Part shown: in pieces, positions 1 through 64,000 of the stretch | Layout of the letters: each line of letters begins with the position of its first letter | Numbering within the stretch: position 1 is the stretch's first letter | Assembly: GCA_045603225.1 (NCBI GenBank) | Contig: JAZULT010000100.1 | Location: 249-64,248, forward strand | Direction: 5' to 3' | DNA length: 64,000 nt | From: Clostridia bacterium | GTDB lineage: Bacteria; Bacillota; Clostridia; UBA1381 | Translations under genes and position numbers: made by a program | Notes under the pieces: model-generated | The model's database searches: none | What the model was told of the DNA's origin: nothing | What the model saw: the letters and a program-made list of their open reading frames with translations, nothing else

Positions 1-318
1 TTCAACGTGAGCCGGAACTGATGAAGAACCTGCGAACTGTGCGTCTGAATGCATTCTACCCATTGTATCAGTCATACCATAGGAAGCAGGACCTGCTGCC
101 ATGTTATCCGGATGAAGTGTACGGCCTGTACCACCACCTGATGCAACTGAGAAGTATTTCTTACCCTGTTCGATACATTCTTTCTTGTATGTGCCTGCAA
201 CAGGATGCTGGAATCTTGTTGGGTTAGTTGAGTTACCTGTGATAGATACGTCAACACCTTCAAGATGCATGATTGCAACACCTTCACGAACGTCGTCTGC
301 ACCGTAGCAGTTAACCTT
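1..318 (-). pseudogene. C-terminal continuation of the GGGtGRT-family reading frame, cut off from the upstream part by an in-frame TAA at 319-321. It runs off the window edge.
   Basis: Reverse translation in the same frame as 322..912 is open across 1-318. It reads KVNCYGADDVREGVAIMHLEGVDVSITGNSTNPTRFQHPVAGTYKKECIEQGKKYFSVASGGGTGRTLHPDNMAAGPASYGMTDTMGRMHSDAQFAGSSSVPAHVE and contains the family-defining GGGTGRT motif. Confidence 0.7.
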
Positions 319-912
319 TTAACGTTCACCGTCTGAGTAAGCAATCTTTTCAACAACTTCAACCTTACCTGTGTAATAGTCGAACTTTGTTTTGCAGTAT
401 GTGAAACCGTTGATTCTTGAGATAATCTGAGCGGCATCTTTACCGAGACCATTAAGAATAACTCTGAGCGGTTCTTTTCTTGCTTTGTTAGCGCTCTTTG
501 CAAGACCGATAGCACCTTCAGCAGCAGCGAATGATTCGTGACCTGCCAAGAATGCGAAACATTTTGTTTCTTCACGGAGAAGCATTGCACCAAGGTTACC
601 GTGACCGATACCAACTTTTCTGTCATCAGCAACTGAACCCGGGATACAGAATGACTGGAGTCCGAGTCCGATTTTTTCAGCAGCATCTGCAGCTACTGTA
701 CATCCGTCTTTAATAGCGATTGCAGCACCTACGATGTAAGCCCAGCAAGCGTTTTCGAAACAGATAGGCTGAATGCCTTTTACTATGTTATAAACATCAA
801 TGCCCTTATCATCACAAATCTGCTTAGCTTCTTCAATTGAGCCAATGCCGTGCTTTGCGAGTTCAGCATTAATCTGATCTATTCTTCTTTCATAACTTTC
901 AAATAAAGCCAT
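319..912 (-). CDS. GGGtGRT family protein, N-terminal 197 codons ending at a TAA that appears premature
   Basis: The ORF MALFESYERRIDQ...AYSDGER has a GGAGG-type RBS upstream (aaaggaggac on the - strand). The family is normally about 320-350 aa, and its signature motif lies downstream of this stop. Confidence 0.8.
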   Translation of the reverse strand: MALFESYERRIDQINAELAKHGIGSIEEAKQICDDKGIDVYNIVKGIQPICFENACWAYIVGAAIAIKDGCTVAADAAEKIGLGLQSFCIPGSVADDRKVGIGHGNLGAMLLREETKCFAFLAGHESFAAAEGAIGLAKSANKARKEPLRVILNGLGKDAAQIISRINGFTYCKTKFDYYTGKVEVVEKIAYSDGER

Positions 913-933
913 TATATTGTCCTCCTTTTCCGA

Positions 934-1626
934 TTATTCACGTCTCGGGTCGATGAGCTTAACTGCATCTTCCACACGACCGTACTGACCGCTTGCTTTT
1001 TCAAGAGCTGTATTAGCATCTTCACCTTTAGCAATCATTTCCATCATTTTTCCGAGGTGAACAAACTTATAACCGATAATCTGGTCATTAGCGTCAACTG
1101 CAACCTTTGTTATATAACCTTCTGCAAGTTCAAGATATCTCGGACCTTTAGCAAGTGTTGCATATGTAGTACCTGTCTGACTGCGAAGTCCCTTGCCGAG
1201 ATCTTCGAGACCTGCACCGATAGGAAGACCGTCTTCTGAGAAAGCTGTCTGAGTTCTTCCGTATACAATCTGGAGATAGAGTTCTCTCATAGCTGTGTTA
1301 ATAGCATCACAAACGAGGTCAGTGTTAAGAGCCTCAAGAAGTGTTTTGCCGATAAGAATTTCAGAAGCCATAGCTGCTGAATGTGTCATACCTGAACAAC
1401 CGATTGTTTCAACAAGCGCCTCCTGGATAACACCTTCTTTAACGTTTAAGGTAAGCTTACATGCGCCCTGCTGAGGTGCACACCAGCCGATACCGTGTGT
1501 AAGACCGGAAATATCAGAAATTTCCTTAACCTGTGTCCATTTACCTTCCTGAGGAATAGGTGCAGGACCGTGATATGCACCCTTAGCGAGGGGACACATC
1601 TGTTCAACTTCACTTGAATATTTCAT
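934..1626 (-). CDS. NifU-N-like iron-sulfur cluster scaffold family protein (usual partner of GGGtGRT genes)
   Basis: 230 aa with conserved Cys residues (GIGWCAPQQGAC, ETIGCSGMTH). RBS aaaggagc upstream. Sits 21 nt upstream of the GGGtGRT gene on the same strand. Confidence 0.7.
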   Translation of the reverse strand: MKYSSEVEQMCPLAKGAYHGPAPIPQEGKWTQVKEISDISGLTHGIGWCAPQQGACKLTLNVKEGVIQEALVETIGCSGMTHSAAMASEILIGKTLLEALNTDLVCDAINTAMRELYLQIVYGRTQTAFSEDGLPIGAGLEDLGKGLRSQTGTTYATLAKGPRYLELAEGYITKVAVDANDQIIGYKFVHLGKMMEMIAKGEDANTALEKASGQYGRVEDAVKLIDPRRE

Positions 1627-1672
1627 TTTCTGTTGCTCCTTTCATATCAATAGACATAATGTCTCTTCTACC

Positions 1673-1700
1673 ATTATAACATACTTTTTGAGTTTTGCAA
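1673..1700 (-). promoter_or_regulatory. Sigma-A type promoter for the NifU-like/GGGtGRT pair
   Basis: On the - strand: TTGCAA (1700-1695), 16 nt spacer, TGtTATAAT (-10 at 1678-1673), about 45 nt upstream of the ATG at 1626. Confidence 0.5.
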
Positions 1701-1856
1701 CAAATTTCGGTTAAAATAGTCATTTAAAACAAAAAAAAATCAAATTACGCGAGTTCATCTTTGCACTATGAAAGTGCATATTATACAAATTTATATCAAA
1801 TAGTTGCATTATTCAGGAATACGTGTTATAATAATAAGATAAAATATGTCAGGAAT

Positions 1857-1882
1857 AATTAACGTGAATAATCACGTTAATT
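1857..1882. promoter_or_regulatory. Perfect 11-bp inverted repeat AATTAACGTGA-ATAA-TCACGTTAATT, a candidate operator in the divergent intergenic region
   Basis: Left arm 1857-1867 is the exact reverse complement of right arm 1872-1882, with a 4-nt spacer. Confidence 0.4.
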
Positions 1883-2010
1883 GCCTCCGGCGGATTTTGT
1901 TGTCCGTGCGATATATTCACACCTTGTGTGAAAACGCACATGGACATAATTTCCATTATACGCCTTATCAGTCCACAGATAGGGTTGTATATATTTTTTA
2001 ATTACTATTT

Positions 2011-5000
2011 GTGGACAGAATGGCTATGGAAATTAGTATGAAAATTTCAGAACAGACTATCCGCAGACTTTGTTCTCCGGTTATATACAAAAGAGGCGTT
2101 GAATATTTTAATGAGGGAAGAGTTCATCTGAAAAAGAAGGAACAGCAAAGCGTTACAGCTGTAATTGATGGTGAAGCTGTTTACAGTACAAGTATTAAAT
2201 TTTCTGATGAAGGCAGTGTTGACTACTGTTTTTGTACATGCCCGTATTTCGAAACCATGGGCTCTGTTTGCAAGCACATCGTAGCTGCTGCTCTTCAGTT
2301 TAAGTCGGAGCTTGAAGGTATACCGAAAAGTACAGATGAAAATGAACGTATTTCTTCAGAATTTCTGACGGAGTTTATTAAACGGAATGAATCGCAGTTT
2401 GCTGTGCCTGTCAGATTTGAAATATGCCTCAGAAAAAATGATAAATCCGATGTGGGTTGCGGAATAAGGATTTTTATAGCAGATACACTTATTGAAAATC
2501 CTGAAGATTTTCTTGAATGTTGCGTAGAACACCGACTTTTTAAAGCAGGAAAAAAATATGAATTCATTCCGGGAAATGATACTTTTACTGCAGCTGAATG
2601 GAATGTTATTTCTGTTCTTGCGGAAAGCTACGAAAGCAGGAAAGTAAGAAGTGATTATTATATAAAAGTTCTGGGCGAAATACCGATTGGCGGTAAATCT
2701 GTCGAGAGAATTGCTTCTTTGATTTCACAGACTAATTATAATGTTGTTATGGACAGAGTTGACCTTGGAAGAGTTCCTGTAGTTGTAGGAAATCCCGAAA
2801 TATTCATAGATATTTCAGCTATGTTCAATGAAATAACCGTATTTTCTCCTGATTATGGAACGAGTATAACAAATTCGGGCTCTGTTTTCTATTATGAAGG
2901 TACTCTTTATATTACAGACGTACAGTGGATTAATGTATTTATGCCTCTGTACCATGCATTTGATACAGATAAAAGAACACAGATAACTTTCAAAAACAAA
3001 AATGCTCTTTCGTTTGCTTCAAATGTTCTTCCGGAAATGAAAAAACTAAGCGGAATAGTAACCGAAGGACTTGATGAATATATTATAAACGAGAAGCCGG
3101 AATTTACTGTTTTTATTGATTATAGTAATTTAAATATTCGCTGTAAGCTGAAGGCATCATACGGAACGGTATCGTTGTCGCTTCCCGAAAATGACGGTCA
3201 TGGAGAATATATTGTTGTGCGTGATGTTCAGGCTGAAAGTGAGCTTATTGACTTTTTTTCTGATTTCAGCTTCAGTTCAGGATATTATTACGGAAAAGAC
3301 AGCAATGTTATATTTGATTTTATTACCAATCGTATGTCTGAACTTAAGAAGAAATACAATGTGCTTGTTTCAGATGCATTTTCTGAACTTAAATTAAAGT
3401 CTGAAGTCGGAATTTCCGCTCAAATAAGGTATAATCCTGATATAAAGCTTCTTGAAGCGGTTCCGGATATTAAATTATCACCGGAGGAAATCAGAGAAAT
3501 ATATAACGCAATTGAATTTAAAAAGAAGTTTTACCGTTCGTCAACAGGTGAGTTTTATAATCTGGATACTGTTAAAAATGAATTGAGGCTTTTTGATTTC
3601 GTTATTGGTAAACACTCAGGAGACAGTATACAGCTTCCTGAATATAATCTTTTGTATCTTTATGCAGCTGCAGAAGTATACGGAAAAGAAAAGATAAACT
3701 GCTCTGAAGAAGTTTCAGGGTATGTAGAAAAATTAAAAAATGTTAAAGCTGAAATTCCAGATGAGCTTGAAAGTTCTTTGAGAGATTACCAAAAAATAGG
3801 CGTAGACTGGATGAAACAGCTTTCGATGCTTGGATTCGGCGGTATTCTGGCTGATGATATGGGTCTTGGAAAAACTGTTCAGATGCTTGCATTTCTTTAT
3901 GGTGAAAAAAGAGAAAAACCTGCACTTATAGTAACTCCTGCAGCACTCACTTATAACTGGCTTCATGAGGTGAATAAATTTTTGCCGTCAGCATCGGTAA
4001 TTATCATTGAAGGTACGAAGGAAGAGAGACTTGATAAAATAAATAAAATTAAAGAATATGATTTAGCTGTAGTATCATATACTTTGCTGAGGCGTGACAT
4101 AGAAGAATATGATAAACTGAGATTCTCTTTCTGTGTTCTTGACGAGGCTCAGGCGATAAAAAACCCTGGAACTATGAATGCAAAATCGGTAAAAAGAATA
4201 AAAGCTGATTATCGGTTTGCTCTTACAGGTACACCTATAGAAAATTCTCTTAAAGAACTCTGGTCTATATTCGATTTTCTCATTCCTGGATATCTTGGTT
4301 CTTTTCAGGAGTTTCATACTAATTATGAAATTCCGGCAGTAAAAGAGGGAGATGATGAGGCGATATCCGCACTTAAAACAAAAATAAAGCCATTTATTCT
4401 GAGAAGAATGAAAAAAGATGTTCTTTCTGAGCTTCCTGATAAAATAGAGGAAGTTGTTTACGCAAAAATGACTGAAGAACAGGAAAAGGTCTATGTTGCA
4501 TACAGGGCAATAGCTAAAGATAAAGCTGAGGAAGCAATCGGGGCTTCGGGAAAAGCCAATATAGAGGTTCTTACATTGCTATTAAGACTCAGACAGATAA
4601 GTTGTCATCCTTCGCTTTTTGATTCAGCATATAAGAAGGAAAGCGGTAAGCTTAATCTTCTTTATGAACAGATTGAAACTGCTATAGCTTCAGGACATCG
4701 AATACTTGTTTTTTCACAGTTTACAAGTATGCTAAGTATAATCTCCGCCGGCCTAAGAGAGCGTGGAATAACTTACTTTTATATAGATGGCGCAACACCT
4801 GCACAAAAACGAATAGAGTATGCTGACGAATTTAATTCCGGTAAAAATGATGTTTTTCTCATTTCGCTGAAAGCAGGGGGAACAGGTCTTAATCTTACAG
4901 GTGCTGATACGGTTATTCATTATGACCCATGGTGGAATCCTGCTGTAACCGACCAGGCTTCGGACAGAGCTTACAGGATAGGTCAGACTAAAAATGTACA

Positions 5001-5151
5001 TGTAATACGACTTGCTTCGGAAAATTCGATAGAATCAAAAATAATACAGCTTCAGGAGAAGAAAAGAAGCCTTGCGAAGGATATTATAAATATAAACTCT
5101 GAATCGCTTACAGGTTTGTCGAATGAGGAAATTCTCTCGCTTTTTGACTAA
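2011..5151 (+). CDS. SNF2-family helicase with N-terminal SWIM zinc finger
   Basis: SWIM CxCxnCxH motif (CFCTCPYFETMGSVCKHIVAA). SNF2 motifs ILADDMGLGKT, DEAQAIKN, LTGTPIENSL and a C-terminal helicase domain (QASDRAYRIGQ). The start is ambiguous: GTG 2011, ATG 2020 or ATG 2038. Confidence 0.9.
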   Translation: MDRMAMEISMKISEQTIRRLCSPVIYKRGVEYFNEGRVHLKKKEQQSVTAVIDGEAVYSTSIKFSDEGSVDYCFCTCPYFETMGSVCKHIVAAALQFKSELEGIPKSTDENERISSEFLTEFIKRNESQFAVPVRFEICLRKNDKSDVGCGIRIFIADTLIENPEDFLECCVEHRLFKAGKKYEFIPGNDTFTAAEWNVISVLAESYESRKVRSDYYIKVLGEIPIGGKSVERIASLISQTNYNVVMDRVDLGRVPVVVGNPEIFIDISAMFNEITVFSPDYGTSITNSGSVFYYEGTLYITDVQWINVFMPLYHAFDTDKRTQITFKNKNALSFASNVLPEMKKLSGIVTEGLDEYIINEKPEFTVFIDYSNLNIRCKLKASYGTVSLSLPENDGHGEYIVVRDVQAESELIDFFSDFSFSSGYYYGKDSNVIFDFITNRMSELKKKYNVLVSDAFSELKLKSEVGISAQIRYNPDIKLLEAVPDIKLSPEEIREIYNAIEFKKKFYRSSTGEFYNLDTVKNELRLFDFVIGKHSGDSIQLPEYNLLYLYAAAEVYGKEKINCSEEVSGYVEKLKNVKAEIPDELESSLRDYQKIGVDWMKQLSMLGFGGILADDMGLGKTVQMLAFLYGEKREKPALIVTPAALTYNWLHEVNKFLPSASVIIIEGTKEERLDKINKIKEYDLAVVSYTLLRRDIEEYDKLRFSFCVLDEAQAIKNPGTMNAKSVKRIKADYRFALTGTPIENSLKELWSIFDFLIPGYLGSFQEFHTNYEIPAVKEGDDEAISALKTKIKPFILRRMKKDVLSELPDKIEEVVYAKMTEEQEKVYVAYRAIAKDKAEEAIGASGKANIEVLTLLLRLRQISCHPSLFDSAYKKESGKLNLLYEQIETAIASGHRILVFSQFTSMLSIISAGLRERGITYFYIDGATPAQKRIEYADEFNSGKNDVFLISLKAGGTGLNLTGADTVIHYDPWWNPAVTDQASDRAYRIGQTKNVHVIRLASENSIESKIIQLQEKKRSLAKDIININSESLTGLSNEEILSLFD

Positions 5152-5209
5152 ACAACAGCGATTGTTGTGCTTGATAAGATATAAAGAATACAATTTTATT
5201 TAATTTTAC

Positions 5210-5238
5210 TTGACTTTACTGCATATATATGATAAAAT
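5210..5238 (+). promoter_or_regulatory. Sigma-A type promoter upstream of the small ORF/gdpP/rplI/dnaB run
   Basis: TTGACT (5210-5215), 17 nt spacer, TGaTAAAAT (-10 at 5233-5238). Confidence 0.55.
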
Positions 5239-5335
5239 TAGAAAATAGTGGGTTCTTATGCTTTTACAACAGAGTCCGTTTCCGGACATAGTATACAAAA
5301 GGTTTATTATTGTTTATTATGAAAGGAAGATTATT

Positions 5336-5662
5336 ATGGAACAGATTACAAATTTAACTACTAACATCAGGGCTATTGACAATATTAAAAGTGAGGTTTT
5401 ATGTGAAGTTGCAAGACTTTACAGAGAGCTTGCAGATTTCGTTGATGAAAATCTTTATGAAAATGTATCGGGAAGCATCGCAACGATTATCGCTATGGAT
5501 TATATTCTTGCAAGGCGTATGGGACTTCAGTTTTCAGATATAGATACAAAGATTGTCGAGTTGACTTCTATGGCCGCTGAAAATAATCATGAACTTGAGA
5601 CTGTTTTCGGTGATATGACTGATCTGGGGAATTATGTTAGAAGACGAATCAGAGAAATGTAA
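5336..5662 (+). CDS. Small cytoplasmic protein, possibly MazG-like family
   Basis: ATG at 5336 is preceded by gaaaggaag. The 108-aa helical protein lies in the position upstream of gdpP-rplI-dnaB where Clostridia often carry a MazG-like gene. The family assignment is from memory only. Confidence 0.55.
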   Translation: MEQITNLTTNIRAIDNIKSEVLCEVARLYRELADFVDENLYENVSGSIATIIAMDYILARRMGLQFSDIDTKIVELTSMAAENNHELETVFGDMTDLGNYVRRRIREM

Positions 5663-5690
5663 TAAATGTTTTTCTGTTGGAGGATGAGTT

Positions 5691-7694
5691 ATGAAAAAAA
5701 ATTATGTCAGGACATTAAACCGTTTATTAGGATTAACTTCCATTGCGGGAATACTCCTGATAGTACTTGGTGTATACACAGGATTTGCCGGTGGATTACC
5801 GGTGGGTATAGCATCAGTCATTATAGGACTTTTGATTATTATACGTATTTTTATTTTTTATAAAACAAAGGAAACTGAAGAAAATGAAATTGTTAATATG
5901 ATTTCCGGCGACCGTCAGGTAAATCATGGAAATGTATTGACACTTTTTCCAATGCCGATTTGTATTCTTCATATTACGGGAGACATTGTCTGGTACAATG
6001 AAGAAATGACATCTTTGACCTCAACTTCAGATTTGTATGGTATGAAAATAGATAAAATTATGCCGGGACTTAAATGGGGGTCGGTAATTAAATCGGGAAA
6101 AGTTGACCGTACTATTGAATACCGCGAAAAGCAGTATAATGTTAAAGGTGCTATAATTGCAGATAAAGATAAAACTGAGGAAGATAAGGATAAGTATTCG
6201 GTATATCTGTATTTCATTGATAAAACAAAAGAAATTCAGATCACAAGAAAATATCTTGAAGAGAGATATGATGTGGCTGTTATAAGTATAGACAATTACG
6301 ATTATCTTCTGCAAAAAACAGATGATTCTCAGGGGCAAGATATAATATATCAGGTTAATCAGTTTATTAATGCATGGATACGTGAATCAGGTGGTGTACT
6401 TAAAAAAATCGACAGAGATAAATATTTTGCGATTTTTGAGCACAAATATCTGGATATTTATATAGATAAAAAATTTGAGGTGCTCATAAAAGTACGTGAA
6501 CTCAGTGAAAATGTAAAATTACCGGTAAGTATTACAATGGGAATAGGAACCGGTGGAAATATTACTGAAAATGAAGCTGATGCGAGACACGCTCTCGATA
6601 TGGCTATCGGAAGAGGCGGTGATATGGTCGCTGTCAAAGAACCTACGCAATATAAGTTTTACGGAAGCAAAAACCGCGAATATGATAAGAGCACAAAAGC
6701 TAAAGCGCGCGCGGCAGCAATGGCTATACGCAGCTTTATAGATGATGTCGAAAATGTTGTAATTATGGGACATACAGGGATGGACTTCGACTGTTTCGGA
6801 GCTGCGATGGGGATGCAAAGAGCAGCAAGATGTGCAGGAAAACAGCCGTATATCATATGTGATAATATGTCAGGCGTTAAAAAAATGGTTGAAAGAGTAA
6901 ATGAAGTTTCCGATTACCAGGGAATGCTTATTTCACCAGAACAGGCTGAAACTATTGTTGATAAAAATACGATGATTGTCATAGTAGACACTCACCGTCC
7001 ATCACTGATTCCTTGTCCTAAGCTTCTTGAAAAAACAGACCGAATTATAATGATTGATCATCACAGACGTTCGACAGACTTTATTACGCCTGTTTCTCTT
7101 ACTCATCACGAACCGTATGCTTCTTCAACATGTGAAATGGTTACAGAGCTTCTTCAGTTTATGAATGTTGGTGAATCTCTTACAAATCTTGAAGCACAGT
7201 GTCTGTATATGGGAATACTTATGGATACAAAGAACTTTATACTGAAGACAGGAGTGAGAACCTTCGAAGCTGCATCGTATCTCCGACGTTACGGACTGGA
7301 TACTGTTGCGGTAAAACAAATGTTTGCTGTAGATAAGGCTATGTTTGACGAACGCTCCGAGATAGTAAGCGGAATGAAGCGTGTTTTTGACAATATTGCA
7401 ATTTCTGTTTGTCAGAAACAGTTTGATAATATGAGAGTTATTGCTTCTCAGGCTGCGGATGAAATGATGAACATTGAAAACATAGAAGCATCATTTGTTG
7501 TTTACCCGATGGATAGTCAGATTTGTATAAGCGGACGTTCCCTTGGTGAAGTTAATGTTCAGGAAATTCTTGAAAAACTTGGCGGGGGAGGACACCTTAC
7601 AGGTGCCGGAGCTCAGTTGTCGGGTTATTCATATGAAAAGGTGGAAGAAATGCTTTTAAATGCGATAGGAGATTATATTTTTTCAAACGATTAA
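5691..7694 (+). CDS. gdpP: Cyclic-di-AMP phosphodiesterase GdpP (membrane-anchored DHH/DHHA1 protein)
   Basis: Two N-terminal TM helices and a central PAS/degenerate GGDEF-like region. DHH motifs (VDTHRPS, IDHHRR) and the DHHA1 motif GGGGH. Conserved synteny with rplI-dnaB. GGAGG RBS. Confidence 0.9.
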   Translation: MKKNYVRTLNRLLGLTSIAGILLIVLGVYTGFAGGLPVGIASVIIGLLIIIRIFIFYKTKETEENEIVNMISGDRQVNHGNVLTLFPMPICILHITGDIVWYNEEMTSLTSTSDLYGMKIDKIMPGLKWGSVIKSGKVDRTIEYREKQYNVKGAIIADKDKTEEDKDKYSVYLYFIDKTKEIQITRKYLEERYDVAVISIDNYDYLLQKTDDSQGQDIIYQVNQFINAWIRESGGVLKKIDRDKYFAIFEHKYLDIYIDKKFEVLIKVRELSENVKLPVSITMGIGTGGNITENEADARHALDMAIGRGGDMVAVKEPTQYKFYGSKNREYDKSTKAKARAAAMAIRSFIDDVENVVIMGHTGMDFDCFGAAMGMQRAARCAGKQPYIICDNMSGVKKMVERVNEVSDYQGMLISPEQAETIVDKNTMIVIVDTHRPSLIPCPKLLEKTDRIIMIDHHRRSTDFITPVSLTHHEPYASSTCEMVTELLQFMNVGESLTNLEAQCLYMGILMDTKNFILKTGVRTFEAASYLRRYGLDTVAVKQMFAVDKAMFDERSEIVSGMKRVFDNIAISVCQKQFDNMRVIASQAADEMMNIENIEASFVVYPMDSQICISGRSLGEVNVQEILEKLGGGGHLTGAGAQLSGYSYEKVEEMLLNAIGDYIFSND

Positions 7695-7718
7695 TTAAAG
7701 AAAGGATACGGAATTGAT

Positions 7719-8165
7719 ATGAAACTTATATTAACACAAGATGTAAAAGGTCAGGGTAAAAAGGGAGAACTTGTTGAAGTGTCTGACGGATACGGCAGAA
7801 ACTATCTTCTTCCGAGGGGGCTTGCAAAAGAAGCTACAAAAGAAAATCTCAACGTAATGGAAGGTCAGGCTGCAAGTGCTGAATACAGACGTCAGAAAGC
7901 TCTCGAAGAAGCGCAGGAGCTTGCATCAAAAATTGATGAGATTACAGTTACCATGAAGACAAAAGCCGGTGAAAACGGAAAGCTTTTCGGAGCAATTACT
8001 TCAAAAGATGTTGCGGAAGCCCTTACAATGCAACATCATATAAAACTTGATAAAAAGAAATTTGTACTTCCGGGTGGAATAAAGATGCTTGGTGTAACTC
8101 AGGTTGAAATTAAAATACATCCCGGTGTGAGTGCAAAGCTTAAAGTAAATGTTATAACCGAGTGA
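7719..8165 (+). CDS. rplI: 50S ribosomal protein L9
   Basis: MKLILTQDVKGQGKKGELVEVSDGYGRNYLLPRGLA is the canonical L9 N-terminus. 148 aa. Confidence 0.97.
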   Translation: MKLILTQDVKGQGKKGELVEVSDGYGRNYLLPRGLAKEATKENLNVMEGQAASAEYRRQKALEEAQELASKIDEITVTMKTKAGENGKLFGAITSKDVAEALTMQHHIKLDKKKFVLPGGIKMLGVTQVEIKIHPGVSAKLKVNVITE

Positions 8166-8200
8166 TTTCGGTATTTTAAATCCTTTCGGGGTGGACGGTT

Positions 8201-9568
8201 ATGGATGAAAATAAAGGTATATTTATTGACAGAGAGCTTCCTTACAGTAAAGAAGCTGAAGAGGGGCTGGCGGGATGTATATTATCTGACGGAAAAAGTA
8301 TTTCCGCAGCTGCGGAAATACTGAAGCCTGATGATTTCTTTCTTGTTGCACCGCGTGAAATATATTCAGTGGCTATCGAACTTTTTAACGAGAATAAGCC
8401 TATTGACTATGTTTCTGTTGCTGAAATGCTATCAAAACGTGATAAGCTTGATGCTGTCGGAGGCGGTGCATATCTTGCAACTCTTGCCACATCTGCCTCA
8501 ACTTCTGAGCATACAGGATATTATGCTAATATTATTAAGCAAAAATCCGTAGTCAGAAAACTGATTGATGCTTCAACGTCGATATGCAAAATGGCTTATG
8601 ATGATAATGATGAGCTTGACAGACTTCTTGAACGTTCGGAGCAGATGATATACGATGTATCGGCATCGAAAGAAAAAAGCGACATTGTCCCGGTAAGTGA
8701 TGTAGTTCTTGAAGCTTATCAGACTATGGTTGAAAATGCGCAGAATTCGGGTAAAGTTAATGGTCTTGACACAGGTTTTCATATTCTGAATCATCGTACA
8801 GGTGGACTACATGGCGGAGAACTTGTCCTGATAGCCGGACGACCGGGTATGGGAAAATCAAGTTTTGCGGTTAATATTGCTGAACACGCAGCATTTAAAA
8901 CCGGAAAAACAGTTGCTATATTTAACCTGGAAATGCCTAAGGTTCAAATTGTTAACAGACTGATGTGTTCTCAGGCGCAGGTTGATTCATTTAAGTTGAA
9001 ATCCGGTGAAATAGATGTTGATGATTGGACACGAATAGGTCATGCTATGAATAGATTCTACCGTGCTCCGATGTACATTGATGATACGGCAACTATTACT
9101 GTTTCTGAAATACGTGCAAAATGCAGAAGACTTAAACAGTCAAAACAGCTTGCGCTGATTGTAATCGACTATCTGCAGCTCATGCAATCTTCAAGCCGTA
9201 CGGAGAGCAGACAACAGGAAATTTCCGAAATTTCGCGTTCTCTTAAAATACTTGCAAAAGAACTCAATGTTCCAGTTATTGCACTTTCTCAGCTTTCAAG
9301 AAATGTTGAAAACAGAAGCGATAAGCGTCCCATGCTTTCAGATTTGAGAGAATCGGGTGCAATTGAACAGGATGCGGATATTGTAATGTTTCTATACCGT
9401 GATGAATATTATAATAAGGATTCCCAGGATAAAGGAAAAGCTGAATGTATCATAGCAAAGCATAGAAGCGGTGAAACCGGAATGTTTAAACTTGGATGGG
9501 AAGGAAGATATACGAGATTTCTCAATATTGAATATGATGAAAATACAGACGGAAAACAAGATTCTTAA
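8201..9568 (+). CDS. dnaB: Replicative DNA helicase DnaB
   Basis: Walker A GRPGMGKSSF, IVIDYLQLM and LSQLSR motifs. 455 aa. Immediately downstream of rplI. Confidence 0.97.
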   Translation: MDENKGIFIDRELPYSKEAEEGLAGCILSDGKSISAAAEILKPDDFFLVAPREIYSVAIELFNENKPIDYVSVAEMLSKRDKLDAVGGGAYLATLATSASTSEHTGYYANIIKQKSVVRKLIDASTSICKMAYDDNDELDRLLERSEQMIYDVSASKEKSDIVPVSDVVLEAYQTMVENAQNSGKVNGLDTGFHILNHRTGGLHGGELVLIAGRPGMGKSSFAVNIAEHAAFKTGKTVAIFNLEMPKVQIVNRLMCSQAQVDSFKLKSGEIDVDDWTRIGHAMNRFYRAPMYIDDTATITVSEIRAKCRRLKQSKQLALIVIDYLQLMQSSSRTESRQQEISEISRSLKILAKELNVPVIALSQLSRNVENRSDKRPMLSDLRESGAIEQDADIVMFLYRDEYYNKDSQDKGKAECIIAKHRSGETGMFKLGWEGRYTRFLNIEYDENTDGKQDS

Positions 9569-10883
9569 TACTATTAAAGAAAAAAATCTTATAAAGAAAG
9601 GTGACAGTGTTCTGGTAGCATTGTCAGGCGGAGCCGATTCTGTAGCACTTTTATATATACTTCATGCTCTTTCGGAAAAACTGAATATAAATATTTCAGC
9701 AGCTCATGTACATCACGGCATTCGTGGAACAGAAGCGGATAATGATGCTTTATTTTGCGAAAATCTATGTAAAAATATGCATATTCCGTTTTTTAAAAGA
9801 TGTTATGATGTTCCGGGATATGCAAAAGAAATGCATATTTCTGAGGAAACTGCAGGTCGAAAACTTCGATATGACTTTTTTGATGAGATTATGAGAACAA
9901 ATGGTATAACTCTTACAGCAACTGCTCATCATATGAACGACAGAGTCGAGACTGTGCTGATGAATCTGATAAGAGGTAGCGGGCTTAAGGGACTTATAGG
10001 TATTGAATATAAAAACGGTAAAATAATAAGACCGCTTCTTGGTTTGAAAAAAAGTGAGATTCTTGATTACTGCACATCTGTTATGGCGGAGTTTTGCCAC
10101 GACAGTACAAATGATGAAACTCTTTACAGGCGCAATAAAATCCGTCTTGAGCTTATTCCTGAAATAGTAAAATTAAACTCGAATTTTGAAGAATGCGTTA
10201 TAAGGGAAAGTAATATAATTTCAGATGATAACGATTTTCTTGATAAATCAGCATGTGAGGCTTATGAAAAAGCTGTAACAGAGAAGGGGATTGACTGCAG
10301 TGTATTGAATGAGTTACACACCGCAATAAAAAGAAGAGTGGTCAGGTCGTTTATGTCATCAAAAATGGGAGGGTTTGCCGATATTTCCTTTTCTGATACT
10401 GAAGCTGTTTTAAATTTGTGTTCTTCGTGCAGGACAGGAACTGAGATTTATATCGGAAACGGATATAATGCAGTTTGTTTATATGGGTTTACAGATATTG
10501 TAAAAAAGAAAGAATTAAAAGAGTTTAATTACAGTTTAATACCTGAAATCCCACGTATTATACCGGAAATTGGTAAAATAATTACAATTGTTCGTTCGGA
10601 TTCGGACGGAATGAAACTTAAATTAAACAAAAACGACAAAATTATTATTCGTTCAAAGCAAAATGGTGATATTTTTTATCCCGTCGGAATGACCGGCAGA
10701 AAAAAAGTCAAAGATTTATTGATTGATAAAAAAATAAGTAAATTTAAACGTTCTGAAATTCCGATTCTTACTGTTAACGGTGAAATAGCTTCAGTAGTTG
10801 GAATCAGAAATGACAGGCGTTATTATAAAACTGATGGGGAATATATCCTAAAATCAGAAGATATCAGGGAGGGAATCCTTTGA
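9534..10883 (+). CDS. tilS: tRNA(Ile)-lysidine synthetase TilS
   Basis: PP-loop SGGADS motif close to the N-terminus. The likely start is the ATG pair at 9534/9537. The 9471 start in the ORF track would overlap dnaB by about 100 nt. Confidence 0.9.
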
Positions 10884-12691
10884 ATAAAAACAAAAAAAAT
10901 AATTTAGGATTATGGTTTTTTATTGTTTTTTTAATAGTGTCAGGTAGCTATCTGTTTGAAAATATAGGTTCAAAACATGAGAAAAGCTATTCTCAGTTCG
11001 TGAACGATATTAAAACCAATGTTGTTTCGGAAATGGTTATAGATGACATTGAAGTTGTGTATAAAATCAAAAATGATAATGCGGGAATTTATTATACAAC
11101 AATTCCGTCACAACAGACTTTATATGATGACTGCGGTGCAGATATTGCAAAACAGATGTCTGAAGGGACACTCGCTCAGGAAGCTAAAAGCAAAGGGGTT
11201 TCTCTTACTACAATTCTGAGTGTGGTATGTTCAGTATTAGTAATCGGAATGATTGCTTTTATGATGTTTTCGAAAAAAGGTCAGGTTGGCGGTTTTACTA
11301 AGAATCCGGCACGATTAGAGGATACAAGCGGTAAGAATAAGGTTTCTTTCGTCGATGTTGCCGGAGCAAATGAAGAAAAAGCTGAACTTGAAGAGATTGT
11401 AGATTTTCTGAAAAATCCTGATAAATATATAAAGCTTGGAGCAAGAATACCTAAAGGAGTTCTTCTTGTAGGACCTCCGGGTACAGGTAAAACACTTCTC
11501 GCACGTGCAGTTGCAGGAGAAGCAGGAGTTCCTTTCTTCTCAATAAGCGGCTCGGATTTTGTTGAGCTGTATGTTGGTGTCGGTGCATCAAGAGTTCGTG
11601 ATTTGTTTGAACAGGCAAAGAAAAACAGACCGTGTATAATTTTTATTGACGAAATTGATGCTGTCGGCAGAAAAAGAGGTGCAGGAATGGGTGGCGGACA
11701 CGATGAACGTGAACAAACACTCAATCAGCTTCTTGTAGAAATGGACGGATTCGGGAAAAATGAAGGAGTAATTGTTATTGCGGCTACTAACCGACCGGAT
11801 ATCCTTGATGCCGCACTTCTTAGACCGGGAAGATTTGACCGCCAGATTGTTGTTTCTCTTCCTGATGTAAAAGGCAGGGAAGATATTCTTAAAGTCCATA
11901 CAAAAAACAGACCTCTTGATGAAAGAATTAATCTTGAGTCAATTGCAAAAGCAACAGTTGGTTATTCCGGTGCAGATCTTGAGAATGTAATGAATGAGGC
12001 ATCAATTTTTGCTGCACGCCGTGAACATCAGAACATCTTGCAGGAAGATATAGAAGATGCTAATATTAAAGTTATGATGGGAACAGAAAAACGTTCGAAA
12101 GTTGTTACTGAGAAGGAAAAACGACTTACAGCATTCCACGAAGCGGGTCACGCTGTTCTTACTTATCTTGCTGATAAAAATGCTGTTGTCAATCAGATTT
12201 CGATAATTCCGCGCGGAAGAGCGGGGGGATATACAATGTCACTTCCGAAGGAAGATATTATGTGTGCTTCTAAGAGTGATTTTGAGGCAGACATAGTTGT
12301 ACTTCTTGGAGGAAAAGCAGCGGAAGAAATAACGATGAATGATGTTACAACAGGTGCTTCGAATGACTTGCAAAGAGCTACATCAGCTGCGCGTGACATG
12401 GTTTCCAAATACGGAATGAGCGAAAAAATCGGTCCGGTTTCATATCATACAGATGATGAAGTCTTTATCGGTCGTGATTTTGGTCATTCGAGAGTTTATT
12501 CGGACGCAACTGCAAGAGAAATAGATGTTGAAGTTGAAAAAATACTTACAAATCTGTATGATAAAGCGAAAAATATGCTTGCTGAAAATAGAGAAAAGCT
12601 TGATAGGCTTGCAGAACTTCTTGTTGAAAAAGAAACTATCAACGGTGAAGAATTTATAAAATGTATGAATGATTATAATGAAGATTGCTGA
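10880..12691 (+). CDS. ftsH: ATP-dependent zinc metalloprotease FtsH
   Basis: N-terminal TM helices, AAA+ Walker A GPPGTGKT, Walker [12 protein letters not shown], and zinc motif HEAGHA. The TTG start overlaps the tilS stop (TTGA). Confidence 0.97.
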
Positions 12692-12743
12692 AGCAGTCTC
12701 TTTATAATAAATTAATTTTAAACAACGAAAGGAAATGGTAAAA

Positions 12744-12950
12744 ATGAAGATTAATAAGGATATGATAATTATGGATGTACTCAATATGGACAGTGGAACT
12801 GCTCAGTTCTTTTTTGAAATAGGTATGCACTGTCTGGGTTGCCCGTCAGCAAGCGGTGAGTCTATAGAAATGGCATGCCAGGTACACGGTGCAGATGCTG
12901 ATGCACTTGTAAATAAAATCAACGAATATCTTGAATCAAAAGAAAAATAA
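12744..12950 (+). CDS. DUF1858 / hybrid-cluster-protein-associated redox disulfide domain protein
   Basis: 68 aa with HCLGCP (CxxC) and a typical DUF1858 layout. aaaggaaa RBS 7 nt before the ATG at 12744. Confidence 0.7.
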   Translation: MKINKDMIIMDVLNMDSGTAQFFFEIGMHCLGCPSASGESIEMACQVHGADADALVNKINEYLESKEK

Positions 12951-12976
12951 TTTCATACTAAGAGGGGGATGACTTT

Positions 12977-14446
12977 ATGAAAAAAATAATGATGCTCCTG
13001 ATTACAGCTTGTACAGTGCTTGTTTCATCGGGATGCTCTGAAAACGGGAATCAACTGCTTGATGGATTTGTTAAGAACACGGAACTTAAAAACTATACCG
13101 AAACACAGAATATCAGTATAGATATCAACTCTGATTTTGGAAAGAATGAGTACAGCTCTTTTAATGTTCAGTCGTTTTTTAACGCATTAAGCGACTTTAA
13201 TTTGTCCTCTGTTTCTGTAATGAATGAAAAGGACGGAGTAACAAAGGGTAAAAGTGAAATTTCAATTTCCGCACCGGATTGTGATATAAGATTTAACTTG
13301 TATCAGGATGGGGATAGCGTAACGGCTTATATACCTACTCTTATAAGAAGTTTTCTCCCTTATGAGTATGAAGATGCAAGATATGTAGAATTTAATACTG
13401 TTAATGCCGATGTTATGGGTGCGGCAAAGAAATTTGCTCCGGAAATGGTGAAAAGTTTTATAAGATTTGGTGAATATATAGATGATGCTGATACAATATC
13501 GAAATCCGGTAATAAATATACCATGACTCTGACTGATGAGAATGTAAAGAACATTATTAAAGGAATTGTGAGTGAATATTACAGTAATCCTGAGTTTCAG
13601 GCTGATGTTGAGAGTGCAGTTTTCCTTACAGCAACATATGTGAATGGGGTGTCTGGGGAAGATGGGGCTGATATTCCTACAGAGATTCCGGAATTTACCG
13701 AAGAAGCTTATAATACTGCCATGGCAGATATGGAAAGTATTTTTGAAGAAATCAGAATTATTGGGGATGACGGCATAAAGATTGAATTTACTTCTGATAA
13801 TAAGGGGTATATTACAGCTATGGATTTTGACGGAACATTTATAGCAGGAAATCGTTTTACCGGCAGTAACCAAGAGGTGTCCGTCACTTTGAAATATGAC
13901 TGGAAGCTTGATAATATCAATGTTTATCAGGATGTTGAAATTCCACAGTTTTCAAAGGAGAACAGAATAGGAATAAAGGAATGGACAGAGTTGAATACGC
14001 CAATTTATCCTGAGTACGAGGACCCTTACAACGAGGGAAATCCTGACTATAGATATAATGTAACTTCACCGGCTGAGGACGGAAGTATTACTTTCTTTGA
14101 TATATATGACATGAGAGTGAAGTTTGATATTGCTCCTGTTGTGAAAGACGGTGTTACTTACGTGGCAGATAGCGAAATTACTAAGCTTCTGCCATGGGCG
14201 AGACTTGTTACAGAACCCTTTGAAACCGGATACAGACTGTCTGTAGGTTATGATTATCGTGATAATATTCTCGTTTATCCTGATGATAACAAGATGTATC
14301 AGCGTGATTATATCATAACTGTAAAAAACGCACCATTTGTTGAAAACGGAGTTCTTTATCTGCCTCTTAAGGATTTCATTGATATAGCATATGATATAGA
14401 GGTAGGTTGGAATGAAAACATAAGAGCAGTTTATGTGCATTATTAA
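12977..14446 (+). CDS. Putative lipoprotein with C-terminal copper-amine-oxidase-N-terminal-like (stalk) domain
   Basis: Signal peptide with lipobox (LVSSGC). The C-terminus (VKDGVTYVA..., VENGVLYLPLKDFIDIAY) resembles the stalk domain common in Clostridia. GGGGG RBS. Confidence 0.7.
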   Translation: MKKIMMLLITACTVLVSSGCSENGNQLLDGFVKNTELKNYTETQNISIDINSDFGKNEYSSFNVQSFFNALSDFNLSSVSVMNEKDGVTKGKSEISISAPDCDIRFNLYQDGDSVTAYIPTLIRSFLPYEYEDARYVEFNTVNADVMGAAKKFAPEMVKSFIRFGEYIDDADTISKSGNKYTMTLTDENVKNIIKGIVSEYYSNPEFQADVESAVFLTATYVNGVSGEDGADIPTEIPEFTEEAYNTAMADMESIFEEIRIIGDDGIKIEFTSDNKGYITAMDFDGTFIAGNRFTGSNQEVSVTLKYDWKLDNINVYQDVEIPQFSKENRIGIKEWTELNTPIYPEYEDPYNEGNPDYRYNVTSPAEDGSITFFDIYDMRVKFDIAPVVKDGVTYVADSEITKLLPWARLVTEPFETGYRLSVGYDYRDNILVYPDDNKMYQRDYIITVKNAPFVENGVLYLPLKDFIDIAYDIEVGWNENIRAVYVHY

Positions 14447-14476
14447 AATTTTTGGCAATTTGAAAGGATGATACTT

Positions 14477-16114
14477 ATGAGTTATATGGATGAATACAGA
14501 AAATGGATTGCTGAGGCTGATGATGTTACATCTCAGGAGCTTCGCGGTATATCCGATGAAAAGGAAATAAAAGACAGATTCTATGCTGATCTTAAATTCG
14601 GCACAGGCGGTCTCAGAGGTGTTATGGCGGCCGGAACAAACAGAATGAATTCTTATGTTATCGGAAAAGTAACACAGGGTATTTCTGAATATATTAAAGA
14701 AATCGGCAGTGAAAGCATGGAAAGAGGAGTTGTCATTGCGCACGATTCCAGAAATAATTCTCGTTTTTTTGCTGAGCATACCGCTGAAGTTTTTTGTGCG
14801 AACGGAATTAAAACGTATCTTTTTGAATCACTTCGTCCGACACCGTTGTTGTCTTTTGCTATAAGACATCTGAACTGTTACGCCGGAGTTGTTATTACCG
14901 CGAGCCATAATCCGAAGGAATATAACGGTTATAAAGCATATTTTGAAGATGGGGGACAGCTTCCACCGGAAGTGGCTGATAGAGTTCAGGAATATATTAA
15001 CAAGGTTGATATATTCAGTGTCAAGAGTGAATCTGACAATAAACCGATAATAATCGGAAAAGAAGTTGATGAAGCTTATTATGAAAATGTTCTTGCCCAG
15101 AGACAGAACAAGGATCTTGATAAAAAAGGATTTAAGCTTGTATATACGCCTCTTCACGGTTCAGGTAATATTCCTGTTCGTGAAATTTTAAAACGTTCCG
15201 GTTTTGAAGATGTTCTTCTTGTAGATGAACAACTCGAACCAAATGGTGATTTCCCGACAGTCAAATCACCGAATCCGGAAAATAAAGAATGTTTCACAAA
15301 AGCAATTGAAATTGCAGAGGAAAACGGATGCGATCTTATAATAGGAACCGATCCTGACAGTGACAGAGTGGGTATAGTTGTACGCTCATCAACAGGTGAA
15401 TATGTAGCGCTTACGGGTAATCAGACTGGTGCGCTTCTTGTTGATTATATGCTATCTTGCGCTGATGTACCTGATAACGGCGCTGTTATATCCACTATTG
15501 TTTCAACAAGACTCATAAAAGCGATATGCGACAAGAAAAATATCAAGTATTTTGATGTTCTTACAGGATTCAAATTCATCGGTGAAAAAATTTATGAATT
15601 CGAAAGAGATAATTCTTATAAGTTCATACTTGGTCTTGAAGAAAGCTACGGATACCTTGCCGGCACATATTGCCGTGATAAGGATGCTGTTGTTGCTTCT
15701 ATGCTGATTGCTGAAATGGCTGTTTATTATTCCAAACAGGGAAAGACTCTTTATGATAAGCTTATGGAAATATATGACGAATACGGTTATTATAAAGAAA
15801 ACGTATACTCTGCAGAACTTAAGGGTATTGACGGTGCTGAACGTATCCGGGAGATAATGAATAATCTCAGAAATATAAATAAAGATAAATATAATATTGT
15901 TGGTTATATAGATTATAAAAATGATAATACAGGATTGCCTAAATCGGATGTTCTTGCATTTACTTTTGCTGACGGAAACAGCTTTATTGTCAGACCTTCA
16001 GGAACAGAGCCCAAAATTAAGCTTTATATGAATACAATAGGAAGGACTCAGGAAGACGCAGATATTCAAAGCGAGGCTGTTAAGAAAACAGCACTTGAAA
16101 TGTGCGGAATTTAA
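14477..16114 (+). CDS. Phosphoglucomutase/phosphomannomutase family phosphosugar mutase
   Basis: Active-site TASHNPKEYNGYK, metal loop GTDPDSDR, sugar loop GLEESYG. The ATG at 14477 is better spaced from gaaagga than the ATG at 14468. Confidence 0.92.
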   Translation: MSYMDEYRKWIAEADDVTSQELRGISDEKEIKDRFYADLKFGTGGLRGVMAAGTNRMNSYVIGKVTQGISEYIKEIGSESMERGVVIAHDSRNNSRFFAEHTAEVFCANGIKTYLFESLRPTPLLSFAIRHLNCYAGVVITASHNPKEYNGYKAYFEDGGQLPPEVADRVQEYINKVDIFSVKSESDNKPIIIGKEVDEAYYENVLAQRQNKDLDKKGFKLVYTPLHGSGNIPVREILKRSGFEDVLLVDEQLEPNGDFPTVKSPNPENKECFTKAIEIAEENGCDLIIGTDPDSDRVGIVVRSSTGEYVALTGNQTGALLVDYMLSCADVPDNGAVISTIVSTRLIKAICDKKNIKYFDVLTGFKFIGEKIYEFERDNSYKFILGLEESYGYLAGTYCRDKDAVVASMLIAEMAVYYSKQGKTLYDKLMEIYDEYGYYKENVYSAELKGIDGAERIREIMNNLRNINKDKYNIVGYIDYKNDNTGLPKSDVLAFTFADGNSFIVRPSGTEPKIKLYMNTIGRTQEDADIQSEAVKKTALEMCGI

Positions 16115-16129
16115 AAAGAGATATACGAA

Positions 16130-17512
16130 ATGAATAGTTTGATAGGTACTAAAAGCTTTTATAAGAAAACAATTTTAATTGCACTTCCGATAATAGTACA
16201 AAATGCGATAACAGCTTTTGTTGCAATGCTTGACAACATAATGGTCGGTCGTTTAGGCACCGACCCTATGTCAGGTGTGGCAATTACAAATCAGCTTATG
16301 TTTGTATTTAACATTTTTGTTTTCGGCGGAATATCAGGTGCAGGTATTTTCTGTGCCCAGTATTTCGGAAAAGGAGACAACAAAGGTGTACATTATACGT
16401 TCAGATTTAAGTTGTATATCGCATTGGCGATTTGCATTATGGCATTTTTTGTCTTTCTTAAATTCGGAGATTCGCTTATCTCACTGTACTTACATGAAGG
16501 CGGAAATGCAGGAAATCTGGAAGCGACAAAGGGTTTTGGATTATCGTACCTGAAAATCATGCTTATAGGACTTATTCCGTTTGCAATAAGTCAGGTTTAT
16601 GCATCTACTCTTCGGGAATGCGGAAAAATAAAGCTCCCGATGGTGGCCGGAATTATAGCGGTTTGCGTAAATACTGTTCTTAATTATATACTTATATTCG
16701 GCAAATTCGGTGCACCGAAATTAGGTTCGGACGGTGCTGCTATTGCAACTGTTATTTCAAGAGTTGTCGAAATGATTATTATTGTTATAATCACGCATGC
16801 AAAAAAGAAAGAAAATTCATTTGCTGTCGGATTTTATGACAGCATGAGAATACCTGTTCCTGTAGCAAAACAGATACTTATAAAAGGAATTCCTCTTCTG
16901 GTAAATGAAATGTTGTGGGCTATGGGAATGGCGATTATAAATCAGTGCTACGCTTATCGTGGTTTATCTGTTGTGGCGGCTATAAACATTAATTCCACAA
17001 TAGCAAATATTTTCAATATTGTATACCTTGCGATGGGAAATGTTGTTGCTATAATTATCGGACAGTTGTTAGGAGCAGGAAAGAAAGAAGAAGCTATCAG
17101 GACAGACCGTCAGTTGCTTGCTTTTTCTGTCATGGTCACTTCCGTAATAGGGATTATTATGATATTTTTCTCAGGGATTTTTCCAAAAATATATAATACA
17201 GAAAATGAGGTCAGGGAACTTGCTAAAGGTTTTATAATTATAAGTTCTTTGATTCTGCCGGCTCAGGCATATTGTCATTCGGGGTATTTTACAGTGAGAT
17301 CGGGTGGAAAGACAAAGCTTGTTTTTCTGTTTGATAGCGGATACATGTATTTACTTGTTATCCCTGTTGCCTTTTTGCTCTCAAGATTTGCCAACATTTC
17401 TCCTGTAATGCTTTTTATGATTATTCAGAGTAATGAAATATTCAAATGCTTTATAATTTATTTTGTACTTAAGCGCGGGACGTGGGCTCAGAATATTGTG
17501 GAAAATATTTAG
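16130..17512 (+). CDS. MATE family efflux transporter
   Basis: 460 aa with about 12 predicted TM segments. The N-terminus (ILIALPIIVQNAITAFVAMLDNIMVGRLG) is typical of MATE proteins. Confidence 0.9.
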   Translation: MNSLIGTKSFYKKTILIALPIIVQNAITAFVAMLDNIMVGRLGTDPMSGVAITNQLMFVFNIFVFGGISGAGIFCAQYFGKGDNKGVHYTFRFKLYIALAICIMAFFVFLKFGDSLISLYLHEGGNAGNLEATKGFGLSYLKIMLIGLIPFAISQVYASTLRECGKIKLPMVAGIIAVCVNTVLNYILIFGKFGAPKLGSDGAAIATVISRVVEMIIIVIITHAKKKENSFAVGFYDSMRIPVPVAKQILIKGIPLLVNEMLWAMGMAIINQCYAYRGLSVVAAININSTIANIFNIVYLAMGNVVAIIIGQLLGAGKKEEAIRTDRQLLAFSVMVTSVIGIIMIFFSGIFPKIYNTENEVRELAKGFIIISSLILPAQAYCHSGYFTVRSGGKTKLVFLFDSGYMYLLVIPVAFLLSRFANISPVMLFMIIQSNEIFKCFIIYFVLKRGTWAQNIVENI

Positions 17513-17515
17513 TGT

Positions 17516-17860
17516 TTATTTTACTCCTGCAAAAGAACCGATGACACCGCTTAGTAAACACAAAGTTATAAGTGTATACAAGGAGCCTTCCGGTCGAATA
17601 CCGCCTGTGTTGACTAAAAATAATATTAATAAACCGGAACTAAGCAGTGAAGTGATTATTCCCTTTACTGCTTTTTTGTTGTCTGCGCTTTTTGAAACGA
17701 GTAATGAACCGAAAAAAATACTAAGACAGATAAGTCCCCATACAGAAAACTTTATAATGTTTTGGTTTGGCTCAAAAAACAGACGGACAAAAGATACAGC
17801 CAAAAGTATAATGACGGACAGCATGACTGAAAAAATCATGCCTTTTATGATACCTTTCAT
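17516..17860 (-). CDS. Small integral membrane protein (TIGR04086/YrzE-like)
   Basis: 114 aa with 4 hydrophobic segments. aaaggaggtg RBS on the - strand. Convergent with the MATE gene, with only a 3-nt gap. Confidence 0.65.
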   Translation of the reverse strand: MKGIIKGMIFSVMLSVIILLAVSFVRLFFEPNQNIIKFSVWGLICLSIFFGSLLVSKSADNKKAVKGIITSLLSSGLLILFLVNTGGIRPEGSLYTLITLCLLSGVIGSFAGVK

Positions 17861-17978
17861 CTGAATTCACCTCCTTTTAAAGGATATGTTTAACATTACG
17901 TATTTATGTATTTATTACAAAAAACTTTTCTGTGATAAAAAAATGTTGTCATAAATCCACTTAATTTTAAACCATTAC

Positions 17979-18007
17979 TTGACTAAAGGTGTCAAAAGTG
18001 GTATTAT
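17979..18007 (+). promoter_or_regulatory. Near-consensus sigma-A promoter of the aro operon leader
   Basis: TTGACT (17979-17984), 17 nt spacer, TGgTATTAT (-10 at 18002-18007). Confidence 0.65.
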
Positions 18008-18032
18008 TTTATTAAGAAATGAGGAAAAAAAC

Positions 18033-18116
18033 ATGAGAAATTTAGTCTTTACAGGCGCATATTTTACAGGCTTTTACTTTTATTTTGGTAAAAAGTCCGT
18101 TTGTGTTGCAATGTAA
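18033..18116 (+). CDS. Candidate leader peptide MRNLVFTGAYFTGFYFYFGKKSVCVAM (5 Phe and 3 Tyr within codons 6-18)
   Basis: GAGGA at 18021-18025, 7 nt before the ATG. 27 codons plus TAA. Lies between the promoter and an intrinsic terminator, directly upstream of aroF. Confidence 0.6.
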   Translation: MRNLVFTGAYFTGFYFYFGKKSVCVAM

Positions 18117-18164
18117 AGGTTTTTTATGTACATAGTTATATGAAGGATTACAGGTAACACAAAC
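18099..18164 (+). promoter_or_regulatory. Candidate antiterminator helix (18099-18109 pairs with 18154-18164)
   Basis: GTTTGTGTTGC is complementary to GTAACACAAAC over 11 bp with one G-U pair. The second strand is the top of the terminator 5' arm plus its whole loop. Confidence 0.45.
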
Positions 18165-18185
18165 ATAACCTGTAGTCCTTTTTAA
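18143..18185 (+). terminator. Intrinsic terminator/attenuator in the aro leader
   Basis: 13-bp stem AAGGATTACAGGT / ACCTGTAGTCCTT (one G-U) with a 12-nt loop, followed by TTTTTAATTT. It ends about 30 nt before the aroF ATG. Confidence 0.7.
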
Positions 18186-18211
18186 TTTAATTCAGAAAGG
18201 AAGCGTTAAAA

Positions 18212-19219
18212 ATGATTCTCATTCTTAACAGAGATTACGAAGAACGTCAGTTTAATATGCTGATAAACTGGCTTGAAGCAAAGAATATAGATCCCAGAGT
18301 ATGGAAAGGAACAGAAGAAACCATAGTCGGTCTTATAGGGGATACATCTTCAATTGATACGGATATGCTTGAATCAATGGATATTGTAAACTCAGTAAGA
18401 CGCGTCAGTGAACCGTATAAAAGCAGTAACAGAAAGTTTCATCCTCATGATACGCTGATATGTACAGGAGGAGCAATATTGGGTGACGGAAATTTTGGGA
18501 TAATTGCCGGACCGTGTTCTGTTGAATCTGAGGAGCAGCTTTGCTTGATAGCGGAAAAGGTAAAAACTTCAGGTGCTACATTTTTGCGTGGCGGCGCGTT
18601 TAAACCAAGAACTTCCCCATATGCTTTTCAGGGATTAAGGCAAAAGGGAATAGAGTTGCTGCTTAAAGCTAAAGAAAAAACAGGGCTTCCTATTGTTACA
18701 GAAATTATGGATATATCTCATATACCGCTTTTTGAGGATGTTGATGTTATTCAGGTTGGAGCGAGAAATATGCAGAATTTTGAACTTTTAAAAGAATTAG
18801 GACATCTTGATAAGCCGGTTTTAATAAAAAGAGGTCTTGCCAATACTGTTGATGAACTGTTAATGAGTGCTGAATATATAATGTCCGGAGGAAACGAAAA
18901 AGTAATACTTTGCGAAAGAGGAATAAGGACATTTGAACAAAAAACAAGAAATACCCTGGATTTGTCTGCTGTTCCGCTTCTTAAGTCATTGTCTCATTTG
19001 CCTGTGGTTGTTGATCCGAGCCATGCAACAGGTATCGCTAAACTTGTTGAACCGATGGCTATGGCAGCGACAGCTTGCGGAGCTGACGGACTTATGATAG
19101 AAGTTCATAACGATCCACAAAATGCATCATGTGACGGACAACAATCGCTCACACCGGAGGCTTTTGAGAGATTAGTAAACAAAGTGAAGGAGATTTTACC
19201 GCATGCGTACAAAATATAA
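18212..19219 (+). CDS. aroF: 3-deoxy-7-phosphoheptulonate (DAHP) synthase, type I-beta, with N-terminal ferredoxin-like regulatory domain
   Basis: The KDO8P/DAHPS core carries GPCSVES, RGGAFKPRTSPY and DPSH motifs. A roughly 70-aa N-terminal extension resembles that of Thermotoga-type enzymes. Confidence 0.92.
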   Translation: MILILNRDYEERQFNMLINWLEAKNIDPRVWKGTEETIVGLIGDTSSIDTDMLESMDIVNSVRRVSEPYKSSNRKFHPHDTLICTGGAILGDGNFGIIAGPCSVESEEQLCLIAEKVKTSGATFLRGGAFKPRTSPYAFQGLRQKGIELLLKAKEKTGLPIVTEIMDISHIPLFEDVDVIQVGARNMQNFELLKELGHLDKPVLIKRGLANTVDELLMSAEYIMSGGNEKVILCERGIRTFEQKTRNTLDLSAVPLLKSLSHLPVVVDPSHATGIAKLVEPMAMAATACGADGLMIEVHNDPQNASCDGQQSLTPEAFERLVNKVKEILPHAYKI

Positions 19220-20027
19220 AATAGGAATGATAGGTCTTGGACTTATCGGCGCATCCTTAGCTAAGTCGTTTAAAGAGAATACAGAATGTATTGTAGCCGG
19301 TTATGATATAAATCCGGAAACAATAACAAAAGCAGTAAATGAAGGAGTTATTGATTCTGAAGCTCGTTATGAAGAATGTGATATAATTATTTCAGCTTTA
19401 TACCCTGATGCGACTGTGGACTTTGTAAGAAAGAACTGTCACAAAATTAAAAAAGGTGCACTTGTTCTTGATTGCGGCGGAACTAAAGAACTTGTATGTC
19501 GTGAGTGCTCAAAAATAGCAGAAGAAAACGGTTTTCAATTTGTCGGAATGCATCCTATGGCAGGAACGGAACATTCGGGTTATGATTTTTCTACAGGAGA
19601 TCTTTTCAGAGGGGCATCGCTTATTATTTGTTCAGAAGAAAAACGACCTGAAATAGAAGAACTGTTTGGTAAAATAGGATTTGAAATTTTTCGATATACC
19701 ACGGCTGAAGAACATGACAGAATTATTGCTTTTACTTCACAGCTGGCTCATGTTGTTTCAAATGCATTTGTAAAAAGTCCGCAGTATCCGCTGCATCTCG
19801 GTTACTCAGCAGGCAGTTTGAAGGACTTGACAAGAGTTGCTTGGCTCAATGAAACTATGTGGACTGAATTATTTCTTCAGAATGCTGATAATCTTGCTTT
19901 TGAAATTGATACTATTATAGAAAATCTGAAAAAGTATTCAGATGCGATAAAGACTCATAATGACGGAGAATTGAGACACCTTCTGAAGGAAGGAAGAATG
20001 ATTAAAGAAAAAGTAGATGGGAGATAA
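19203..20027 (+). CDS. tyrA: Prephenate dehydrogenase
   Basis: Rossmann motif IGMIGLGLIG and the catalytic region HPMAG. AAGGAG RBS 10 nt upstream. Overlaps the aroF end by 17 nt. Confidence 0.9.
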   Translation: MRTKYKIGMIGLGLIGASLAKSFKENTECIVAGYDINPETITKAVNEGVIDSEARYEECDIIISALYPDATVDFVRKNCHKIKKGALVLDCGGTKELVCRECSKIAEENGFQFVGMHPMAGTEHSGYDFSTGDLFRGASLIICSEEKRPEIEELFGKIGFEIFRYTTAEEHDRIIAFTSQLAHVVSNAFVKSPQYPLHLGYSAGSLKDLTRVAWLNETMWTELFLQNADNLAFEIDTIIENLKKYSDAIKTHNDGELRHLLKEGRMIKEKVDGR

Positions 20028-20032
20028 CCTGT

Positions 20033-21073
20033 ATGGAAACGATAACTGTAAGTGCATCAATTGAATATGATGTACTGATAGATAATGGTATTATAAATAA
20101 ATGCGGAGAAATGACAGCTAAAGTAATCACTCCATGTAAGGCATGTATAATAACAGATGATAATGTTAAAAAGTACTATCTTGATATTGTCGAAGAATCA
20201 TATAAAAATGCAGGATTTGATGTTATATCGTTCAGTTTTCCTGACGGAGAAAATTCAAAAAATATAAAAACCATAAGTGATATATATGAGTTTCTTGCAG
20301 AAAATCATCTGACACGCTCTGATATTATAATTGCTTTAGGTGGAGGGATTGTTGGAGATACCGCAGGATTTGCCGCAGCAACATATCTGAGAGGTATAAA
20401 ATTTATTCAGATACCGACTACATTTCTTGCAGCAATTGATTCGTCTGTTGGCGGAAAAACAGGAGTGAATTTAAATGCCGGAAAGAATCTTTGTGGTGCA
20501 TTTCATCAGCCGTCGCTTGTAATATGCGATCCTGAATGTTTTAAAACGATGGATAAAGAAAGATACCTTGACGGTACAGCAGAAGCAGTTAAATATGCTG
20601 TGCTTAAAGATGAAAAGATTATAGACTATATCCGGAATGATATAATAAAAACGGTTACAGAATGTGTTAAAATCAAAAGAGATATAGTCTCACATGATGA
20701 GTTTGATACAGGTGAAAGACAGCTTTTGAATCTTGGGCATACTTTAGGACATGCCATTGAAAAACTGAGTGATTTTGAAATCACTCACGGTCATGCGGTA
20801 GCTATAGGAATGGTTCTTATTTCGCAGGCGGGCGAGAAATCCGGAATTACAAAACCGGGAACTGCTGAAAAAATAAAATCAATTCTAAAGGAGGAAGGAC
20901 TTCCTATTTCTTGTAAATATACGGCTGAGGAGCTTTGTGATATTGCACTTAACGATAAAAAAAGAACGGGTGGTACAATAACTCTTGTAATTCCGGATAT
21001 GATAGGAAAATGTGAACTCAGGAAAGTAAAAGTTTCAGAACTATTTGATTTTGTTAAAGGAGGAATTTCATGA
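20033..21073 (+). CDS. aroB: 3-dehydroquinate synthase
   Basis: GGGIVGDTAGFAAATYLRGI nucleotide-binding motif and metal ligands in LNLGHTLGHA...HGHAVA. Confidence 0.95.
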   Translation: METITVSASIEYDVLIDNGIINKCGEMTAKVITPCKACIITDDNVKKYYLDIVEESYKNAGFDVISFSFPDGENSKNIKTISDIYEFLAENHLTRSDIIIALGGGIVGDTAGFAAATYLRGIKFIQIPTTFLAAIDSSVGGKTGVNLNAGKNLCGAFHQPSLVICDPECFKTMDKERYLDGTAEAVKYAVLKDEKIIDYIRNDIIKTVTECVKIKRDIVSHDEFDTGERQLLNLGHTLGHAIEKLSDFEITHGHAVAIGMVLISQAGEKSGITKPGTAEKIKSILKEEGLPISCKYTAEELCDIALNDKKRTGGTITLVIPDMIGKCELRKVKVSELFDFVKGGIS

Positions 21074-22260
21074 TTACAGAAATTTTCCCTTCTATGCTTA
21101 ACGGAACGCTTTCAGCTGTTTCTTCGAAATCGTATGCCCACAGAATAATTGTTGCTTCAATGCTTTCTGATAAAGAAACGAAAATTAAGATAAACGGCTT
21201 TTCTGATGATATAATAGCAACACTTGAATGTATAAAAGCTATTGGCGGGGATTTTTCAATAAACGGGAATACAGTAACAATTTTTCCTGTAAAAGATGTG
21301 AAAGAGGGCACATATGTATATTGTAACGAAAGCGGAACAACTGCGCGTATTATGGTTCCCGTTTGTGCGGCGTTGTGCAAATGTTCAACAGTAGACGGTG
21401 GCGGAAGACTGCCCCAAAGACCTTTTTCAGAAATAGTCCGTGAGCTCAGAAATAACGGTGCAGAGATAGATTCGGATTCTGTTCCGATGAAAATAAGAGG
21501 AAAGATAAAATGCGGAATCTATGAAATTGAAGGGAATATAAGCTCACAGTACATCACAGGACTGCTTCTTGCACTCCCACTTACAGAATCAGACAGTGAA
21601 ATAATATTGAAAACACCTCTTGAATCAGCAGCGTATGTCGATATGACAATAGACGTTCTCGAAAAGTTTGGTATACAAATAAGAAAAACTGACAGAGGAT
21701 ATATTGTACCTTCTTCAAAATATATTTCGCCCGGAGAGATAATCGCTGAGGGGGACTGGTCAAATTCGGCTTTCTGGGTTGTTGCTGACAAGCTGGGTTC
21801 AAAAATCGATATACAGGATATAAACAGCAACTCACGTCAAGGTGATAGAAAGATATGTGATGTTCTTGATGATACTTCGATAGATGTATCTGAAATTCCG
21901 GATTTGTTTCCTATCCTATCTGTACTTGCGGCAGGAAGAAAAGGTGAAACTCTTCTTTATAATGCAAAAAGATTACGTCTTAAAGAAAGTGACAGAATAG
22001 AGTCTACAAACGCTCTACTAAAGTCTTTAGGCTGTAAAACGGAAGTCGGAGAGGACTACCTCAGGATTTTCGGTTCAGGAACACTTGAGGGTGGAATAGT
22101 TGACGGATATAATGACCACAGAATAGTAATGTCAGCGGCTATTGCATCTGTTATTTGTAAAAATAAAGTTGTAATTAAAGGTGCGGAGGCTGTCAATAAG
22201 TCGTATCCGGATTTCTTTAAAGAATTTGAGAGACTGGGAGGAAAAGTTAATGTCATTTAA
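21070..22260 (+). CDS. aroA: 3-phosphoshikimate 1-carboxyvinyltransferase (EPSP synthase)
   Basis: KSYAHR, GTTARI, LKESDR and NDHRIVMS motifs. aaaggagg RBS. ATGA overlap with aroB. Confidence 0.93.
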   Translation: MITEIFPSMLNGTLSAVSSKSYAHRIIVASMLSDKETKIKINGFSDDIIATLECIKAIGGDFSINGNTVTIFPVKDVKEGTYVYCNESGTTARIMVPVCAALCKCSTVDGGGRLPQRPFSEIVRELRNNGAEIDSDSVPMKIRGKIKCGIYEIEGNISSQYITGLLLALPLTESDSEIILKTPLESAAYVDMTIDVLEKFGIQIRKTDRGYIVPSSKYISPGEIIAEGDWSNSAFWVVADKLGSKIDIQDINSNSRQGDRKICDVLDDTSIDVSEIPDLFPILSVLAAGRKGETLLYNAKRLRLKESDRIESTNALLKSLGCKTEVGEDYLRIFGSGTLEGGIVDGYNDHRIVMSAAIASVICKNKVVIKGAEAVNKSYPDFFKEFERLGGKVNVI

Positions 22261-23308
22261 TATAGGTAATTTAACAATAACCGTTGCCGGTGAATCTCAC
22301 AGCTCAGGTCTGACTGTTATACTTGAAGGTATCAAACCCGGAATGGAAATTGACATGGATGAAATATACTCATTTATGCAAAGACGAGCACCCGGGAAAA
22401 ATAGATTTTCTACACCGAGAAAAGAGGCGGATTTGCCTGAAATTCTGTCAGGTGTTAAAAATGGATTTTCAACAGGTTCTGCGATTGCGGCTGTTATAAG
22501 AAATACAAATACCAAAAGTAAGGATTATGGTGATGAACTTGATGTTCTGAGACCGGGACATGCAGATTATCCTGCAAGTGTAAAATTTGGTAAGTATTTT
22601 GATTTTTGTGGTGGAGGACAGTTTTCAGGCAGAATAACAGCTACTCTTTGTTTTGCAGGAGGCATTGCAAAAAGTATTCTGAAAAAAAACGGAATTAATG
22701 TATTGGCTCATATATCCGAAATTCATGGGATAGAAGATAAATCGTACAAAGATACAGTGGTTGATGTTTCAGGTAAAGATTTTCCGGTGATAGATGATGA
22801 ATCGGGAATTAAAATGATGGATGAAATCGATAAAGCTCGTGAAAACCTTGATTCTGTAGGTGGCAAGATAGAATGTGTTGTCGAAGGAGTTCCTGCAGGT
22901 GTGGGGGATTCACTATTTGGCGGACTAGACGGTGAGATTGCTAAAGCGATTTTTGGAATTCCCGCTGTTAAGGGGATAGAATTCGGTGCCGGTTTTGACG
23001 TGTGCGAAATGTATGGCAGCGAAAATAACGATGAGTATTATATGGATAATGATGTGGTTAAAACGAAAACAAATAATCATGGTGGTATACTTGGCGGAAT
23101 TACCACAGGTATGCCGCTTATATTCAATACTGCGTTTAAACCGACACCGTCTATAGCTAAAGAACAGAATTCGGTAAGTCTTAAAAATGGTTCAGATATT
23201 AAATTATCTGTTCACGGTCGTCACGATCCGTGTATTGTTCAACGTGCAGTACCTGTTGTTGAAGCTGTTACTGCTCTTGTTATTCTTGGTAAATTGGGAG
23301 GGGTTTGA
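22250..23308 (+). CDS. aroC: Chorismate synthase
   Basis: AGESHS N-terminal motif, RPGHADY and GRHDPC motifs. The ATG at 22250 follows GGGAGG. The ORF-track start at 22181 lies inside aroA. Confidence 0.93.
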   Translation: MSFNIGNLTITVAGESHSSGLTVILEGIKPGMEIDMDEIYSFMQRRAPGKNRFSTPRKEADLPEILSGVKNGFSTGSAIAAVIRNTNTKSKDYGDELDVLRPGHADYPASVKFGKYFDFCGGGQFSGRITATLCFAGGIAKSILKKNGINVLAHISEIHGIEDKSYKDTVVDVSGKDFPVIDDESGIKMMDEIDKARENLDSVGGKIECVVEGVPAGVGDSLFGGLDGEIAKAIFGIPAVKGIEFGAGFDVCEMYGSENNDEYYMDNDVVKTKTNNHGGILGGITTGMPLIFNTAFKPTPSIAKEQNSVSLKNGSDIKLSVHGRHDPCIVQRAVPVVEAVTALVILGKLGGV

Positions 23309-23310
23309 AA

Positions 23311-24444
23311 ATGGATATGAGTCAGCTCAGAAATCAGATAGATGAAATTGATGATAAAATTGTAGAGCTTTTCAAGGAAAGAATGGAAATTGTGACAGGA
23401 GTTGCAGAATATAAAAAACAAAATAATATGCCGATTTTTCACAGAGGGCGTGAAAGGGATATTATAAACAGGGTCACAAAACAAGTTCCTCATGAAATGG
23501 CTGTATATACGAAAACTTTATATAATACACTTTTTGAAGTAAGCAGAGCTTATCAAAGCAAAAAAATAAATGACACCTCAGAGCTCGCTGAAAAAATTAA
23601 AGAATCGCTTGAAACTACTCCCAAAATCATTCCTCAGAACGCTATTGTAGCCTGTCAGGGTACAGAAGGCGCTTATTCGGAACAGGCGGCAGAAAAACTT
23701 TTTTCAAATCCTTCTGTAATGTATTTTAATAATTTCCGAGGGGTTTTTGAAGCTGTTAATGAAGGAATGTGTAAATACGGTGTACTTCCGGTAGAAAACA
23801 GTATACATGGCTCTGTTACTGAAGTTATAGATCTTATGAGTGAGTATGATTTCAATATAGTACATTCTGTTAAGATTCAGATTAATCATGTCCTTCTGGC
23901 GAAAAAAGGTACAAAGGAAATAAAAGAAATCTTTTCTCACAGACAGGGAATCGGACAGTGTGAAAAATATTTAAAAACACTTAAGGGTGTAAAAATTACA
24001 CCGGTTGAAAATACTGCTGTTGCCGCAAAAATGGTGGCAGAAAGCGAAAGAGATGATGTTGCGTCAATTTCATCACCTCTTTGCGGAGAATTATACGGAT
24101 TACAAATAGTAAAGTCAAACATAAAAGACAGTGATAACAATTATACCAGATTTATATGTATTTCAAAAGATATGGAAGTTTATCCCGGAGCCGATAGAAT
24201 GACTGTTATGCTAAAGCTTAAACATGAACCGGGAAGCTTGTATAATCTGATTTCAAAATTTGCCGCTGTTGGAGTTAATCTTACCAAGATAGAAAGTAGA
24301 CCGATATGCGGTCTGGATTTTGAATTTATGTTTCTACTTGACATGAATATATCCGTATATTCTGATGAAATTATATCACTTTTAACTGACCTTGAGAACA
24401 CTACAGACGGTTTCGTATTCATGGGAGCATATTCCGAAAATTAA
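23311..24444 (+). CDS. pheA: Bifunctional chorismate mutase / prephenate dehydratase (P-protein) with C-terminal ACT domain
   Basis: N-terminal AroQ chorismate mutase helix (LRNQIDEIDDKIVELFKERMEI), PDT domain (ACQGTEGAYSE, PVENSIHGSV), ACT region with ESRP. Confidence 0.9.
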   Translation: MDMSQLRNQIDEIDDKIVELFKERMEIVTGVAEYKKQNNMPIFHRGRERDIINRVTKQVPHEMAVYTKTLYNTLFEVSRAYQSKKINDTSELAEKIKESLETTPKIIPQNAIVACQGTEGAYSEQAAEKLFSNPSVMYFNNFRGVFEAVNEGMCKYGVLPVENSIHGSVTEVIDLMSEYDFNIVHSVKIQINHVLLAKKGTKEIKEIFSHRQGIGQCEKYLKTLKGVKITPVENTAVAAKMVAESERDDVASISSPLCGELYGLQIVKSNIKDSDNNYTRFICISKDMEVYPGADRMTVMLKLKHEPGSLYNLISKFAAVGVNLTKIESRPICGLDFEFMFLLDMNISVYSDEIISLLTDLENTTDGFVFMGAYSEN

Positions 24445-24482
24445 AATTTTATTAAAAAAATAAAAAAAATATAAAAAAAGTA

Positions 24483-24511
24483 TTGATTTTTTTTGAAAAG
24501 TATGATATAAT
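24483..24511 (+). promoter_or_regulatory. Consensus-like sigma-A promoter of the rimP-nusA-infB operon
   Basis: TTGATT (24483-24488), 17 nt spacer, TGaTATAAT (-10 at 24506-24511), preceded by an A-rich UP-like tract. Confidence 0.6.
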
Positions 24512-24537
24512 ATAAATACAGTTAAATAGATGTTGAC

Positions 24538-24567
24538 AAAAGAGTGGGCGGGAGCCCGCTCTTTTCT
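24538..24567 (+). terminator. Terminator-like hairpin inside the rimP-nusA leader
   Basis: AGAGTGGGC-GGGA-GCCCGCTCT (9 bp, one G-U, GC-rich) followed by TTTT. It lies between the promoter and the rimP start. Confidence 0.5.
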
Positions 24568-24599
24568 ACAGTTAAGAAAGAAAGGATGTGTAGCTGACA

Positions 24600-25055
24600 G
24601 TGAATAGTTCAGTCAAATTAGCATTTGAGATAGGTGATGCAATTGCTGAAAAAATGGGTTTTTTTCTCGTTGATGCAGAATATGTAACCGAGAATAAATC
24701 AAAGATACTCAGGCTGTATATTGATAAGGAAGGCGGTGTGGGTATTGATGACTGCGAGATTTTCAGTAATGTGTTCGGAGCAGAATTTGATAAGATAGAC
24801 CCTATATCCGAACCGTACTGTCTTGAGGTTTCATCTCCGGGGGCTGACAGAATTCTTAAAACAGAACGTGAATATAATCATTATATCGGTTCTGAAGTGT
24901 CTGTAAAACTGTACGCAGCTAAGGATGGAAAAAAAGAATTTGACGGTATTCTGAAAAATTATTCGGATAAAATTGTTACAGTAGAGTGTGGAGAACAAAC
25001 AATACAGTTTACTGAAAAAGAAGCAGTTCATGTCAGACTAGCTTTCAAAATGTAA
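24600..25055 (+). CDS. rimP: Ribosome maturation factor RimP
   Basis: LEVSSPGADRILK motif. 151 aa. GTG is the first possible start after an in-frame TAG. Located upstream of nusA. Confidence 0.9.
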   Translation: MNSSVKLAFEIGDAIAEKMGFFLVDAEYVTENKSKILRLYIDKEGGVGIDDCEIFSNVFGAEFDKIDPISEPYCLEVSSPGADRILKTEREYNHYIGSEVSVKLYAAKDGKKEFDGILKNYSDKIVTVECGEQTIQFTEKEAVHVRLAFKM

Positions 25056-25081
25056 AATATAGAAAGGAATGATTTATAAAA

Positions 25082-26200
25082 ATGGCTAAATCAAAAAAAC
25101 AAGAACAGGAAACATTGCTTGAAGCATTAACACTTCTTTGCAAAGAAAAAGGTATTGAAGAGGATATCATATTCGATGCAATAGAAGCGGCCATGCTTGC
25201 AGGATACAAAAAGAATTATGTACAGTCTCAGAATGTACAGGTTAAACTTGACAGAACTACAGGAATAATTAAAGTGTTTACACAAAAAGAAGTTGTTGAG
25301 GATGATGCAGTGTTTGATCCGCAGATAGAAATTTCTATACTTGATGCAGAAAGAATCAATCCTAATTATCAGCTCGGAGACTTTATAGATGTAGAAGTAA
25401 CACCAAGTGATTTCGGTAGAATTACAGCTATGACTGCAAAACAAGTTGTAATGCAGAGAATTCGTGAAGCGGAACGTGACATTATTTATAGAGAGTATAA
25501 TGAAAAAATCAATGATATAGTAAGCGGAAGTATTCAGAAAATTGATAAAGGAAATGTTTTTATAGATATAGGAAAAACAGAAGCAATACTTCCGTCAGGA
25601 GAACAGCCTGCATGTGAAAAAGATAAATATCATATTCATCAGACATTAAAGTGTTTTGTCAGCGAAGTTAAAAACGGGACAAAAGGAACACAGATTATTC
25701 TTTCAAGAACTCATCCGGGGCTTGTCAAATGCCTTTTCCAGCGTGAAGTTCCTGAAATTGAACAAGGTATCGTTGAAATTAAGAACATAGCACGAGAAGC
25801 AGGCTCCAGAACAAAAATTTCAGTATATTCTGAAGATCCTGATGTTGATCCCCAGGGTGCTTGTATAGGGCCTAAAGGAATAAGAGTTCAGAATATCGGA
25901 GATGAGCTTGGAGATGAGAAGATAGATATTGTAAAATACAGCGATGACCCTATAGCTTATATCACAGAAAGCCTTAGCCCTGCAAAGGTAATTACTGCCG
26001 TAATAAATGAAGAGGAGAAATCTGCTCAGGTTGTTGTACCGTCAACACAGTTATCTCTCGCTATCGGTAAATCAGGGCAAAATGTACGTCTTGCTGCAAA
26101 GCTCACAGGTTGGAAGATTGATATTGTAACTTCAATAGATGATTTGAAATTTCCTGAAAGCGACGGGACTTATGAAGTAATCGAGAATGATGAAGAATAA
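25082..26200 (+). CDS. nusA: Transcription termination/antitermination factor NusA
   Basis: N-terminal RNAP-binding domain, an S1 domain, and two KH domains (IGPKGIRVQ, AIGKSGQNVRLA). Confidence 0.97.
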   Translation: MAKSKKQEQETLLEALTLLCKEKGIEEDIIFDAIEAAMLAGYKKNYVQSQNVQVKLDRTTGIIKVFTQKEVVEDDAVFDPQIEISILDAERINPNYQLGDFIDVEVTPSDFGRITAMTAKQVVMQRIREAERDIIYREYNEKINDIVSGSIQKIDKGNVFIDIGKTEAILPSGEQPACEKDKYHIHQTLKCFVSEVKNGTKGTQIILSRTHPGLVKCLFQREVPEIEQGIVEIKNIAREAGSRTKISVYSEDPDVDPQGACIGPKGIRVQNIGDELGDEKIDIVKYSDDPIAYITESLSPAKVITAVINEEEKSAQVVVPSTQLSLAIGKSGQNVRLAAKLTGWKIDIVTSIDDLKFPESDGTYEVIENDEE

Positions 26201-26214
26201 AGGGTGACATGAAA

Positions 26215-26466
26215 ATGGGTAAACATATTCCTTTAAGAATGTGTATAGCTTGCCGTAATATGAAACAGAAATCTGATTTAATACGAATCATATACCGGGA
26301 AGGTCAGATTTGTGTTGACGAAAAAATGAAAGTGCAACAGCGCGGAGCATATATATGCAAATGTGCTGAATGTATGAAGATTTTGAAAAAGAAACGCGGT
26401 CTTGAAAGAACTTTTCGCTGCGAGATTAATGATGAAACATATAATATGTTGACGGAATATATTTAA
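26215..26466 (+). CDS. ylxR: YlxR/DUF448 family RNA-binding protein
   Basis: The PLRMCIACR motif is typical of YlxR. Position between nusA and infB. The ATG at 26215 is better spaced from AGGGTG than the ATG at 26209. Confidence 0.88.
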   Translation: MGKHIPLRMCIACRNMKQKSDLIRIIYREGQICVDEKMKVQQRGAYICKCAECMKILKKKRGLERTFRCEINDETYNMLTEYI

Positions 26467-26485
26467 TAAATGCGACGGTGGGAGT

Positions 26486-26803
26486 ATGAAAAATATATTA
26501 GGAATGATTGGACTTGCAAAACGTGCCGGAAAATTATCATGTGGTGAAATGCTTGCTCTTGAAAGTATAAAGAAAAGAAAATCAAGACTTATTATTATAG
26601 CTGAAGATACCTCTGATAATACAAAAAAATCATTGACTGACAGTTGTAATTTCTATAAAGTACCATATGTTTTATTTTCCACCAAAGAGATGCTTGGTGA
26701 ATATACGGGCGGAGGAATAAAAAGTGTTGTTTCGGTAAATGACAGTAATTTTGCGAAGTCTTTAAAAAATAAGATTGAATTAACGTACAGAAAGGATTGG
26801 TGA
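26486..26803 (+). CDS. L7Ae/L30e/S12e/Gadd45 family ribosome-associated protein (YlxQ-like)
   Basis: 105 aa with [13 protein letters not shown]. Conserved position between ylxR and infB. Confidence 0.85.
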
Positions 26804-29418
26804 TTCATTTGGCAGATACAAAATTAACAGCTATGACTGTTGCTAAAGATTTAGGACTTAAAGGTAAGGATGTCGTACTTAAACTTGCAGAATACGGAAT
26901 AGAGCTTAAAAGCTCTTCAACAGCAATAACAGAGGAACAGGCATCTTTGGCGTATGATATTTTTACAAAAATGAATGAAAATACATTAGATGAAATTAAT
27001 GAAGACAGAAATCAGGCTTTAGCAAAAAAAGCTGAAGAAAAGAAAGCTGCAGAAAAAGCAGCAGAAGCAGAAAAAGCTGAGGAAACACAGATAAAAGCAT
27101 CTTCAAAGAAAAAAGAGATTAAACCTGAAGTTTCAGAAAAGGAATTGGCTTTAAAGAAAGCAAGCGAAAAAGTTGCAAAGGCTGCTGCTGAAAAGCGTGA
27201 AGCAGATAAAGCTGAAGCGAAAAAGAAAGAAGATGCTAAGAAAAAAGAAGCTGCTGAAAAGAAAAAGGAAGCTTCTGCTAAGAAAAAAGAAGGAGAAAAA
27301 ACTGAGAAGAAAACTGCAAAGCCTGAGAAACAAGACGCTCCACAGGAAAAGAAAGATAAACGTAAAAAGAAGCAACCTGCTCAGAAACAGGGCGGTACAA
27401 GAATAGAACTCGTTCGTGACGATGATGCTGATGAAGAATTTGTAATCAAGACTGAAGAAAATAAAAAGTATGTAGATACAAGAACTTCAACAGTTGAAAT
27501 TGAGAAAATAGAAAGCAGAGAACGTATAGAAGAGCTTGTAGATGACGATAATATGAATAACAAGTTCTCAGGACGTGACAAGAACCGTAATAAACGCGGT
27601 AAGCAGGCTAAAGAACCTGTTGAAGTAAAAGTTGCTCCGAAAAAAGTTATCCCCGAAAAGGTTATAACAGAGATTGAAGTGCCGGAAACAATCACAGTCG
27701 GTGAGTTTGCTCAGAAAATCGGCAAAGGTGCGGGCGAAGTAGTTAAGAAACTTATGATGCTTGGTGTTATGGCTACAATAACACAGTCGATTGACTATGA
27801 TACTGCCGCACTTATTGGTGAAGATTTCGGAATAACAGTTAACAAAGAAATTATTCTTACAAAAGAAGATATCCTTCTTGAACAGATTTCGGCAGAAGAC
27901 AAGGAAGAAGACCTTGTTCCGCGTCCGCCTGTCGTTGTTGTTATGGGGCATGTTGACCATGGTAAGACATCACTTCTTGATGCTATCCGCGATACTTCTG
28001 TTACAACTACAGAAGCCGGAGGTATTACTCAGCATATAGGTGCTTACGGAGTTAAGCTTGATGGACGTGATATCACTTTCCTTGATACACCGGGACACGA
28101 AGCATTTACTACAATGCGTGCAAGAGGTGCTCAGGTTACAGACGTTGCTATCCTTGTTGTTGCCGCTGATGACGGTATAATGCCTCAGACAATTGAAGCT
28201 ATTAACCACGCAAAAGCTGCAAATGTTACTATAGTTGTTGCTATTAATAAAATTGATAAAGAAGGCGCAAATCCTGACCGCGTACGTCAGATGCTTATGG
28301 AACACGACCTTGTTCCGGAAGAATGGGGCGGAGATACCGTATGTGTTGAGGTCAGTGCAAAACAGAAAATTAACATAGACGGACTTCTTGAAATGGTTCT
28401 TCTTGTTGCAGATATGAAAGAACTTAAGGCTAATCCGAACAGAGAGGCTTCAGGTACCGTTATTGAGTCAAGAATTGATAAGGGCAGAGGTCCTGTTGCG
28501 ACAGTTCTTGTTGAAAACGGTACACTTAATGTGGGTGATATTGTAATTGCAGGAACAGCTGTTGGTCACGTTCGTGCTATGGTTAACGACCGAGGCAGAC
28601 GTGTTAAAACAGCGGGACCGTCAACACCTGTTGAAATTCTCGGTCTTTCGGAAGCACCGTCAGGCGGCGATAAATTCTTTGTGGTACAGAACGAAAAACT
28701 CGCACGTGATGTTGCCGAAAAGAGAAAGCATGATATGCAGGAGGATAAGTTCAACAAGGTTGTTAAGGTTAATCTTGATAATTTGTTCAGTCAGATTGAC
28801 GAAGGTAACATGAAGGAACTTAATATTATTATAAAAGCAGATGTTCAGGGATCTGTCGAAGCAGTAAGACAGTCACTTGAAAAGCTTTCAAATGAAGAGG
28901 TTCGTGTTCGTGCCATCCATGGTGGTGTAGGTGCTATCAACGAATCTGATATTATGCTTGCAGATGCTTCAAATGCTATCATTGTCGGATTTAACGTACG
29001 CCCCGATGCCGGAGCATTGTCAGCAGCGGAGCAGAAAGAAGTGGATATCAGACTTTACAGAGTTATTTATCAGGCTATTGAAGAAATTGAAGCCGCTATG
29101 AAGGGTATGCTTGATCCTGAGTTCAAGGAAGTTGTAATCGGTCATGCCGAAGTTCGTCAGACGTTCAAGGTTTCAAGTGTCGGTACAATTGCTGGATGTT
29201 ATGTAACAGACGGTAAGATTGTAAGAAATGCCGGTGTGAGACTTGTCAGAAACGGTATTGTGATTTATGAAGGAGAGCTTTCAAGCCTCAAGCGCTTCAA
29301 GGATGATGCAAAGGAAGTTGTTGAAAACTTCGAGTGCGGTCTCGGACTTAATAACTTTAATGACATTAAAGAGGAAGATGTCCTTGAATGTTATGTAATG
29401 GAGGAAGTAAAAAGGTAA
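26797..29418 (+). CDS. infB: Translation initiation factor IF-2
   Basis: Lys/Glu/Ala-rich N-terminal region, GTPase G-domain ([21 protein letters not shown]), C-terminal domains. The start codon is uncertain (TTG 26797, GTG 26800 or TTG 26809). Confidence 0.97.
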
Positions 29419-29420
29419 GT

Positions 29421-29756
29421 ATGTCAAGAATTGATAAAATCAATGAAGAAGTAAAACGTGAGCTTGCAAAGGTAATCCGCGAGCTCAAAGACAGTCGTAT
29501 TCCTATGATGACAAGCATCGTTGCGGTTAATGTAACGAAAGATTTGCGTTATGCAAAGGTTTATGTTTCAGTAATGGGTGATGAAACAATCAAGAAAAAA
29601 GCAATAGATGGTCTCAAAAGTGCTGCAGGGTTCGTAAGACGTGAAATGGGAAAGCGTGTAGATCTCAGATATACACCGGAGTTTGTATTCGAGCTTGATA
29701 AATCGCTTGAACACGGTGCCCATATAAACGAATTACTCAGAGGTACCGAGAGATGA
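29421..29756 (+). CDS. rbfA: Ribosome-binding factor A
   Basis: MSRIDKINEEVKRELAKVI is a typical RbfA N-terminus. The ATG at 29421 follows the aaaagg RBS. Confidence 0.93.
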   Translation: MSRIDKINEEVKRELAKVIRELKDSRIPMMTSIVAVNVTKDLRYAKVYVSVMGDETIKKKAIDGLKSAAGFVRREMGKRVDLRYTPEFVFELDKSLEHGAHINELLRGTER

Positions 29757-30715
29757 TTAATTTAATTAAAAAGTATATAAGTGAAGCTGACAGCATTGCC
29801 GTTCTGTGTCATATTAACTCAGACGGTGATGCCGTTGGCAGTGCTCTTGGTCTTACGGAGCTTCTTGTAAAGCTTGGTAAAAAAGCTGATTGCGTTATGG
29901 AAGAGGTTCCGGAAAGCAGACTTGCCTTTTTGGGCGATAACTATATTGTTTATAATGGTAAAAAAAAGGAATATGATCTTTGTATTGCTGTTGATACTGC
30001 ATCAAAGGAGAGGCTCGGAAAAAGAGAGGAAATATTTGACAGAGCTGACAGAACGATTGTTATTGACCACCACAAAACAAATCCCGGTTATGGTGATGTA
30101 AACTGCATAAAAGGAGATTATTCTGCTGCGGCTGAGGTTATTGCAGAGCTCGCAGAGCTTTGCGGATATGAACTTAATGACAGAATTGCGATGCTTCTCT
30201 ACAGCGGAATCATGTCTGATTCAGGCTGTCTGAGGTACAGCAGTGTAACGCCTGATACCGTACGCAGAGTTGCCGGACTTATGGAATACTCTTTTGATCA
30301 TGCTGAAGTTTCAAGACTTTTGTTTGATTCTTTTTCACTGGGAATTATAAAACTCAGAGGAAATGTCATGAACAATATTGAGTCATATTGCGAAGGGAAG
30401 ATAAGCCTTATTGTCACCGACTCGAAAATGATAAAAGCTTACGGTGTAGCTGATACAGATGCAGGAAACCTTGTTGATATTCCGAGAATGGTGGAAAAAA
30501 CTGAAATAGGTATAGAGATAAAGGAAAGAAACGGTATTATACGTGGGAGCTTGCGTTCTAATGGCGATGCTGAGGTTGACAGAATTGCCGCTGTATTTGG
30601 TGGCGGCGGACATATGAGAGCGGCAGGTGTGACGATGAATAACATGACTCTTGAAGAAGCTAAGCAGGCTTTGCTTACAGAAGCTGAAAAAGAGCTGTGC
30701 AGAATAGGTAAATAA
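29753..30715 (+). CDS. nrnA: DHH/DHHA1 phosphoesterase, NrnA-type oligoribonuclease/pAp phosphatase
   Basis: Motifs HINSDGDAVGS, DTAS, IDHH and GGGGH. 320 aa. Between rbfA and truB, as in many Firmicutes. Confidence 0.85.
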   Translation: MINLIKKYISEADSIAVLCHINSDGDAVGSALGLTELLVKLGKKADCVMEEVPESRLAFLGDNYIVYNGKKKEYDLCIAVDTASKERLGKREEIFDRADRTIVIDHHKTNPGYGDVNCIKGDYSAAAEVIAELAELCGYELNDRIAMLLYSGIMSDSGCLRYSSVTPDTVRRVAGLMEYSFDHAEVSRLLFDSFSLGIIKLRGNVMNNIESYCEGKISLIVTDSKMIKAYGVADTDAGNLVDIPRMVEKTEIGIEIKERNGIIRGSLRSNGDAEVDRIAAVFGGGGHMRAAGVTMNNMTLEEAKQALLTEAEKELCRIGK

Positions 30716-31600
30716 ATGGAAAACTATAATGGAATTATATTAATTGATAAACCTGCATTTGTTACATCTCACGACATTGTTAATACAGTCAGAAAAATTC
30801 TCCATACTAAACGTGTGGGGCATACAGGAACTCTTGATCCGATTGCGACGGGAGTTCTTCCTGTATGTGTCGGAAGTGCTACAAAGGCAGCTGAAATGCT
30901 GACTTGTGACAGTAAATCGTACACTGCACAGCTTGTGCTTGGTATGACAACTGATACAGCTGACTGCGAAGGTGAGGTACTTACAGACTGTAGTGTGACA
31001 GCAAGTGAAGATGAAATTAAAAAAGCTGTACTCAGCCTGAAAGGTGAACTTATGCAGATACCGCCCATGTACAGTGCTAAAAAACAAGCCGGGAAAAAAC
31101 TGTATGAGCTTGCACGTATGGGTGTGACTGTAGATAGAAAACCGGTTCAGGTAACCGTACATGATATATCTGTTCTTGATGTGGATATGAGTGAATGTAC
31201 GGTTTCTTTTCATGTGAATTGTTCAAAAGGTACATATGTCAGATCACTTTGTGAAGAAATCGGAATCAGACTTAAATGCGGTGCCTACATGAATGCATTA
31301 AGAAGAACATCAAGTGGGGATTTTGATATAAACGATTGTATAACAGTTGAAAAGCTTAAAGAAATATGTGAAAAAGGCGAGCTTGAAAATATCCTTATTC
31401 CTGTAGACAGTATATTTGATTATAAAAAAGTTATACTTCCAAAGAAACAGGCAGAACGGTTTAAAAACGGAGTTTTTGTTTCAAATCCGCATATATCAGA
31501 TGGTAACAGATACAGGGTATATGACAATGAAGGGAATTTTATGGCACTTGCCGATTGCATAGACGGCAGGCTTAAAACATATAAATCATTCCGTGCGTAA
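30716..31600 (+). CDS. truB: tRNA pseudouridine(55) synthase TruB
   Basis: GILLIDKP...HTGTLDPIATGVL contains the catalytic Asp motif. 294 aa. Confidence 0.95.
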   Translation: MENYNGIILIDKPAFVTSHDIVNTVRKILHTKRVGHTGTLDPIATGVLPVCVGSATKAAEMLTCDSKSYTAQLVLGMTTDTADCEGEVLTDCSVTASEDEIKKAVLSLKGELMQIPPMYSAKKQAGKKLYELARMGVTVDRKPVQVTVHDISVLDVDMSECTVSFHVNCSKGTYVRSLCEEIGIRLKCGAYMNALRRTSSGDFDINDCITVEKLKEICEKGELENILIPVDSIFDYKKVILPKKQAERFKNGVFVSNPHISDGNRYRVYDNEGNFMALADCIDGRLKTYKSFRA

Positions 31601-31609
31601 GGAGTGTGA

Positions 31610-32521
31610 ATGATATTGACTGCAATTTATAAAAACGGAGAAACACTTAAAACTGACAATAATACTGTAGCACTCGGAACTTTTGACGGTTTGCATCTTG
31701 CACATATGGAAATTATAAACAAAGCAATGCAGATTTCTAAAGATAATAACTCAAATTGCGGGGTTATGTTTTTTGATTCACTTCCTGTAAATGCTTTGGG
31801 AGGGGATGTAAAGCACCTTATGAACACCGCAGAAAAAATTGAAATTCTCGATACTGATTTTGTGTATGTGGAGTCTTTCAATGAAAGATTTTATAATAAA
31901 ACTCCTGAAGAGTTTGTTGAATATCTGAAAACCACTCTTAAAGCGGGCTATGTATGCGTGGGATATAATTACCGTTTCGGTAAAAATGCTTCCGGAGATA
32001 TTATTGAGCTGAAAAAGCTGTGCTCCAAGTATGGAATAAAGGTGGAAATTTTGCCTGAAATGTGCGAAAACGGCGGTACCGTTTCAAGCACAAGAATCAG
32101 GAACTGTATCGCTGACGGAAATGTGAAAGAAGCAGGTGTTCTTCTCGGAAGACCTTACTGTATAAGAGGTAGTGTTGAAAAAGGACTTCAGAATGGCAGA
32201 AAATTTGGAATACCTACAGCAAACATATCGTACGAGGACGGAAAAATGCTTCCGAAAAGCGGTGTGTATGAAGGGTATGTAATAATAAATAATGAGAAAT
32301 ACAGGACTGTTATAAATGTTGGAGACAATCCTACATTTGACGGAAGAAGAATAACTGTAGAACCTCATATAATAGATTTTAACAGAGATATATACGGTGA
32401 AAAAATAACAGCCATGTTTGTTGACAGAATAAGAAGTGAAATAAAATTTTCATCAGTGGACGAACTTGCGGAACAGATAAATAAAGATATTGATAAATGT
32501 AGAAAGGATTTGATTATATGA
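31610..32521 (+). CDS. ribF: Bifunctional riboflavin kinase / FAD synthetase
   Basis: N-terminal FAD synthetase (GTFDGLHLAH) and C-terminal riboflavin kinase (GIPTAN, PTFDG...VEPHIIDF). Confidence 0.93.
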   Translation: MILTAIYKNGETLKTDNNTVALGTFDGLHLAHMEIINKAMQISKDNNSNCGVMFFDSLPVNALGGDVKHLMNTAEKIEILDTDFVYVESFNERFYNKTPEEFVEYLKTTLKAGYVCVGYNYRFGKNASGDIIELKKLCSKYGIKVEILPEMCENGGTVSSTRIRNCIADGNVKEAGVLLGRPYCIRGSVEKGLQNGRKFGIPTANISYEDGKMLPKSGVYEGYVIINNEKYRTVINVGDNPTFDGRRITVEPHIIDFNRDIYGEKITAMFVDRIRSEIKFSSVDELAEQINKDIDKCRKDLII

Positions 32522-33537
32522 AAGAATTTACAGCTATAATTTTAGCAGATAGTATAAGCATCCAGATGAGATCAAAAAAGCCTGATGCAATACAAAAAAT
32601 ATGCGGAAAGCCGCTTGCGTACTATGTTATTAATGCCGCAAAAGCGGCAGGTGCAGGAAGAATAGTTACTGTTACGGGCGAATACGGAGAGGTTGTACGT
32701 GCAGCACTTGGAGATGATACAGAGTATGCAGAAACAGTAGGTAAGGTAAATACAGGAGATAATTATGTTGTTCTCAGCGGTAATGCACCTTTTACATCTA
32801 TCAGAAGAAATCAGGGGAATACTGTAAGTCTTTGTGATAACTTTCAGGTTACAAATCGTATGCAGCTTGCAGAAGCGGAAGAGATGATGCAGAAGCATAT
32901 AAACGGAATGCATATGAGAAACGGTGTTACAATTCATGCTCCGTCGACTGTAATTATTGATGTTGATGTGAAAATCGGTGCAGATACAGAGATTTTCGGA
33001 AATGTTATAATAGAAAACGGTTCTCTTATAGGAGAAGATGTTGTGATTACTTCGGGATCACGTATTTCAAATTCTGAGATAGGTGATGGTGTAAATATTC
33101 AAACGTCAGTGATTCTTGATTCAGAAATAAGAGAAAATACAACAGTAGGACCTTTTGCCTATGTAAGACCTAATTGCGTTGTCGGAAGTAATGCAAGAAT
33201 AGGTGACTTTGTTGAGCTTAAAAATACAAATATTGGTAATGGAACAAAAGTTTCTCATCTTACTTATGTTGGTGATTCCGATGTAGGGGAAAACTGTAAT
33301 TTCGGATGTGGAACAGTTACGGTTAACTATGACGGTAAGAAGAAATACAGAACTACAATCGGTAATAATGTATTTATAGGCTGTAACTCAAATCTTGTTG
33401 CACCTGTTACTCTTAAAGATGGTGCATATACAGCCGCAGGGTCTACAATTACCGATGAAGTGCCGGAAAATAATCTTGCAATTGCACGAGCAAGACAGAT
33501 TAATAAAGAGACATGGAAGGATAGACGTACAAAATGA
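32518..33537 (+). CDS. GlmU-like protein with an intact left-handed beta-helix acetyltransferase domain and a truncated, degenerate N-terminal nucleotidyltransferase domain
   Basis: The C-terminal two thirds align by eye with GlmU LbH and active-site segments (GPFAYVRP, SHLTYVGD, VNYDGKKK, NLVAPV). The N-terminus has ILADSISIQM where GlmU has LAAGKGTRM. The gene encodes 339 aa versus about 455 for GlmU. Confidence 0.75.
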   Translation: MKEFTAIILADSISIQMRSKKPDAIQKICGKPLAYYVINAAKAAGAGRIVTVTGEYGEVVRAALGDDTEYAETVGKVNTGDNYVVLSGNAPFTSIRRNQGNTVSLCDNFQVTNRMQLAEAEEMMQKHINGMHMRNGVTIHAPSTVIIDVDVKIGADTEIFGNVIIENGSLIGEDVVITSGSRISNSEIGDGVNIQTSVILDSEIRENTTVGPFAYVRPNCVVGSNARIGDFVELKNTNIGNGTKVSHLTYVGDSDVGENCNFGCGTVTVNYDGKKKYRTTIGNNVFIGCNSNLVAPVTLKDGAYTAAGSTITDEVPENNLAIARARQINKETWKDRRTK

Positions 33538-35087
33538 GTATACTTAATGTTGAACATGTAACTCACGGATTCGGAGGACGTCAGATTTTAGAAGATGCGT
33601 CATTCAGACTTTTGAAGGGCGAACACATAGGTCTTGTGGGTGCAAACGGAGAAGGTAAATCAACATTTTTAAATATAATAACAGGAAATCTTACGCCTGA
33701 CAGCGGAAAGGTTGAATGGTGCAAGCACATAACAACAGGTTATCTCGACCAGTATTCATCTCTTACAAAGGGAAAAACAATATATAATGTACTTCGTGAA
33801 GCATTTTCATATTTAACAGATCTTGAAGCGGAAATGCTTGCCGCATATGAGAAAATGGCAGAGGTTTCAGAAGATGAAATGACCGCTATGATGGAGGATG
33901 TCGGTGAAATACAGGAAATCCTTGATTCGTCGGGATATTACACCATAGACAGTAAAATCTCCGAATACGCAAACGGTCTGGGACTTAATGAAATTGGACT
34001 TGAACGTGACGTATCAGAGCTTTCGGGAGGACAGCGAGCAAAAGTGCTTCTTGCAAAGGTGCTTCTTGAAAATCCGATGATACTTATTCTTGATGAGCCT
34101 ACAAACTTTCTTGATGAAAATCATATACGTTGGCTTACAACATTTCTACAGAATTATGAAAATGCATTTATTCTTGTATCACATGATGTGCCTTTCCTGA
34201 ATAGTGTAATCAATGTTGTTTATCATCTTGAAAATACAGTTCTTACAAGGTATACAGGAGATTATACCGCATTTGAAGATGCATATGAACTTAAAAAGCG
34301 TCAGTTAGAAAGTGCCTATAAACGTCAGCAAAAAGAAATTGCTGACCTTGAGGATTTTGTGGCACGAAATAAAGCGCGTGCGGCAACAGCTACGCTTGCT
34401 CGCTCAAGACAGAAACAGCTTGACAAAATGGATATAATTACTCTTGCACCGGAAAAGATAAAACCGGAGTTTGAGTTTAAGTCAGACCGTACACCGGGCA
34501 GAGTAGTAATACGTGCAACTGACCTTATAATCGGGTATGATTCTCCTCTGACAAAAAAGGTTGATGTTGTTGTGGAGAGGAATCATAAAATTGCAATTAA
34601 GGGTGTAAACGGACTTGGGAAGTCAACACTTCTGAAAACACTTCTTGGTATAATTCCGCCATATGAAGGCGAAATAGAACATGACCAGTTTATGAGCGTG
34701 GGATATTTTGAACAGGAAGAAATAGCATCATCAAAAACAGCACTTGACGAACTCTGGGACGAGTTCCCTGCAATGGCTAATAACGAGGTCAGAGCGGCAC
34801 TTGCAAAATGTGGACTTACAACAGAACATATAACATCTCAGATGAAGGTTCTCTCAGGCGGCGAAAATGCAAAGGTACGTCTTTGTAAGCTTATGCAGAA
34901 AGAAGTAAACCTTCTTGTTCTTGACGAACCCACAAACCATCTCGACGTTGCCGCAAAGGAAGAGCTTAAACGTGCGGTAAAAGAGTATAAGGGTACTGTT
35001 TTACTTGTAAGCCACGACCCTGATTTTTATAATGATGTTGCGGATGAAGTGTGGAATCTCGAAAGCTGGACAACAAAAGTGATTTAG
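33534..35087 (+). CDS. ABC-F family ATPase (two tandem ABC domains, no TM domain)
   Basis: Two Walker A motifs (GANGEGKST, GVNGLGKST), two signatures (LSGGQRAK, LSGGENAK) and an inter-domain linker. ATGA overlap with the upstream gene. Confidence 0.9.
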   Translation: MSILNVEHVTHGFGGRQILEDASFRLLKGEHIGLVGANGEGKSTFLNIITGNLTPDSGKVEWCKHITTGYLDQYSSLTKGKTIYNVLREAFSYLTDLEAEMLAAYEKMAEVSEDEMTAMMEDVGEIQEILDSSGYYTIDSKISEYANGLGLNEIGLERDVSELSGGQRAKVLLAKVLLENPMILILDEPTNFLDENHIRWLTTFLQNYENAFILVSHDVPFLNSVINVVYHLENTVLTRYTGDYTAFEDAYELKKRQLESAYKRQQKEIADLEDFVARNKARAATATLARSRQKQLDKMDIITLAPEKIKPEFEFKSDRTPGRVVIRATDLIIGYDSPLTKKVDVVVERNHKIAIKGVNGLGKSTLLKTLLGIIPPYEGEIEHDQFMSVGYFEQEEIASSKTALDELWDEFPAMANNEVRAALAKCGLTTEHITSQMKVLSGGENAKVRLCKLMQKEVNLLVLDEPTNHLDVAAKEELKRAVKEYKGTVLLVSHDPDFYNDVADEVWNLESWTTKVI

Positions 35088-35108
35088 TTTCTAAAAAGGG
35101 AGATAATT

Positions 35109-35669
35109 ATGTATTTAATAGCAGGTCTCGGTAATCCGGGAAGTCAGTATGACATGACACGTCATAATATTGGATTTGCCGCCATAGATTATATTGCAGG
35201 GCAATACAAAGTAAAAATAAAAAAACTTAAATATAAAGCATTATTCGGTGAAGTAAATATAGGCGGGGAAAAGGCTCTGTTAGTGAAACCGCAGACATAT
35301 ATGAATCTCAGTGGGGAAAGTATACGTGATTTCTGTAGCTTTTACAAAATCCCGACTGAAAATACGATTATCATATGCGATGATATTTCGCTTCAGCCGG
35401 GTAAAATACGTATACGCAGAAAAGGCTCTGCCGGTGGACACAACGGTCTTAAATCAATAATCTATCAGCTTCAAAGCGATGAGTTCCCAAGAATTAAAAT
35501 AGGTGTCGGTTCACCACAGCACGCAGATTATGAACTGGCTGATTATGTGCTCGGACGTTTTTCAAAAGATGAGATTCCTGTTCTCGAGGATGCAATTATC
35601 AATACTTCAAAAAGCATTGATGAGATTATTAAAAACGGAATAGACAGAGCAATGAATAAATATAACTGA
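35109..35669 (+). CDS. pth: Peptidyl-tRNA hydrolase
   Basis: LIAGLGNPG...TRHNIGF and GGHNGLKS motifs. 186 aa. Confidence 0.96.
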   Translation: MYLIAGLGNPGSQYDMTRHNIGFAAIDYIAGQYKVKIKKLKYKALFGEVNIGGEKALLVKPQTYMNLSGESIRDFCSFYKIPTENTIIICDDISLQPGKIRIRRKGSAGGHNGLKSIIYQLQSDEFPRIKIGVGSPQHADYELADYVLGRFSKDEIPVLEDAIINTSKSIDEIIKNGIDRAMNKYN

Positions 35670-35694
35670 TATATTTCGAAAGTGATGGTATTTT

Positions 35695-38600
35695 ATGAAT
35701 TTCAGTGACATTTTAAGTAATTATAAACCTTACATTGAACTGAAAAAAAGAATTAAAAACAAAAGCTATCCTATAGATGTATCCGGCATATGCGAAGCAG
35801 CGCAAGGGCATTTTATATCATCTTTATGCGAAGATGAGAATAAAAAAGCTCTTGTTGTTTGTTATACCGATACAGAAGCAGCAGAGCTTTACAAGGAGCT
35901 TTTGTTCTACCGTAATGATGTATACAGATTTCCGTCGAAGGAACTGATGCTATATAATGCAGATGCATTTGGGCGTGAAACAGAGCACAGGAGACTTCGT
36001 TCGTTGTATTCATGGGAAAAGGGTGGAATACTTGTAGCAGGTGTTGATGCTCTTATGCAATATACGGTAAAACGTAAACATTTTGAAAGTTTCAGGCTCG
36101 AGTTTAGTGTAGGCGAGACATACAATCTTGATGAAATAAAACAGAAGCTTGTTTCCATGGGTTATACAAATACCCCTGAAGTAGATGGAACAGGCTTATT
36201 TTCAGTGCGTGGAGGAATAATAGATATATTTTCTCCGAATTTAAAACTTCCTGTCAGAATAGAGTTTTTTGATGATGAGGTTGATTCTATCCGTATATTT
36301 GACTGGGAAACACAAAGAAGTGTTGAAAACGTTGAAAGTGCGGTGATAGTTCCTGCATGCGAACCGTTAATGACTGAAGATGAACGTGAAAGACTTATAT
36401 GTCATCTTGAATATCTTTCATCAGAAAACCCTGATGATGAGGTTGTATCAAGTGAGCTTGACAAAGCTCGAGACGGCCTTATATTTCCGTCTGTTGACAA
36501 ATATATCAAGGAGATATACGGAGAGATTCCTTCGCTAATTGATTTTCTTGATGATGATACTGTATTTATGGTTGACACAAAACGAATTGAAGAAAGACTG
36601 TCTACCTTTGTTCGGGATAAGGCGGAAATATTCTCTGAGCTTTTTGAGAAGAAGCTTATTTATTCTGATGTGTCGGATTTTTATTCTGATGGCATTAAAA
36701 TAGCGAAAAAACTTGAATTGCAAAGCAGAATTAATCTTAATGTGTTTGACTCTAAAAAAGGCGGAATAGAATTTAATTCAAGACAAACTGTGTCGTTCCA
36801 CGGTAAAATAGAATATCTGTATGAAGATTTGGAAAAGTGGTCAGATGAAAGTAAAACGGTAGTAATTCTTGCTCAGACCGATGACAAAGCCAGAAATCTG
36901 AAAGGTGTACTGAGTGAAAAAGGTTTTAAGTGCGAATTATCAGGAGAAATTGTTGAAAATACTGTAAGCATTCTTATCGGTGGCATAAAAAACGGATTTG
37001 AATATCCCGACTGCGGATTTGTTCTTATATCTGATAGGGAGATATTTGAAGGCAGAGAACGCCGTATTAAACGTAAAATAGAAAATACGAAACGTATAAA
37101 GTCCTATAACGATATAAGTATTGGTGATTATGTAGTGCATCAGGTACACGGAATAGGTGTATACGAAGGTATTAAAAAAATGACGGTCAACGGGATATCG
37201 AAAGATTATCTGAAGGTTTCTTATAAAGATAATGACAGTCTTTATGTACCTGTTGAACAGCTTGATATTTTATATAAGTATTCCGGCACCGACGGAAGTA
37301 AAGTCAAAGTCAGCAAGCTTGGTGGAAAAGAATGGAGTAATACAAAACAGCGTGTAAAAAAATCGACAGAGGATATGGCAAAACGTCTTGTTGCACTGTA
37401 TGCAGAACGTGAACGTTCGAAAGGATATGCATTTTCGAGAGATACAGTATGGCAGAGAGATTTTGAAGATTCCTTTTCATATTCGGAAACGGAGGATCAA
37501 CTGAGAAGCATTGAAGAAGTAAAGAGCGATATGGAAAGCGAGAAGCCTATGGACAGATTGCTCTGCGGGGATGTTGGCTTTGGCAAAACCGAGGTTGCAC
37601 TTCGTGCGGCTTTTAAGGCTGTAATGGATAGTAAACAGGTGGCTTATTTGTGTCCGACTACCATTCTTGCAATGCAGCATTATAACACATTTGCTGAGAG
37701 GATGAGAGATTTTCCGATAAAGATAGAAATGCTTTCACGTTTCCGCACAAAAGCACAACAGGATAAGATTATAAGTAAGCTGAAAAAGGGTGAGATTGAT
37801 ATAGTTATAGGGACTCACCGTATGATACAGAATGATGTTGAATTCAAGGATATCGGACTTCTTATAATTGATGAAGAACAAAGATTCGGAGTTGCACATA
37901 AAGAACGCCTTAAAGAGCTTAAGAAAAATATTGACGTGCTTTCTATGACGGCTACACCAATTCCGAGAACTCTCCATATGTCGATGATTTCAGTGCGTGA
38001 CATGAGTGTTCTTACGCAGCCACCGCAAAACAGATATCCGATACAGACTTATGTGCTTGAGAATAATCCTGAGGTTATTATTGATGCAATACGCATGGAG
38101 CTTGCAAGGGGCGGTCAGGTTTATTATCTTCATAACAGAGTTCAAGGGATATATAAAACAGCAGCCTGGATTCAAAAGCAGTTTCCTGATAAGGTTGTAC
38201 GTGTTGGTCATGGTAAAATGGACGAAAATCAGCTGGAAGATATCATGCATGATATGGTAACCGGAGAAACCGATATTCTTGTGTGTACAACAATAATTGA
38301 AACAGGGCTGGATATTCCGAATGCCAATACTATAATTGTAGAAGATGCCGATAAAATGGGACTTTCTCAGCTTTATCAGCTTCGAGGCAGAGTGGGACGC
38401 TCGAACAGGAAAGCATATGCTTTTCTCACATACAGCCGTGACAAAGTAATATCTGAGGTTGCACAGAAAAGACTTCGTGCAATTAAAGAGTTTACTGAAT
38501 TTGGTTCAGGATTTAAAATTGCACTTAAGGATCTTGAAATCAGAGGTGCGGGAGATATTCTCGGTGCACAGCAACACGGACATATGGATGCTGTCGGATA

Positions 38601-39096
38601 TGACCTTTATTGTAAAATACTGAAGCAGAGTGTAGACGAAGCTCGTGGTGCGGAGGTGGCACCTGAAATAGAAACAACTGTAGATATAAGCATTGATGCA
38701 TATCTTCCCGAACGTTATATTTCCGAACCGTCACAAAGAATTGATATATACAAGAAAATATCAATGATAGAAAGCGACGAGGACAGAATAGAAATGGAAG
38801 ACGAGCTTATCGACAGATATGGAGACTTGCCTAGAACTGCAATAAATGTAATACGCGTTGCACTTTTGCGTGCAAAAGCACATAAGGCAGGGATTTCTGA
38901 AATTGTTCACAGAGGCGGAATGCTTACATTTAAATTTGCTAATGTAGATGTTCAGATACTTATAGGTCTTGTGCAGGGTAACGGCAATAAGTATAAGCTT
39001 ATACCCGGAGATGTACCTGTACTCAAAATAAGTCTGCCGGATAAAGCTGATGTAATGAAAGAAGCGGAAGAAGCTGTGTCGTTTTTCGCTGGTTGA
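35695..39096 (+). CDS. mfd: Transcription-repair coupling factor Mfd
   Basis: UvrB-homology N-terminus, CarD/RNAP-interacting domain (GDYVVHQVHGIGVY), superfamily-2 translocase (GDVGFGKTEVA, DEEQRFG), TRG motif. 1133 aa. Downstream of pth. Confidence 0.97.
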   Translation: MNFSDILSNYKPYIELKKRIKNKSYPIDVSGICEAAQGHFISSLCEDENKKALVVCYTDTEAAELYKELLFYRNDVYRFPSKELMLYNADAFGRETEHRRLRSLYSWEKGGILVAGVDALMQYTVKRKHFESFRLEFSVGETYNLDEIKQKLVSMGYTNTPEVDGTGLFSVRGGIIDIFSPNLKLPVRIEFFDDEVDSIRIFDWETQRSVENVESAVIVPACEPLMTEDERERLICHLEYLSSENPDDEVVSSELDKARDGLIFPSVDKYIKEIYGEIPSLIDFLDDDTVFMVDTKRIEERLSTFVRDKAEIFSELFEKKLIYSDVSDFYSDGIKIAKKLELQSRINLNVFDSKKGGIEFNSRQTVSFHGKIEYLYEDLEKWSDESKTVVILAQTDDKARNLKGVLSEKGFKCELSGEIVENTVSILIGGIKNGFEYPDCGFVLISDREIFEGRERRIKRKIENTKRIKSYNDISIGDYVVHQVHGIGVYEGIKKMTVNGISKDYLKVSYKDNDSLYVPVEQLDILYKYSGTDGSKVKVSKLGGKEWSNTKQRVKKSTEDMAKRLVALYAERERSKGYAFSRDTVWQRDFEDSFSYSETEDQLRSIEEVKSDMESEKPMDRLLCGDVGFGKTEVALRAAFKAVMDSKQVAYLCPTTILAMQHYNTFAERMRDFPIKIEMLSRFRTKAQQDKIISKLKKGEIDIVIGTHRMIQNDVEFKDIGLLIIDEEQRFGVAHKERLKELKKNIDVLSMTATPIPRTLHMSMISVRDMSVLTQPPQNRYPIQTYVLENNPEVIIDAIRMELARGGQVYYLHNRVQGIYKTAAWIQKQFPDKVVRVGHGKMDENQLEDIMHDMVTGETDILVCTTIIETGLDIPNANTIIVEDADKMGLSQLYQLRGRVGRSNRKAYAFLTYSRDKVISEVAQKRLRAIKEFTEFGSGFKIALKDLEIRGAGDILGAQQHGHMDAVGYDLYCKILKQSVDEARGAEVAPEIETTVDISIDAYLPERYISEPSQRIDIYKKISMIESDEDRIEMEDELIDRYGDLPRTAINVIRVALLRAKAHKAGISEIVHRGGMLTFKFANVDVQILIGLVQGNGNKYKLIPGDVPVLKISLPDKADVMKEAEEAVSFFAG

Positions 39097-39110
39097 GACA
39101 GGGGGATGTT

Positions 39111-39842
39111 ATGTATAACGAATTTGCACAGGTTTACGATAAATTGATGAAAGCAGACATCAATTATGAACATGTAGTGGATTTTATAGAAAATCTGTTT
39201 ATTAAGTATGAAAAAAATCCGAATCTTGTATGCGATCTTGCCGCAGGAACGGGGAATGTAACAATTCCGATGGCAAGACGCGGATATGACATGATAGCTG
39301 TTGATAATTCATATGAAATGCTAGATATTGCAAGGGGTAAAGCCGGGGAGAATGAGATTCTTTTCCTTAATCAGGATTTGAGAAGGCTTGACCTTTTCGG
39401 AACTTGTGATGCATTTTTATGTATGATAGACGGATTTAACTATATTACAAGCAAAAAGGCTCTGGGAGATATTTTCAGGCGGATAAGAACTTGTTTTATT
39501 GAGAATGACGGTATATTCATATTCGATATAAGTTCAAAACATAAACTAAAAAATGTTCTTGGAAACAATATTTTTATTTATGATACCGATGATTTATTTT
39601 ACACATGGGAAAATAGATACAAATCGGGAATATGCAAAATGGAGCTGAATTTTTTTCTGAAAAATGAAAATAATATGTTCAGACGTTTTGATGAAGTACA
39701 AATTCAAAGAGCATACGAAACACAGGAAATTATTTCAATTCTGAAGGCTGCCGGTTTCTCTTCTGTGGATACATATTCCGGATTTGAATTTAAAGATATA
39801 TCCGAGAATGATGAGCGTATCGTTTTTGTTGCTTTGGCTTAG
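39111..39842 (+). CDS. Class I SAM-dependent methyltransferase
   Basis: SAM motif I VCDLAAGTGN. The ATG at 39111 follows GGGGGA. The ORF-track TTG at 39093 overlaps the mfd stop. Confidence 0.85.
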   Translation: MYNEFAQVYDKLMKADINYEHVVDFIENLFIKYEKNPNLVCDLAAGTGNVTIPMARRGYDMIAVDNSYEMLDIARGKAGENEILFLNQDLRRLDLFGTCDAFLCMIDGFNYITSKKALGDIFRRIRTCFIENDGIFIFDISSKHKLKNVLGNNIFIYDTDDLFYTWENRYKSGICKMELNFFLKNENNMFRRFDEVQIQRAYETQEIISILKAAGFSSVDTYSGFEFKDISENDERIVFVALA

Positions 39843-39871
39843 TAATAGTATACAAAAAAAGGCATAGTATA

Positions 39872-39900
39872 TTGACAATTACAACAGACTGAGATATAAT
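39872..39900 (+). promoter_or_regulatory. Consensus sigma-A promoter
   Basis: TTGACA (39872-39877), 17 nt spacer, TATAAT (39895-39900). Confidence 0.65.
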
Positions 39901-39933
39901 TAAAATATATCAATTGAAAGGAATGTGGATTTT

Positions 39934-40494
39934 ATGACATATGCACAGGCATTTGACAAAATCAAAAAGAAGCTTGCTAAAGCTGATACAAAAGGAATGG
40001 ATAATAATTTTGCTGTTCAGGTAACACTCGCGGATGAAGATGCAGCAGGAACACTGTACGTAGCTTATATTGACGGAGAATTTTCTGTTGAACCTTATGA
40101 CTACAGAGACAATAACGTTGCAATTGATATAAAAGCTGCTGATTTTATCAAAATGGCTGAAGGTAAGCTTACCAAAGAAACGGCTACTGAAAAGAATCTT
40201 CTTAAAGCTTTCGGTGATGTTGATGTTCTTGAAAAGATTACAGGTATAATTAAACCGGTTACAAGAAAGTCGGCTGTAAAGAAAGAAACTGCAAAGAAAG
40301 AAACTGCAAAGAAAGAAACTGCGAAGAAAGAAACTGTAAAGAAAGAAACTGTAAAGAAAGAAACTGCGAAAAAAGAAACTGTAAAGAAACCGGCAGAAAA
40401 AAAAGAACCCGCTAAAAAAACAACAGAAAAAAAGGAAATTGAAAAAAAGACTGAAACTAAAAAAACTGAAACAAAATCCGGTTCAAAAAAATAA
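39934..40494 (+). CDS. SCP2 (sterol-carrier-like) domain protein with Lys/Glu-rich KKET(A/V) repeat tail
   Basis: The N-terminal roughly 105 aa resemble an SCP2 fold (VQVTLADEDAAGTLYVAYIDGEFSVEP...AADFIKMAEGKL). The C-terminus is a KKETx pentapeptide repeat. The start is ATG 39934 or GTG 39925. Confidence 0.7.
   Translation: MTYAQAFDKIKKKLAKADTKGMDNNFAVQVTLADEDAAGTLYVAYIDGEFSVEPYDYRDNNVAIDIKAADFIKMAEGKLTKETATEKNLLKAFGDVDVLEKITGIIKPVTRKSAVKKETAKKETAKKETAKKETVKKETVKKETAKKETVKKPAEKKEPAKKTTEKKEIEKKTETKKTETKSGSKK
40276..40390 (+). repeat. In-frame 15-nt tandem repeat (GYA AAG AAA GAA ACT), about 7.5 copies
   Basis: Units begin at 40276, 40291, 40306, 40321, 40336, 40351 and 40366, with a partial unit at 40381. 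Only the first codon (gca/gcg/gta) and one aag/aaa position vary. Confidence 0.9.
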
Positions 40495-40589
40495 TACGAT
40501 AAAGGGGATGCAAGAAATAGTGCAGAAACAAGCCATTGAACAATCTGTGTATTTTTTCACATCCCCTTTTGTTTTACGGGAGAAATGAA

Positions 40590-41363
40590 ATGATTATTAC
40601 GGTAGATATAGGTAACACGAATATAGTACTGGGTGTTTTTCAGAATGATGAAATAATGTTTACATCCAGAATAAGCACAGACACTAAAAAAACAGAAGAC
40701 GAATATGCGGTAATAATTAAAAACACTGTAGATATGCATCTTGGTGATAGTGCGGATATAACAGGAGCAGTTTTATCTTCTGTTGTCCCACAACTTACCA
40801 GTGTGATGAAAAGTGCAATAAAGCTTGCTTTAGGTGTAAAAACCATAGTTGTAGAACCCGGTGTAAAAACCGGTATAAAATTAGTATGTGATTATCCGAA
40901 TCAAGTCGGTGCTGATCTCATATGTGCCGGTGCAGCTGCTCATGAAATATATAAAACAAACACAATTGTTCTAGATTTGGGTACAGCTACTAAATTTATA
41001 TTAATTAAAGAAGATGGTACTTTTGTTGGTTTGTCTATAGCTCCGGGAGTTCAGATGGGAGTAAATGCACTGTCAAGCGGAACAGCTCAGCTTCCTCAGA
41101 TTAGTCTTGAAGCACCTTCAAAAGTTATCGGGACAAATACTGTAGATTGTATGAAAAGCGGTGTAATTCTCGGTCATGTTTGTATGATAGACGGAATGAT
41201 TGACAGAATTTTTTCAGAGCTTCCGCTTGACTGGAATATAGTTGCAACAGGAGGTCTTGCAGAAAATATTATTCCGAACTGTAAGCATGAAATAAAAATT
41301 GATAATGATTTACTTTTAAAAGGTCTGAAATTCATATTCGATAAGAATATCGTTAAATCGTAA
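40590..41363 (+). CDS. coaX: Type III pantothenate kinase
   Basis: MIITVDIGNTNIVLGVF N-terminus, GADL and LDLGTATK motifs. The ATG at 40590 follows gggaga. Confidence 0.92.
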   Translation: MIITVDIGNTNIVLGVFQNDEIMFTSRISTDTKKTEDEYAVIIKNTVDMHLGDSADITGAVLSSVVPQLTSVMKSAIKLALGVKTIVVEPGVKTGIKLVCDYPNQVGADLICAGAAAHEIYKTNTIVLDLGTATKFILIKEDGTFVGLSIAPGVQMGVNALSSGTAQLPQISLEAPSKVIGTNTVDCMKSGVILGHVCMIDGMIDRIFSELPLDWNIVATGGLAENIIPNCKHEIKIDNDLLLKGLKFIFDKNIVKS

Positions 41364-41378
41364 GCTGGAGATAATTAA

Positions 41379-42284
41379 ATGGAAAGTTTTGATTTATTTC
41401 ATCAAAATCCTGTATTGATGCTCAGAAAAATAACTGAGTATGTTGTATCCGGGGAAGAGATTCCCGATACTGAAAAAAACAGAATTATAAAATATCATCA
41501 ATACATAAAAAAAGCATTAAAAAAAGATGTCTCGGTTGAAATAGAAAAAATGCTTTTGTCTGATTCGCCCGGAAAGTGTTTCAGATATATGCACGAATGT
41601 AAGCTTTTGAAGTGCATTATTCCTCAACTGGATAAATGTTTCTATGAACAGCAGAGAAATAAATACCATATCTATAATGTCGGAGAACATATCATGCATG
41701 CCGTGTCAGCAGCACCTCCTGTGCTTTCCGTAAGATGGGCTGCGCTTTTGCATGATGTCGGAAAACCGTTGTGTTCAAGCTCTGATTCTGCAGGCACAAT
41801 TCATTTTTACGGTCATCATATAGAAAGCCGCAGGATTGCAGATGATATAATGTACCGATATAATGCTGATTCAGATTTAAGACGTGAAGTATGTATTCTT
41901 ATTGAATATCATGACGTTCATTTCGAGCAAACAGAAACAGCAGTCAAACGTGCGCTTTCGAGGCTCGGAGAACAAGGATTCTTAAGATTACTTGATTTGC
42001 AGGAGGCAGATATACGTGCTAAAAACCCGATATTTATAGAAGATAAATGTAAAAGTGTTAACAACCTCAGACAAATTTGTATGGATGTTATAAAAAAAGG
42101 TGAGCCGTACAGGTATACAGATCTTGCTATAGGAAAAAGAGATTTGATAAAGATGAAGTATCGTGCCGAACGGCAAATGCGTGATGTTTTGAGAATACTT
42201 TTTGATGAAGTAATAGAAAATCCTTCTCTTAATAATAGAGATTATCTTTTAAAAAGAGCTAAAAATTTAAAAAATAAGCATTGA
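41379..42284 (+). CDS. HD-domain protein resembling the C-terminal body of CCA-adding enzymes, with no nucleotidyltransferase head
   Basis: HD motif region (GEHIMHAV...ALLHDVGKP...YGHH). The N-terminus starts in the RNA-binding-like helical region. No GGxVRD/DxD polymerase head is encoded upstream. Confidence 0.7.
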   Translation: MESFDLFHQNPVLMLRKITEYVVSGEEIPDTEKNRIIKYHQYIKKALKKDVSVEIEKMLLSDSPGKCFRYMHECKLLKCIIPQLDKCFYEQQRNKYHIYNVGEHIMHAVSAAPPVLSVRWAALLHDVGKPLCSSSDSAGTIHFYGHHIESRRIADDIMYRYNADSDLRREVCILIEYHDVHFEQTETAVKRALSRLGEQGFLRLLDLQEADIRAKNPIFIEDKCKSVNNLRQICMDVIKKGEPYRYTDLAIGKRDLIKMKYRAERQMRDVLRILFDEVIENPSLNNRDYLLKRAKNLKNKH

Positions 42285-42309
42285 CAAAATAATAACAATG
42301 TGTTATACT
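42281..42309 (+). promoter_or_regulatory. Sigma-A promoter for hydG-hydF, overlapping the stop of the HD gene
   Basis: TTGACA (42281-42286), 17 nt spacer, TATACT (42304-42309). Confidence 0.55.
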
Positions 42310-42342
42310 TATATTAATTCTGACGTTGAAGCAGAGCTGAGG

Positions 42343-42402
42343 CGAAAGATGCAGATATAAAATGTTTTTTGCGTCTTTCGTTTTTATACGGAAGACGTTT
42401 TT
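42343..42402 (+). promoter_or_regulatory. hydG leader with two overlapping, mutually exclusive U-tailed hairpins
   Basis: Segment B, GCGTCTTTCG (42371-42380), pairs either with A, CGAAAGATGC (42343-42352, 10 bp), or with C, CGGAAGACG (42389-42397, 9 bp). B and C are each followed by TTTTT. Confidence 0.45.
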
Positions 42403-42424
42403 AATTGTGAAAGGAATGATAAAT

Positions 42425-43840
42425 ATGTATAATCCAAAATCATTAAAAGCAGAGGAATTTATAAGTCACGAAGAGATACTTGCAACACTGGAATGGGCAG
42501 ATAAAAATAAGGATAATATGCAGCTTGTGGATGAAATAATAGAAAAAGCAAAGCTCAGAAAAGGTCTTTCTTACAGGGAGGCATCCCTTCTTCTTGCGTG
42601 TGATAATGAAGAAAAAGTTAAGGAAATGTATGCACTGGCTGAGCAGATAAAAAAAGATTTTTACGGTAACAGAATAGTTATGTTCGCTCCGTTATATTTA
42701 TCTAATTACTGTGTAAACGGATGTGTATACTGTCCGTATCATTGTACTAATAAGGAAATTGCGCGCAAGAAGCTTACTCAGGAAGAAATCAAAAATGAAG
42801 TTATTGCCCTTCAAGATATGGGGCATAAACGTCTTGCTCTTGAAGCAGGTGAAGATCCTGTGAATAATCCAATTGAATATATTCTTGAAAGCATAAAGAC
42901 AATATATTCAATCAAACATAAAAACGGTGCAATTAGAAGAGTAAATGTAAATATTGCCGCAACAACAGTTGAAAATTACAGAAAGCTTAAAGAGGCCGGA
43001 ATAGGAACATATATATTGTTTCAGGAAACATATCACAAGGAAAATTATGAGAAGCTTCATCCGACAGGTCCTAAGCATAATTATGCATATCATACCGAGG
43101 CTATGGACAGAGCAATGGAAGGCGGAATTGACGATGTAGGTCTTGGTGTTTTATTCGGACTTGATAAATATAGATATGAATTTGCAGGTCTTCTTATGCA
43201 TGCGGAACATCTTGAAGCTGTTCACGGGGTAGGACCTCATACTATAAGTGTACCAAGATTAAAACGAGCATCTGACATTGACCCGTCTAAGTTTGATAAT
43301 GGTATTACAGATGAAACTTTCGCTAAAATATGCGCACTTATCCGCATAGCTGTTCCATATACAGGTATGATTATTTCCACACGTGAAAGTCAGGATGTAC
43401 GTGAAAAGGTATTACGTCTCGGTGTATCTCAGATAAGCGGTGGTTCGCGTACTTCTGTAGGTGGTTATACGGAAGAAATTCGTCCGCATGAAACGGAACA
43501 GTTTGATGTTTCAGATCAGCGTACACTTGACGATGTTGTAAACTGGTTAATGAGAATGGGATATATACCGTCGTTTTGTACTGCGTGTTACAGAGAAGGA
43601 AGAACAGGAGACCGATTTATGAGCCTTTGTAAGAGCGGTCAGATTCAGAATTGCTGTCATCCGAATGCACTTATGACACTTAAAGAATATCTTATTGACT
43701 ACGCAAGTGAAGATACAAAGAAGATAGGTGAAGAACTTATCGAAAAAGAACTTGATAATATTCCTAAAGATAATGTAAGAAGTATTTGCAGTGACAGACT
43801 TATAAAAATAGAAACAGGAATACGAGATTTCAGATTCTGA
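42425..43840 (+). CDS. hydG: [FeFe]-hydrogenase maturase HydG (radical SAM tyrosine lyase)
   Basis: Radical SAM CVNGCVYCPY and a C-terminal auxiliary cluster region (CTACYREGRTGDRFMSLCKSGQIQNCCHPN). The ATG at 42425 is 9 nt after aaagga. Confidence 0.92.
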   Translation: MYNPKSLKAEEFISHEEILATLEWADKNKDNMQLVDEIIEKAKLRKGLSYREASLLLACDNEEKVKEMYALAEQIKKDFYGNRIVMFAPLYLSNYCVNGCVYCPYHCTNKEIARKKLTQEEIKNEVIALQDMGHKRLALEAGEDPVNNPIEYILESIKTIYSIKHKNGAIRRVNVNIAATTVENYRKLKEAGIGTYILFQETYHKENYEKLHPTGPKHNYAYHTEAMDRAMEGGIDDVGLGVLFGLDKYRYEFAGLLMHAEHLEAVHGVGPHTISVPRLKRASDIDPSKFDNGITDETFAKICALIRIAVPYTGMIISTRESQDVREKVLRLGVSQISGGSRTSVGGYTEEIRPHETEQFDVSDQRTLDDVVNWLMRMGYIPSFCTACYREGRTGDRFMSLCKSGQIQNCCHPNALMTLKEYLIDYASEDTKKIGEELIEKELDNIPKDNVRSICSDRLIKIETGIRDFRF

Positions 43841-43859
43841 TGTGTTGGGGGATGAGGTT

Positions 43860-45035
43860 ATGGGTATGAATGGTGTTCCTGCATCTGAAAGAACTCATAT
43901 AGGATTCTTCGGCAGAAGAAATGCAGGAAAGTCAAGTCTTATAAATGCAGTAACAGGTCAGGATTTATCGATTGTCTCTGACGTTAAGGGAACAACTACT
44001 GATCCTGTTCTGAAAACCATGGAACTTTTGCCTTTAGGACCTGTTGTCATAATTGACACGCCGGGGATTGATGATGAGGGTAAGCTTGGCGAAATGCGTG
44101 TCAGAAAGGCGTATCAGGCACTTAGGAAATGTGATATAGCTGTTGTTGTTATTGATAGTGTAACAGGTATTAGTGAAGAAGACAAAAAACTCATAGAGCT
44201 TATTAAAGAAAACAAAATACCTTATATTATATGCATGAATAAATGCGATTTGAAAATTCCTGATATTACGGAAGATAATGAAATTGCGGTAAGTGCCGAA
44301 AAGAATATAAATATTCATGAATTCAAAGAAAAGCTTGCATCATTTTCTAAAAAAAACACCGACAAGAAAATAATCGGTGACCGACTGAATGCAGGAGATA
44401 TTGTTGTTCTTGTTATTCCTCTTGATTCTTCAGCACCTAAAGGAAGAATTATACTTCCGCAACAAATGGTGCTTCGTGAGGTTCTTGATGCAAAAGCAAT
44501 AGCAATATGTGTTCAGCCTTCGGAGCTTTCGGATGCACTTGAAAATCTTTCAAAGAAACCGGTTGTTATAATAACTGACAGTCAGGTGTTCGGAGAGGTT
44601 TCAAAGCTTGTTCCGAATGATATATATCTTACTTCATTTTCGATTCTGATGCTTAATTATAAAGGTGAGCTTGATATGGCTTATCGTGGAGTAAAGGCTA
44701 TTGATAATCTTAAAGATGGAGACAAAGTTTTAATTGCAGAGGGATGTACGCATCATAGACAATGTGAAGATATAGGAAGTGTAAAAATTCCTAATCTTAT
44801 GAAAAAAAAGACGGAAAAAGAGATCATATTTGAGTTTACAAGCGGCGGAGATTTTCCTGATGATTTGTCAGAATATTCACTTGTGGTTCATTGTGGTGGA
44901 TGCATGCTTAACGAAAACGAAGTGAAGCGTCGCATGAATCATGCAAATTCAAAAGGGATTCCGGTCACAAATTACGGAATTACTCTTGCCTATATGAACG
45001 GTATACTCGAAAATGCAATGAAATGGTTTTATTAA
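43860..45035 (+). CDS. hydF: [FeFe]-hydrogenase maturation GTPase HydF
   Basis: G1 GRRNAGKSS, G3 DTPG, G4 NKCD, and a C-terminal CxHx(n)HCGGC cluster motif (GCTHH...VVHCGGCM). Confidence 0.9.
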   Translation: MGMNGVPASERTHIGFFGRRNAGKSSLINAVTGQDLSIVSDVKGTTTDPVLKTMELLPLGPVVIIDTPGIDDEGKLGEMRVRKAYQALRKCDIAVVVIDSVTGISEEDKKLIELIKENKIPYIICMNKCDLKIPDITEDNEIAVSAEKNINIHEFKEKLASFSKKNTDKKIIGDRLNAGDIVVLVIPLDSSAPKGRIILPQQMVLREVLDAKAIAICVQPSELSDALENLSKKPVVIITDSQVFGEVSKLVPNDIYLTSFSILMLNYKGELDMAYRGVKAIDNLKDGDKVLIAEGCTHHRQCEDIGSVKIPNLMKKKTEKEIIFEFTSGGDFPDDLSEYSLVVHCGGCMLNENEVKRRMNHANSKGIPVTNYGITLAYMNGILENAMKWFY

Positions 45036-45070
45036 AAAAGGTCCGGGGAATAAACTCCCCGAACTTTTTT
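45036..45070. terminator. Bidirectional intrinsic terminator between convergent hydF and the AraC gene
   Basis: The sequence is AAAAAGGTCCGGGGA-ATAAAC-TCCCCGAACTTTTTT. The stem has a GC-rich core with one mismatch, an A-run upstream and a T-run downstream. Confidence 0.7.
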
Positions 45071-45078
45071 GATTCCGG

Positions 45079-46047
45079 TCATACGTCTTTTTTTGTATAC
45101 TCTAAATAAGCGGGGGAAAAGTATTTGTGTCCGTGTTTTTTGGATTGAGGTGATATCATGTTTGCACGTTCAAATTTTCGATGCTGCAGTGGGGTACGGT
45201 CAATATATTTTCTGAAAATTCTCTCATAATACCGTATATCAGAATAACCAACAGCTTCAGCAATTTCTGATACCTTCATGTTGGTGTCTTGTAACAGCTG
45301 ACAGCTTTTGTTGATTCGTATTTTCTGCAGGTACTCTGCAAAAGAATATCCTGTTTCCTGCTTGAATTTTGAGCAAAAGTATTGTGGAGTGTAGTGAAGT
45401 AAACCACTGATTTCTTCTAGTGTTATTTTTTTGTAAAAGTTTTTTTCTAAATAATTTATAGCCTCATCCATTACAGAGCTTGTAGTGTTCTGAACTTGAG
45501 GATTCATGTACCTTAAAAGGTATATTAATACTTCAATAAGCTGAGATTTCAGTACCTTTAAATATCCAAACTCCGAACGGAAATATTCTGACTGCATATC
45601 AATAAGTGTTTTTTTTATCTTGTCATCATTTTCGTGGTATACCGAATTGATATATGTTTCTTTGGGTATATCACTTTTACACTGAATTTCGCGGCATTTG
45701 AAAATTTTAGTAATGTCATCATTATTTGATAATGATATATCCAAAAAGGATGGTCTGAAAAGTAAATTTATAAGTTTACACGGTGTATTCTCTATAGGAG
45801 TCAATGAGTGGTAAGAATCAAAGTCTATAATTGCAAAATCACCGGGAATAAGCGTTTTTTCATAGCCGTTAAAGTTGTGCTCTATGCTGCCGTCAAGTAT
45901 ATAAAAAAGCTCAATGAAATTATGAGAATGAAGAGTCTTGGTAGGTTGGGCAGTCTGATATTCAAGGGCAATTCCATCGGGAATGTAATAGTCATCTTTT
46001 GGTATTTTTTCTGTGTTTTGTTTTGTATCACTTATATTTTTAATCAT
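45079..46047 (-). CDS. AraC family transcriptional regulator (N-terminal cupin sensor, C-terminal double HTH)
   Basis: Cupin segment HSHNFIELFYILDG. C-terminal AraC HTH (VSEIAEAVGYSDIRYYERIFRKYIDRTPLQHR). Divergent from the SLH gene cluster. Confidence 0.9.
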   Translation of the reverse strand: MIKNISDTKQNTEKIPKDDYYIPDGIALEYQTAQPTKTLHSHNFIELFYILDGSIEHNFNGYEKTLIPGDFAIIDFDSYHSLTPIENTPCKLINLLFRPSFLDISLSNNDDITKIFKCREIQCKSDIPKETYINSVYHENDDKIKKTLIDMQSEYFRSEFGYLKVLKSQLIEVLIYLLRYMNPQVQNTTSSVMDEAINYLEKNFYKKITLEEISGLLHYTPQYFCSKFKQETGYSFAEYLQKIRINKSCQLLQDTNMKVSEIAEAVGYSDIRYYERIFRKYIDRTPLQHRKFERANMISPQSKKHGHKYFSPAYLEYTKKDV

Positions 46048-46255
46048 ATCTTAATATCCTCCACAAAAAATGGTTAATTTTGTGTATAGAAATATTATAT
46101 CATAAAGTGTATAATATAGTCAAGAGATAAAATAGATAAAAAACTGAATTGGATGATTTTGTATATGTTGATTTATCTGAATTGTAATCTGAAAAACAAG
46201 ATATAAAAATATACAAAAACAAAAGAATATAATTTTATGGAGGTTTTAAGAATAT

Positions 46256-47974
46256 ATGAGAACAGTAAAATCTTTATTAAAAACAAGTTTTATAACTTTG
46301 GCTGTGTCAACAATACTTATATACGGCATGCAAAGTGCTACTGCACAGTCGCTTAATATAAAATATAACGTTGATGAAAATAAGGCTACGGTTAGTGGTG
46401 TTGCAGATAATGGAGTAAAATATGCGGCACTTGAGATATTAAAAAAAGACAAGGATGAGGATGATGTATTATACGCAGATGAGGAAAATCTCGGTACTGT
46501 AATAATACACGCAGACCAGGTAAAGGTTAATGATGATAAAAGTTTCGAGTTTTTATTTACTCTGCCTCCTGAGAGCGAAACTTATGATTATGTTGCAAGA
46601 GTTTCATATGGTCATGTAAAAAACGGAATACTGATGTATGTAAGCCATTCTGATTTCAAAGCTGCGATGGAAGCCATAAACTCATCGCTGGTAGATACCG
46701 CTGACAAGATGTATGGTGCCATTGAGAATTCAAAGAAGTATCTGGGGATAGATGTTTTGTCATTTGATAAACTTACAAAAACAGAAAAATTAAATATTTC
46801 ACAAAAAGTTTTAGATGAGAGAAATTTTAAAAATGGTGGAAATTTTGAGGATTCAGAAAACTTTTCTGATGCTTTTAATCCTTACTTTGTAATTGAAATG
46901 GTAAATCATGCAGGTGGAGATGATAAGGATTTTGATGTTATAACCGTTATTTGGAATAATCAGGAATATTTTGAATTTTCATCCCTTTCTGCCTACAAAA
47001 CTTATGAAAAACAAAAAGATGATGTGAAAAAACTCATAATCAACGGAGTTTGTGAAAGAGACGATTATAAGACAATAGAAGAAATACAAGATGAATTTTC
47101 ATTTCTTACTGTTAACTATGCACTCTATAAAGCTGACGGATATGATGTGGTAGAAGAAGTTTTAGAACAGAATAAAAAGTTTTTAGGAATTTCAATGTCT
47201 GATTATAATGACCTTTCTTCGAAAAGCAGTGTTAATAAAAAGATGACAGGAAGACGGTTTTCATCGGTATCGGATATAAAAGAAACTTTTGAAAAATTAG
47301 TCATCGATGCCGGGAAGAAAGGAAGTTCCGGTGGTTCGGGCGGTTCCGGAGGTGGTTCGGGAAGCTCCGGCAAGGGTTCGGGAAATGCAAATTTAATTCT
47401 CGGAGATACAGTACCTAAAGTTAATAAAGAGGTTTTTTATGATTTGGACGGCGTACAATGGGCAAAGGAAAGTATACTCGGACTTTATGATAAAGGTGTA
47501 GTTTCGGGAAAGAGTGATGGTACATTTGCACCATATGATTTTATTACAAGAGAAGAGTTTGCTAAAATGCTGACCCTGGTTTTAGGTTGTGCTGATAATA
47601 ATGCTGTGTGTCATTTTAGTGATGTTTTGCCCGGTGCATGGTATTACAGCTATGTAGCATCAGGAGTAAATGCCGGACTTATAAAAGGAGTGAGTGAAGA
47701 AAATTTTGGAACGGGAGAACATATCTCAAGACAGGATATTGCGGTATTAATAAATCGTGGAGCAATATTTGCAGGAATAACATTCGGTAATACTAAATTA
47801 ACAGATTTTTCGGATTTTAAAGATGTTTCGGACTATGCAAAAGAGGCAGTTTCAGCAATTTCCGGTGCAGGACTAGTGAACGGAACAGACGAGGGAAACT
47901 TTGAGCCAAAACGTGGTGCAACAAGAGCGGAGACTGCAAAAATCCTTTACGGATTTTTAAAGCTTATAGGATAA
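46256..47974 (+). CDS. Secreted cell-surface protein with Gly/Ser linker and three C-terminal SLH domains
   Basis: Signal peptide, GSSGGSGGSGGGSGSSGKGSG linker, then three SLH repeats (F.D......WAKE.I..L...G...G; ITREEFAKML; ATRAETAKIL). GGAGG RBS. Confidence 0.85.
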   Translation: MRTVKSLLKTSFITLAVSTILIYGMQSATAQSLNIKYNVDENKATVSGVADNGVKYAALEILKKDKDEDDVLYADEENLGTVIIHADQVKVNDDKSFEFLFTLPPESETYDYVARVSYGHVKNGILMYVSHSDFKAAMEAINSSLVDTADKMYGAIENSKKYLGIDVLSFDKLTKTEKLNISQKVLDERNFKNGGNFEDSENFSDAFNPYFVIEMVNHAGGDDKDFDVITVIWNNQEYFEFSSLSAYKTYEKQKDDVKKLIINGVCERDDYKTIEEIQDEFSFLTVNYALYKADGYDVVEEVLEQNKKFLGISMSDYNDLSSKSSVNKKMTGRRFSSVSDIKETFEKLVIDAGKKGSSGGSGGSGGGSGSSGKGSGNANLILGDTVPKVNKEVFYDLDGVQWAKESILGLYDKGVVSGKSDGTFAPYDFITREEFAKMLTLVLGCADNNAVCHFSDVLPGAWYYSYVASGVNAGLIKGVSEENFGTGEHISRQDIAVLINRGAIFAGITFGNTKLTDFSDFKDVSDYAKEAVSAISGAGLVNGTDEGNFEPKRGATRAETAKILYGFLKLIG

Positions 47975-47987
47975 GGAGGGATTTTTT

Positions 47988-50561
47988 ATGCTTAAAACCA
48001 AATTTTTAAAACTTTTTTCATGTTTGTTTTTAATCGCAGGTATGTTATTTTCTGTGTCAGCAGCTGCTGATAGTTTCGATGCGGAATGCAAGCTTTTATC
48101 GGATCTTGGGATTATAGATGAAAAGGTTGTAATTGATGATAAAAACATTACACGTGCGGAGTTTGCTGTAATGGTTGCTAATATGCATGGTTTTTCCGGT
48201 GAAATCTCTGGAGCATCAGGTTTTGTAGATGTTGAAGATGAATATTTTGCTAAAAGTGAAATAAAATATCTTGCAACATATGGTATCATGAGAGGAACAT
48301 CTTATGACAGATTTAATCCGGGAACTATAATAAAGACTGAGGATGCATACAGAGTTATATTTAACGCTTTAGGTTATACAGATTATATTTCAGAAAAATA
48401 TGATACTTTAGCATCTGCGGCAGCTGTTTTGGGTTTAGACCGTGGACTTTCAAAAAATCCAGAGCTTTTAAAAAAAGATGCGGTTAAGCTTTTATATAAC
48501 TCCTTAGATACTGATATTTTAGAGATTACATACTCCGGAAACAGATATTCTGTAAACCTTGAAACAGAGAAAACACCCCTTACAGAGTGGTTGGAGCTTG
48601 ACTATACCGAGGGGGTAGTATTAAAGGTTTCAGATTCTTCACTTTCTAACGATTCCTATAACGGCGAATTTATTATCGGAAATACGTCTCTTGGGATTTC
48701 TGAGGATAATAATTTTTATGATTATTTAGGATATTACTGTCGTGGATATTTTGATATTGAAACAGAGGAATTAAAAGCTGTAGAAATTATAGACAGTAAA
48801 AATGATACAGATGTATATGACACAAAGGATATAAGCTATAAGGACGGCACTCTTACATGTATCATTAACGGAAAAAGTAAAAGAATTTCCATCGCTGCAA
48901 AGGATGATGTTGTTTTAAACGGAGTTCCGATAGCAGCAAAAGACAGAGAAAATACAATAAACAATGCTGACGGAAAAATCATAATAAACAAAATTCCGGG
49001 ACATGACGGAAAGATAGTTATGATAATTTCTTATGAGACATATTGTATAGGAGGAGTATCACCGGATAATAACATTGTTTATGACAAAGCAGTTCCCGGG
49101 AGAACTCTGGAGTTGGATTTTGATAATCAAAAAATATTTATAGACCGTACTTTTGATAAGTTAAAAACCGGAGATATCCTGACTGTTTTAAAACATGGTT
49201 ATAATGGTGATATGACTGTTTGGGTATCAGAGAAGAAAGAAAATGGAACTGTATCTGAACAAAGAGCAGATGAGGGAATAATAAGTCTGCATGGCATAGA
49301 TTATGAATTTACAAAGGATTATTTAAAATCAAGCAACAGATTGCCTTCTCTCGGAGCTTTGGTGACATTATATTTTGATGCTTTCGGAAGGGTTGCGTAT
49401 GTAACCGAGGGGGATGTTGACACATATACGTATGGATTTTTATATAAATTAATAGTTTCAGAGGATGACGAATCTTTAAGACTTAAAATATTTAATCAAA
49501 ACGGTGAGCTTATAATAGTAAAAACTCAGGAAAAACTGAAAATTGATGGTGGAGTTTATTCAGAAATTTCAGCAAAAAAGACTGCACTGGGAGCTGATAA
49601 CGGAAATAATGAAAGCTACAGACTTATAAGATATAAACAAAATACAAAGGGGGAAATTTCAGAAGTTGATACAACTGTATCGGGTAATCGTGAAAAAGAT
49701 ACAAATTCCCTTAAAAAGGTACATTCGCTGAATAGTGACGGTTCTCTTTATAAGATGGTACCGAAAGCTTTTGGTGGTACAGGAGATATCGGACTTCAGG
49801 TTGTGACAGATTCTTCGACTGTTATAATGACCGTTCCTACAAAGGATACACAGGACGAGAATGTATTTAAAATCGGTAAAAGCTTTGAGAACGACAAAAA
49901 ATACAGTTTTGAAGCATACAAGTCAAACTCTAAGGATATTCCTGCAGATGTTTTGGTTTTCTATGAAGAAACTGCAACGGTAGATCAATACAGTTATGGA
50001 TTTATTTCTGATATTAAAGTAGTGTATGATAACAGTACATGCGAAGTTTTAACCGCTCTTACCGTTGTAACATCAACTCAGGGAGAAAAGGTATTCTATG
50101 CAGATTCTGACTTTGATATTGAAAATTCAACAGTAATTGATAGTGAGGAAAAAAGAATACCGGAGAAAGGCGATATTGTAATAATGTCCTTAAATTCGCA
50201 ATCAAAAATTATGGACATAAAAATCGTTTATGATGCAAACAAAAAAGAATGGCTTGCAGTTACATCTCCATATGGTAGTATATATAATGACCATCTTTAT
50301 CACGGAACAATCTACAGAAAGGATTCCGGATATTTACAAATTTCAAAAGGGATTATAACTGAACCGGTATCAGATAATAATCTTTGTCCGATACCGTGCG
50401 GAGCAAATGTGAGGTATATAAAATATAATAAGAAAACAAATCAAGCAGAGAATATAACTCAGATGGCAATACTTGATTTTGACAGTGTAGGTGATGAGGC
50501 AAGCGAGGCAGTAGTTATCACAAGAGCAGCGAGTGGAGTTGTTGTTGTAATTTACGAGTGA
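47988..50561 (+). CDS. Large secreted protein with N-terminal SLH domains and a long beta-rich region of unknown function
   Basis: Signal peptide and SLH-like repeats (ITRAEFAVMVANM, FVDVEDEYFAKSEIKYLATYGIMRG). I recognise no catalytic motif in the remaining roughly 650 aa. AAGGAGG RBS. Confidence 0.8.
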   Translation: MLKTKFLKLFSCLFLIAGMLFSVSAAADSFDAECKLLSDLGIIDEKVVIDDKNITRAEFAVMVANMHGFSGEISGASGFVDVEDEYFAKSEIKYLATYGIMRGTSYDRFNPGTIIKTEDAYRVIFNALGYTDYISEKYDTLASAAAVLGLDRGLSKNPELLKKDAVKLLYNSLDTDILEITYSGNRYSVNLETEKTPLTEWLELDYTEGVVLKVSDSSLSNDSYNGEFIIGNTSLGISEDNNFYDYLGYYCRGYFDIETEELKAVEIIDSKNDTDVYDTKDISYKDGTLTCIINGKSKRISIAAKDDVVLNGVPIAAKDRENTINNADGKIIINKIPGHDGKIVMIISYETYCIGGVSPDNNIVYDKAVPGRTLELDFDNQKIFIDRTFDKLKTGDILTVLKHGYNGDMTVWVSEKKENGTVSEQRADEGIISLHGIDYEFTKDYLKSSNRLPSLGALVTLYFDAFGRVAYVTEGDVDTYTYGFLYKLIVSEDDESLRLKIFNQNGELIIVKTQEKLKIDGGVYSEISAKKTALGADNGNNESYRLIRYKQNTKGEISEVDTTVSGNREKDTNSLKKVHSLNSDGSLYKMVPKAFGGTGDIGLQVVTDSSTVIMTVPTKDTQDENVFKIGKSFENDKKYSFEAYKSNSKDIPADVLVFYEETATVDQYSYGFISDIKVVYDNSTCEVLTALTVVTSTQGEKVFYADSDFDIENSTVIDSEEKRIPEKGDIVIMSLNSQSKIMDIKIVYDANKKEWLAVTSPYGSIYNDHLYHGTIYRKDSGYLQISKGIITEPVSDNNLCPIPCGANVRYIKYNKKTNQAENITQMAILDFDSVGDEASEAVVITRAASGVVVVIYE

Positions 50562-50574
50562 GGTGATAAGTAGC

Positions 50575-53500
50575 ATGAGTGGAATAATGAAGAGAATCAT
50601 AAGTATTGCAATCAGTGTATCTGTTCTTTTAAGCTTTTTCACTGCAGAAGCTGAAAAACGTGATTTTTCGGATGTTGATGAGACCTGTTTTGCTTATGAA
50701 GAAATAAATTATCTTTCAGATAAAGGTATTATAAGAGGGATAGGAGATGGTATATTTGCACCTGAGAATTTTGTAACAAGAGCTGATTTTGCAGTTATGG
50801 CTGATCGGGCAATGGAACTTAACGGTGGTGAGAATATTCAATTTTCAGATGTTTTTTTGTCTGATTATTACTATTATCCGGTGAAACGTGCAGCAGAGGC
50901 CGGTATAATAAAAGGTGTTGGTAACGGTGAGTTTAAACCGAAGCAAAATATAACAAAAGAAGAAGCAGCAAGCATTTTAGTGCGTTCATATGAGTCTCTT
51001 TATGGAGTACAAGATGGGGAGACGGTAAATTTAGCTGATGAAGATAAGATTTCAAACTGGGCAAAGGAAAATGTTAAAAAGGCAGTTTTATTGGGTTTTT
51101 TAGTTATTGATAACGACGTTGTAAATCCCCGGAAATATATGACAAGAGCAGAGACTGCTTATGCAATATCCAATTATCTTATGTTATTGTCTGTAAATGA
51201 CAACTGGGATATTGACAGACCATCAAGCTTTACTCAGACAACAGCAAGAGGAAATATCTTTCTTACGAGCATGAGCGAAAAACTTATAACCTTGAATACG
51301 GAGAAAAAATCGGTTGAGTATTATATCCGTGACTATTGGGGAAACGAGAAAGAATCGGGAAGTATTGTGATAACTGATAAAAAACATGTTTTTGATGTAT
51401 CTGATTATACCCCGGGATATTATGAGCTATATATTACAGCAAGAGACAGGGAGGGATTAAAAGAAGAAATTGCAAAAACATCATTTTGTGTTTTTGAGGA
51501 TTTTGATTTTAAAAACCTGGAGTATTCGCCTTTTGGTATAAATACCCATATAACAAGAGGTTCAAGCGGATGGAAGCCTGACCTTTTATACGAAGCATCT
51601 CTTGCAGGAATAAGACATATAAGAGATTCAGATGAATGGCATGGAGTTGAAAAACAAAAAGGTGTTTATACGGATACATGGGCATCTCACAGACAGATAA
51701 TGCAAAAGTATAATATAGATAATTTATGGGTATCTGCCTTTGTAAACCCGTTTTATGACCATAGCTCTACACCTTATACCGATGACGGCAGACTTGGATA
51801 TGCGAATTACTGTAAGGGAATCCGCGACATCTGGGGCGAGGATATGAAGTATATGGAGGTATATAATGAATGGTGGGGACCACAGTTCGGAGACCGCGGA
51901 AACGGTGAAGCAAATTCTTTGCCGGAAACCTTTGTACCATTGGTTAAAAAGACTTATGAGATTGTAAAGCCTCATCATCCTGATGTTGTTTTGATGCCAA
52001 CATTCTCAACTAATGCAAACCGTTATCAGCCGAACTGGAATACAAAGCTTTTAAATCTTGGTATTTTAGATTATATTGATGCAATTGCCTTACACGGATA
52101 TGCAGGAAATGATAAGACACCCGGGAAAACAGAGCCGGAAGGATCAATTGCAGCAACGGTTTCAGAGCTTAGAGAAGAGCTTGATGAAAAATATCCTGAG
52201 CGGGATATAGATATTTTCGTAACGGAAACCGGGTTTAATACAAGCACTAATAAATACGGTATAAGTGAAAAACTCGGAGGATGGTATGTACCTAGAATTT
52301 TCACAAGCTGTATGGCTTTGGGTGTTGATTATATCTGGTGGTATGACCTAATAGACGATGGAAACACAGATTCTGAGCATGAGGATAGGTTTGGGACATT
52401 GCGTGCTTTCGGAAGCGAGTGGGGGAACTATACTCCAAAGCCTACATATGTAGCATACGGAGCGTTTGCAAGATTAATTGCAGGGCAACGATTTGGTGAG
52501 AATAAAACAAATGGTGATATTTACTGGTATACCTATGAAGGTGAGGGTGAAACCACAAATGTTATTCATGCAAGAGATAATGTCAGAAAAAATGTAACAG
52601 TATATACATCATCTCCTGTTGAGGTTACAGACCTTATGGGCGGAAAAGAAGTTTATACTCCGATTGACGGAAAGCTTTATTTCACAATAAGTGGAGAATC
52701 TGTTTATATTAAAGGTGATATTGAAAAAATAGATGAGGGTGCACCGATAGATTTTTCAGTTACGGAAGAGGTTATTTTAGAGGAGGAATATGCAGTAAAT
52801 ATAGAAAATTCCGATGCTGATATAACTGTTTTAATTAATGGCAAGGAAGCGGAAAATACATTTACTCCTGATGTTTTGAGAAAAATGGGAGATGCAACTG
52901 TTATCGCAAAGTTATATAATGATGGCAAAGTATGCGGAAGAATAACGAGAGAGGTTACACCCGAAGAGAGATATAAAGTCAGCGGTGTTGGTGACCTTGA
53001 ATCAAATGATGTGGGAATTGACGGATTTATCAATGCGTATATTGAAAATTATTCACCCAAAACACTCCATGTTACCGGGGGCGCATGGACATTAGGTAAT
53101 AGAGAGGGAACCTTTATAACAGATGAAGAAATCTCGGGAAATTCAGCAAAAACCATAAAAATTCCGGTTGGAAGAGTTGAGCCAGGTAAAAAGTATGATT
53201 ATACTCTGCGTTTGCAGGTTGACGGAATAACTTCCGGGAAACGTGACCTTAAAGATACAATATCATTTAACACCGTAGAAAGGTTTACACCGGAAATTGA
53301 TGGAAAGGTTGATGAGGGATTAGAGAATTTAAGCTTTATGAACTTAGATGAAGGAACAGTTTCGTCTTTGATTGACGGAAGAAAGCATACCGGGCCATCA
53401 GATCTGGGTGGCAAAGGCTGGATGAGCTTTGATGATGAGTATCTTTACTGGCTTGTTTTAGTTACGGATGATGATCATAACACACAAGAAACAGGTGAGC

Positions 53501-53913
53501 TTATGTGGAGAAATGATGGATTGCAGTTTACTCTCTACTGTGAAAATTCAAAGGTTTATGACACTTCATCAAAATACTTTGAATTTGGAATAACCTTACG
53601 TGAGGAAGGCCCCGAAATGTGGCGCTGGATCACAATTGACGGTTTACCGGAGAACAAAGCAGAGATTCCGGGAGCGAAATTTGCAGCATCCCGTAATGAG
53701 GGGGAGAAAACCACATATTATGAGATAGCAATTCCATGGAAAACACTTTCAATTAATCCGACAATTGAGAAGAATATCCGATCAACTTTGTTAATTAACG
53801 ATAATGATTCGGGACAAAGAAAGAGCTTTTTAGAATGGGGAAGTGGTATCGGATATGGAAAAGATCCTGAAAAGTTTATAAAATACATTATTGCAGGAGG
53901 TAATACAAAATGA
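50575..53913 (+). CDS. SLH-anchored clan GH-A-like (TIM barrel) glycoside hydrolase with C-terminal CBM9-like sugar-binding domain
   Basis: Signal peptide and three SLH repeats (about 50659-51177). Candidate acid/base residue in VYNEWWG (Glu codon 51868-51870) and nucleophile in IFVTETG (Glu codon 52225-52227), about 120 residues apart as in clan GH-A. The C-terminus (WRNDGLQFTL...YYEIAIPWKTL) resembles CBM9. Confidence 0.75.
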   Translation: MSGIMKRIISIAISVSVLLSFFTAEAEKRDFSDVDETCFAYEEINYLSDKGIIRGIGDGIFAPENFVTRADFAVMADRAMELNGGENIQFSDVFLSDYYYYPVKRAAEAGIIKGVGNGEFKPKQNITKEEAASILVRSYESLYGVQDGETVNLADEDKISNWAKENVKKAVLLGFLVIDNDVVNPRKYMTRAETAYAISNYLMLLSVNDNWDIDRPSSFTQTTARGNIFLTSMSEKLITLNTEKKSVEYYIRDYWGNEKESGSIVITDKKHVFDVSDYTPGYYELYITARDREGLKEEIAKTSFCVFEDFDFKNLEYSPFGINTHITRGSSGWKPDLLYEASLAGIRHIRDSDEWHGVEKQKGVYTDTWASHRQIMQKYNIDNLWVSAFVNPFYDHSSTPYTDDGRLGYANYCKGIRDIWGEDMKYMEVYNEWWGPQFGDRGNGEANSLPETFVPLVKKTYEIVKPHHPDVVLMPTFSTNANRYQPNWNTKLLNLGILDYIDAIALHGYAGNDKTPGKTEPEGSIAATVSELREELDEKYPERDIDIFVTETGFNTSTNKYGISEKLGGWYVPRIFTSCMALGVDYIWWYDLIDDGNTDSEHEDRFGTLRAFGSEWGNYTPKPTYVAYGAFARLIAGQRFGENKTNGDIYWYTYEGEGETTNVIHARDNVRKNVTVYTSSPVEVTDLMGGKEVYTPIDGKLYFTISGESVYIKGDIEKIDEGAPIDFSVTEEVILEEEYAVNIENSDADITVLINGKEAENTFTPDVLRKMGDATVIAKLYNDGKVCGRITREVTPEERYKVSGVGDLESNDVGIDGFINAYIENYSPKTLHVTGGAWTLGNREGTFITDEEISGNSAKTIKIPVGRVEPGKKYDYTLRLQVDGITSGKRDLKDTISFNTVERFTPEIDGKVDEGLENLSFMNLDEGTVSSLIDGRKHTGPSDLGGKGWMSFDDEYLYWLVLVTDDDHNTQETGELMWRNDGLQFTLYCENSKVYDTSSKYFEFGITLREEGPEMWRWITIDGLPENKAEIPGAKFAASRNEGEKTTYYEIAIPWKTLSINPTIEKNIRSTLLINDNDSGQRKSFLEWGSGIGYGKDPEKFIKYIIAGGNTK

Positions 53914-55040
53914 ATAAAATAAAAAAATTACTTGTGTGTGTTTTAACATTTGTAAGTTTTTGTTCTGCTTCATCTGCGGCACCTTTTGAAAAGATTACTT
54001 CCGGAAAAGATAATTCTCCCAAAGAAAATGTATTTCGTATTATAGGGACAGATATGGAATTTATCCTTCTTGATACATCAGAAAATCAGGAATCTAAGTT
54101 TTTACTTATGGCAAAAAGCTATTTTCCTAAAAGGTCTTACGGTAAAAACCAACGTTTCGACCCGGAGGATCCGGGAAATATTGCATATTTTTTAAATAAT
54201 GAGTTTTTGGAAGAAGGTATAAAAGACGGCTTTACAAAAAAACTTTATAAATTACCCCAAGAGGTAGTAGAGAGTATTGATAAAAACCATGTATGGGAGA
54301 CTGAAGCAGGAAAAGCGACAGGCAACTGCCCGGAAAGCTACACCTTTAAAGCAGGAATTTCGCTTTTATCCCAGACTGAATTCTTAAAGTATCAAAGCAA
54401 AATCGGAATGATTGATGAATTTTCAAATCTTAAAGATTCACCGACATTTGTCGGCTGGTGGACAAGAACGGGTTCTGAGACGTCAGAAATGATTTGTATA
54501 AGACCTGTTACCGGTAAAACACAGACCTATGGTTGGGCATCAGGCGATGCAGGGCTTAATTTCAGACCGCTATTCTGGGTTGATATTGACTTTTTCAAAA
54601 ATGTTAAAATTGATATCGAAACCGCAGGAGAAAACGTAAAGGCAGAAATTAAAAAATACTATTCTGTAGATGAACTTAAAAAACTTTATTCTCTCGGCAG
54701 AATCTATGATTGTCTCGGTTTTACACCCGAAGTTGAGATTTCAAATGTGGATGTGTCAAAAGATCCCGGTGCATTAAGAAAGATTAATATAAAAGCAGAC
54801 TATAAAAACAATCTCACGGAAGAAATTTCGGGAAACATTATTGCCGTAAAATATACATCGGGCGGATTCCCTAGACAAATGGTAAGCATACCGTATACAT
54901 TGTCAGGGAAGGAAAATAAAACAGTAAGCTTAGATTTTAATTTAAAATCGCCTTTGGTAACCGGAGAATACATTAAGTTATTCTACTCATCAGTTTCTGA
55001 CAGGATGGGGAATACATCAAATTCAGTTATTATAAATTAG
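53910..55040 (+). CDS. Secreted protein with one DUF6273-like module and a C-terminal Ig-like domain
   Basis: Signal peptide. Module motifs FILLD...SKFLLMA, NHVWETE, YTFKAGISLLSQTEF, WWTRT and FRPLFWVDIDFF. AGGAGG RBS. ATGA overlap with the upstream gene. Confidence 0.8.
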   Translation: MNKIKKLLVCVLTFVSFCSASSAAPFEKITSGKDNSPKENVFRIIGTDMEFILLDTSENQESKFLLMAKSYFPKRSYGKNQRFDPEDPGNIAYFLNNEFLEEGIKDGFTKKLYKLPQEVVESIDKNHVWETEAGKATGNCPESYTFKAGISLLSQTEFLKYQSKIGMIDEFSNLKDSPTFVGWWTRTGSETSEMICIRPVTGKTQTYGWASGDAGLNFRPLFWVDIDFFKNVKIDIETAGENVKAEIKKYYSVDELKKLYSLGRIYDCLGFTPEVEISNVDVSKDPGALRKINIKADYKNNLTEEISGNIIAVKYTSGGFPRQMVSIPYTLSGKENKTVSLDFNLKSPLVTGEYIKLFYSSVSDRMGNTSNSVIIN

Positions 55041-55056
55041 GAAAGGAGGAAGAAAA

Positions 55057-57642
55057 ATGAAGAAAGTAATTTCACAGATTTTAGCTTTATCGGTTTTAAT
55101 GTCTTACTCTGTAAGCTTTGCTGAAGATGATGTTTCAGAAATATCAGAGCCGCAACTGAAAATTATGACAGTGTCAGGAGAAGAAGTTTCATATGGAGAG
55201 ACTCTTTATGCTACAGTTTCAGGAGAGATGAGCTCAGTTTTGTGGCAAAGAACGGACGGTAAAACGACAATTGATTTAGGCGAGAGTACAGAATATGTTG
55301 TAACAGAAGCGGATATGGGATATTCTATTCAGGTAAGCGCGGGTGGATATATATCAGCGCCTGTAGAAATTGAAAGTTATTATAAAAATGTTGACGGAAC
55401 AGATAAATCATACGCTACAAATGCTACATATACAATGAACCGCCGCTATTCTAATCCTGATCGTAAATTTTCTGTAAAAGGGAGCTCAAAAGAATTCGTT
55501 TTAGCAGACACTTTCAACAATGAAGAATCAAAGTATTTTATTGTGGCTGATAACGGCTATGGTCCATACACATATGCAGCAAACGGAACTGTTTCAGCGG
55601 AAGTTACAAATGATGGAGGAACAGAGACTGTCTATCAGACTCCTATATGGGATCCTGAAAAAGTAAATGAAGATACAATTGATAAAAATAAGTTTTTTGC
55701 ATACTGGATTAATTCAAAAACCGATGGTGGCTTTTTAACTCCTGAAAATGCGTCAGGTTTACCGCAGAAAATGATAGACTATATCAACTTCGACCACATC
55801 TGGAGAACTGAAGGAACGCCTAACTGGAAAACCTGCTCATCTCCGAAAGAGTCATGGGAAAGCTACACATTTTCTGCCGGAGTGACGATTCCGTCATATT
55901 CTGAGATTCTCTATTATGAAAATGTCGGATTTTCTACAAAGGATATTGACGAGTCAGGTCTTAGCTCAGCAAAAAGAAAAATATGGAGTAGAACTCCTGT
56001 CGATACCAATAAAAGTGCTGCAGGTGTTGGTGACCGTGACAAGTGGGCATTAAACTTTTATGTATCCTATGATACATCAGATACGAATGTCAGAACAAAT
56101 CATACTGTATCAGATAACTTGTTTGTAAGACCTGTATTTTATTTAAAAGACGGATTCTTTGCAAATGTTCCGATAGATTTATCTACTGCAGGAGCAGATA
56201 TAATAGACGAAATCAAAAAACAGGATACAGCGGATTTATTCAATATTTACACGGCGCAGGAAATTGTAGACATTTTAGGACTAGAACCTCCCGAAGGCTA
56301 TATATTTTTATCGGATATTAAAATAAAAGTAAAGGGCATGGGAGAACCTGAATACGGCAAAACCTTAGTTCCTGAATTTACATATGGTGAAAACAACAAA
56401 TATCCGTTAAAGGATTATAAGATAGAATGGTTATCAGGAGAGGATACGGTATCTGATGCAATAGATGAGTATATTGTAACCGAGGCTGACTGCGGTAAAA
56501 GTATAAGATTTAAGATATCAGTTACAGATGAGAACGGAAACGAGGTAACAGCTGAATCGGAGTCTGTAAATATTCCAACTCTTTATAACAGTCCTGTATT
56601 TCCAAACTATGCGACAAGCGGAATAAAGGATTCAAAGCAAGAAAACGTTTTTACTGTAGATGGGAAAGAATTTACATTAGTGGACACCTTTGATAATAAA
56701 AAATCTACTTTTTACGTTGTTGCAAACGATTCTTACGGAAACTATAATATGACAACTGTGAATATGGATGAAAGTGATGATACAAGCATAATAAGCTGGC
56801 TGAATAATTCATTCATAAAAGACGGAAACGGAGATAATAAACTTCCTGACGGAATTTCAGACTTTATCGACTATGACCATATATGGCTTAGCGAAGAGGC
56901 GGATGCATCTCCGTTAGGTCAGCTTGAATATTCTTTCAGGGCAGGAGTAACAATTCCGTCGGTTTCAGAGCTTGTAAGATATAAAGACATCTTAGGTTAC
57001 GCAGAACCGGATTCAAACTATTGGACAAGAACAGTTCCTGACTGGAAAAATACTTCAAAGCCGGAAGCAGAATATCTGTTCACTATTCAAGGATTGAAAA
57101 CAGTGGATTCTCTGAAGGTTTCGCATTGGGAATTACCGTCAGGAACCGGAGTGAGACCTCAGTTTTATTTAAAGGAAGATTTCTTTAAAAATGTAAAAAT
57201 TGATATAGAAAAAGCTGGAGAAATGGTCATAGAACGGATGAAAGACAGATACAGAGTGGAAGATCTTACGCATTTATATGATGTTGAGATTTTGGAAAGT
57301 AAGGGATTTTTACACAGCCTTGAGCTGGATGTTGAATTTTTATCAGAAGGTGTAACTATAGATTCTCTTTTGGGTGTAGAAACATTTGAGGCAGAAATCA
57401 ACTTAAAATCCAATACAGAAAATACGGTGTCGGGTCTATTGATTTTCAGCTTATACGATGAGGATATGAGTACAAAAGCCATAACATTTAAAAAGATTAC
57501 AGCGGGTGGAAACAGTAATGCGTCAGTTACAATGACCCTTTCTGATTTAGAGGGTGTAACGGACGAAGCTAATGCAAAGGTGATGTTCTGGAACAATGCC
57601 TTTGATATGGAAGTTTTAAACGCACATCACAGTTTTAAGTAA
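55057..57642 (+). CDS. Secreted protein with two (small beta domain + DUF6273-like module) units and a C-terminal Ig-like domain
   Basis: Signal peptide. Modules at about 55459-56286 and 56638-57291 carry DHIW(R/L)(T/S)E, (F/R)AGVTIPS.SE, W(S/T)RT and VRP.FYLK(D/E).FF motifs. Each is preceded by a roughly 75-aa domain containing YG.TL...Y.VTEAD.G.SI. Confidence 0.8.
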   Translation: MKKVISQILALSVLMSYSVSFAEDDVSEISEPQLKIMTVSGEEVSYGETLYATVSGEMSSVLWQRTDGKTTIDLGESTEYVVTEADMGYSIQVSAGGYISAPVEIESYYKNVDGTDKSYATNATYTMNRRYSNPDRKFSVKGSSKEFVLADTFNNEESKYFIVADNGYGPYTYAANGTVSAEVTNDGGTETVYQTPIWDPEKVNEDTIDKNKFFAYWINSKTDGGFLTPENASGLPQKMIDYINFDHIWRTEGTPNWKTCSSPKESWESYTFSAGVTIPSYSEILYYENVGFSTKDIDESGLSSAKRKIWSRTPVDTNKSAAGVGDRDKWALNFYVSYDTSDTNVRTNHTVSDNLFVRPVFYLKDGFFANVPIDLSTAGADIIDEIKKQDTADLFNIYTAQEIVDILGLEPPEGYIFLSDIKIKVKGMGEPEYGKTLVPEFTYGENNKYPLKDYKIEWLSGEDTVSDAIDEYIVTEADCGKSIRFKISVTDENGNEVTAESESVNIPTLYNSPVFPNYATSGIKDSKQENVFTVDGKEFTLVDTFDNKKSTFYVVANDSYGNYNMTTVNMDESDDTSIISWLNNSFIKDGNGDNKLPDGISDFIDYDHIWLSEEADASPLGQLEYSFRAGVTIPSVSELVRYKDILGYAEPDSNYWTRTVPDWKNTSKPEAEYLFTIQGLKTVDSLKVSHWELPSGTGVRPQFYLKEDFFKNVKIDIEKAGEMVIERMKDRYRVEDLTHLYDVEILESKGFLHSLELDVEFLSEGVTIDSLLGVETFEAEINLKSNTENTVSGLLIFSLYDEDMSTKAITFKKITAGGNSNASVTMTLSDLEGVTDEANAKVMFWNNAFDMEVLNAHHSFK

Positions 57643-57674
57643 TGTGTAAAAAAATAAAAAAGGAGCGAATTTTT

Positions 57675-60600
57675 ATGAAAAAAACTTTATCAGCCATGTT
57701 GGCTACGGCAATGCTTATAACAGCAATGCCAATGAGTGTAATTCACGCAGAGACTAATGATACGTATTTTACCGAGCAGAGAACAGTTGACTACGATTCT
57801 GCATGGGGAGCTAATGCGTGGAAAGTTATTTCGAGTCAGACTACAAATACCGACTATACATTCATAGTAAAAAATGGTGAAAATAATGAGTCGTTTTCTC
57901 TCTTGGAAGTTGATGCGGACGGAACATCATCTAAGTATTTTGTAATAGCAAATCAAACATACGGCAAACGTCAGCAGTTCGCAGTAAATGCCGATGTTGC
58001 AAATTACTGGAAAAATCCCACAACAGAGGAAAAAACAGCATTAAACAACAATATCGATTCAATTGCAAGCAAATATAATACATATTGGTTAGACGGTCAA
58101 CATTTTGAAAAAGGTTGGAGCTTAAATGGATATTCATATCTTTTCGGAACATCCCCTTTGATTTCTTATATAGATAATTCCCATGTGTGGACATGTGAGC
58201 CAACCCCAAATGCAGCAGTTCCTAATGATAAGTATACATTTACAGCAGGTATTGCTCTGCCGTCAGCAAGTGAAATTAATACATATGCTGACAGATTTGG
58301 TATTGCAGAAACAGGGGCAGACGGATTTGCAACAAGAACTATGATAAACTATAATAACGGAACTAACCGTTATATAGGTGTCGCAAAGCCATGGTCAACA
58401 AATCAATGGTATCCGGCACAGACTTTATTGCCTCAGACAGCAAGCTTGCAAATTCGACCTGTATGTTGGTTAAATGAAGACTTTTTTGCAAATGTGCCTG
58501 TTGATTTAGCTACTGCAGGAGCAGCTGTTAAACAGGAAATTAAAAAACAGGATGTATCAGAGTTACTTGAAATCTATTCAGAAACAGATCTTGAGAACTA
58601 TCTCGGAATGGATATTTACACAGTTACAATTAAAACTCTGTCAGGTGAAGCTATTGCCTACGGTGAGACTTTGAAAGCTTCAGTTGACGGTAAGGATTCT
58701 TCTGTAACATGGCAGAGAGTAGACTCTGAAGGTAATGCAGAAGAAATTGCAAACGGAACAGAGTATATTGTAACTGAGGCTGATATGGGATATTCTATTC
58801 AGGCAACTGACGGAAAAGTTACATCAGCTCCGGCACTGATTGAAAATTATGTTAAAACTTATAATACAAACAGTAGCTATAAGATGAATAAAACATCAGA
58901 TGCAAATGCTTTATTTAAAGTGAAGGATAGCGAAAGAGAGTTTGTTCTTGCAAAAACATTCAATAATAAAGAGTCGAAGTATTTTGTAGCCGCAAATGAG
59001 ACTTATGGTACAAAGCAATGGTATACAGACGGAAGAGAAGTAACATTGTCAGATCAAATTACAAAGGTGACACTTACACCAATATGGAACCCAAATGCCG
59101 GGACTGATGATGTGTTAGCATACTGGATGAATGGTACATTTATTAAATCCGGAAACGGCGGAAAACTCCCTCAGGAAATTATAAATTATATCAATATGAA
59201 CCATATCTGGAGAACAGAGGGTACTACAACCAGACCGTCAGATAATGTAGAAAGTTATGTATGTACAGCAGGTGTTGTGGCACCATCATTTTCCGAATTA
59301 CAGCATTATACAAAAATTGGTTATAATGTATTAAATTATGACGGAACTCCGGTATCGGCACAGAAAATATTCAGTAGAACTCCCGTTGACAGACCAAGTG
59401 CATCGGCATATCAGTGGTCTTTGAGTTTCTATTTAACAAGTACAAGTTCTAATGATACACAGTGTTACTCAAACCATACAGGAGGCGCTGCAAACGGTAT
59501 AAGACCTGTATTCTACTTGAAAGACGGATTTTTTGCAAATGTCGCAATTGATCTTAAAACTGCAGGTGCAGACGTTTTAGAAGAAATCAAAAAAGAAGAT
59601 ATTGATGCACTTCGTGAACTTTACACAGATTCAGAGCTTACAACATATTTAAGCATTGACTTAAGTCAGTATCCTGAGATTAAAACATATAGCGGTGAAG
59701 ATTTAGCATACGGTGAAACAGTTTATTCTACTGTTTCAGATGCAACATGGAAGATTAATAACGAGGAGATCAGCGTTTCAAATAATTCTTATATTATTAC
59801 AGAAGCAGATGCAGGAAAGACAATTGCTGTAGAGTATGAAAAAGACGGAAAAGTTTACAAAAACAGCTATGATATTCCGGCACTTGAAAATTCACCTCAT
59901 TCACCGAACAATGCAATTACTGCAAGTAAGGAATCAGAAAATATTATTAAAGTCGACGGCAGAAGTTTTACGGTTGTTGAAGACTTTAACAATAAAAAAT
60001 CAACATTTTTTGTTGTTGCAAATGAGATTTACGGAAACTACAGTGTTACATCAAGAAAGATGAACCCGGAAGCTGACGGTAATGTAATGAAGTATCTGAA
60101 CGGTACATTTAAAACTTCCGGAACGGAAGATGGCAAGAAATTACCTCAGAATATTATAAACTATATTGACAATGACCATATCTGGTTGACTGAAGGTACA
60201 CCTCTCTATACTGCAGACCCTATGGAAAGCTACACATTTACTGCCGGAATTTCAATTCCGTCTGTAAATGAAATAAAACGATACAAAGATACCTTTGGTT
60301 GGTATGCAACAGCATTTGACGGAAGTACATTTGCCCCATACTGGACAAGAACGGCAGCAAACCACGCAACAGGCGAATGGGTATATGTTGCAAATGGTGG
60401 TGCACAATCTGATACACAGGTTGTTATGTCTCACTGGAACCTTGACGGTTCAACAGGTATAAGACCTGAATTCTATTTAAATGAAGACTTCTTCAGAAAT
60501 GTAGCAATTGACAATTTCAGCGACTTAAGACGTGACAGTGCATTAACCGAGATGCTGACATCACGTTATTCAATGGAAGAGATGTATGCGCTCTACGGAC

Positions 60601-61070
60601 CAAAGGGTCAGGACATATTTGATAAGCAGGGACTTCTGGATTTAGGTTTTATATCAGACGGTTCAAACCTTGAAGTGACATTTAAAAACGCAGACGATGA
60701 GGAATTTAATACATTAGAAGGTCAGACGGAAATTTGTGCAGAAATTGTAGTTACAGCTGGTAAAAAAGCCGTAAATACTATTGCAATATTTGCTTTATAT
60801 GATGACGAAGGAAGGCTTGTTGCTACAAACTTTGCAAACGTTAATGCGGCATCAGGCGAGAGTAAGAATGTTCCGGTTAAACTGACAGGACTTTCAAATC
60901 TTACTTCTGATTATACAGCAAAAGTAATGTTTGTGAAAGACCTTTCGACTTTGGCACCGGATTTTGATAAAGTTTATTTTACAGAAACAGAGATTAATTC
61001 TGTAGAGACTTTAAGCTTTGATATAGGCGAAGAAACAGATAATTCAGCCGGCGGTTACAATTTTTTTTAG
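57675..61070 (+). CDS. Secreted protein with three DUF6273-like modules, two small beta domains and a C-terminal Ig-like domain. It ends at a TAG immediately after a T8 run.
   Basis: The ATG at 57675 follows aaaaggag. Signal peptide. Modules at about 57849-58607, 58911-59657 and 59937-60641. The stop TAG is at 61068-61070. Confidence 0.8.
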   Translation: MKKTLSAMLATAMLITAMPMSVIHAETNDTYFTEQRTVDYDSAWGANAWKVISSQTTNTDYTFIVKNGENNESFSLLEVDADGTSSKYFVIANQTYGKRQQFAVNADVANYWKNPTTEEKTALNNNIDSIASKYNTYWLDGQHFEKGWSLNGYSYLFGTSPLISYIDNSHVWTCEPTPNAAVPNDKYTFTAGIALPSASEINTYADRFGIAETGADGFATRTMINYNNGTNRYIGVAKPWSTNQWYPAQTLLPQTASLQIRPVCWLNEDFFANVPVDLATAGAAVKQEIKKQDVSELLEIYSETDLENYLGMDIYTVTIKTLSGEAIAYGETLKASVDGKDSSVTWQRVDSEGNAEEIANGTEYIVTEADMGYSIQATDGKVTSAPALIENYVKTYNTNSSYKMNKTSDANALFKVKDSEREFVLAKTFNNKESKYFVAANETYGTKQWYTDGREVTLSDQITKVTLTPIWNPNAGTDDVLAYWMNGTFIKSGNGGKLPQEIINYINMNHIWRTEGTTTRPSDNVESYVCTAGVVAPSFSELQHYTKIGYNVLNYDGTPVSAQKIFSRTPVDRPSASAYQWSLSFYLTSTSSNDTQCYSNHTGGAANGIRPVFYLKDGFFANVAIDLKTAGADVLEEIKKEDIDALRELYTDSELTTYLSIDLSQYPEIKTYSGEDLAYGETVYSTVSDATWKINNEEISVSNNSYIITEADAGKTIAVEYEKDGKVYKNSYDIPALENSPHSPNNAITASKESENIIKVDGRSFTVVEDFNNKKSTFFVVANEIYGNYSVTSRKMNPEADGNVMKYLNGTFKTSGTEDGKKLPQNIINYIDNDHIWLTEGTPLYTADPMESYTFTAGISIPSVNEIKRYKDTFGWYATAFDGSTFAPYWTRTAANHATGEWVYVANGGAQSDTQVVMSHWNLDGSTGIRPEFYLNEDFFRNVAIDNFSDLRRDSALTEMLTSRYSMEEMYALYGPKGQDIFDKQGLLDLGFISDGSNLEVTFKNADDEEFNTLEGQTEICAEIVVTAGKKAVNTIAIFALYDDEGRLVATNFANVNAASGESKNVPVKLTGLSNLTSDYTAKVMFVKDLSTLAPDFDKVYFTETEINSVETLSFDIGEETDNSAGGYNFF
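61061..61068 (+). repeat. T8 homopolymer at the junction of two reading frames
   Basis: The sequence is acaaTTTTTTTTaggagag. The upstream ORF reads AAT TTT TTT TAG. The -1 frame reads TTA GGA GAG CCA... and is open through to 62554. Confidence 0.95.
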
Positions 61071-61135
61071 GAGAGCCAATTGCAATTTCCGTAACTGCTG
61101 ATACTTCAAACGGTGGAACTGATTTCGCCTATGAG

Positions 61136-62554
61136 GTGACGGACTTTTACGGTGATGTTGTAAAAAGGAACGGAAAAAAATATTGCGGAGAGGGAACAGT
61201 TACAGTTTCCCTCTCAGGTCTTGATACAGGTTATTATGAAATAACAGCATATAATAACTTGTCAGATGAAAAAGAGCAATTGGCTAAGACTTCATTTTCA
61301 ATATTAGAAGAACATGAATTCGGGTCGGCAGAGGATTCATATTTTGGTATGAATATGCATATGTACAGAGGCTCTACCGGGGATAAAAACGGTTGGGGGT
61401 ATAATTTAATTAAAAACGCCTATAGTATCGGAGCTATGACGATTCGTGACGGAAGAGAATGGACTGATGCTGAAAACCCAAAAGGAACCTATAACTTTAA
61501 ATACGCTCAGTTTATGGATATGATAGAAAATCGCAACATGGACTGGATTATGATAACAGGTTTTACTAATCAAAACTATGATAACGGTTTACCGCCGTAT
61601 ACCGATACAGGACGACAGGGATTTGCAAACTATTCAAAAGCAGCATTTGACCAGTATTCGGGATTTTTAAAATATCAGGAAATGTTTAATGAATGGTGGA
61701 AATATCGTGATGACGGCATAGAGCAAGTAAAAGGAACATACGATGAGTATCTTGAACTTGCAAAAATTGTCTATGAGACTATAGATAAAGAAAACTATCC
61801 TGATGCGGTTTTGTTTGGTGAGCTTAGTGCTGATATTGATGGCTGGTCAAAGCCTTTGATAGAGTCAGGTCTTACAGAATATATAGATGCTGCAGCATTG
61901 CATCGATATGGAATAAGCTACAGAGAAGAAAGTCCTGTACATCTCCCGGAGGATGATGTTGTAACCTCAGAAATCAAAAAAATCAGAGAATTGCTTGATG
62001 CAAATGGAGGAGAGAATAAACCAATCTGGTTAACGGAAACAGGATACACCACAACAATTAACAAATACGGTGTATCAGAATATGAACAAGCAAAATATTT
62101 ACCGAGACTTTTATTAAACTTTATTTCAGAAGGTGCCCAAAAAGTTTTCTGGTACGACCTTTTAGATGATGGAGTGGCGGATTATGCAGATAAAGGAGCA
62201 ACACACGAATATCATTTTGGACTGTTGCGTTCGAAGTTAAATGAATTGGGAGGATATTCTCCAAAACCTGCATATGTTACATATGGTGTTTTAACCCGTG
62301 CTTTAGATGGAAAGTTTTTTTCTGAAAAGCAAATAAAAGATGAGAATATCTACCGCTATATATTTAGAAACGATAATTCTGAAACATCGGCTTTATGTGC
62401 TGTAAGCAATACAGAGGTTACATTAAAAGCTGATAACAAATTGACGGTTACAGATATTATGGGAAGAAAATCAGAATTAATTCCTGAAAACGGGGAGATT
62501 ACCTTTATTTTAACAGGAGAAATGATTTATATTGACGGAGAATTTTCACTTTAA
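61136..62554 (+). CDS. Clan GH-A-like hydrolase paralog lacking signal peptide and SLH domains, probably the 3' part of a frameshifted or fused gene
   Basis: Paralog of residues about 240-700 of the 50575 protein (GYYEITAYNN vs GYYELYITARD, AKTSF, FNEWWK, IWLTETGYTT). The frame is open from 61043. The GTG at 61136 has no obvious RBS. Confidence 0.6.
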   Translation: MTDFYGDVVKRNGKKYCGEGTVTVSLSGLDTGYYEITAYNNLSDEKEQLAKTSFSILEEHEFGSAEDSYFGMNMHMYRGSTGDKNGWGYNLIKNAYSIGAMTIRDGREWTDAENPKGTYNFKYAQFMDMIENRNMDWIMITGFTNQNYDNGLPPYTDTGRQGFANYSKAAFDQYSGFLKYQEMFNEWWKYRDDGIEQVKGTYDEYLELAKIVYETIDKENYPDAVLFGELSADIDGWSKPLIESGLTEYIDAAALHRYGISYREESPVHLPEDDVVTSEIKKIRELLDANGGENKPIWLTETGYTTTINKYGVSEYEQAKYLPRLLLNFISEGAQKVFWYDLLDDGVADYADKGATHEYHFGLLRSKLNELGGYSPKPAYVTYGVLTRALDGKFFSEKQIKDENIYRYIFRNDNSETSALCAVSNTEVTLKADNKLTVTDIMGRKSELIPENGEITFILTGEMIYIDGEFSL

Positions 62555-62558
62555 TGTA

Positions 62559-62588
62559 TTGACATATTAAAAACATTTGTGATATAAT
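62559..62588 (+). promoter_or_regulatory. Sigma-A type promoter upstream of the isomerase gene
   Basis: TTGACA (62559-62564), 18 nt spacer, TGaTATAAT (-10 at 62583-62588). Confidence 0.5.
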
Positions 62589-62624
62589 TGCTCATAATAA
62601 AAGATGCGAAAGGGAAATGATATT

Positions 62625-63479
62625 ATGAAAATAGGATTATCAGCAAACATGTACCAAAATGCATATGACCGATGGGGAGAATTTCGGTACAAGAAATTAA
62701 AAGAGCATGGATTTTCGGCAATGGATTTTGGAATGGCTAACACAGATTCTGCCATTTACATAGCATCAGAAGAAGAGCTTCGCAAAATGATGGATAATGA
62801 AAAGCATTTAGCAGAAGAGGCGGAAATTGAGATTTCTCAGGTTCACGGTCCATGGCGTTGGCCTGCTTGTGATTTGACAGAAGAAGACAGAAAAGAACGG
62901 ATGGAGAAAATGAAAAAATCCATTTACGCGACTTATCTTTTAGGCTGTCAAAACTGGGTTATTCATCCTATAATGCCATACGGCGTTGAAGAAATTGATA
63001 CGGAAAATGCTGAAAAAACATGGGAATTAAATCTTTCTTTTATGAGGGAACTTTTAAAAACTGCGAAAGGATATGGAGTTACAATATGTCTTGAGAATAT
63101 GCCTATGCATAAGTTTTCTATTGCAAAGCCCAAAGATATTTTGAAAATGGTCAAAACGATTAATGATGATAATTTTAAAATTTGCCTGGATACAGGACAT
63201 GTCAGTGTATTTCCTGATTTATCAGTAGGGGATGAAGTAAGAGCTTTAGGGGAAGAAATCCGCACACTTCACATCCATGATAACCGATTTGAAAGAGATT
63301 TGCACTTACCTCCGTTTTATGGAGAAATTAATTGGGCTGACTTTGCAAAGTCTTTAAAAGATATTAATTATGATGGGGTGTTCTCTCTGGAAACTTTGCC
63401 TCCGGCAAATCTTGATGATGATATATTTGAAGCTTTATGTATTCAGCTTTATAAAATATCAGACAGAATTATAAACTGA
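62625..63479 (+). CDS. Sugar phosphate isomerase/epimerase (xylose isomerase-like TIM barrel) family protein
   Basis: The ATG at 62625 follows gaaaggga. The layout is typical of AP endonuclease 2/xylose isomerase-like TIM barrels (ICLENMP, LDTGH, LHIHDN). Confidence 0.8.
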   Translation: MKIGLSANMYQNAYDRWGEFRYKKLKEHGFSAMDFGMANTDSAIYIASEEELRKMMDNEKHLAEEAEIEISQVHGPWRWPACDLTEEDRKERMEKMKKSIYATYLLGCQNWVIHPIMPYGVEEIDTENAEKTWELNLSFMRELLKTAKGYGVTICLENMPMHKFSIAKPKDILKMVKTINDDNFKICLDTGHVSVFPDLSVGDEVRALGEEIRTLHIHDNRFERDLHLPPFYGEINWADFAKSLKDINYDGVFSLETLPPANLDDDIFEALCIQLYKISDRIIN

Positions 63480-63514
63480 AAATTAATCCCATTGATAAAA
63501 AAAACCGCTTAGCT

Positions 63515-64000
63515 TGAACCCATCCCTGTCAAGTAGACAGTGTAAATAACAAAAATTTTATGAAATACATCCCATGTTTTTATGGGGTGTATATTTTTAT
63601 GCTACCATTAACTCATGGTACTCCATCGGCGATAAACAACCGAGTTTTTCTTGATAACGATTGTTATTGTAATAATAGATATAATTTTCAATAGCTTCCT
63701 TTAATTCTTCATATGTATTGAATTTGTTCAAATAGTACATCTCTGTTTTGAGAATACCCCAAAAGCCTTCCATTGGTCCGTTATCGATGCATTTACCAAC
63801 TCTTGACATACTCTGTATCATATGTGCCTGCTGAAGCTTGTGTTTAAAAACAGGGCTTGTATATTGGAATCCTCTATCACTATGAAATAACGGTGTTGCA
63901 CCGGGATTTTCAGAAATAGCAATATCAAATGTTTCAAAAACAAGCTCGTTATTGTTTTTGTGTCCTAATACAAAAGATACAATTCTTCTGTCGTACAAAT
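63515..64000 (-). mobile_element. IS3-family insertion sequence, 3' end. The terminal boundary is tentatively the TG at 63515.
   Basis: The transposase stop is at 63597-63599. IS3 elements end in TG...CA. TGAACCCATCCCTGTCAAGTAGACAGTG starts 82 nt beyond the stop. The other end is outside the window, so the inverted repeat cannot be confirmed. Confidence 0.45.
63597..64000 (-). CDS. IS3-family transposase (OrfB, DDE integrase core C-terminal part), partial at the window edge
   Basis: HSDRGFQYTS (second Asp region), SMSRVGKCIDNGPMEGFWGILKTE (catalytic Glu region) and YYNNNRYQEKLG are IS3 hallmarks. The ORF continues beyond 64000. Confidence 0.9.
   Translation of the reverse strand, partial: LYDRRIVSFVLGHKNNNELVFETFDIAISENPGATPLFHSDRGFQYTSPVFKHKLQQAHMIQSMSRVGKCIDNGPMEGFWGILKTEMYYLNKFNTYEELKEAIENYIYYYNNNRYQEKLGCLSPMEYHELMVA

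Follow-up and report, generated by a model that had tools for sequence, protein, structure and literature searches.

The window analysed here, a stretch of DNA of 64,000 nucleotides from a Clostridia bacterium, carries an operon for the synthesis of aromatic amino acids and, upstream of its first gene, a short ORF crowded with Phe and Tyr codons. The locus raises the question of whether the ORF and the RNA around it control the operon and, if so, by what kind of switch. Our analysis indicates that the leader is very probably a ribosome-mediated (leader-peptide) attenuator, which would sense charged tRNA-Phe and tRNA-Tyr and most likely turn on the operon when these two amino acids are in short supply.

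The operon under putative control spans 18212-24444 on the + strand. Its genes, identified by NCBIfam matches and all encoded on the + strand, are aroF (18212-19219), tyrA (19203-20027), aroB (20033-21073), aroA (21070-22260), aroC (about 22181-23308) and pheA (23305-24444), the last encoding a chorismate mutase / prephenate dehydratase fusion. By this annotation the operon includes both tyrA and pheA and is devoid of trp genes. The order aroF-tyrA-aroB is also seen in relatives. The rimP-nusA genes lie downstream of the operon, and the upstream neighbours are a divergent gene for a TIGR04086/DUF3792 membrane protein and a gene for a MATE transporter.

A promoter and a Phe/Tyr-rich leader ORF upstream of aroF

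The sigma-70-type promoter (17979-18007, + strand) consists of the -35 element TTGACT (17979-17984), a 17-nt spacer and the extended -10 element TGgTATTAT. Our pattern scanner scored it at 10 out of 12, with the extended -10 TG, and the -35 and extended -10 elements are kept in five distinct close relatives (alignment A1). This arrangement would place the start of transcription near 18014. The Shine-Dalgarno sequence GAGGA (18021-18025, + strand) is found 7 nt before the ATG at 18033, which opens an ORF of 27 codons plus the UAA stop (18033-18116, + strand). As read from the sequence, and in keeping with the peptides of its relatives described below, the ORF encodes MRNLVFTGAYFTGFYFYFGKKSVCVAM. 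The Phe residues are specified by codons 6, 11, 14, 16 and 18, and the Tyr residues by codons 10, 15 and 17. The resulting run of 5 Phe and 3 Tyr in 13 codons (18048-18086, + strand) is the putative stalling zone. Re-reading the sequence placed the promoter, the GAGGA and the ORF at 18033-18116 just where the original prediction had located them, and it returned the same eight Phe/Tyr codons among codons 6-18.

The statistical weight of the run at a single locus is limited. In 5000 dinucleotide-preserving shuffles of the intergenic region, an ATG ORF that reached 8 or more aromatic residues within 13 codons arose with a probability of 0.0016; the value is no lower than this in an intergenic region that is T-rich, where Phe and Tyr codons come cheap. 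A scan for biased mini-ORFs in the other six intergenic gaps of the window found none.

Alternative structures of the leader RNA

The leader ORF is followed by an intrinsic terminator (18143-18188, + strand), recognized from its inverted repeat, from folding and from its relatives. The stem (18143-18155 / 18168-18180) has 13 pairs, including one G-U, and encloses a 12-nt loop; RNAfold gives the hairpin a free energy of -19.0 kcal/mol (z = -5.9). A simple terminator scanner missed it because the 12-nt loop exceeds the scanner limit of 8, and terminators were located by a purpose-written hairpin search and RNAfold. The T tract TTTTTAATTT (18179-18188, + strand) overlaps the base of the stem. The hairpin is thus the 13-bp structure that had been predicted, with two adjustments: the gap from the stop codon is 26 nt instead of 27, and the T run that was to follow the hairpin starts at 18179, such that its first two T are the last two positions of the stem.

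Three segments of the leader, referred to as regions 1 to 3, have more than one possible partner. Region 1 (18031-18078, + strand) is the 5' strand of an anti-antiterminator, contains two copies of TTTACAGGC, and overlaps the leader start and the Phe/Tyr run. In the minimum-free-energy fold it pairs with 18087-18129 (-26.6 kcal/mol). Region 2 (18099-18125, + strand) is the switching strand, which pairs with either region 1 or region 3. It takes in the end of the leader coding sequence with its stop codon, continues for 9 nt beyond, and contains the family motif TTTGTGTTGC. Region 3 (18142-18164, + strand) comprises the terminator 5' arm and most of the loop, and pairs with either region 2 or the 3' arm, region 4. 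The antiterminator formed by regions 2 and 3 (18099-18125 / 18142-18164) has a free energy of -24.6 kcal/mol (z = -5.7). Its core (18099-18107 / 18156-18164) is 100% complementary, and flanking G-U and C-G pairs extend it to 11 bp. When 18097-18184 was folded alone, the antiterminator formed and the terminator was absent, whereas the fold of the full leader contained the long 1:2 hairpin (18031-18129) together with the terminator (-46.4 kcal/mol, z = -4.8).

The original prediction had paired 18099-18109 with 18154-18164 over 11 bp and had the two structures compete for the top of the terminator 5' arm and the loop. This pairing is present, but the actual helix is far longer; terminator and antiterminator do exclude one another by way of a shared strand, which includes the whole 5' arm and not merely its top and the loop. 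It also held the sequence TTACAGG to occur three times, each copy a potential partner of the terminator 3' arm. A direct-repeat search confirms the count (18049, 18064 and 18148) and the folds suggest other partners. In the full-leader fold the first TTTACAGGC copy pairs with TGTAAAG; in the RNAalifold consensus of the close relatives, GCAATGTAAA of region 2 is the partner of the second TTTACAGGC; and in the antiterminator the third copy, in the 5' arm, pairs with the same TGTA. The TTACAGG copies therefore make better sense as alternatives that each pair with the UGUAAAG / GCAAUGUAAA segment of region 2, and regions 1 and 3 accordingly mimic each other. The triple repeat is the footprint of the competition of regions 1 and 3 for region 2. 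By these folds the leader encodes all three states of a trp-type attenuator, with the 1:2 helix completing the four-segment design.

Ribosome position and the choice between structures

For the ribosome we assumed a footprint that extends, counted from the first base of the codon in the A site, 15 nt upstream and 12 nt downstream. With this assumed footprint, a ribosome with the UAA in the A site would cover about 18099-18126, that is, region 2. At the last Phe codon it would reach to about 18096 and leave region 2 free. The last Phe codon is followed 13 nt later by region 2, whose 5' end lies 15 nt ahead of the stop codon. The geometry fits both of the events originally proposed, the masking of 18099-18109 by a ribosome at the UAA (18114) and the freeing of this pairing segment by a stall on the Phe/Tyr run.

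Folding with ribosome-blocked segments, the check suggested along with the prediction, gave a result that depended on the transcript used. Full-length equilibrium folding did not discriminate: the terminator dominated in most family members under every ribosome mask and, in the window, for stalls at the last four Phe/Tyr codons. These masks were replaced by transcripts cut before the 3' arm. In the cut transcripts the 5' arm was 93% paired with the ribosome stalled at any Phe/Tyr codon, compared to 42% with the ribosome at the stop codon, and it was more paired with the stalled ribosome than with the one at the stop codon in 54 of 64 loci (p = 3e-8). As the terminator often prevails at equilibrium, the choice would have to be kinetic, which is also how other attenuators work. 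Relative to region 2, the stop codon lies anywhere from about -66 to +20 nt across the family, so that for some members it is less convincing than for others that a terminating ribosome masks the region.

Recurrence of the leader across Clostridia

A search for AroF in one genome per GTDB species gave 80 loci at 61-69% identity. A leader was called when an ATG ORF at most 300 nt upstream of aroF held at least six Phe/Tyr/Trp residues in 13 codons. Such an ORF was present on the coding strand in 63 of the 79 genome loci with enough upstream sequence, compared to 1 of 79 on the reverse strand; the mean best score of the shuffles was 2.3. The peptides MKTLNFAAEYFYFSFYFTKSKACFTAEK and MSLFVFAAAYFYFYFIMSQSKSDLCCK are examples. 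The ORF was found in 61 of 93 further loci, which were metagenome loci and close relatives. The bins in which the family turned up, more than 120 times, carry the labels Oscillospiraceae, Christensenellaceae, Lachnospiraceae, Anaerovoracaceae and others. Several seemingly leaderless loci have a non-ATG or more distant leader, and in others aroF abuts the upstream gene; among the leaderless loci inspected, those in bins labelled Spirochaetales, Victivallaceae and Bacteroidaceae had no leader.

In the AroF scans of genome and metagenome contigs, identities went no higher than 69%. The close relatives, with AroF at 75-95% identity, came from the protein database, and their contigs were fetched and aligned. 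Their leader peptides are MRNFVFTGAYFTGFYFYFGKKSVCVAM, MKSFSFTGKYFFSGFYYFSKKPVCVAM, MKLSVFTGAYFYGFYYYFKSLICVA and similar. The closest named AroF proteins (69-71% identity) are those of Ihubacter, Zhenpiania, Anaerovorax and Sinanaerobacter, genera that we take to be Anaerovoracaceae and in whose vicinity these identities put the window. The contig with the AroF named for the cultured Ihubacter massiliensis has the same three structures. In the related loci examined, the leader ORF had been left uncalled by gene callers.

The composition of the leaders points to two amino acids. The runs of the family contain 283 Phe, 229 Tyr and a single Trp codon, and both synonymous codons are used for Phe as well as for Tyr, TAC and TAT each being frequent. 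A leader has on average 5.3 Phe, 3.8 Tyr and 0.05 Trp, and at least two Phe and at least two Tyr are found in 62 of 64. This composition matches an operon with tyrA and pheA and no trp genes, and it agrees with the mixed Phe/Tyr sensor that had been proposed from the operon content. When the downstream genes of Tyr-only and Phe-only leaders were compared, tyrA was found to follow both kinds. An SD-like tetramer precedes the in-frame ATG in 62 of 64 leaders, compared to 18% of random ATGs. The usual distance from the last Phe/Tyr codon to the start of region 2 is about 16 nt.

A terminator, with a stem of 7-16 bp and a T run, is located 13-64 nt past the stop codon in all 64 analysed leaders. 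Such a strong stem with a T run in every member is the signature of intrinsic termination, and it argues against a reading in which the leader peptide does sense the amino acids, but the output is translational control or mRNA stability, exerted through the aroF ribosome-binding site. This reading could draw on two stretches of the window that are partly complementary to 18176-18188 (3' arm and U tract), namely 18189-18201, the SD region of aroF (77%), and 18206-18215. Sequestration of the SD sequence cannot, however, be general, because the distance from the terminator to aroF varies from 14 to 131 nt across the family. We consider an output of this kind very unlikely.

Locus-specific pairing and the constraint on the RNA

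To score the 2:3 duplex of a locus, we paired the segment 3' of the Phe/Tyr run with the terminator 5' arm and loop and kept the most stable duplex. Its mean free energy was -14.7 kcal/mol when both strands came from the same locus, compared to -10.8 kcal/mol across loci (z = -11.6, reached by 0 of 5000 permutations). The corresponding cross-locus permutation for the 1:2 duplex gave -19.0 and -13.7 kcal/mol, respectively (z = -13.5). Against composition-matched shuffles the mean z was -2.25 for 2:3 and -2.45 for 1:2, with p <= 0.05 in 37 and 41 of the 64 loci, respectively; the 2:3 duplex of the window had z = -4.86. The helices are locus-specific.

As the original prediction had suggested, we also aligned the regions upstream of aroF in the relatives; the Phe/Tyr run is kept, and compensatory changes are seen in both the terminator and the antiterminator. 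Among the close relatives, 91% of the cells of the terminator are paired and 9 pairs have changed on both sides. For the antiterminator, 88% of the cells are paired and 6 pairs have changed on both sides (for example U-A to A-U at 18102 / 18161 in L167), values that 0 of 500 shuffles match on any measure. The 1:2 helix is 76% paired, and 91 of 500 shuffles reach its observed number of double changes; its column-wise covariation among the close relatives is weak.

The motif TTTGYGYTGC of region 2 (18100-18109 in the window) occurs in 26 of 64 leaders, compared to 0.6% of shuffles. It sits in frame 0, 1 or 2 of the ORF, and past the stop codon in 9 loci. This independence of frame implies that what constrains the C-terminal part of the peptide is its role as a pairing strand, whereas the constraint on the Phe/Tyr run acts in frame. 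From the subfamily of the window alone we built a covariance model. It has one match in the window and, in 27 of 80 distant genome loci, recovers the element immediately 5' of aroF on the coding strand (E < 0.01). The leader element is one detectable family.

Known leader types and other readings

No Rfam 15 family reached its gathering score anywhere in the 64 kb. Within 17850-18260 there was no T-box match even at E values up to 10, and there was none in 36 related loci; a T-box riboswitch would have a Stem I with a specifier loop and a T-box sequence, both of which are absent. The Rfam models Phe_leader and Leu/phe leader (RF01743) stayed below the gathering score in the window and in the relatives. 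A TRAP site is defined by 9-11 (G/U)AG triplets spaced 2-3 nt apart; the five triplets of the leader are scattered and form no properly spaced chain longer than 1. The T-box, TRAP and every Rfam 15 family are excluded, and both the Rfam search and the triplet count uphold the earlier statement that T-box motif and TRAP-type repeats are missing. The best Rfam match in 17850-18260 was the trpB motif, at 24 bits compared to a gathering score of 59 (E = 0.35), which is sub-threshold noise.

These searches bear on a second reading, in which the leader is a riboregulator bound by a factor. The factor, whether protein, uncharged tRNA or small molecule, would recognize TTTGYGYTGC together with the CCGCAGTGA-type arm and choose between terminator and antiterminator, and the Phe/Tyr ORF would be no more than a by-product of U/A-rich sequence. 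Amino-acid operons of Firmicutes are more commonly under T-box or protein-mediated leaders than under leader peptides (PMC2965389, PMC1262725), and a bound factor would suit a conservation that is in part at the RNA level and frame-independent, in an element detectable as a family by sequence plus structure. The frame-independent motif is, however, fully explained as a shared pairing strand, and the Rfam and TRAP results leave such a riboregulator no counterpart among the leaders searched for. Moreover, the aromatic run is always in frame with an ATG, in most cases behind an SD sequence, it is confined almost entirely to the coding strand, it draws on synonymous Tyr and Phe codons, and it lies at ribosome-footprint distance from region 2. 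An in-frame, strand-specific run of synonymous codons is not expected of a non-coding motif and counts against the riboregulator, which we hold to be highly improbable. A third reading dispenses with the sensing of amino acids: the product of the ORF would be a small hydrophobic peptide that acts in its own right, and the hairpin would terminate or insulate constitutively. This is extremely unlikely: the leader peptide is hydrophobic, and trans-acting leader peptides such as peTrpL are known (PMC7298713), but its length (14-43 aa or more) and its sequence outside the Phe/Tyr run vary widely, its C-terminal part is constrained at the nucleotide and not the amino-acid level, the element is tied to aroF across families, and the locus-specific antiterminator and anti-antiterminator pairings would be left without a role.

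A model for the control of the aro operon

The leader-peptide attenuator survived every computational test that was run and is the reading that these results support. The features by which such an attenuator is recognized are all found in the leader: an ORF with an SD sequence and a start codon, a cluster of cognate codons, a terminator, a mutually exclusive antiterminator, a 1:2 helix, and the spacing that a ribosome would require. From these we infer the translation of the ORF, the stalling of the ribosome, its timing relative to the polymerase and the physiological response.

In the model, a ribosome would load at the GAGGA/ATG and translate the 27-codon leader while RNA polymerase moves ahead. 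With Phe and Tyr plentiful, the ribosome would reach the UAA (18114) and cover region 2. Region 3 would be free to pair with region 4 as it emerges, and the 13-bp hairpin with its U tract would end transcription, with a leader RNA of about 170 nt as the product. With Phe-tRNA or Tyr-tRNA scarce, the ribosome would stall within 18048-18086 and mask region 1; region 2, which lies 13 nt beyond the last Phe codon, would for that reason stay free during the stall. It would form the antiterminator with region 3 before region 4 is made, and the polymerase would read through into aroF-tyrA-aroB-aroA-aroC-pheA. When the leader is not translated at all, region 1 would pair with region 2 and the terminator would form.

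The recurrence of the element invites a broader proposal, for and against which we see roughly even chances. The leader would represent a large, uncatalogued Clostridial RNA/peptide family, and in gut Clostridia the common aromatic pathway would be switched mainly by leader-peptide attenuation and not by the T-box. One and the same sensor would respond to two amino acids, and the natural Tyr-only and Phe-only variants would hint at a tunable input. The family adds a widespread and well-supported case of ribosome-mediated attenuation in Clostridia, where T-box control of amino-acid operons is usually assumed. It predicts how many uncultured gut anaerobes set the flux of Phe and Tyr synthesis, with a bearing on the aromatic metabolites of the gut, and it would offer a compact natural two-input (Phe and Tyr) sensor to Clostridial synthetic biology. 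It also brings to light a short ORF that gene callers passed over in the related loci inspected, and an RNA family that is missing from Rfam 15. The carriers include the cultured Ihubacter massiliensis (L176) and Angelakisella massiliensis (L005), in which the prediction is directly testable.

Comparison with known systems

The closest precedents of the Clostridial leader are aroR of Corynebacterium glutamicum, uORFC-13-1 of Acholeplasma and pheL of E. coli. The aroR leader peptide of C. glutamicum is a Phe/Tyr leader peptide that precedes aroF, as shown experimentally (Neshat et al. 2014, summarised in PMC11802643). Ribosome stalling under Phe limitation raises transcription there, whereas Tyr was reported to have no effect (PMC11802643). 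In both systems a leader peptide with Phe/Tyr codons stands before a DAHP synthase operon. However, aroR is actinobacterial and has only a Phe-Tyr-Phe cluster, whereas the Clostridial element has 6-10 Phe/Tyr codons with roughly equal weight on each amino acid. An independent origin of aroR and its presumed Clostridial counterpart is considered more likely. The candidate uORFC-13-1 (Brewer et al. 2021, PMC8632094) combines an RBS, a start codon and a Phe-coding U run immediately 5' of an intrinsic terminator; it is found only upstream of aroF, in Acholeplasma and in unassigned environmental sequences, with 24 representatives. Judged by its published description alone, it resembles the Clostridial leader in its setting, a Firmicutes-related lineage and a position 5' of aroF, and in having both Phe codons in the uORF and a terminator; it differs in having at least one Phe codon with no emphasis on Tyr.

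Ribosome-mediated attenuation is also known from other Firmicutes, a phylum in which T-boxes are the rule. Examples are the Leu/phe leader (RF01743) in Lactococcus (PMC2864571), the His leader peptides in Bacilli (PMC2965389) and the reported Leu-rich attenuator peptide of ilv-leu in S. aureus (PMC5794164). These leaders share the mechanism proposed here and serve other amino acids, operons and lineages. The T-boxes of aromatic genes in Firmicutes resemble the Clostridial leader in their position, in opposing a terminator to an antiterminator and in reporting on tRNA charging. The T-box, however, senses uncharged tRNA directly, via Stem I and the T-box sequence, and the Clostridial leader has neither of these.

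The four-segment logic is also that of pheL-pheA and trpL of E. coli, in which the segments pair as 1:2, 2:3 and 3:4, with the codons in segment 1 and the stop codon adjoining segment 2. Those leaders are proteobacterial and respond to a single amino acid each, whereas here one sensor would integrate Phe and Tyr and control the common pathway together with both branches. A full-text search of a limited literature collection returned no description of a Clostridial Phe/Tyr leader of aroF. The logic of the switch is that of the textbook (trpL, pheL); what sets the Clostridial leader apart is how broad the family is within a T-box-dominated class, that it takes two amino acids as input, and that the catalogues lack it.

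Possible single-amino-acid variants of the leader

Family members upstream of aroF in other Clostridia differ in the aromatic codons that they carry. Tyr-rich leaders, with essentially Tyr codons only, lie upstream of aroF at loci L071, L028 and L041 (for example, the peptides MSSSRFGYYYYYVLCSLCRA and MLMARYAYYYVLYGKCRA), while Phe-only leaders precede the gene at L093 and L100 (for example, …REFFFFFSF and …AAVFFFFFGFFFF). The codon content of these peptides suggests that they are single-input variants of the family, perhaps linked to DAHP synthase isozymes. Comparison of the genes downstream of the Tyr-rich and the Phe-only leaders revealed no clear pattern, and tyrA is found downstream of one Phe-only and of one mixed leader alike. 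Among the public gene calls that accompany the related contigs L161-L176, none corresponds to the leader ORF; the one possible exception is a truncated call of 28 aa where L171 ends.

RNA-model matches and the surroundings of the operon

The trpB ncRNA motif (RF04312) matched 18105-18189 at 24 bits (E = 0.35), short of its Rfam gathering score of 59, with the terminator as the main contributor, and the match was treated as chance. R1, the covariance model built only from the window's leader subfamily, gave extra weak matches away from the aroF leader in two related loci: L012:1723-1891 (+), E = 0.39, approximately 250 nt upstream of that locus's true leader, and L050:1278-1392 (-), E = 0.38. 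Both are probably noise. In the terminator 3' arm and T tract, 18176-18188 is partly complementary to the aroF ribosome-binding region (18189-18201; 77%) and to 18206-18215 (90%); nothing in the analysis points to a role for this complementarity.

Upstream of the leader, a divergent gene on the minus strand (17516-17860) encodes a TIGR04086/DUF3792 membrane protein of 114 aa, and its position is kept in relatives (L161-L173) down to 75% AroF identity. At the other end, the pheA-rimP gap (24445-24599) holds a promoter-like site at 24483-24511, with TG and a score of 10 of 12, and at 24546-24561 a short GC-rich hairpin that has a T run. It is possible that rimP-nusA is transcribed separately from the aro operon and that a leader structure precedes rimP.

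Operon content and the AroF enzyme

The operon (18212-24444) comprises aroF, tyrA, aroB, aroA, aroC and pheA. No genes for dehydroquinase, shikimate dehydrogenase or shikimate kinase were found within it; these three must therefore be located elsewhere, beyond the direct control of the attenuator. AroF (18212-19219) and its homologues carry an N-terminal PF18152 (DAHP_snth_FXD) domain. In related DAHP synthases, allosteric feedback runs through this ferredoxin-like domain, and thus the aromatic amino acids may control the pathway twice, at the level of the enzyme and at that of the transcript.

Follow-up and report, generated by a model that had tools for sequence, protein, structure and literature searches.

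To our knowledge, confirmed programmed -1 frameshifts in bacterial genes that are neither mobile nor of phage origin are few, namely dnaX, cdd, copA and csoS2. In E. coli dnaX, a chromosomal gene, an in-phase X_XXY_YYZ heptamer (A_AAA_AAG), flanked by a defined SD on its 5' side and a stem-loop on its 3' side, gives two products, tau and gamma, in a fixed ratio from one mRNA, the shorter of which results from the shift. HIV-1 gag-pol, from a eukaryotic virus and with a downstream stem-loop, has structural and enzymatic parts joined by a -1 shift on U_UUU_UUA. A glycoside hydrolase gene in two ORFs is represented by the archaeal GH29 gene fucA1 of Sulfolobus solfataricus, which is said to be split inside the catalytic enzyme at an A_AAA_AAT site. 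This alpha-L-fucosidase is expressed by programmed -1 frameshifting, at 5% in E. coli (PMC1616953). In the mobile IS3 family, mostly with the help of a hairpin or pseudoknot stimulator, a -1 shift joins the upstream orfA to a start-less catalytic ORF to produce orfAB. Shigella mxiE and Thermus dnaX reportedly carry runs of about nine T or A at an ORF junction. One extra nucleotide there leads to an extended fusion protein (PMC5009743). The heptamers U_UU.U_UU.Y are among the efficient -1 sites of bacteria, as determined in E. coli, and IS elements make use of them, some in the form U_UU.U_UU.C (PMC4066793). In the limited selection of literature that we searched, no bacterial -1 frameshift was found in genes for GH39 or other glycoside hydrolases or for surface proteins.

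The window analysed here, a stretch of 64,000 nucleotides from a Clostridia bacterium (contig JAZULT010000100.1), contains two overlapping forward-strand ORFs, 57675-61070 and 61067-62554, which we regard with good but not full confidence as one gene recoded by a programmed -1 frameshift; in the absence of expression data the shifting itself is inferred. A preliminary description of the locus had taken both ORFs for a single unit of about 1630 codons, a view supported here with an exact length of 1626 codons (181.8 kDa) by an invariant heptamer in at least 11 lineages, coding constraint that sets in ahead of the first start codon, relatives fused in one frame and a modelled structure. As in dnaX, a non-mobile chromosomal gene with an in-phase X_XXY_YYZ site would give two products in a fixed ratio from one mRNA, and the heptamer may have an SD-like element on its 5' side; unlike in dnaX, the site is U_UUU_UUN, conserved structure on its 3' side was not found and the shift would give the longer, catalytic product. 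As in the IS3 family, an upstream ORF would be joined to a start-less catalytic ORF, but within a cell-surface glycan-degradation locus that has no transposase. The likeness to fucA1 lies in the two-ORF hydrolase gene with a -1 shift, whereas in the window a bacterial GH39-like domain would be added to a separate multi-module secreted protein and, unlike in fucA1, the zero-frame product is probably functional alone. A run of T at the junction is shared with mxiE, but most of the lineages described below have only six T's and it is the phase of the heptamer that is conserved. One related locus (L172) has exactly the U_UUU_UUA of HIV-1, a comparison that remains an analogy. Finally, the domain order of the predicted trans-frame product, with a collinear GN[IV]F...Ig-like...barrel junction, exists in two distant relatives (P0030, P0036) and in a paralog within the window (50563-53913), all of which have it in one reading frame and need no recoding.

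Results

Anatomy of the junction

The zero-frame ORF (57675-61070, forward strand) has 1131 codons, encodes a 125.6 kDa protein ending ...GGYNFF-TAG and can be bounded at 57642 or 57675; the likely start is ATG 57675, with AAGGAG before it and a Sec-type signal peptide (MKKTLSAMLATAMLITAMPMSVIHA) after it. Three repeated modules of about 300 aa, for which no Pfam family was found, and a C-terminal beta-sandwich follow. Its 3' end reads GGC GGT TAC AAT TTT TTT TAG. As the preliminary description stated, this ending contains a T8 run (61061-61068), within which T_TTT_TTT (61061-61067) has the X_XXY_YYZ form in phase with the upstream frame, and the -1 frame is open through 62554. Direct reading places the zero-frame TAG (61068-61070) immediately 3' of the heptamer; the -1 frame (FFLGEPIAISVTADTSNGG...) has no stop from 61043 to its own stop at 62552-62554. 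The heptamer alone is not rare, with eight in-phase T_TTT_TTN occurrences in the 19,718 codons of the window, yet the -1 frame closes after 1-4 codons at all of these except that at 61061, where it continues as a long ORF of 495 codons. Neither a promoter-like nor a terminator-like site was found at the junction. A two-module paralog of the upstream ORF (55057-57642, forward strand, 38% identity) ends ...AKVMFWNNAFDMEVLNAHHSFK and has neither a GNNFF-type junction nor a hydrolase. Its type of C terminus is also seen in many library representatives, while about a dozen cluster representatives of the upstream family (50% identity) end in G[YN]NF[FL] plus 0-6 residues.

On this arrangement, most ribosomes would halt at TAG 61068 and release the 125.6 kDa non-catalytic protein, while a fraction would shift by -1 on the heptamer, with two tRNA-Phe re-pairing on overlapping TTT codons. 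Alternatively, the P-site tRNA-Phe may slide while TAG waits in the A site. Shifted ribosomes would next read TTA (Leu) and run on through the hydrolase, giving a 1626-aa, 181.8 kDa fusion (...GGYNFF-LGEPIAISV...) with a predicted GluC peptide across the junction, TDNSAGGYNFFLGE. Since the only signal peptide is on the upstream ORF, frameshifting would export the catalytic domain; Sec signal peptides are likewise present in all upstream ORFs of the related loci and in none of the hydrolase ORFs. Whether the shift is ribosomal or transcriptional can only be inferred: it is probably ribosomal, and transcriptional slippage is possible on T8, where one U added by RNA polymerase would lead to the identical protein and may contribute in the lineages with such a tract.

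Conservation of the slippery heptamer in related loci

The upstream-gene/hydrolase pair was found in at least 11 lineages of gut Clostridia, at the loci window, L004, L173, L001, L174, L002/L003/L009, L006-L008, L005, L010, L011/L170/L171, L168, L169 and L172, and 17 contigs from NCBI, JGI, ENA and Logan assemblies were compared. Identity to the window ranges from 42 to 90% for the hydrolases and from 31 to 93% for the upstream proteins. Every related locus keeps an in-phase T_TTT_TTN and has its hydrolase in the -1 frame. The tract is T8 in seven loci (window, L004, L173, L001, L174, L168, L169), T6C in most of the others and T6A in L172, the lineages with six T's being L002/L009, L006, L005, L010, L011 and L172. 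A stop follows the heptamer directly in the window, L004, L173, L001, L174, L002/L009, L168 and L169, and 1-6 codons later in L172, L006, L010, L011 and L005. The heptamer is invariant despite upstream proteins as low as 31% in identity, and AAT and TTT are always the codons used; judged from these alignments, its conservation in such diverged orthologs is greater than the protein sequence alone would demand. A metagenome-contig scan with the hydrolase alignment returned no close relative (best 31%) and so added no further junctions.

The survey also bears on a shift made mainly by RNA polymerase, in which slippage on T8 adds one U to some transcripts, as in mxiE and Thermus dnaX. This reading is favoured by the seven T8 loci, by the fact that one extra U yields exactly the same fusion protein, by the established precedent of the mxiE extension (PMC5009743) and by the under-representation of UUUUUUU in E. 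coli genes, possibly due to slippage (PMC4066793). However, most lineages have just six T's followed by C or A, there is no conserved homopolymer of about nine or more, and the clade as a whole retains the in-phase X_XXY_YYZ pattern but not the length of the run. Six T's are below the length required for efficient slippage by bacterial RNA polymerases. We therefore consider a mainly transcriptional shift unlikely, although it cannot be dismissed, and retain ribosomal frameshifting as the preferred reading.

Four mechanisms had been left standing by the preliminary description, two of which, ribosomal shifting and transcriptional slippage, survive, while a recent break or miscall and phase variation are effectively excluded. 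A defect or switch of this kind (a miscall, a recent inactivating frameshift creating a pseudogene, or a phase-variable homopolymer) could draw on the proneness of T8 to indels and on one related contig, L173, that is clearly degraded. Yet the 17 contigs, independent of each other, share the same frame relation, and replicate contigs agree in tract length (L002/L003/L009, L006/L007/L008, L011/L170/L171 and window/L004/L173). No T9, T7 or in-frame "ON" allele was seen among the 17, and the T6C and T6A tracts that most lineages carry are not hypermutable. Counting the tract in relatives, which had been proposed as a check, revealed T6C and T6A besides T8 and not a uniform T8, with the frame relation unchanged. 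Purifying selection moreover acts on the hydrolase, whose catalytic motifs do not vary. Between the window and L004, all 4 codon changes within the first 23 codons of the -1 frame are synonymous, and over 78 codons 15 changes are synonymous and 4 non-synonymous; by this codon comparison, the start-less stretch after the heptamer is under purifying selection. Sequencing error, pseudogene and phase variation were thus rejected on contig agreement, constant tract length and selection, and we give them hardly any credence.

Start codons in the hydrolase frame

The first ATG, GTG or TTG of the -1 frame in the window, and the annotated start, is GTG 61136-61138, the Val codon of a conserved YEVTD, which would give a product of 472 aa, a protein absent from the records in an exact look-up. 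This codon sits 23 codons into conserved coding sequence and is matched by GTA in L004, L001 and L002 and by GTT in L173. By direct reading no GGAGG-like motif lies 5-12 nt upstream, in line with the earlier remark that it lacks an RBS. GTG 61136 was rejected as the true start, being unconserved and inside a beta-strand (see below). The sole plausible site of independent initiation in the window is AGGAG (61069-61073) followed after 5 nt by an ATT (61079-61081) that is in frame with the hydrolase; L001 has GTG as the next codon (GCA 61082-61084 in the window), with a good AGGAG 8 nt upstream. As a conserved RBS this AGGAG was also rejected: it is made up of codons for L-G-E in a single subclade and is missing elsewhere, the same position reading TAAATGAG, CGAAGCGAG, CGCAGCGAG and AGAATAGAG in other lineages.

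These elements speak for two separate genes, in which the hydrolase would initiate or reinitiate near the junction as a cytoplasmic protein of about 55 kDa and the T run would merely encode a Phe-Phe end. Besides the AGGAG/ATT of the window, a GTG or ATG occurs 5-8 codons past the slip site in four lineages (L001, L174, L002/L009, L005), so that independent initiation is possible there, and all hydrolase entries in the protein database are called as separate proteins of 411-492 aa. Against this, the SD is not conserved across lineages, and eight lineages have no ATG, GTG or TTG for 23-71 codons past the heptamer, the distance from the slip site being 23 codons in the window, 71 in L004, 46 in L006, more than 50 in L010, 40 in L011, 43 in L168, 42 in L169 and 27 in L172. 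By chance, about 45% of lineages should have a GTG, ATG or TTG within 10 codons (an estimate from typical codon frequencies); 4 of about 13 do. Two genes would also fail to account for the constancy of the heptamer, the motif that continues in exact register over the junction, the relatives fused in one frame and the missing signal peptide. We judge this explanation very improbable, and continue with the two ORFs as one recoded gene.

In-frame relatives and homology across the junction

An exhaustive phmmer search of a representative library identified three proteins, known as protein sequences only, in which modules and hydrolase share one frame, all of them more distant relatives: P0030 (1783 aa), P0036 (1406 aa) and P0031, a fragment. 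A word-indexed protein search with a junction-spanning query gave no match spanning both halves, and no fused close relative was found in the protein database. Aligned to P0031 by BLASTP, the trans-frame fusion of the window gave a single HSP (E 9e-37, query 28-441) that crosses the junction at 230/231. The in-frame distant homologs have in common the motif G-N-[IV]-[FY]-x-x-x-E-(P) directly before the Ig-like domain, and the -1 fusion restores it in exact register (GNNFF|LGEP). Position 5 of the motif varies in the in-frame homologs and is fixed as F or L in the loci with a -1 hydrolase. With a profile of the in-frame homologs, the true fusion gains 9-13 bits in seven lineages, above the maximum of 6.2 bits among 30 control upstream segments, and no variant displaced by one or two residues reaches this gain. 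The subclade to which the window belongs (GGYNFF) has a degenerate form of the cross-junction motif, with a gain of just -0.3 to +2 bits. P0020 and other free-standing homologs carry a signal peptide of their own, placed before LGNIF.

The paralog at 50563-53913 (forward strand), with SLH, a GH39-like domain and CBM9, shows in one frame an RGNIF...Ig-like...barrel order that is collinear with the trans-frame product. The preliminary description had based homology across the junction on this protein; the sequence it quoted (ARGNIFLTSMSEKLITLNTEKK ... GYYELYITARD) is real and lies in this ORF. However, the BLASTP alignment of the -1 ORF with the paralog starts only at YEVTD, 2 residues before GTG 61136, and this pair alone is insufficient as proof; the homology is instead supplied by the other relatives.

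Fold and family of the hydrolase

The -1 frame region (61067-62554, forward strand; 495 codons and a stop) lacks a signal peptide as well as a conserved start codon. It comprises an N-terminal Ig-like beta-sandwich (approximately 61061-61306) beginning at the FF of the heptamer, a (beta/alpha)8 barrel (approximately 61343-62260) and a C-terminal beta-sandwich (approximately 62315-62551), all on the forward strand. N230 and E231 of the NEWW motif (61688-61699) and E346 of the TETG motif (62033-62044) are invariant in alignments of 22 homologs. From general knowledge of clan GH-A, we take the Glu of NEWW to be the acid/base and that of TETG the nucleophile. A PDB profile search with the hydrolase retrieved 5jvk_A (E 8.9e-27). 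Single-sequence AF2 of the fusion was unusable (pLDDT 40) and an MSA-based model was used (pLDDT 85, pTM 0.90), for which Foldseek gave 5jvk_A (E 2.5e-29, TM 0.72/0.76), PslG being next. 5JVK is a GH39 enzyme of B. cellulosilyticus (PMC6933502), and the fold of barrel plus beta-sandwich matches GH39 structures. Pfam and NCBIfam searches with the window hydrolase gave no match, including to Glyco_hydro_39 (PF01229), while homolog P0019 carries a precomputed PF01229; the domain is therefore named GH39-like and not a proven member, and glycosidase activity and substrate are inferred at most.

Three strands of the AF2 model precede or include V46, the residue encoded by GTG 61136: 21-23 (FFL, across the junction), 29-34 and 41-48, the last of which contains it. 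As modelled, the residues upstream of this GTG are structurally needed by the hydrolase. The signal-peptide check and the model bear out the earlier expectation that translation from this GTG would yield a protein without a signal peptide and without the first strand or strands of the Ig-like domain.

Possible stimulators of the proposed shift

No conserved RNA structure was detected 3' of the heptamer: RNAalifold gave -0.5 kcal/mol without covarying pairs, no stem-loop or pseudoknot conserved across lineages was found downstream, and Rfam had no match. Single-sequence folds differ between lineages; that of the window has z = -2.4, with hairpins from +2 and about +30 nt. Upstream, GGCGG (61050-61054, forward strand) lies 6 nt before the heptamer and may act as an SD-like stimulator, its position being occupied by GGAGG (3), GAGG (1) or GAGGG (2) in six relatives. 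SD-like elements 6-17 nt upstream are those searched for as -1 stimulators (PMC4066793), but the element is imperfect in the window and confounded with conserved Gly codons. As the usual stimulators are undemonstrated, the efficiency of frameshifting, itself only inferred, could be very low.

Discussion

We tentatively propose, well short of even odds, that this stimulator-poor -1 site is ancient in a gut Clostridia clade and sets the stoichiometry between a non-catalytic, secreted or surface-located glycan-binding protein and a version of it with a GH39-like catalytic domain; that a fixed ratio of binding-only to catalytic protein is the purpose remains an inference. Lineages may differ in machinery while reaching one outcome, as E. 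coli and Thermus do for dnaX, with ribosomal slippage on U6C and U6A, and RNA-polymerase and/or stop-adjacent P-site slippage on U8-UAG.

If the recoding is real, annotation would have to be corrected, as the public assemblies examined all call a separate hydrolase with an arbitrary start that falls between the junction and a point 71 codons further on. The site variants present in nature (U8-UAG, U6C-UAA, U6C-sense and U6A) would form a series for the study of frameshifting with no evident stimulator. The locus would be a rare, new programmed frameshift in an ordinary bacterial gene, and a conserved case in uncultured gut Clostridia where recoding would decide whether a catalytic domain is exported.

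Architecture of the junction between a modular secreted protein and a GH39-like hydrolase

The upstream ORF (57675-61070) encodes a 1131 aa product that displays a signal peptide, three repeated modules of about 300 aa and a C-terminal beta-sandwich, and no match to curated families was obtained for it. Its start is most likely the ATG at 57675, which is preceded by AAGGAG and opens a typical Sec signal peptide. A two-module paralog (55057-57642, 38% identity) lies directly upstream and ends without a hydrolase. The motifs FVLxDTFNNxxSxYFV, HIWxTEG and G-[IV]-RPxFYLxxDFFxNV recur in the modules of both genes (57675-61067 and 55057-57642); such modules, for which neither Pfam nor NCBIfam has a matching model, are common in the long secreted proteins that gut Clostridia make and form an uncharacterised family, possibly with a glycan-binding role.

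The -1 ORF (61067-62554) likewise has no match in Pfam or NCBIfam. A profile of its homologs matches PDB 5jvk_A (E 8.9e-27), a Bacteroides cellulosilyticus GH39 enzyme (PMC6933502), and Foldseek with an MSA-based AlphaFold model of the hydrolase (pLDDT 85, pTM 0.90) retrieves 5jvk_A first (E 2.5e-29, TM 0.72/0.76) and PslG, another GH39 enzyme, next. As the NEWW and TETG motifs are in addition invariant in 22 homologs, we refer to the product as GH39-like, with an N-terminal Ig-like beta-sandwich, a (beta/alpha)8 barrel and a C-terminal beta-sandwich. In the paralog at 50563-53913, which is encoded in one frame, the GH39-like unit stands between SLH domains in front and a CBM9 behind. Between that gene and the module genes sits a 376-aa ORF (53910-55040) without family match, which has counterparts at the equivalent position in the related loci L001 (383 aa) and L002 (386 aa).

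The preliminary description named a T8 tract with a zero-frame stop and an open -1 frame, and it is correct in each of these points; the tract occupies 61061-61068. The zero frame enters the junction as GGC GGT TAC AAT TTT TTT TAG, with the stop codon at 61068-61070, while the -1 frame, open since 61043, reads TTA GGA GAG CCA ATT GCA from 61067 and terminates at 62552-62554. A T_TTT_TTN heptamer on its own is not unusual, with eight in phase in 19,718 codons across the window; each of the remaining seven is followed by a -1 stop within 1-4 codons, and only the heptamer at 61061 leads into a 495-codon ORF. The junction itself has no promoter-like or terminator-like site, and the nearest good promoter match beyond it is at 62559-62588 (sigma-70-type, perfect TTGACA, 18 nt, TATAAT, upstream TG), between the hydrolase stop and a xylose-isomerase-like TIM-barrel gene (62604-63479), which suggests that the transcription unit of the recoded gene ends here.

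Elsewhere in the window (36.8% GC), the flanking genes are anaerobic Firmicute housekeeping genes (Mfd/TRCF, IF-2, HydF, radical-SAM maturase, GdpP, phosphoglucomutase and SNF2 helicase). Two other same-strand ORF pairs overlap by about 80-100 nt (8201-9568 with 9471-10883, and 21070-22260 with 22181-23308), likely through over-extended starts in a mechanical ORF list.

The heptamer and the frame relation are conserved in related loci

All 14 database homologs of the hydrolase are entered as separate proteins (279-492 aa), and their annotated starts are scattered. Their contigs explain this scatter, as they carry the gene pair with the hydrolase in the -1 frame. This pairing of the hydrolase with a preceding gene for a multi-module secreted protein recurs in uncultured gut Clostridia, where at least 11 distinct lineages have it; MAGs from the Hadza gut and from water deer colon are among them. 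Identity to the window's hydrolase is 90% in L004, whose raw reads are SRR29381459, 77% in L001, 61% in L002/L003/L009, 52% in L006-L008, about 45% in L005, L010 and L011/L170/L171, and about 42% in L168, L169 and L172; L173 is about 92% identical to the window at the nucleotide level, and the pair is also present in L174. Among GTDB r232 representatives, none has a hydrolase more than 61% identical to that of the window. The upstream proteins are homologous at all loci (31-93% identity).

In every locus the C-terminal motif G-[YN]-N-F-[FL] of the upstream protein is coded AAT TTT TTN, which yields an in-phase T_TTT_TTN, and the hydrolase lies in the -1 frame. The heptamer occurs as T8 followed by TAG or TAA (seven loci), as T6C, where the next codon is either TAA or a sense codon and, in the latter case, a stop comes 5-6 codons on (U6C-UAA in L002, U6C-GAA in L006), and as T6A in L172 (T_TTT_TTA, 1219-1225, then GAA TAG). 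Tract lengths are identical between replicate contigs from independent projects in four lineages, and no in-frame T-tract allele was seen among the related loci. This conservation pattern rules out sequencing error, a pseudogene formed by a recent break, and phase variation of the tract.

Where T6C is not directly followed by a stop, the zero frame continues for 5-6 codons, giving EASQL-stop, AASQL-stop or GVSRLA-stop (L006 4864-4881, L010/L011 about 4996-5013, L005 843-863). Since this extension overlaps the -1 codons R-S-E-P-I/A, it forms a short dual-coding stretch, within which GAGCC is invariant in those lineages. L173 (JGI 3300029705) is a degraded locus that matches the window at 43550-45082, 59498-59967 and 60157-63504; about 14.4 kb that would link the HydF gene to the final third of the upstream gene are absent, and with them signal peptide and modules, and the hydrolase carries an in-frame nonsense codon (YL-stop-LAK; Glu in the window). 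Such a state is consistent with hydrolase decay after loss of the upstream part, or it could reflect a chimeric metagenome assembly.

The -1 region appears to be translated without a conserved start

GTG 61136 is the earliest ATG, GTG or TTG in the -1 frame, and no Shine-Dalgarno-like sequence precedes it at proper spacing. It is the Val codon of YEVTD, and as the codon reads GTA or GTT in L004, L173, L001 and L002 we regard it as a chance start codon that is not kept in relatives. The AGGAG at 61069-73 was also rejected as a ribosome binding site, being merely the Leu-Gly-Glu codons of one subclade and missing in the others. The first canonical start lies 23 codons past the slip site in the window, 71 in L004, 46 in L006, more than 50 in L010, 40 in L011, 43 in L168, 42 in L169 and 27 in L172, and 5 in L001 and L174, and 8 in L002/L009 and L005. 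The stretch before the start is conserved as protein (FF[LR]x-E-P-...-DG-YFSYEVTD); between window and L004, all 4 changes in the first 23 codons are synonymous, and the first 78 codons hold 15 synonymous against 4 non-synonymous ones. This pattern of substitution points to coding constraint on the -1 region.

In the structural model, strands are formed by residues 21-23 (F-F-L, across the junction, local pLDDT about 64) and 29-34 (ISVTAD). GTG 61136 corresponds to V46, inside strand 41-48 and past these two, so a protein started there would lack about two and a half N-terminal beta-sandwich strands. All upstream ORFs have a signal peptide and the hydrolase ORFs none, while free-standing and SLH-linked homologs are secreted. 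Independent initiation of the hydrolase, from ATT 61079 in the window or from GTG in L001 and others, is possible as a side route; it leaves unexplained, however, the invariant heptamer, the exact register of the motif described below, the fused relatives and the absent signal peptide.

Homology extends across the proposed slip site

In distant homologs the hydrolase unit follows a signal peptide or other domains in frame, and they share G-N-[IV]-[FY]-x-x-x-E-(P) directly ahead of the Ig-like domain (e.g. GNVYSNGEPVRFKV, GNIFMPGEPISFNL and, in Bacillus gobiensis, LGNIFLKNESSAFTV). In the -1 fusion this motif reappears without insertion or loss of a residue (GNNFF/LGEPVQFRI in L169, GYNFF/LGEPIAISV in the window). 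With a profile built from 15 in-frame homologs, the true fusion gains 9-13 bits over the downstream part alone in seven lineages; 30 upstream control segments reach at most 6.2 bits, and fusions shifted by 1 or 2 residues also stay below the true fusion. In the GGYNFF subclade, to which the window belongs, a Tyr stands in place of the conserved Asn, which limits the gain to -0.3 to +2 bits; the case for the window therefore rests on junction orthology and not on the motif it carries itself.

When a junction-spanning query was run exhaustively against 1.84 billion representatives, distant relatives emerged whose modules and hydrolase share a single frame: P0030 (1783 aa), in which a signal peptide and three modules lead through ...EVGNIFTDADDVKIRINS... 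to the GH39-like unit, P0036 (1406 aa) and the fragment P0031. Aligned to P0031 by BLASTP, the window fusion yields a single HSP (E 9e-37, query 28-441) that spans the junction at 230/231. These relatives are the strongest single result of the comparison and, with the HSP crossing the junction, they establish the fused architecture as a natural protein, to which the frameshifted clade stands as a derived or sister state.

Mechanism and predicted products

The evidence fits programmed -1 frameshifting, for which the comparative case is strong and there is no experimental demonstration. The U_UU.U_UU.Y heptamers fall within H_HH.U_UU.Y, a class that is efficient in E. coli; even with no stimulator they shift there at more than 0.1%, and IS elements make use of them (PMC4066793). 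An added U from RNA polymerase slippage cannot be excluded in T8 lineages, including the window, where it would give the identical fusion protein and has a precedent in mxiE (PMC5009743); most lineages, however, carry just six T's. As the invariant feature is the in-phase heptamer, we favour ribosomal shifting, to which we would assign rather more than half of the total probability. P-site slippage while TAG awaits its release factor cannot be excluded either. In L172 the A-site tRNA would be Leu, not Phe, and the trans-frame junction residue could differ (NNFL/R or NNFF/R).

No conserved RNA structure was found downstream of the heptamer. An SD-like element lies 6 nt upstream as GGAGG, GAGG or GAGGG in six relatives and as GGCGG in the window, overlapping conserved Gly codons. 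As no stimulator has been demonstrated, frameshift efficiency is possibly low. The window site has the defining sequence-level features of -1 PRF and lacks the usual, non-obligatory downstream structure. It resembles dnaX and IS3 orfAB in its inferred mode of action. T_TTT_TTA of L172 is the HIV-1 gag-pol heptamer. The closest likeness is the archaeal alpha-L-fucosidase fucA1, a glycoside hydrolase that is made through -1 frameshifting (PMC1616953); our literature search brought up no bacterial case in a glycoside-hydrolase or surface-protein gene. For detection of the fusion (1626 aa), a GluC junction peptide, TDNSAGGYNFFLGE, is expected, the tryptic equivalent being too long.

The bulk product would be a 125.6 kDa non-catalytic protein terminated at TAG, and the minor product a 181.8 kDa catalytic fusion. 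Such a majority and minority outcome is likely, with expression and catalysis both inferred, and by inference there may be a functional reason for a fixed ratio of the two products.
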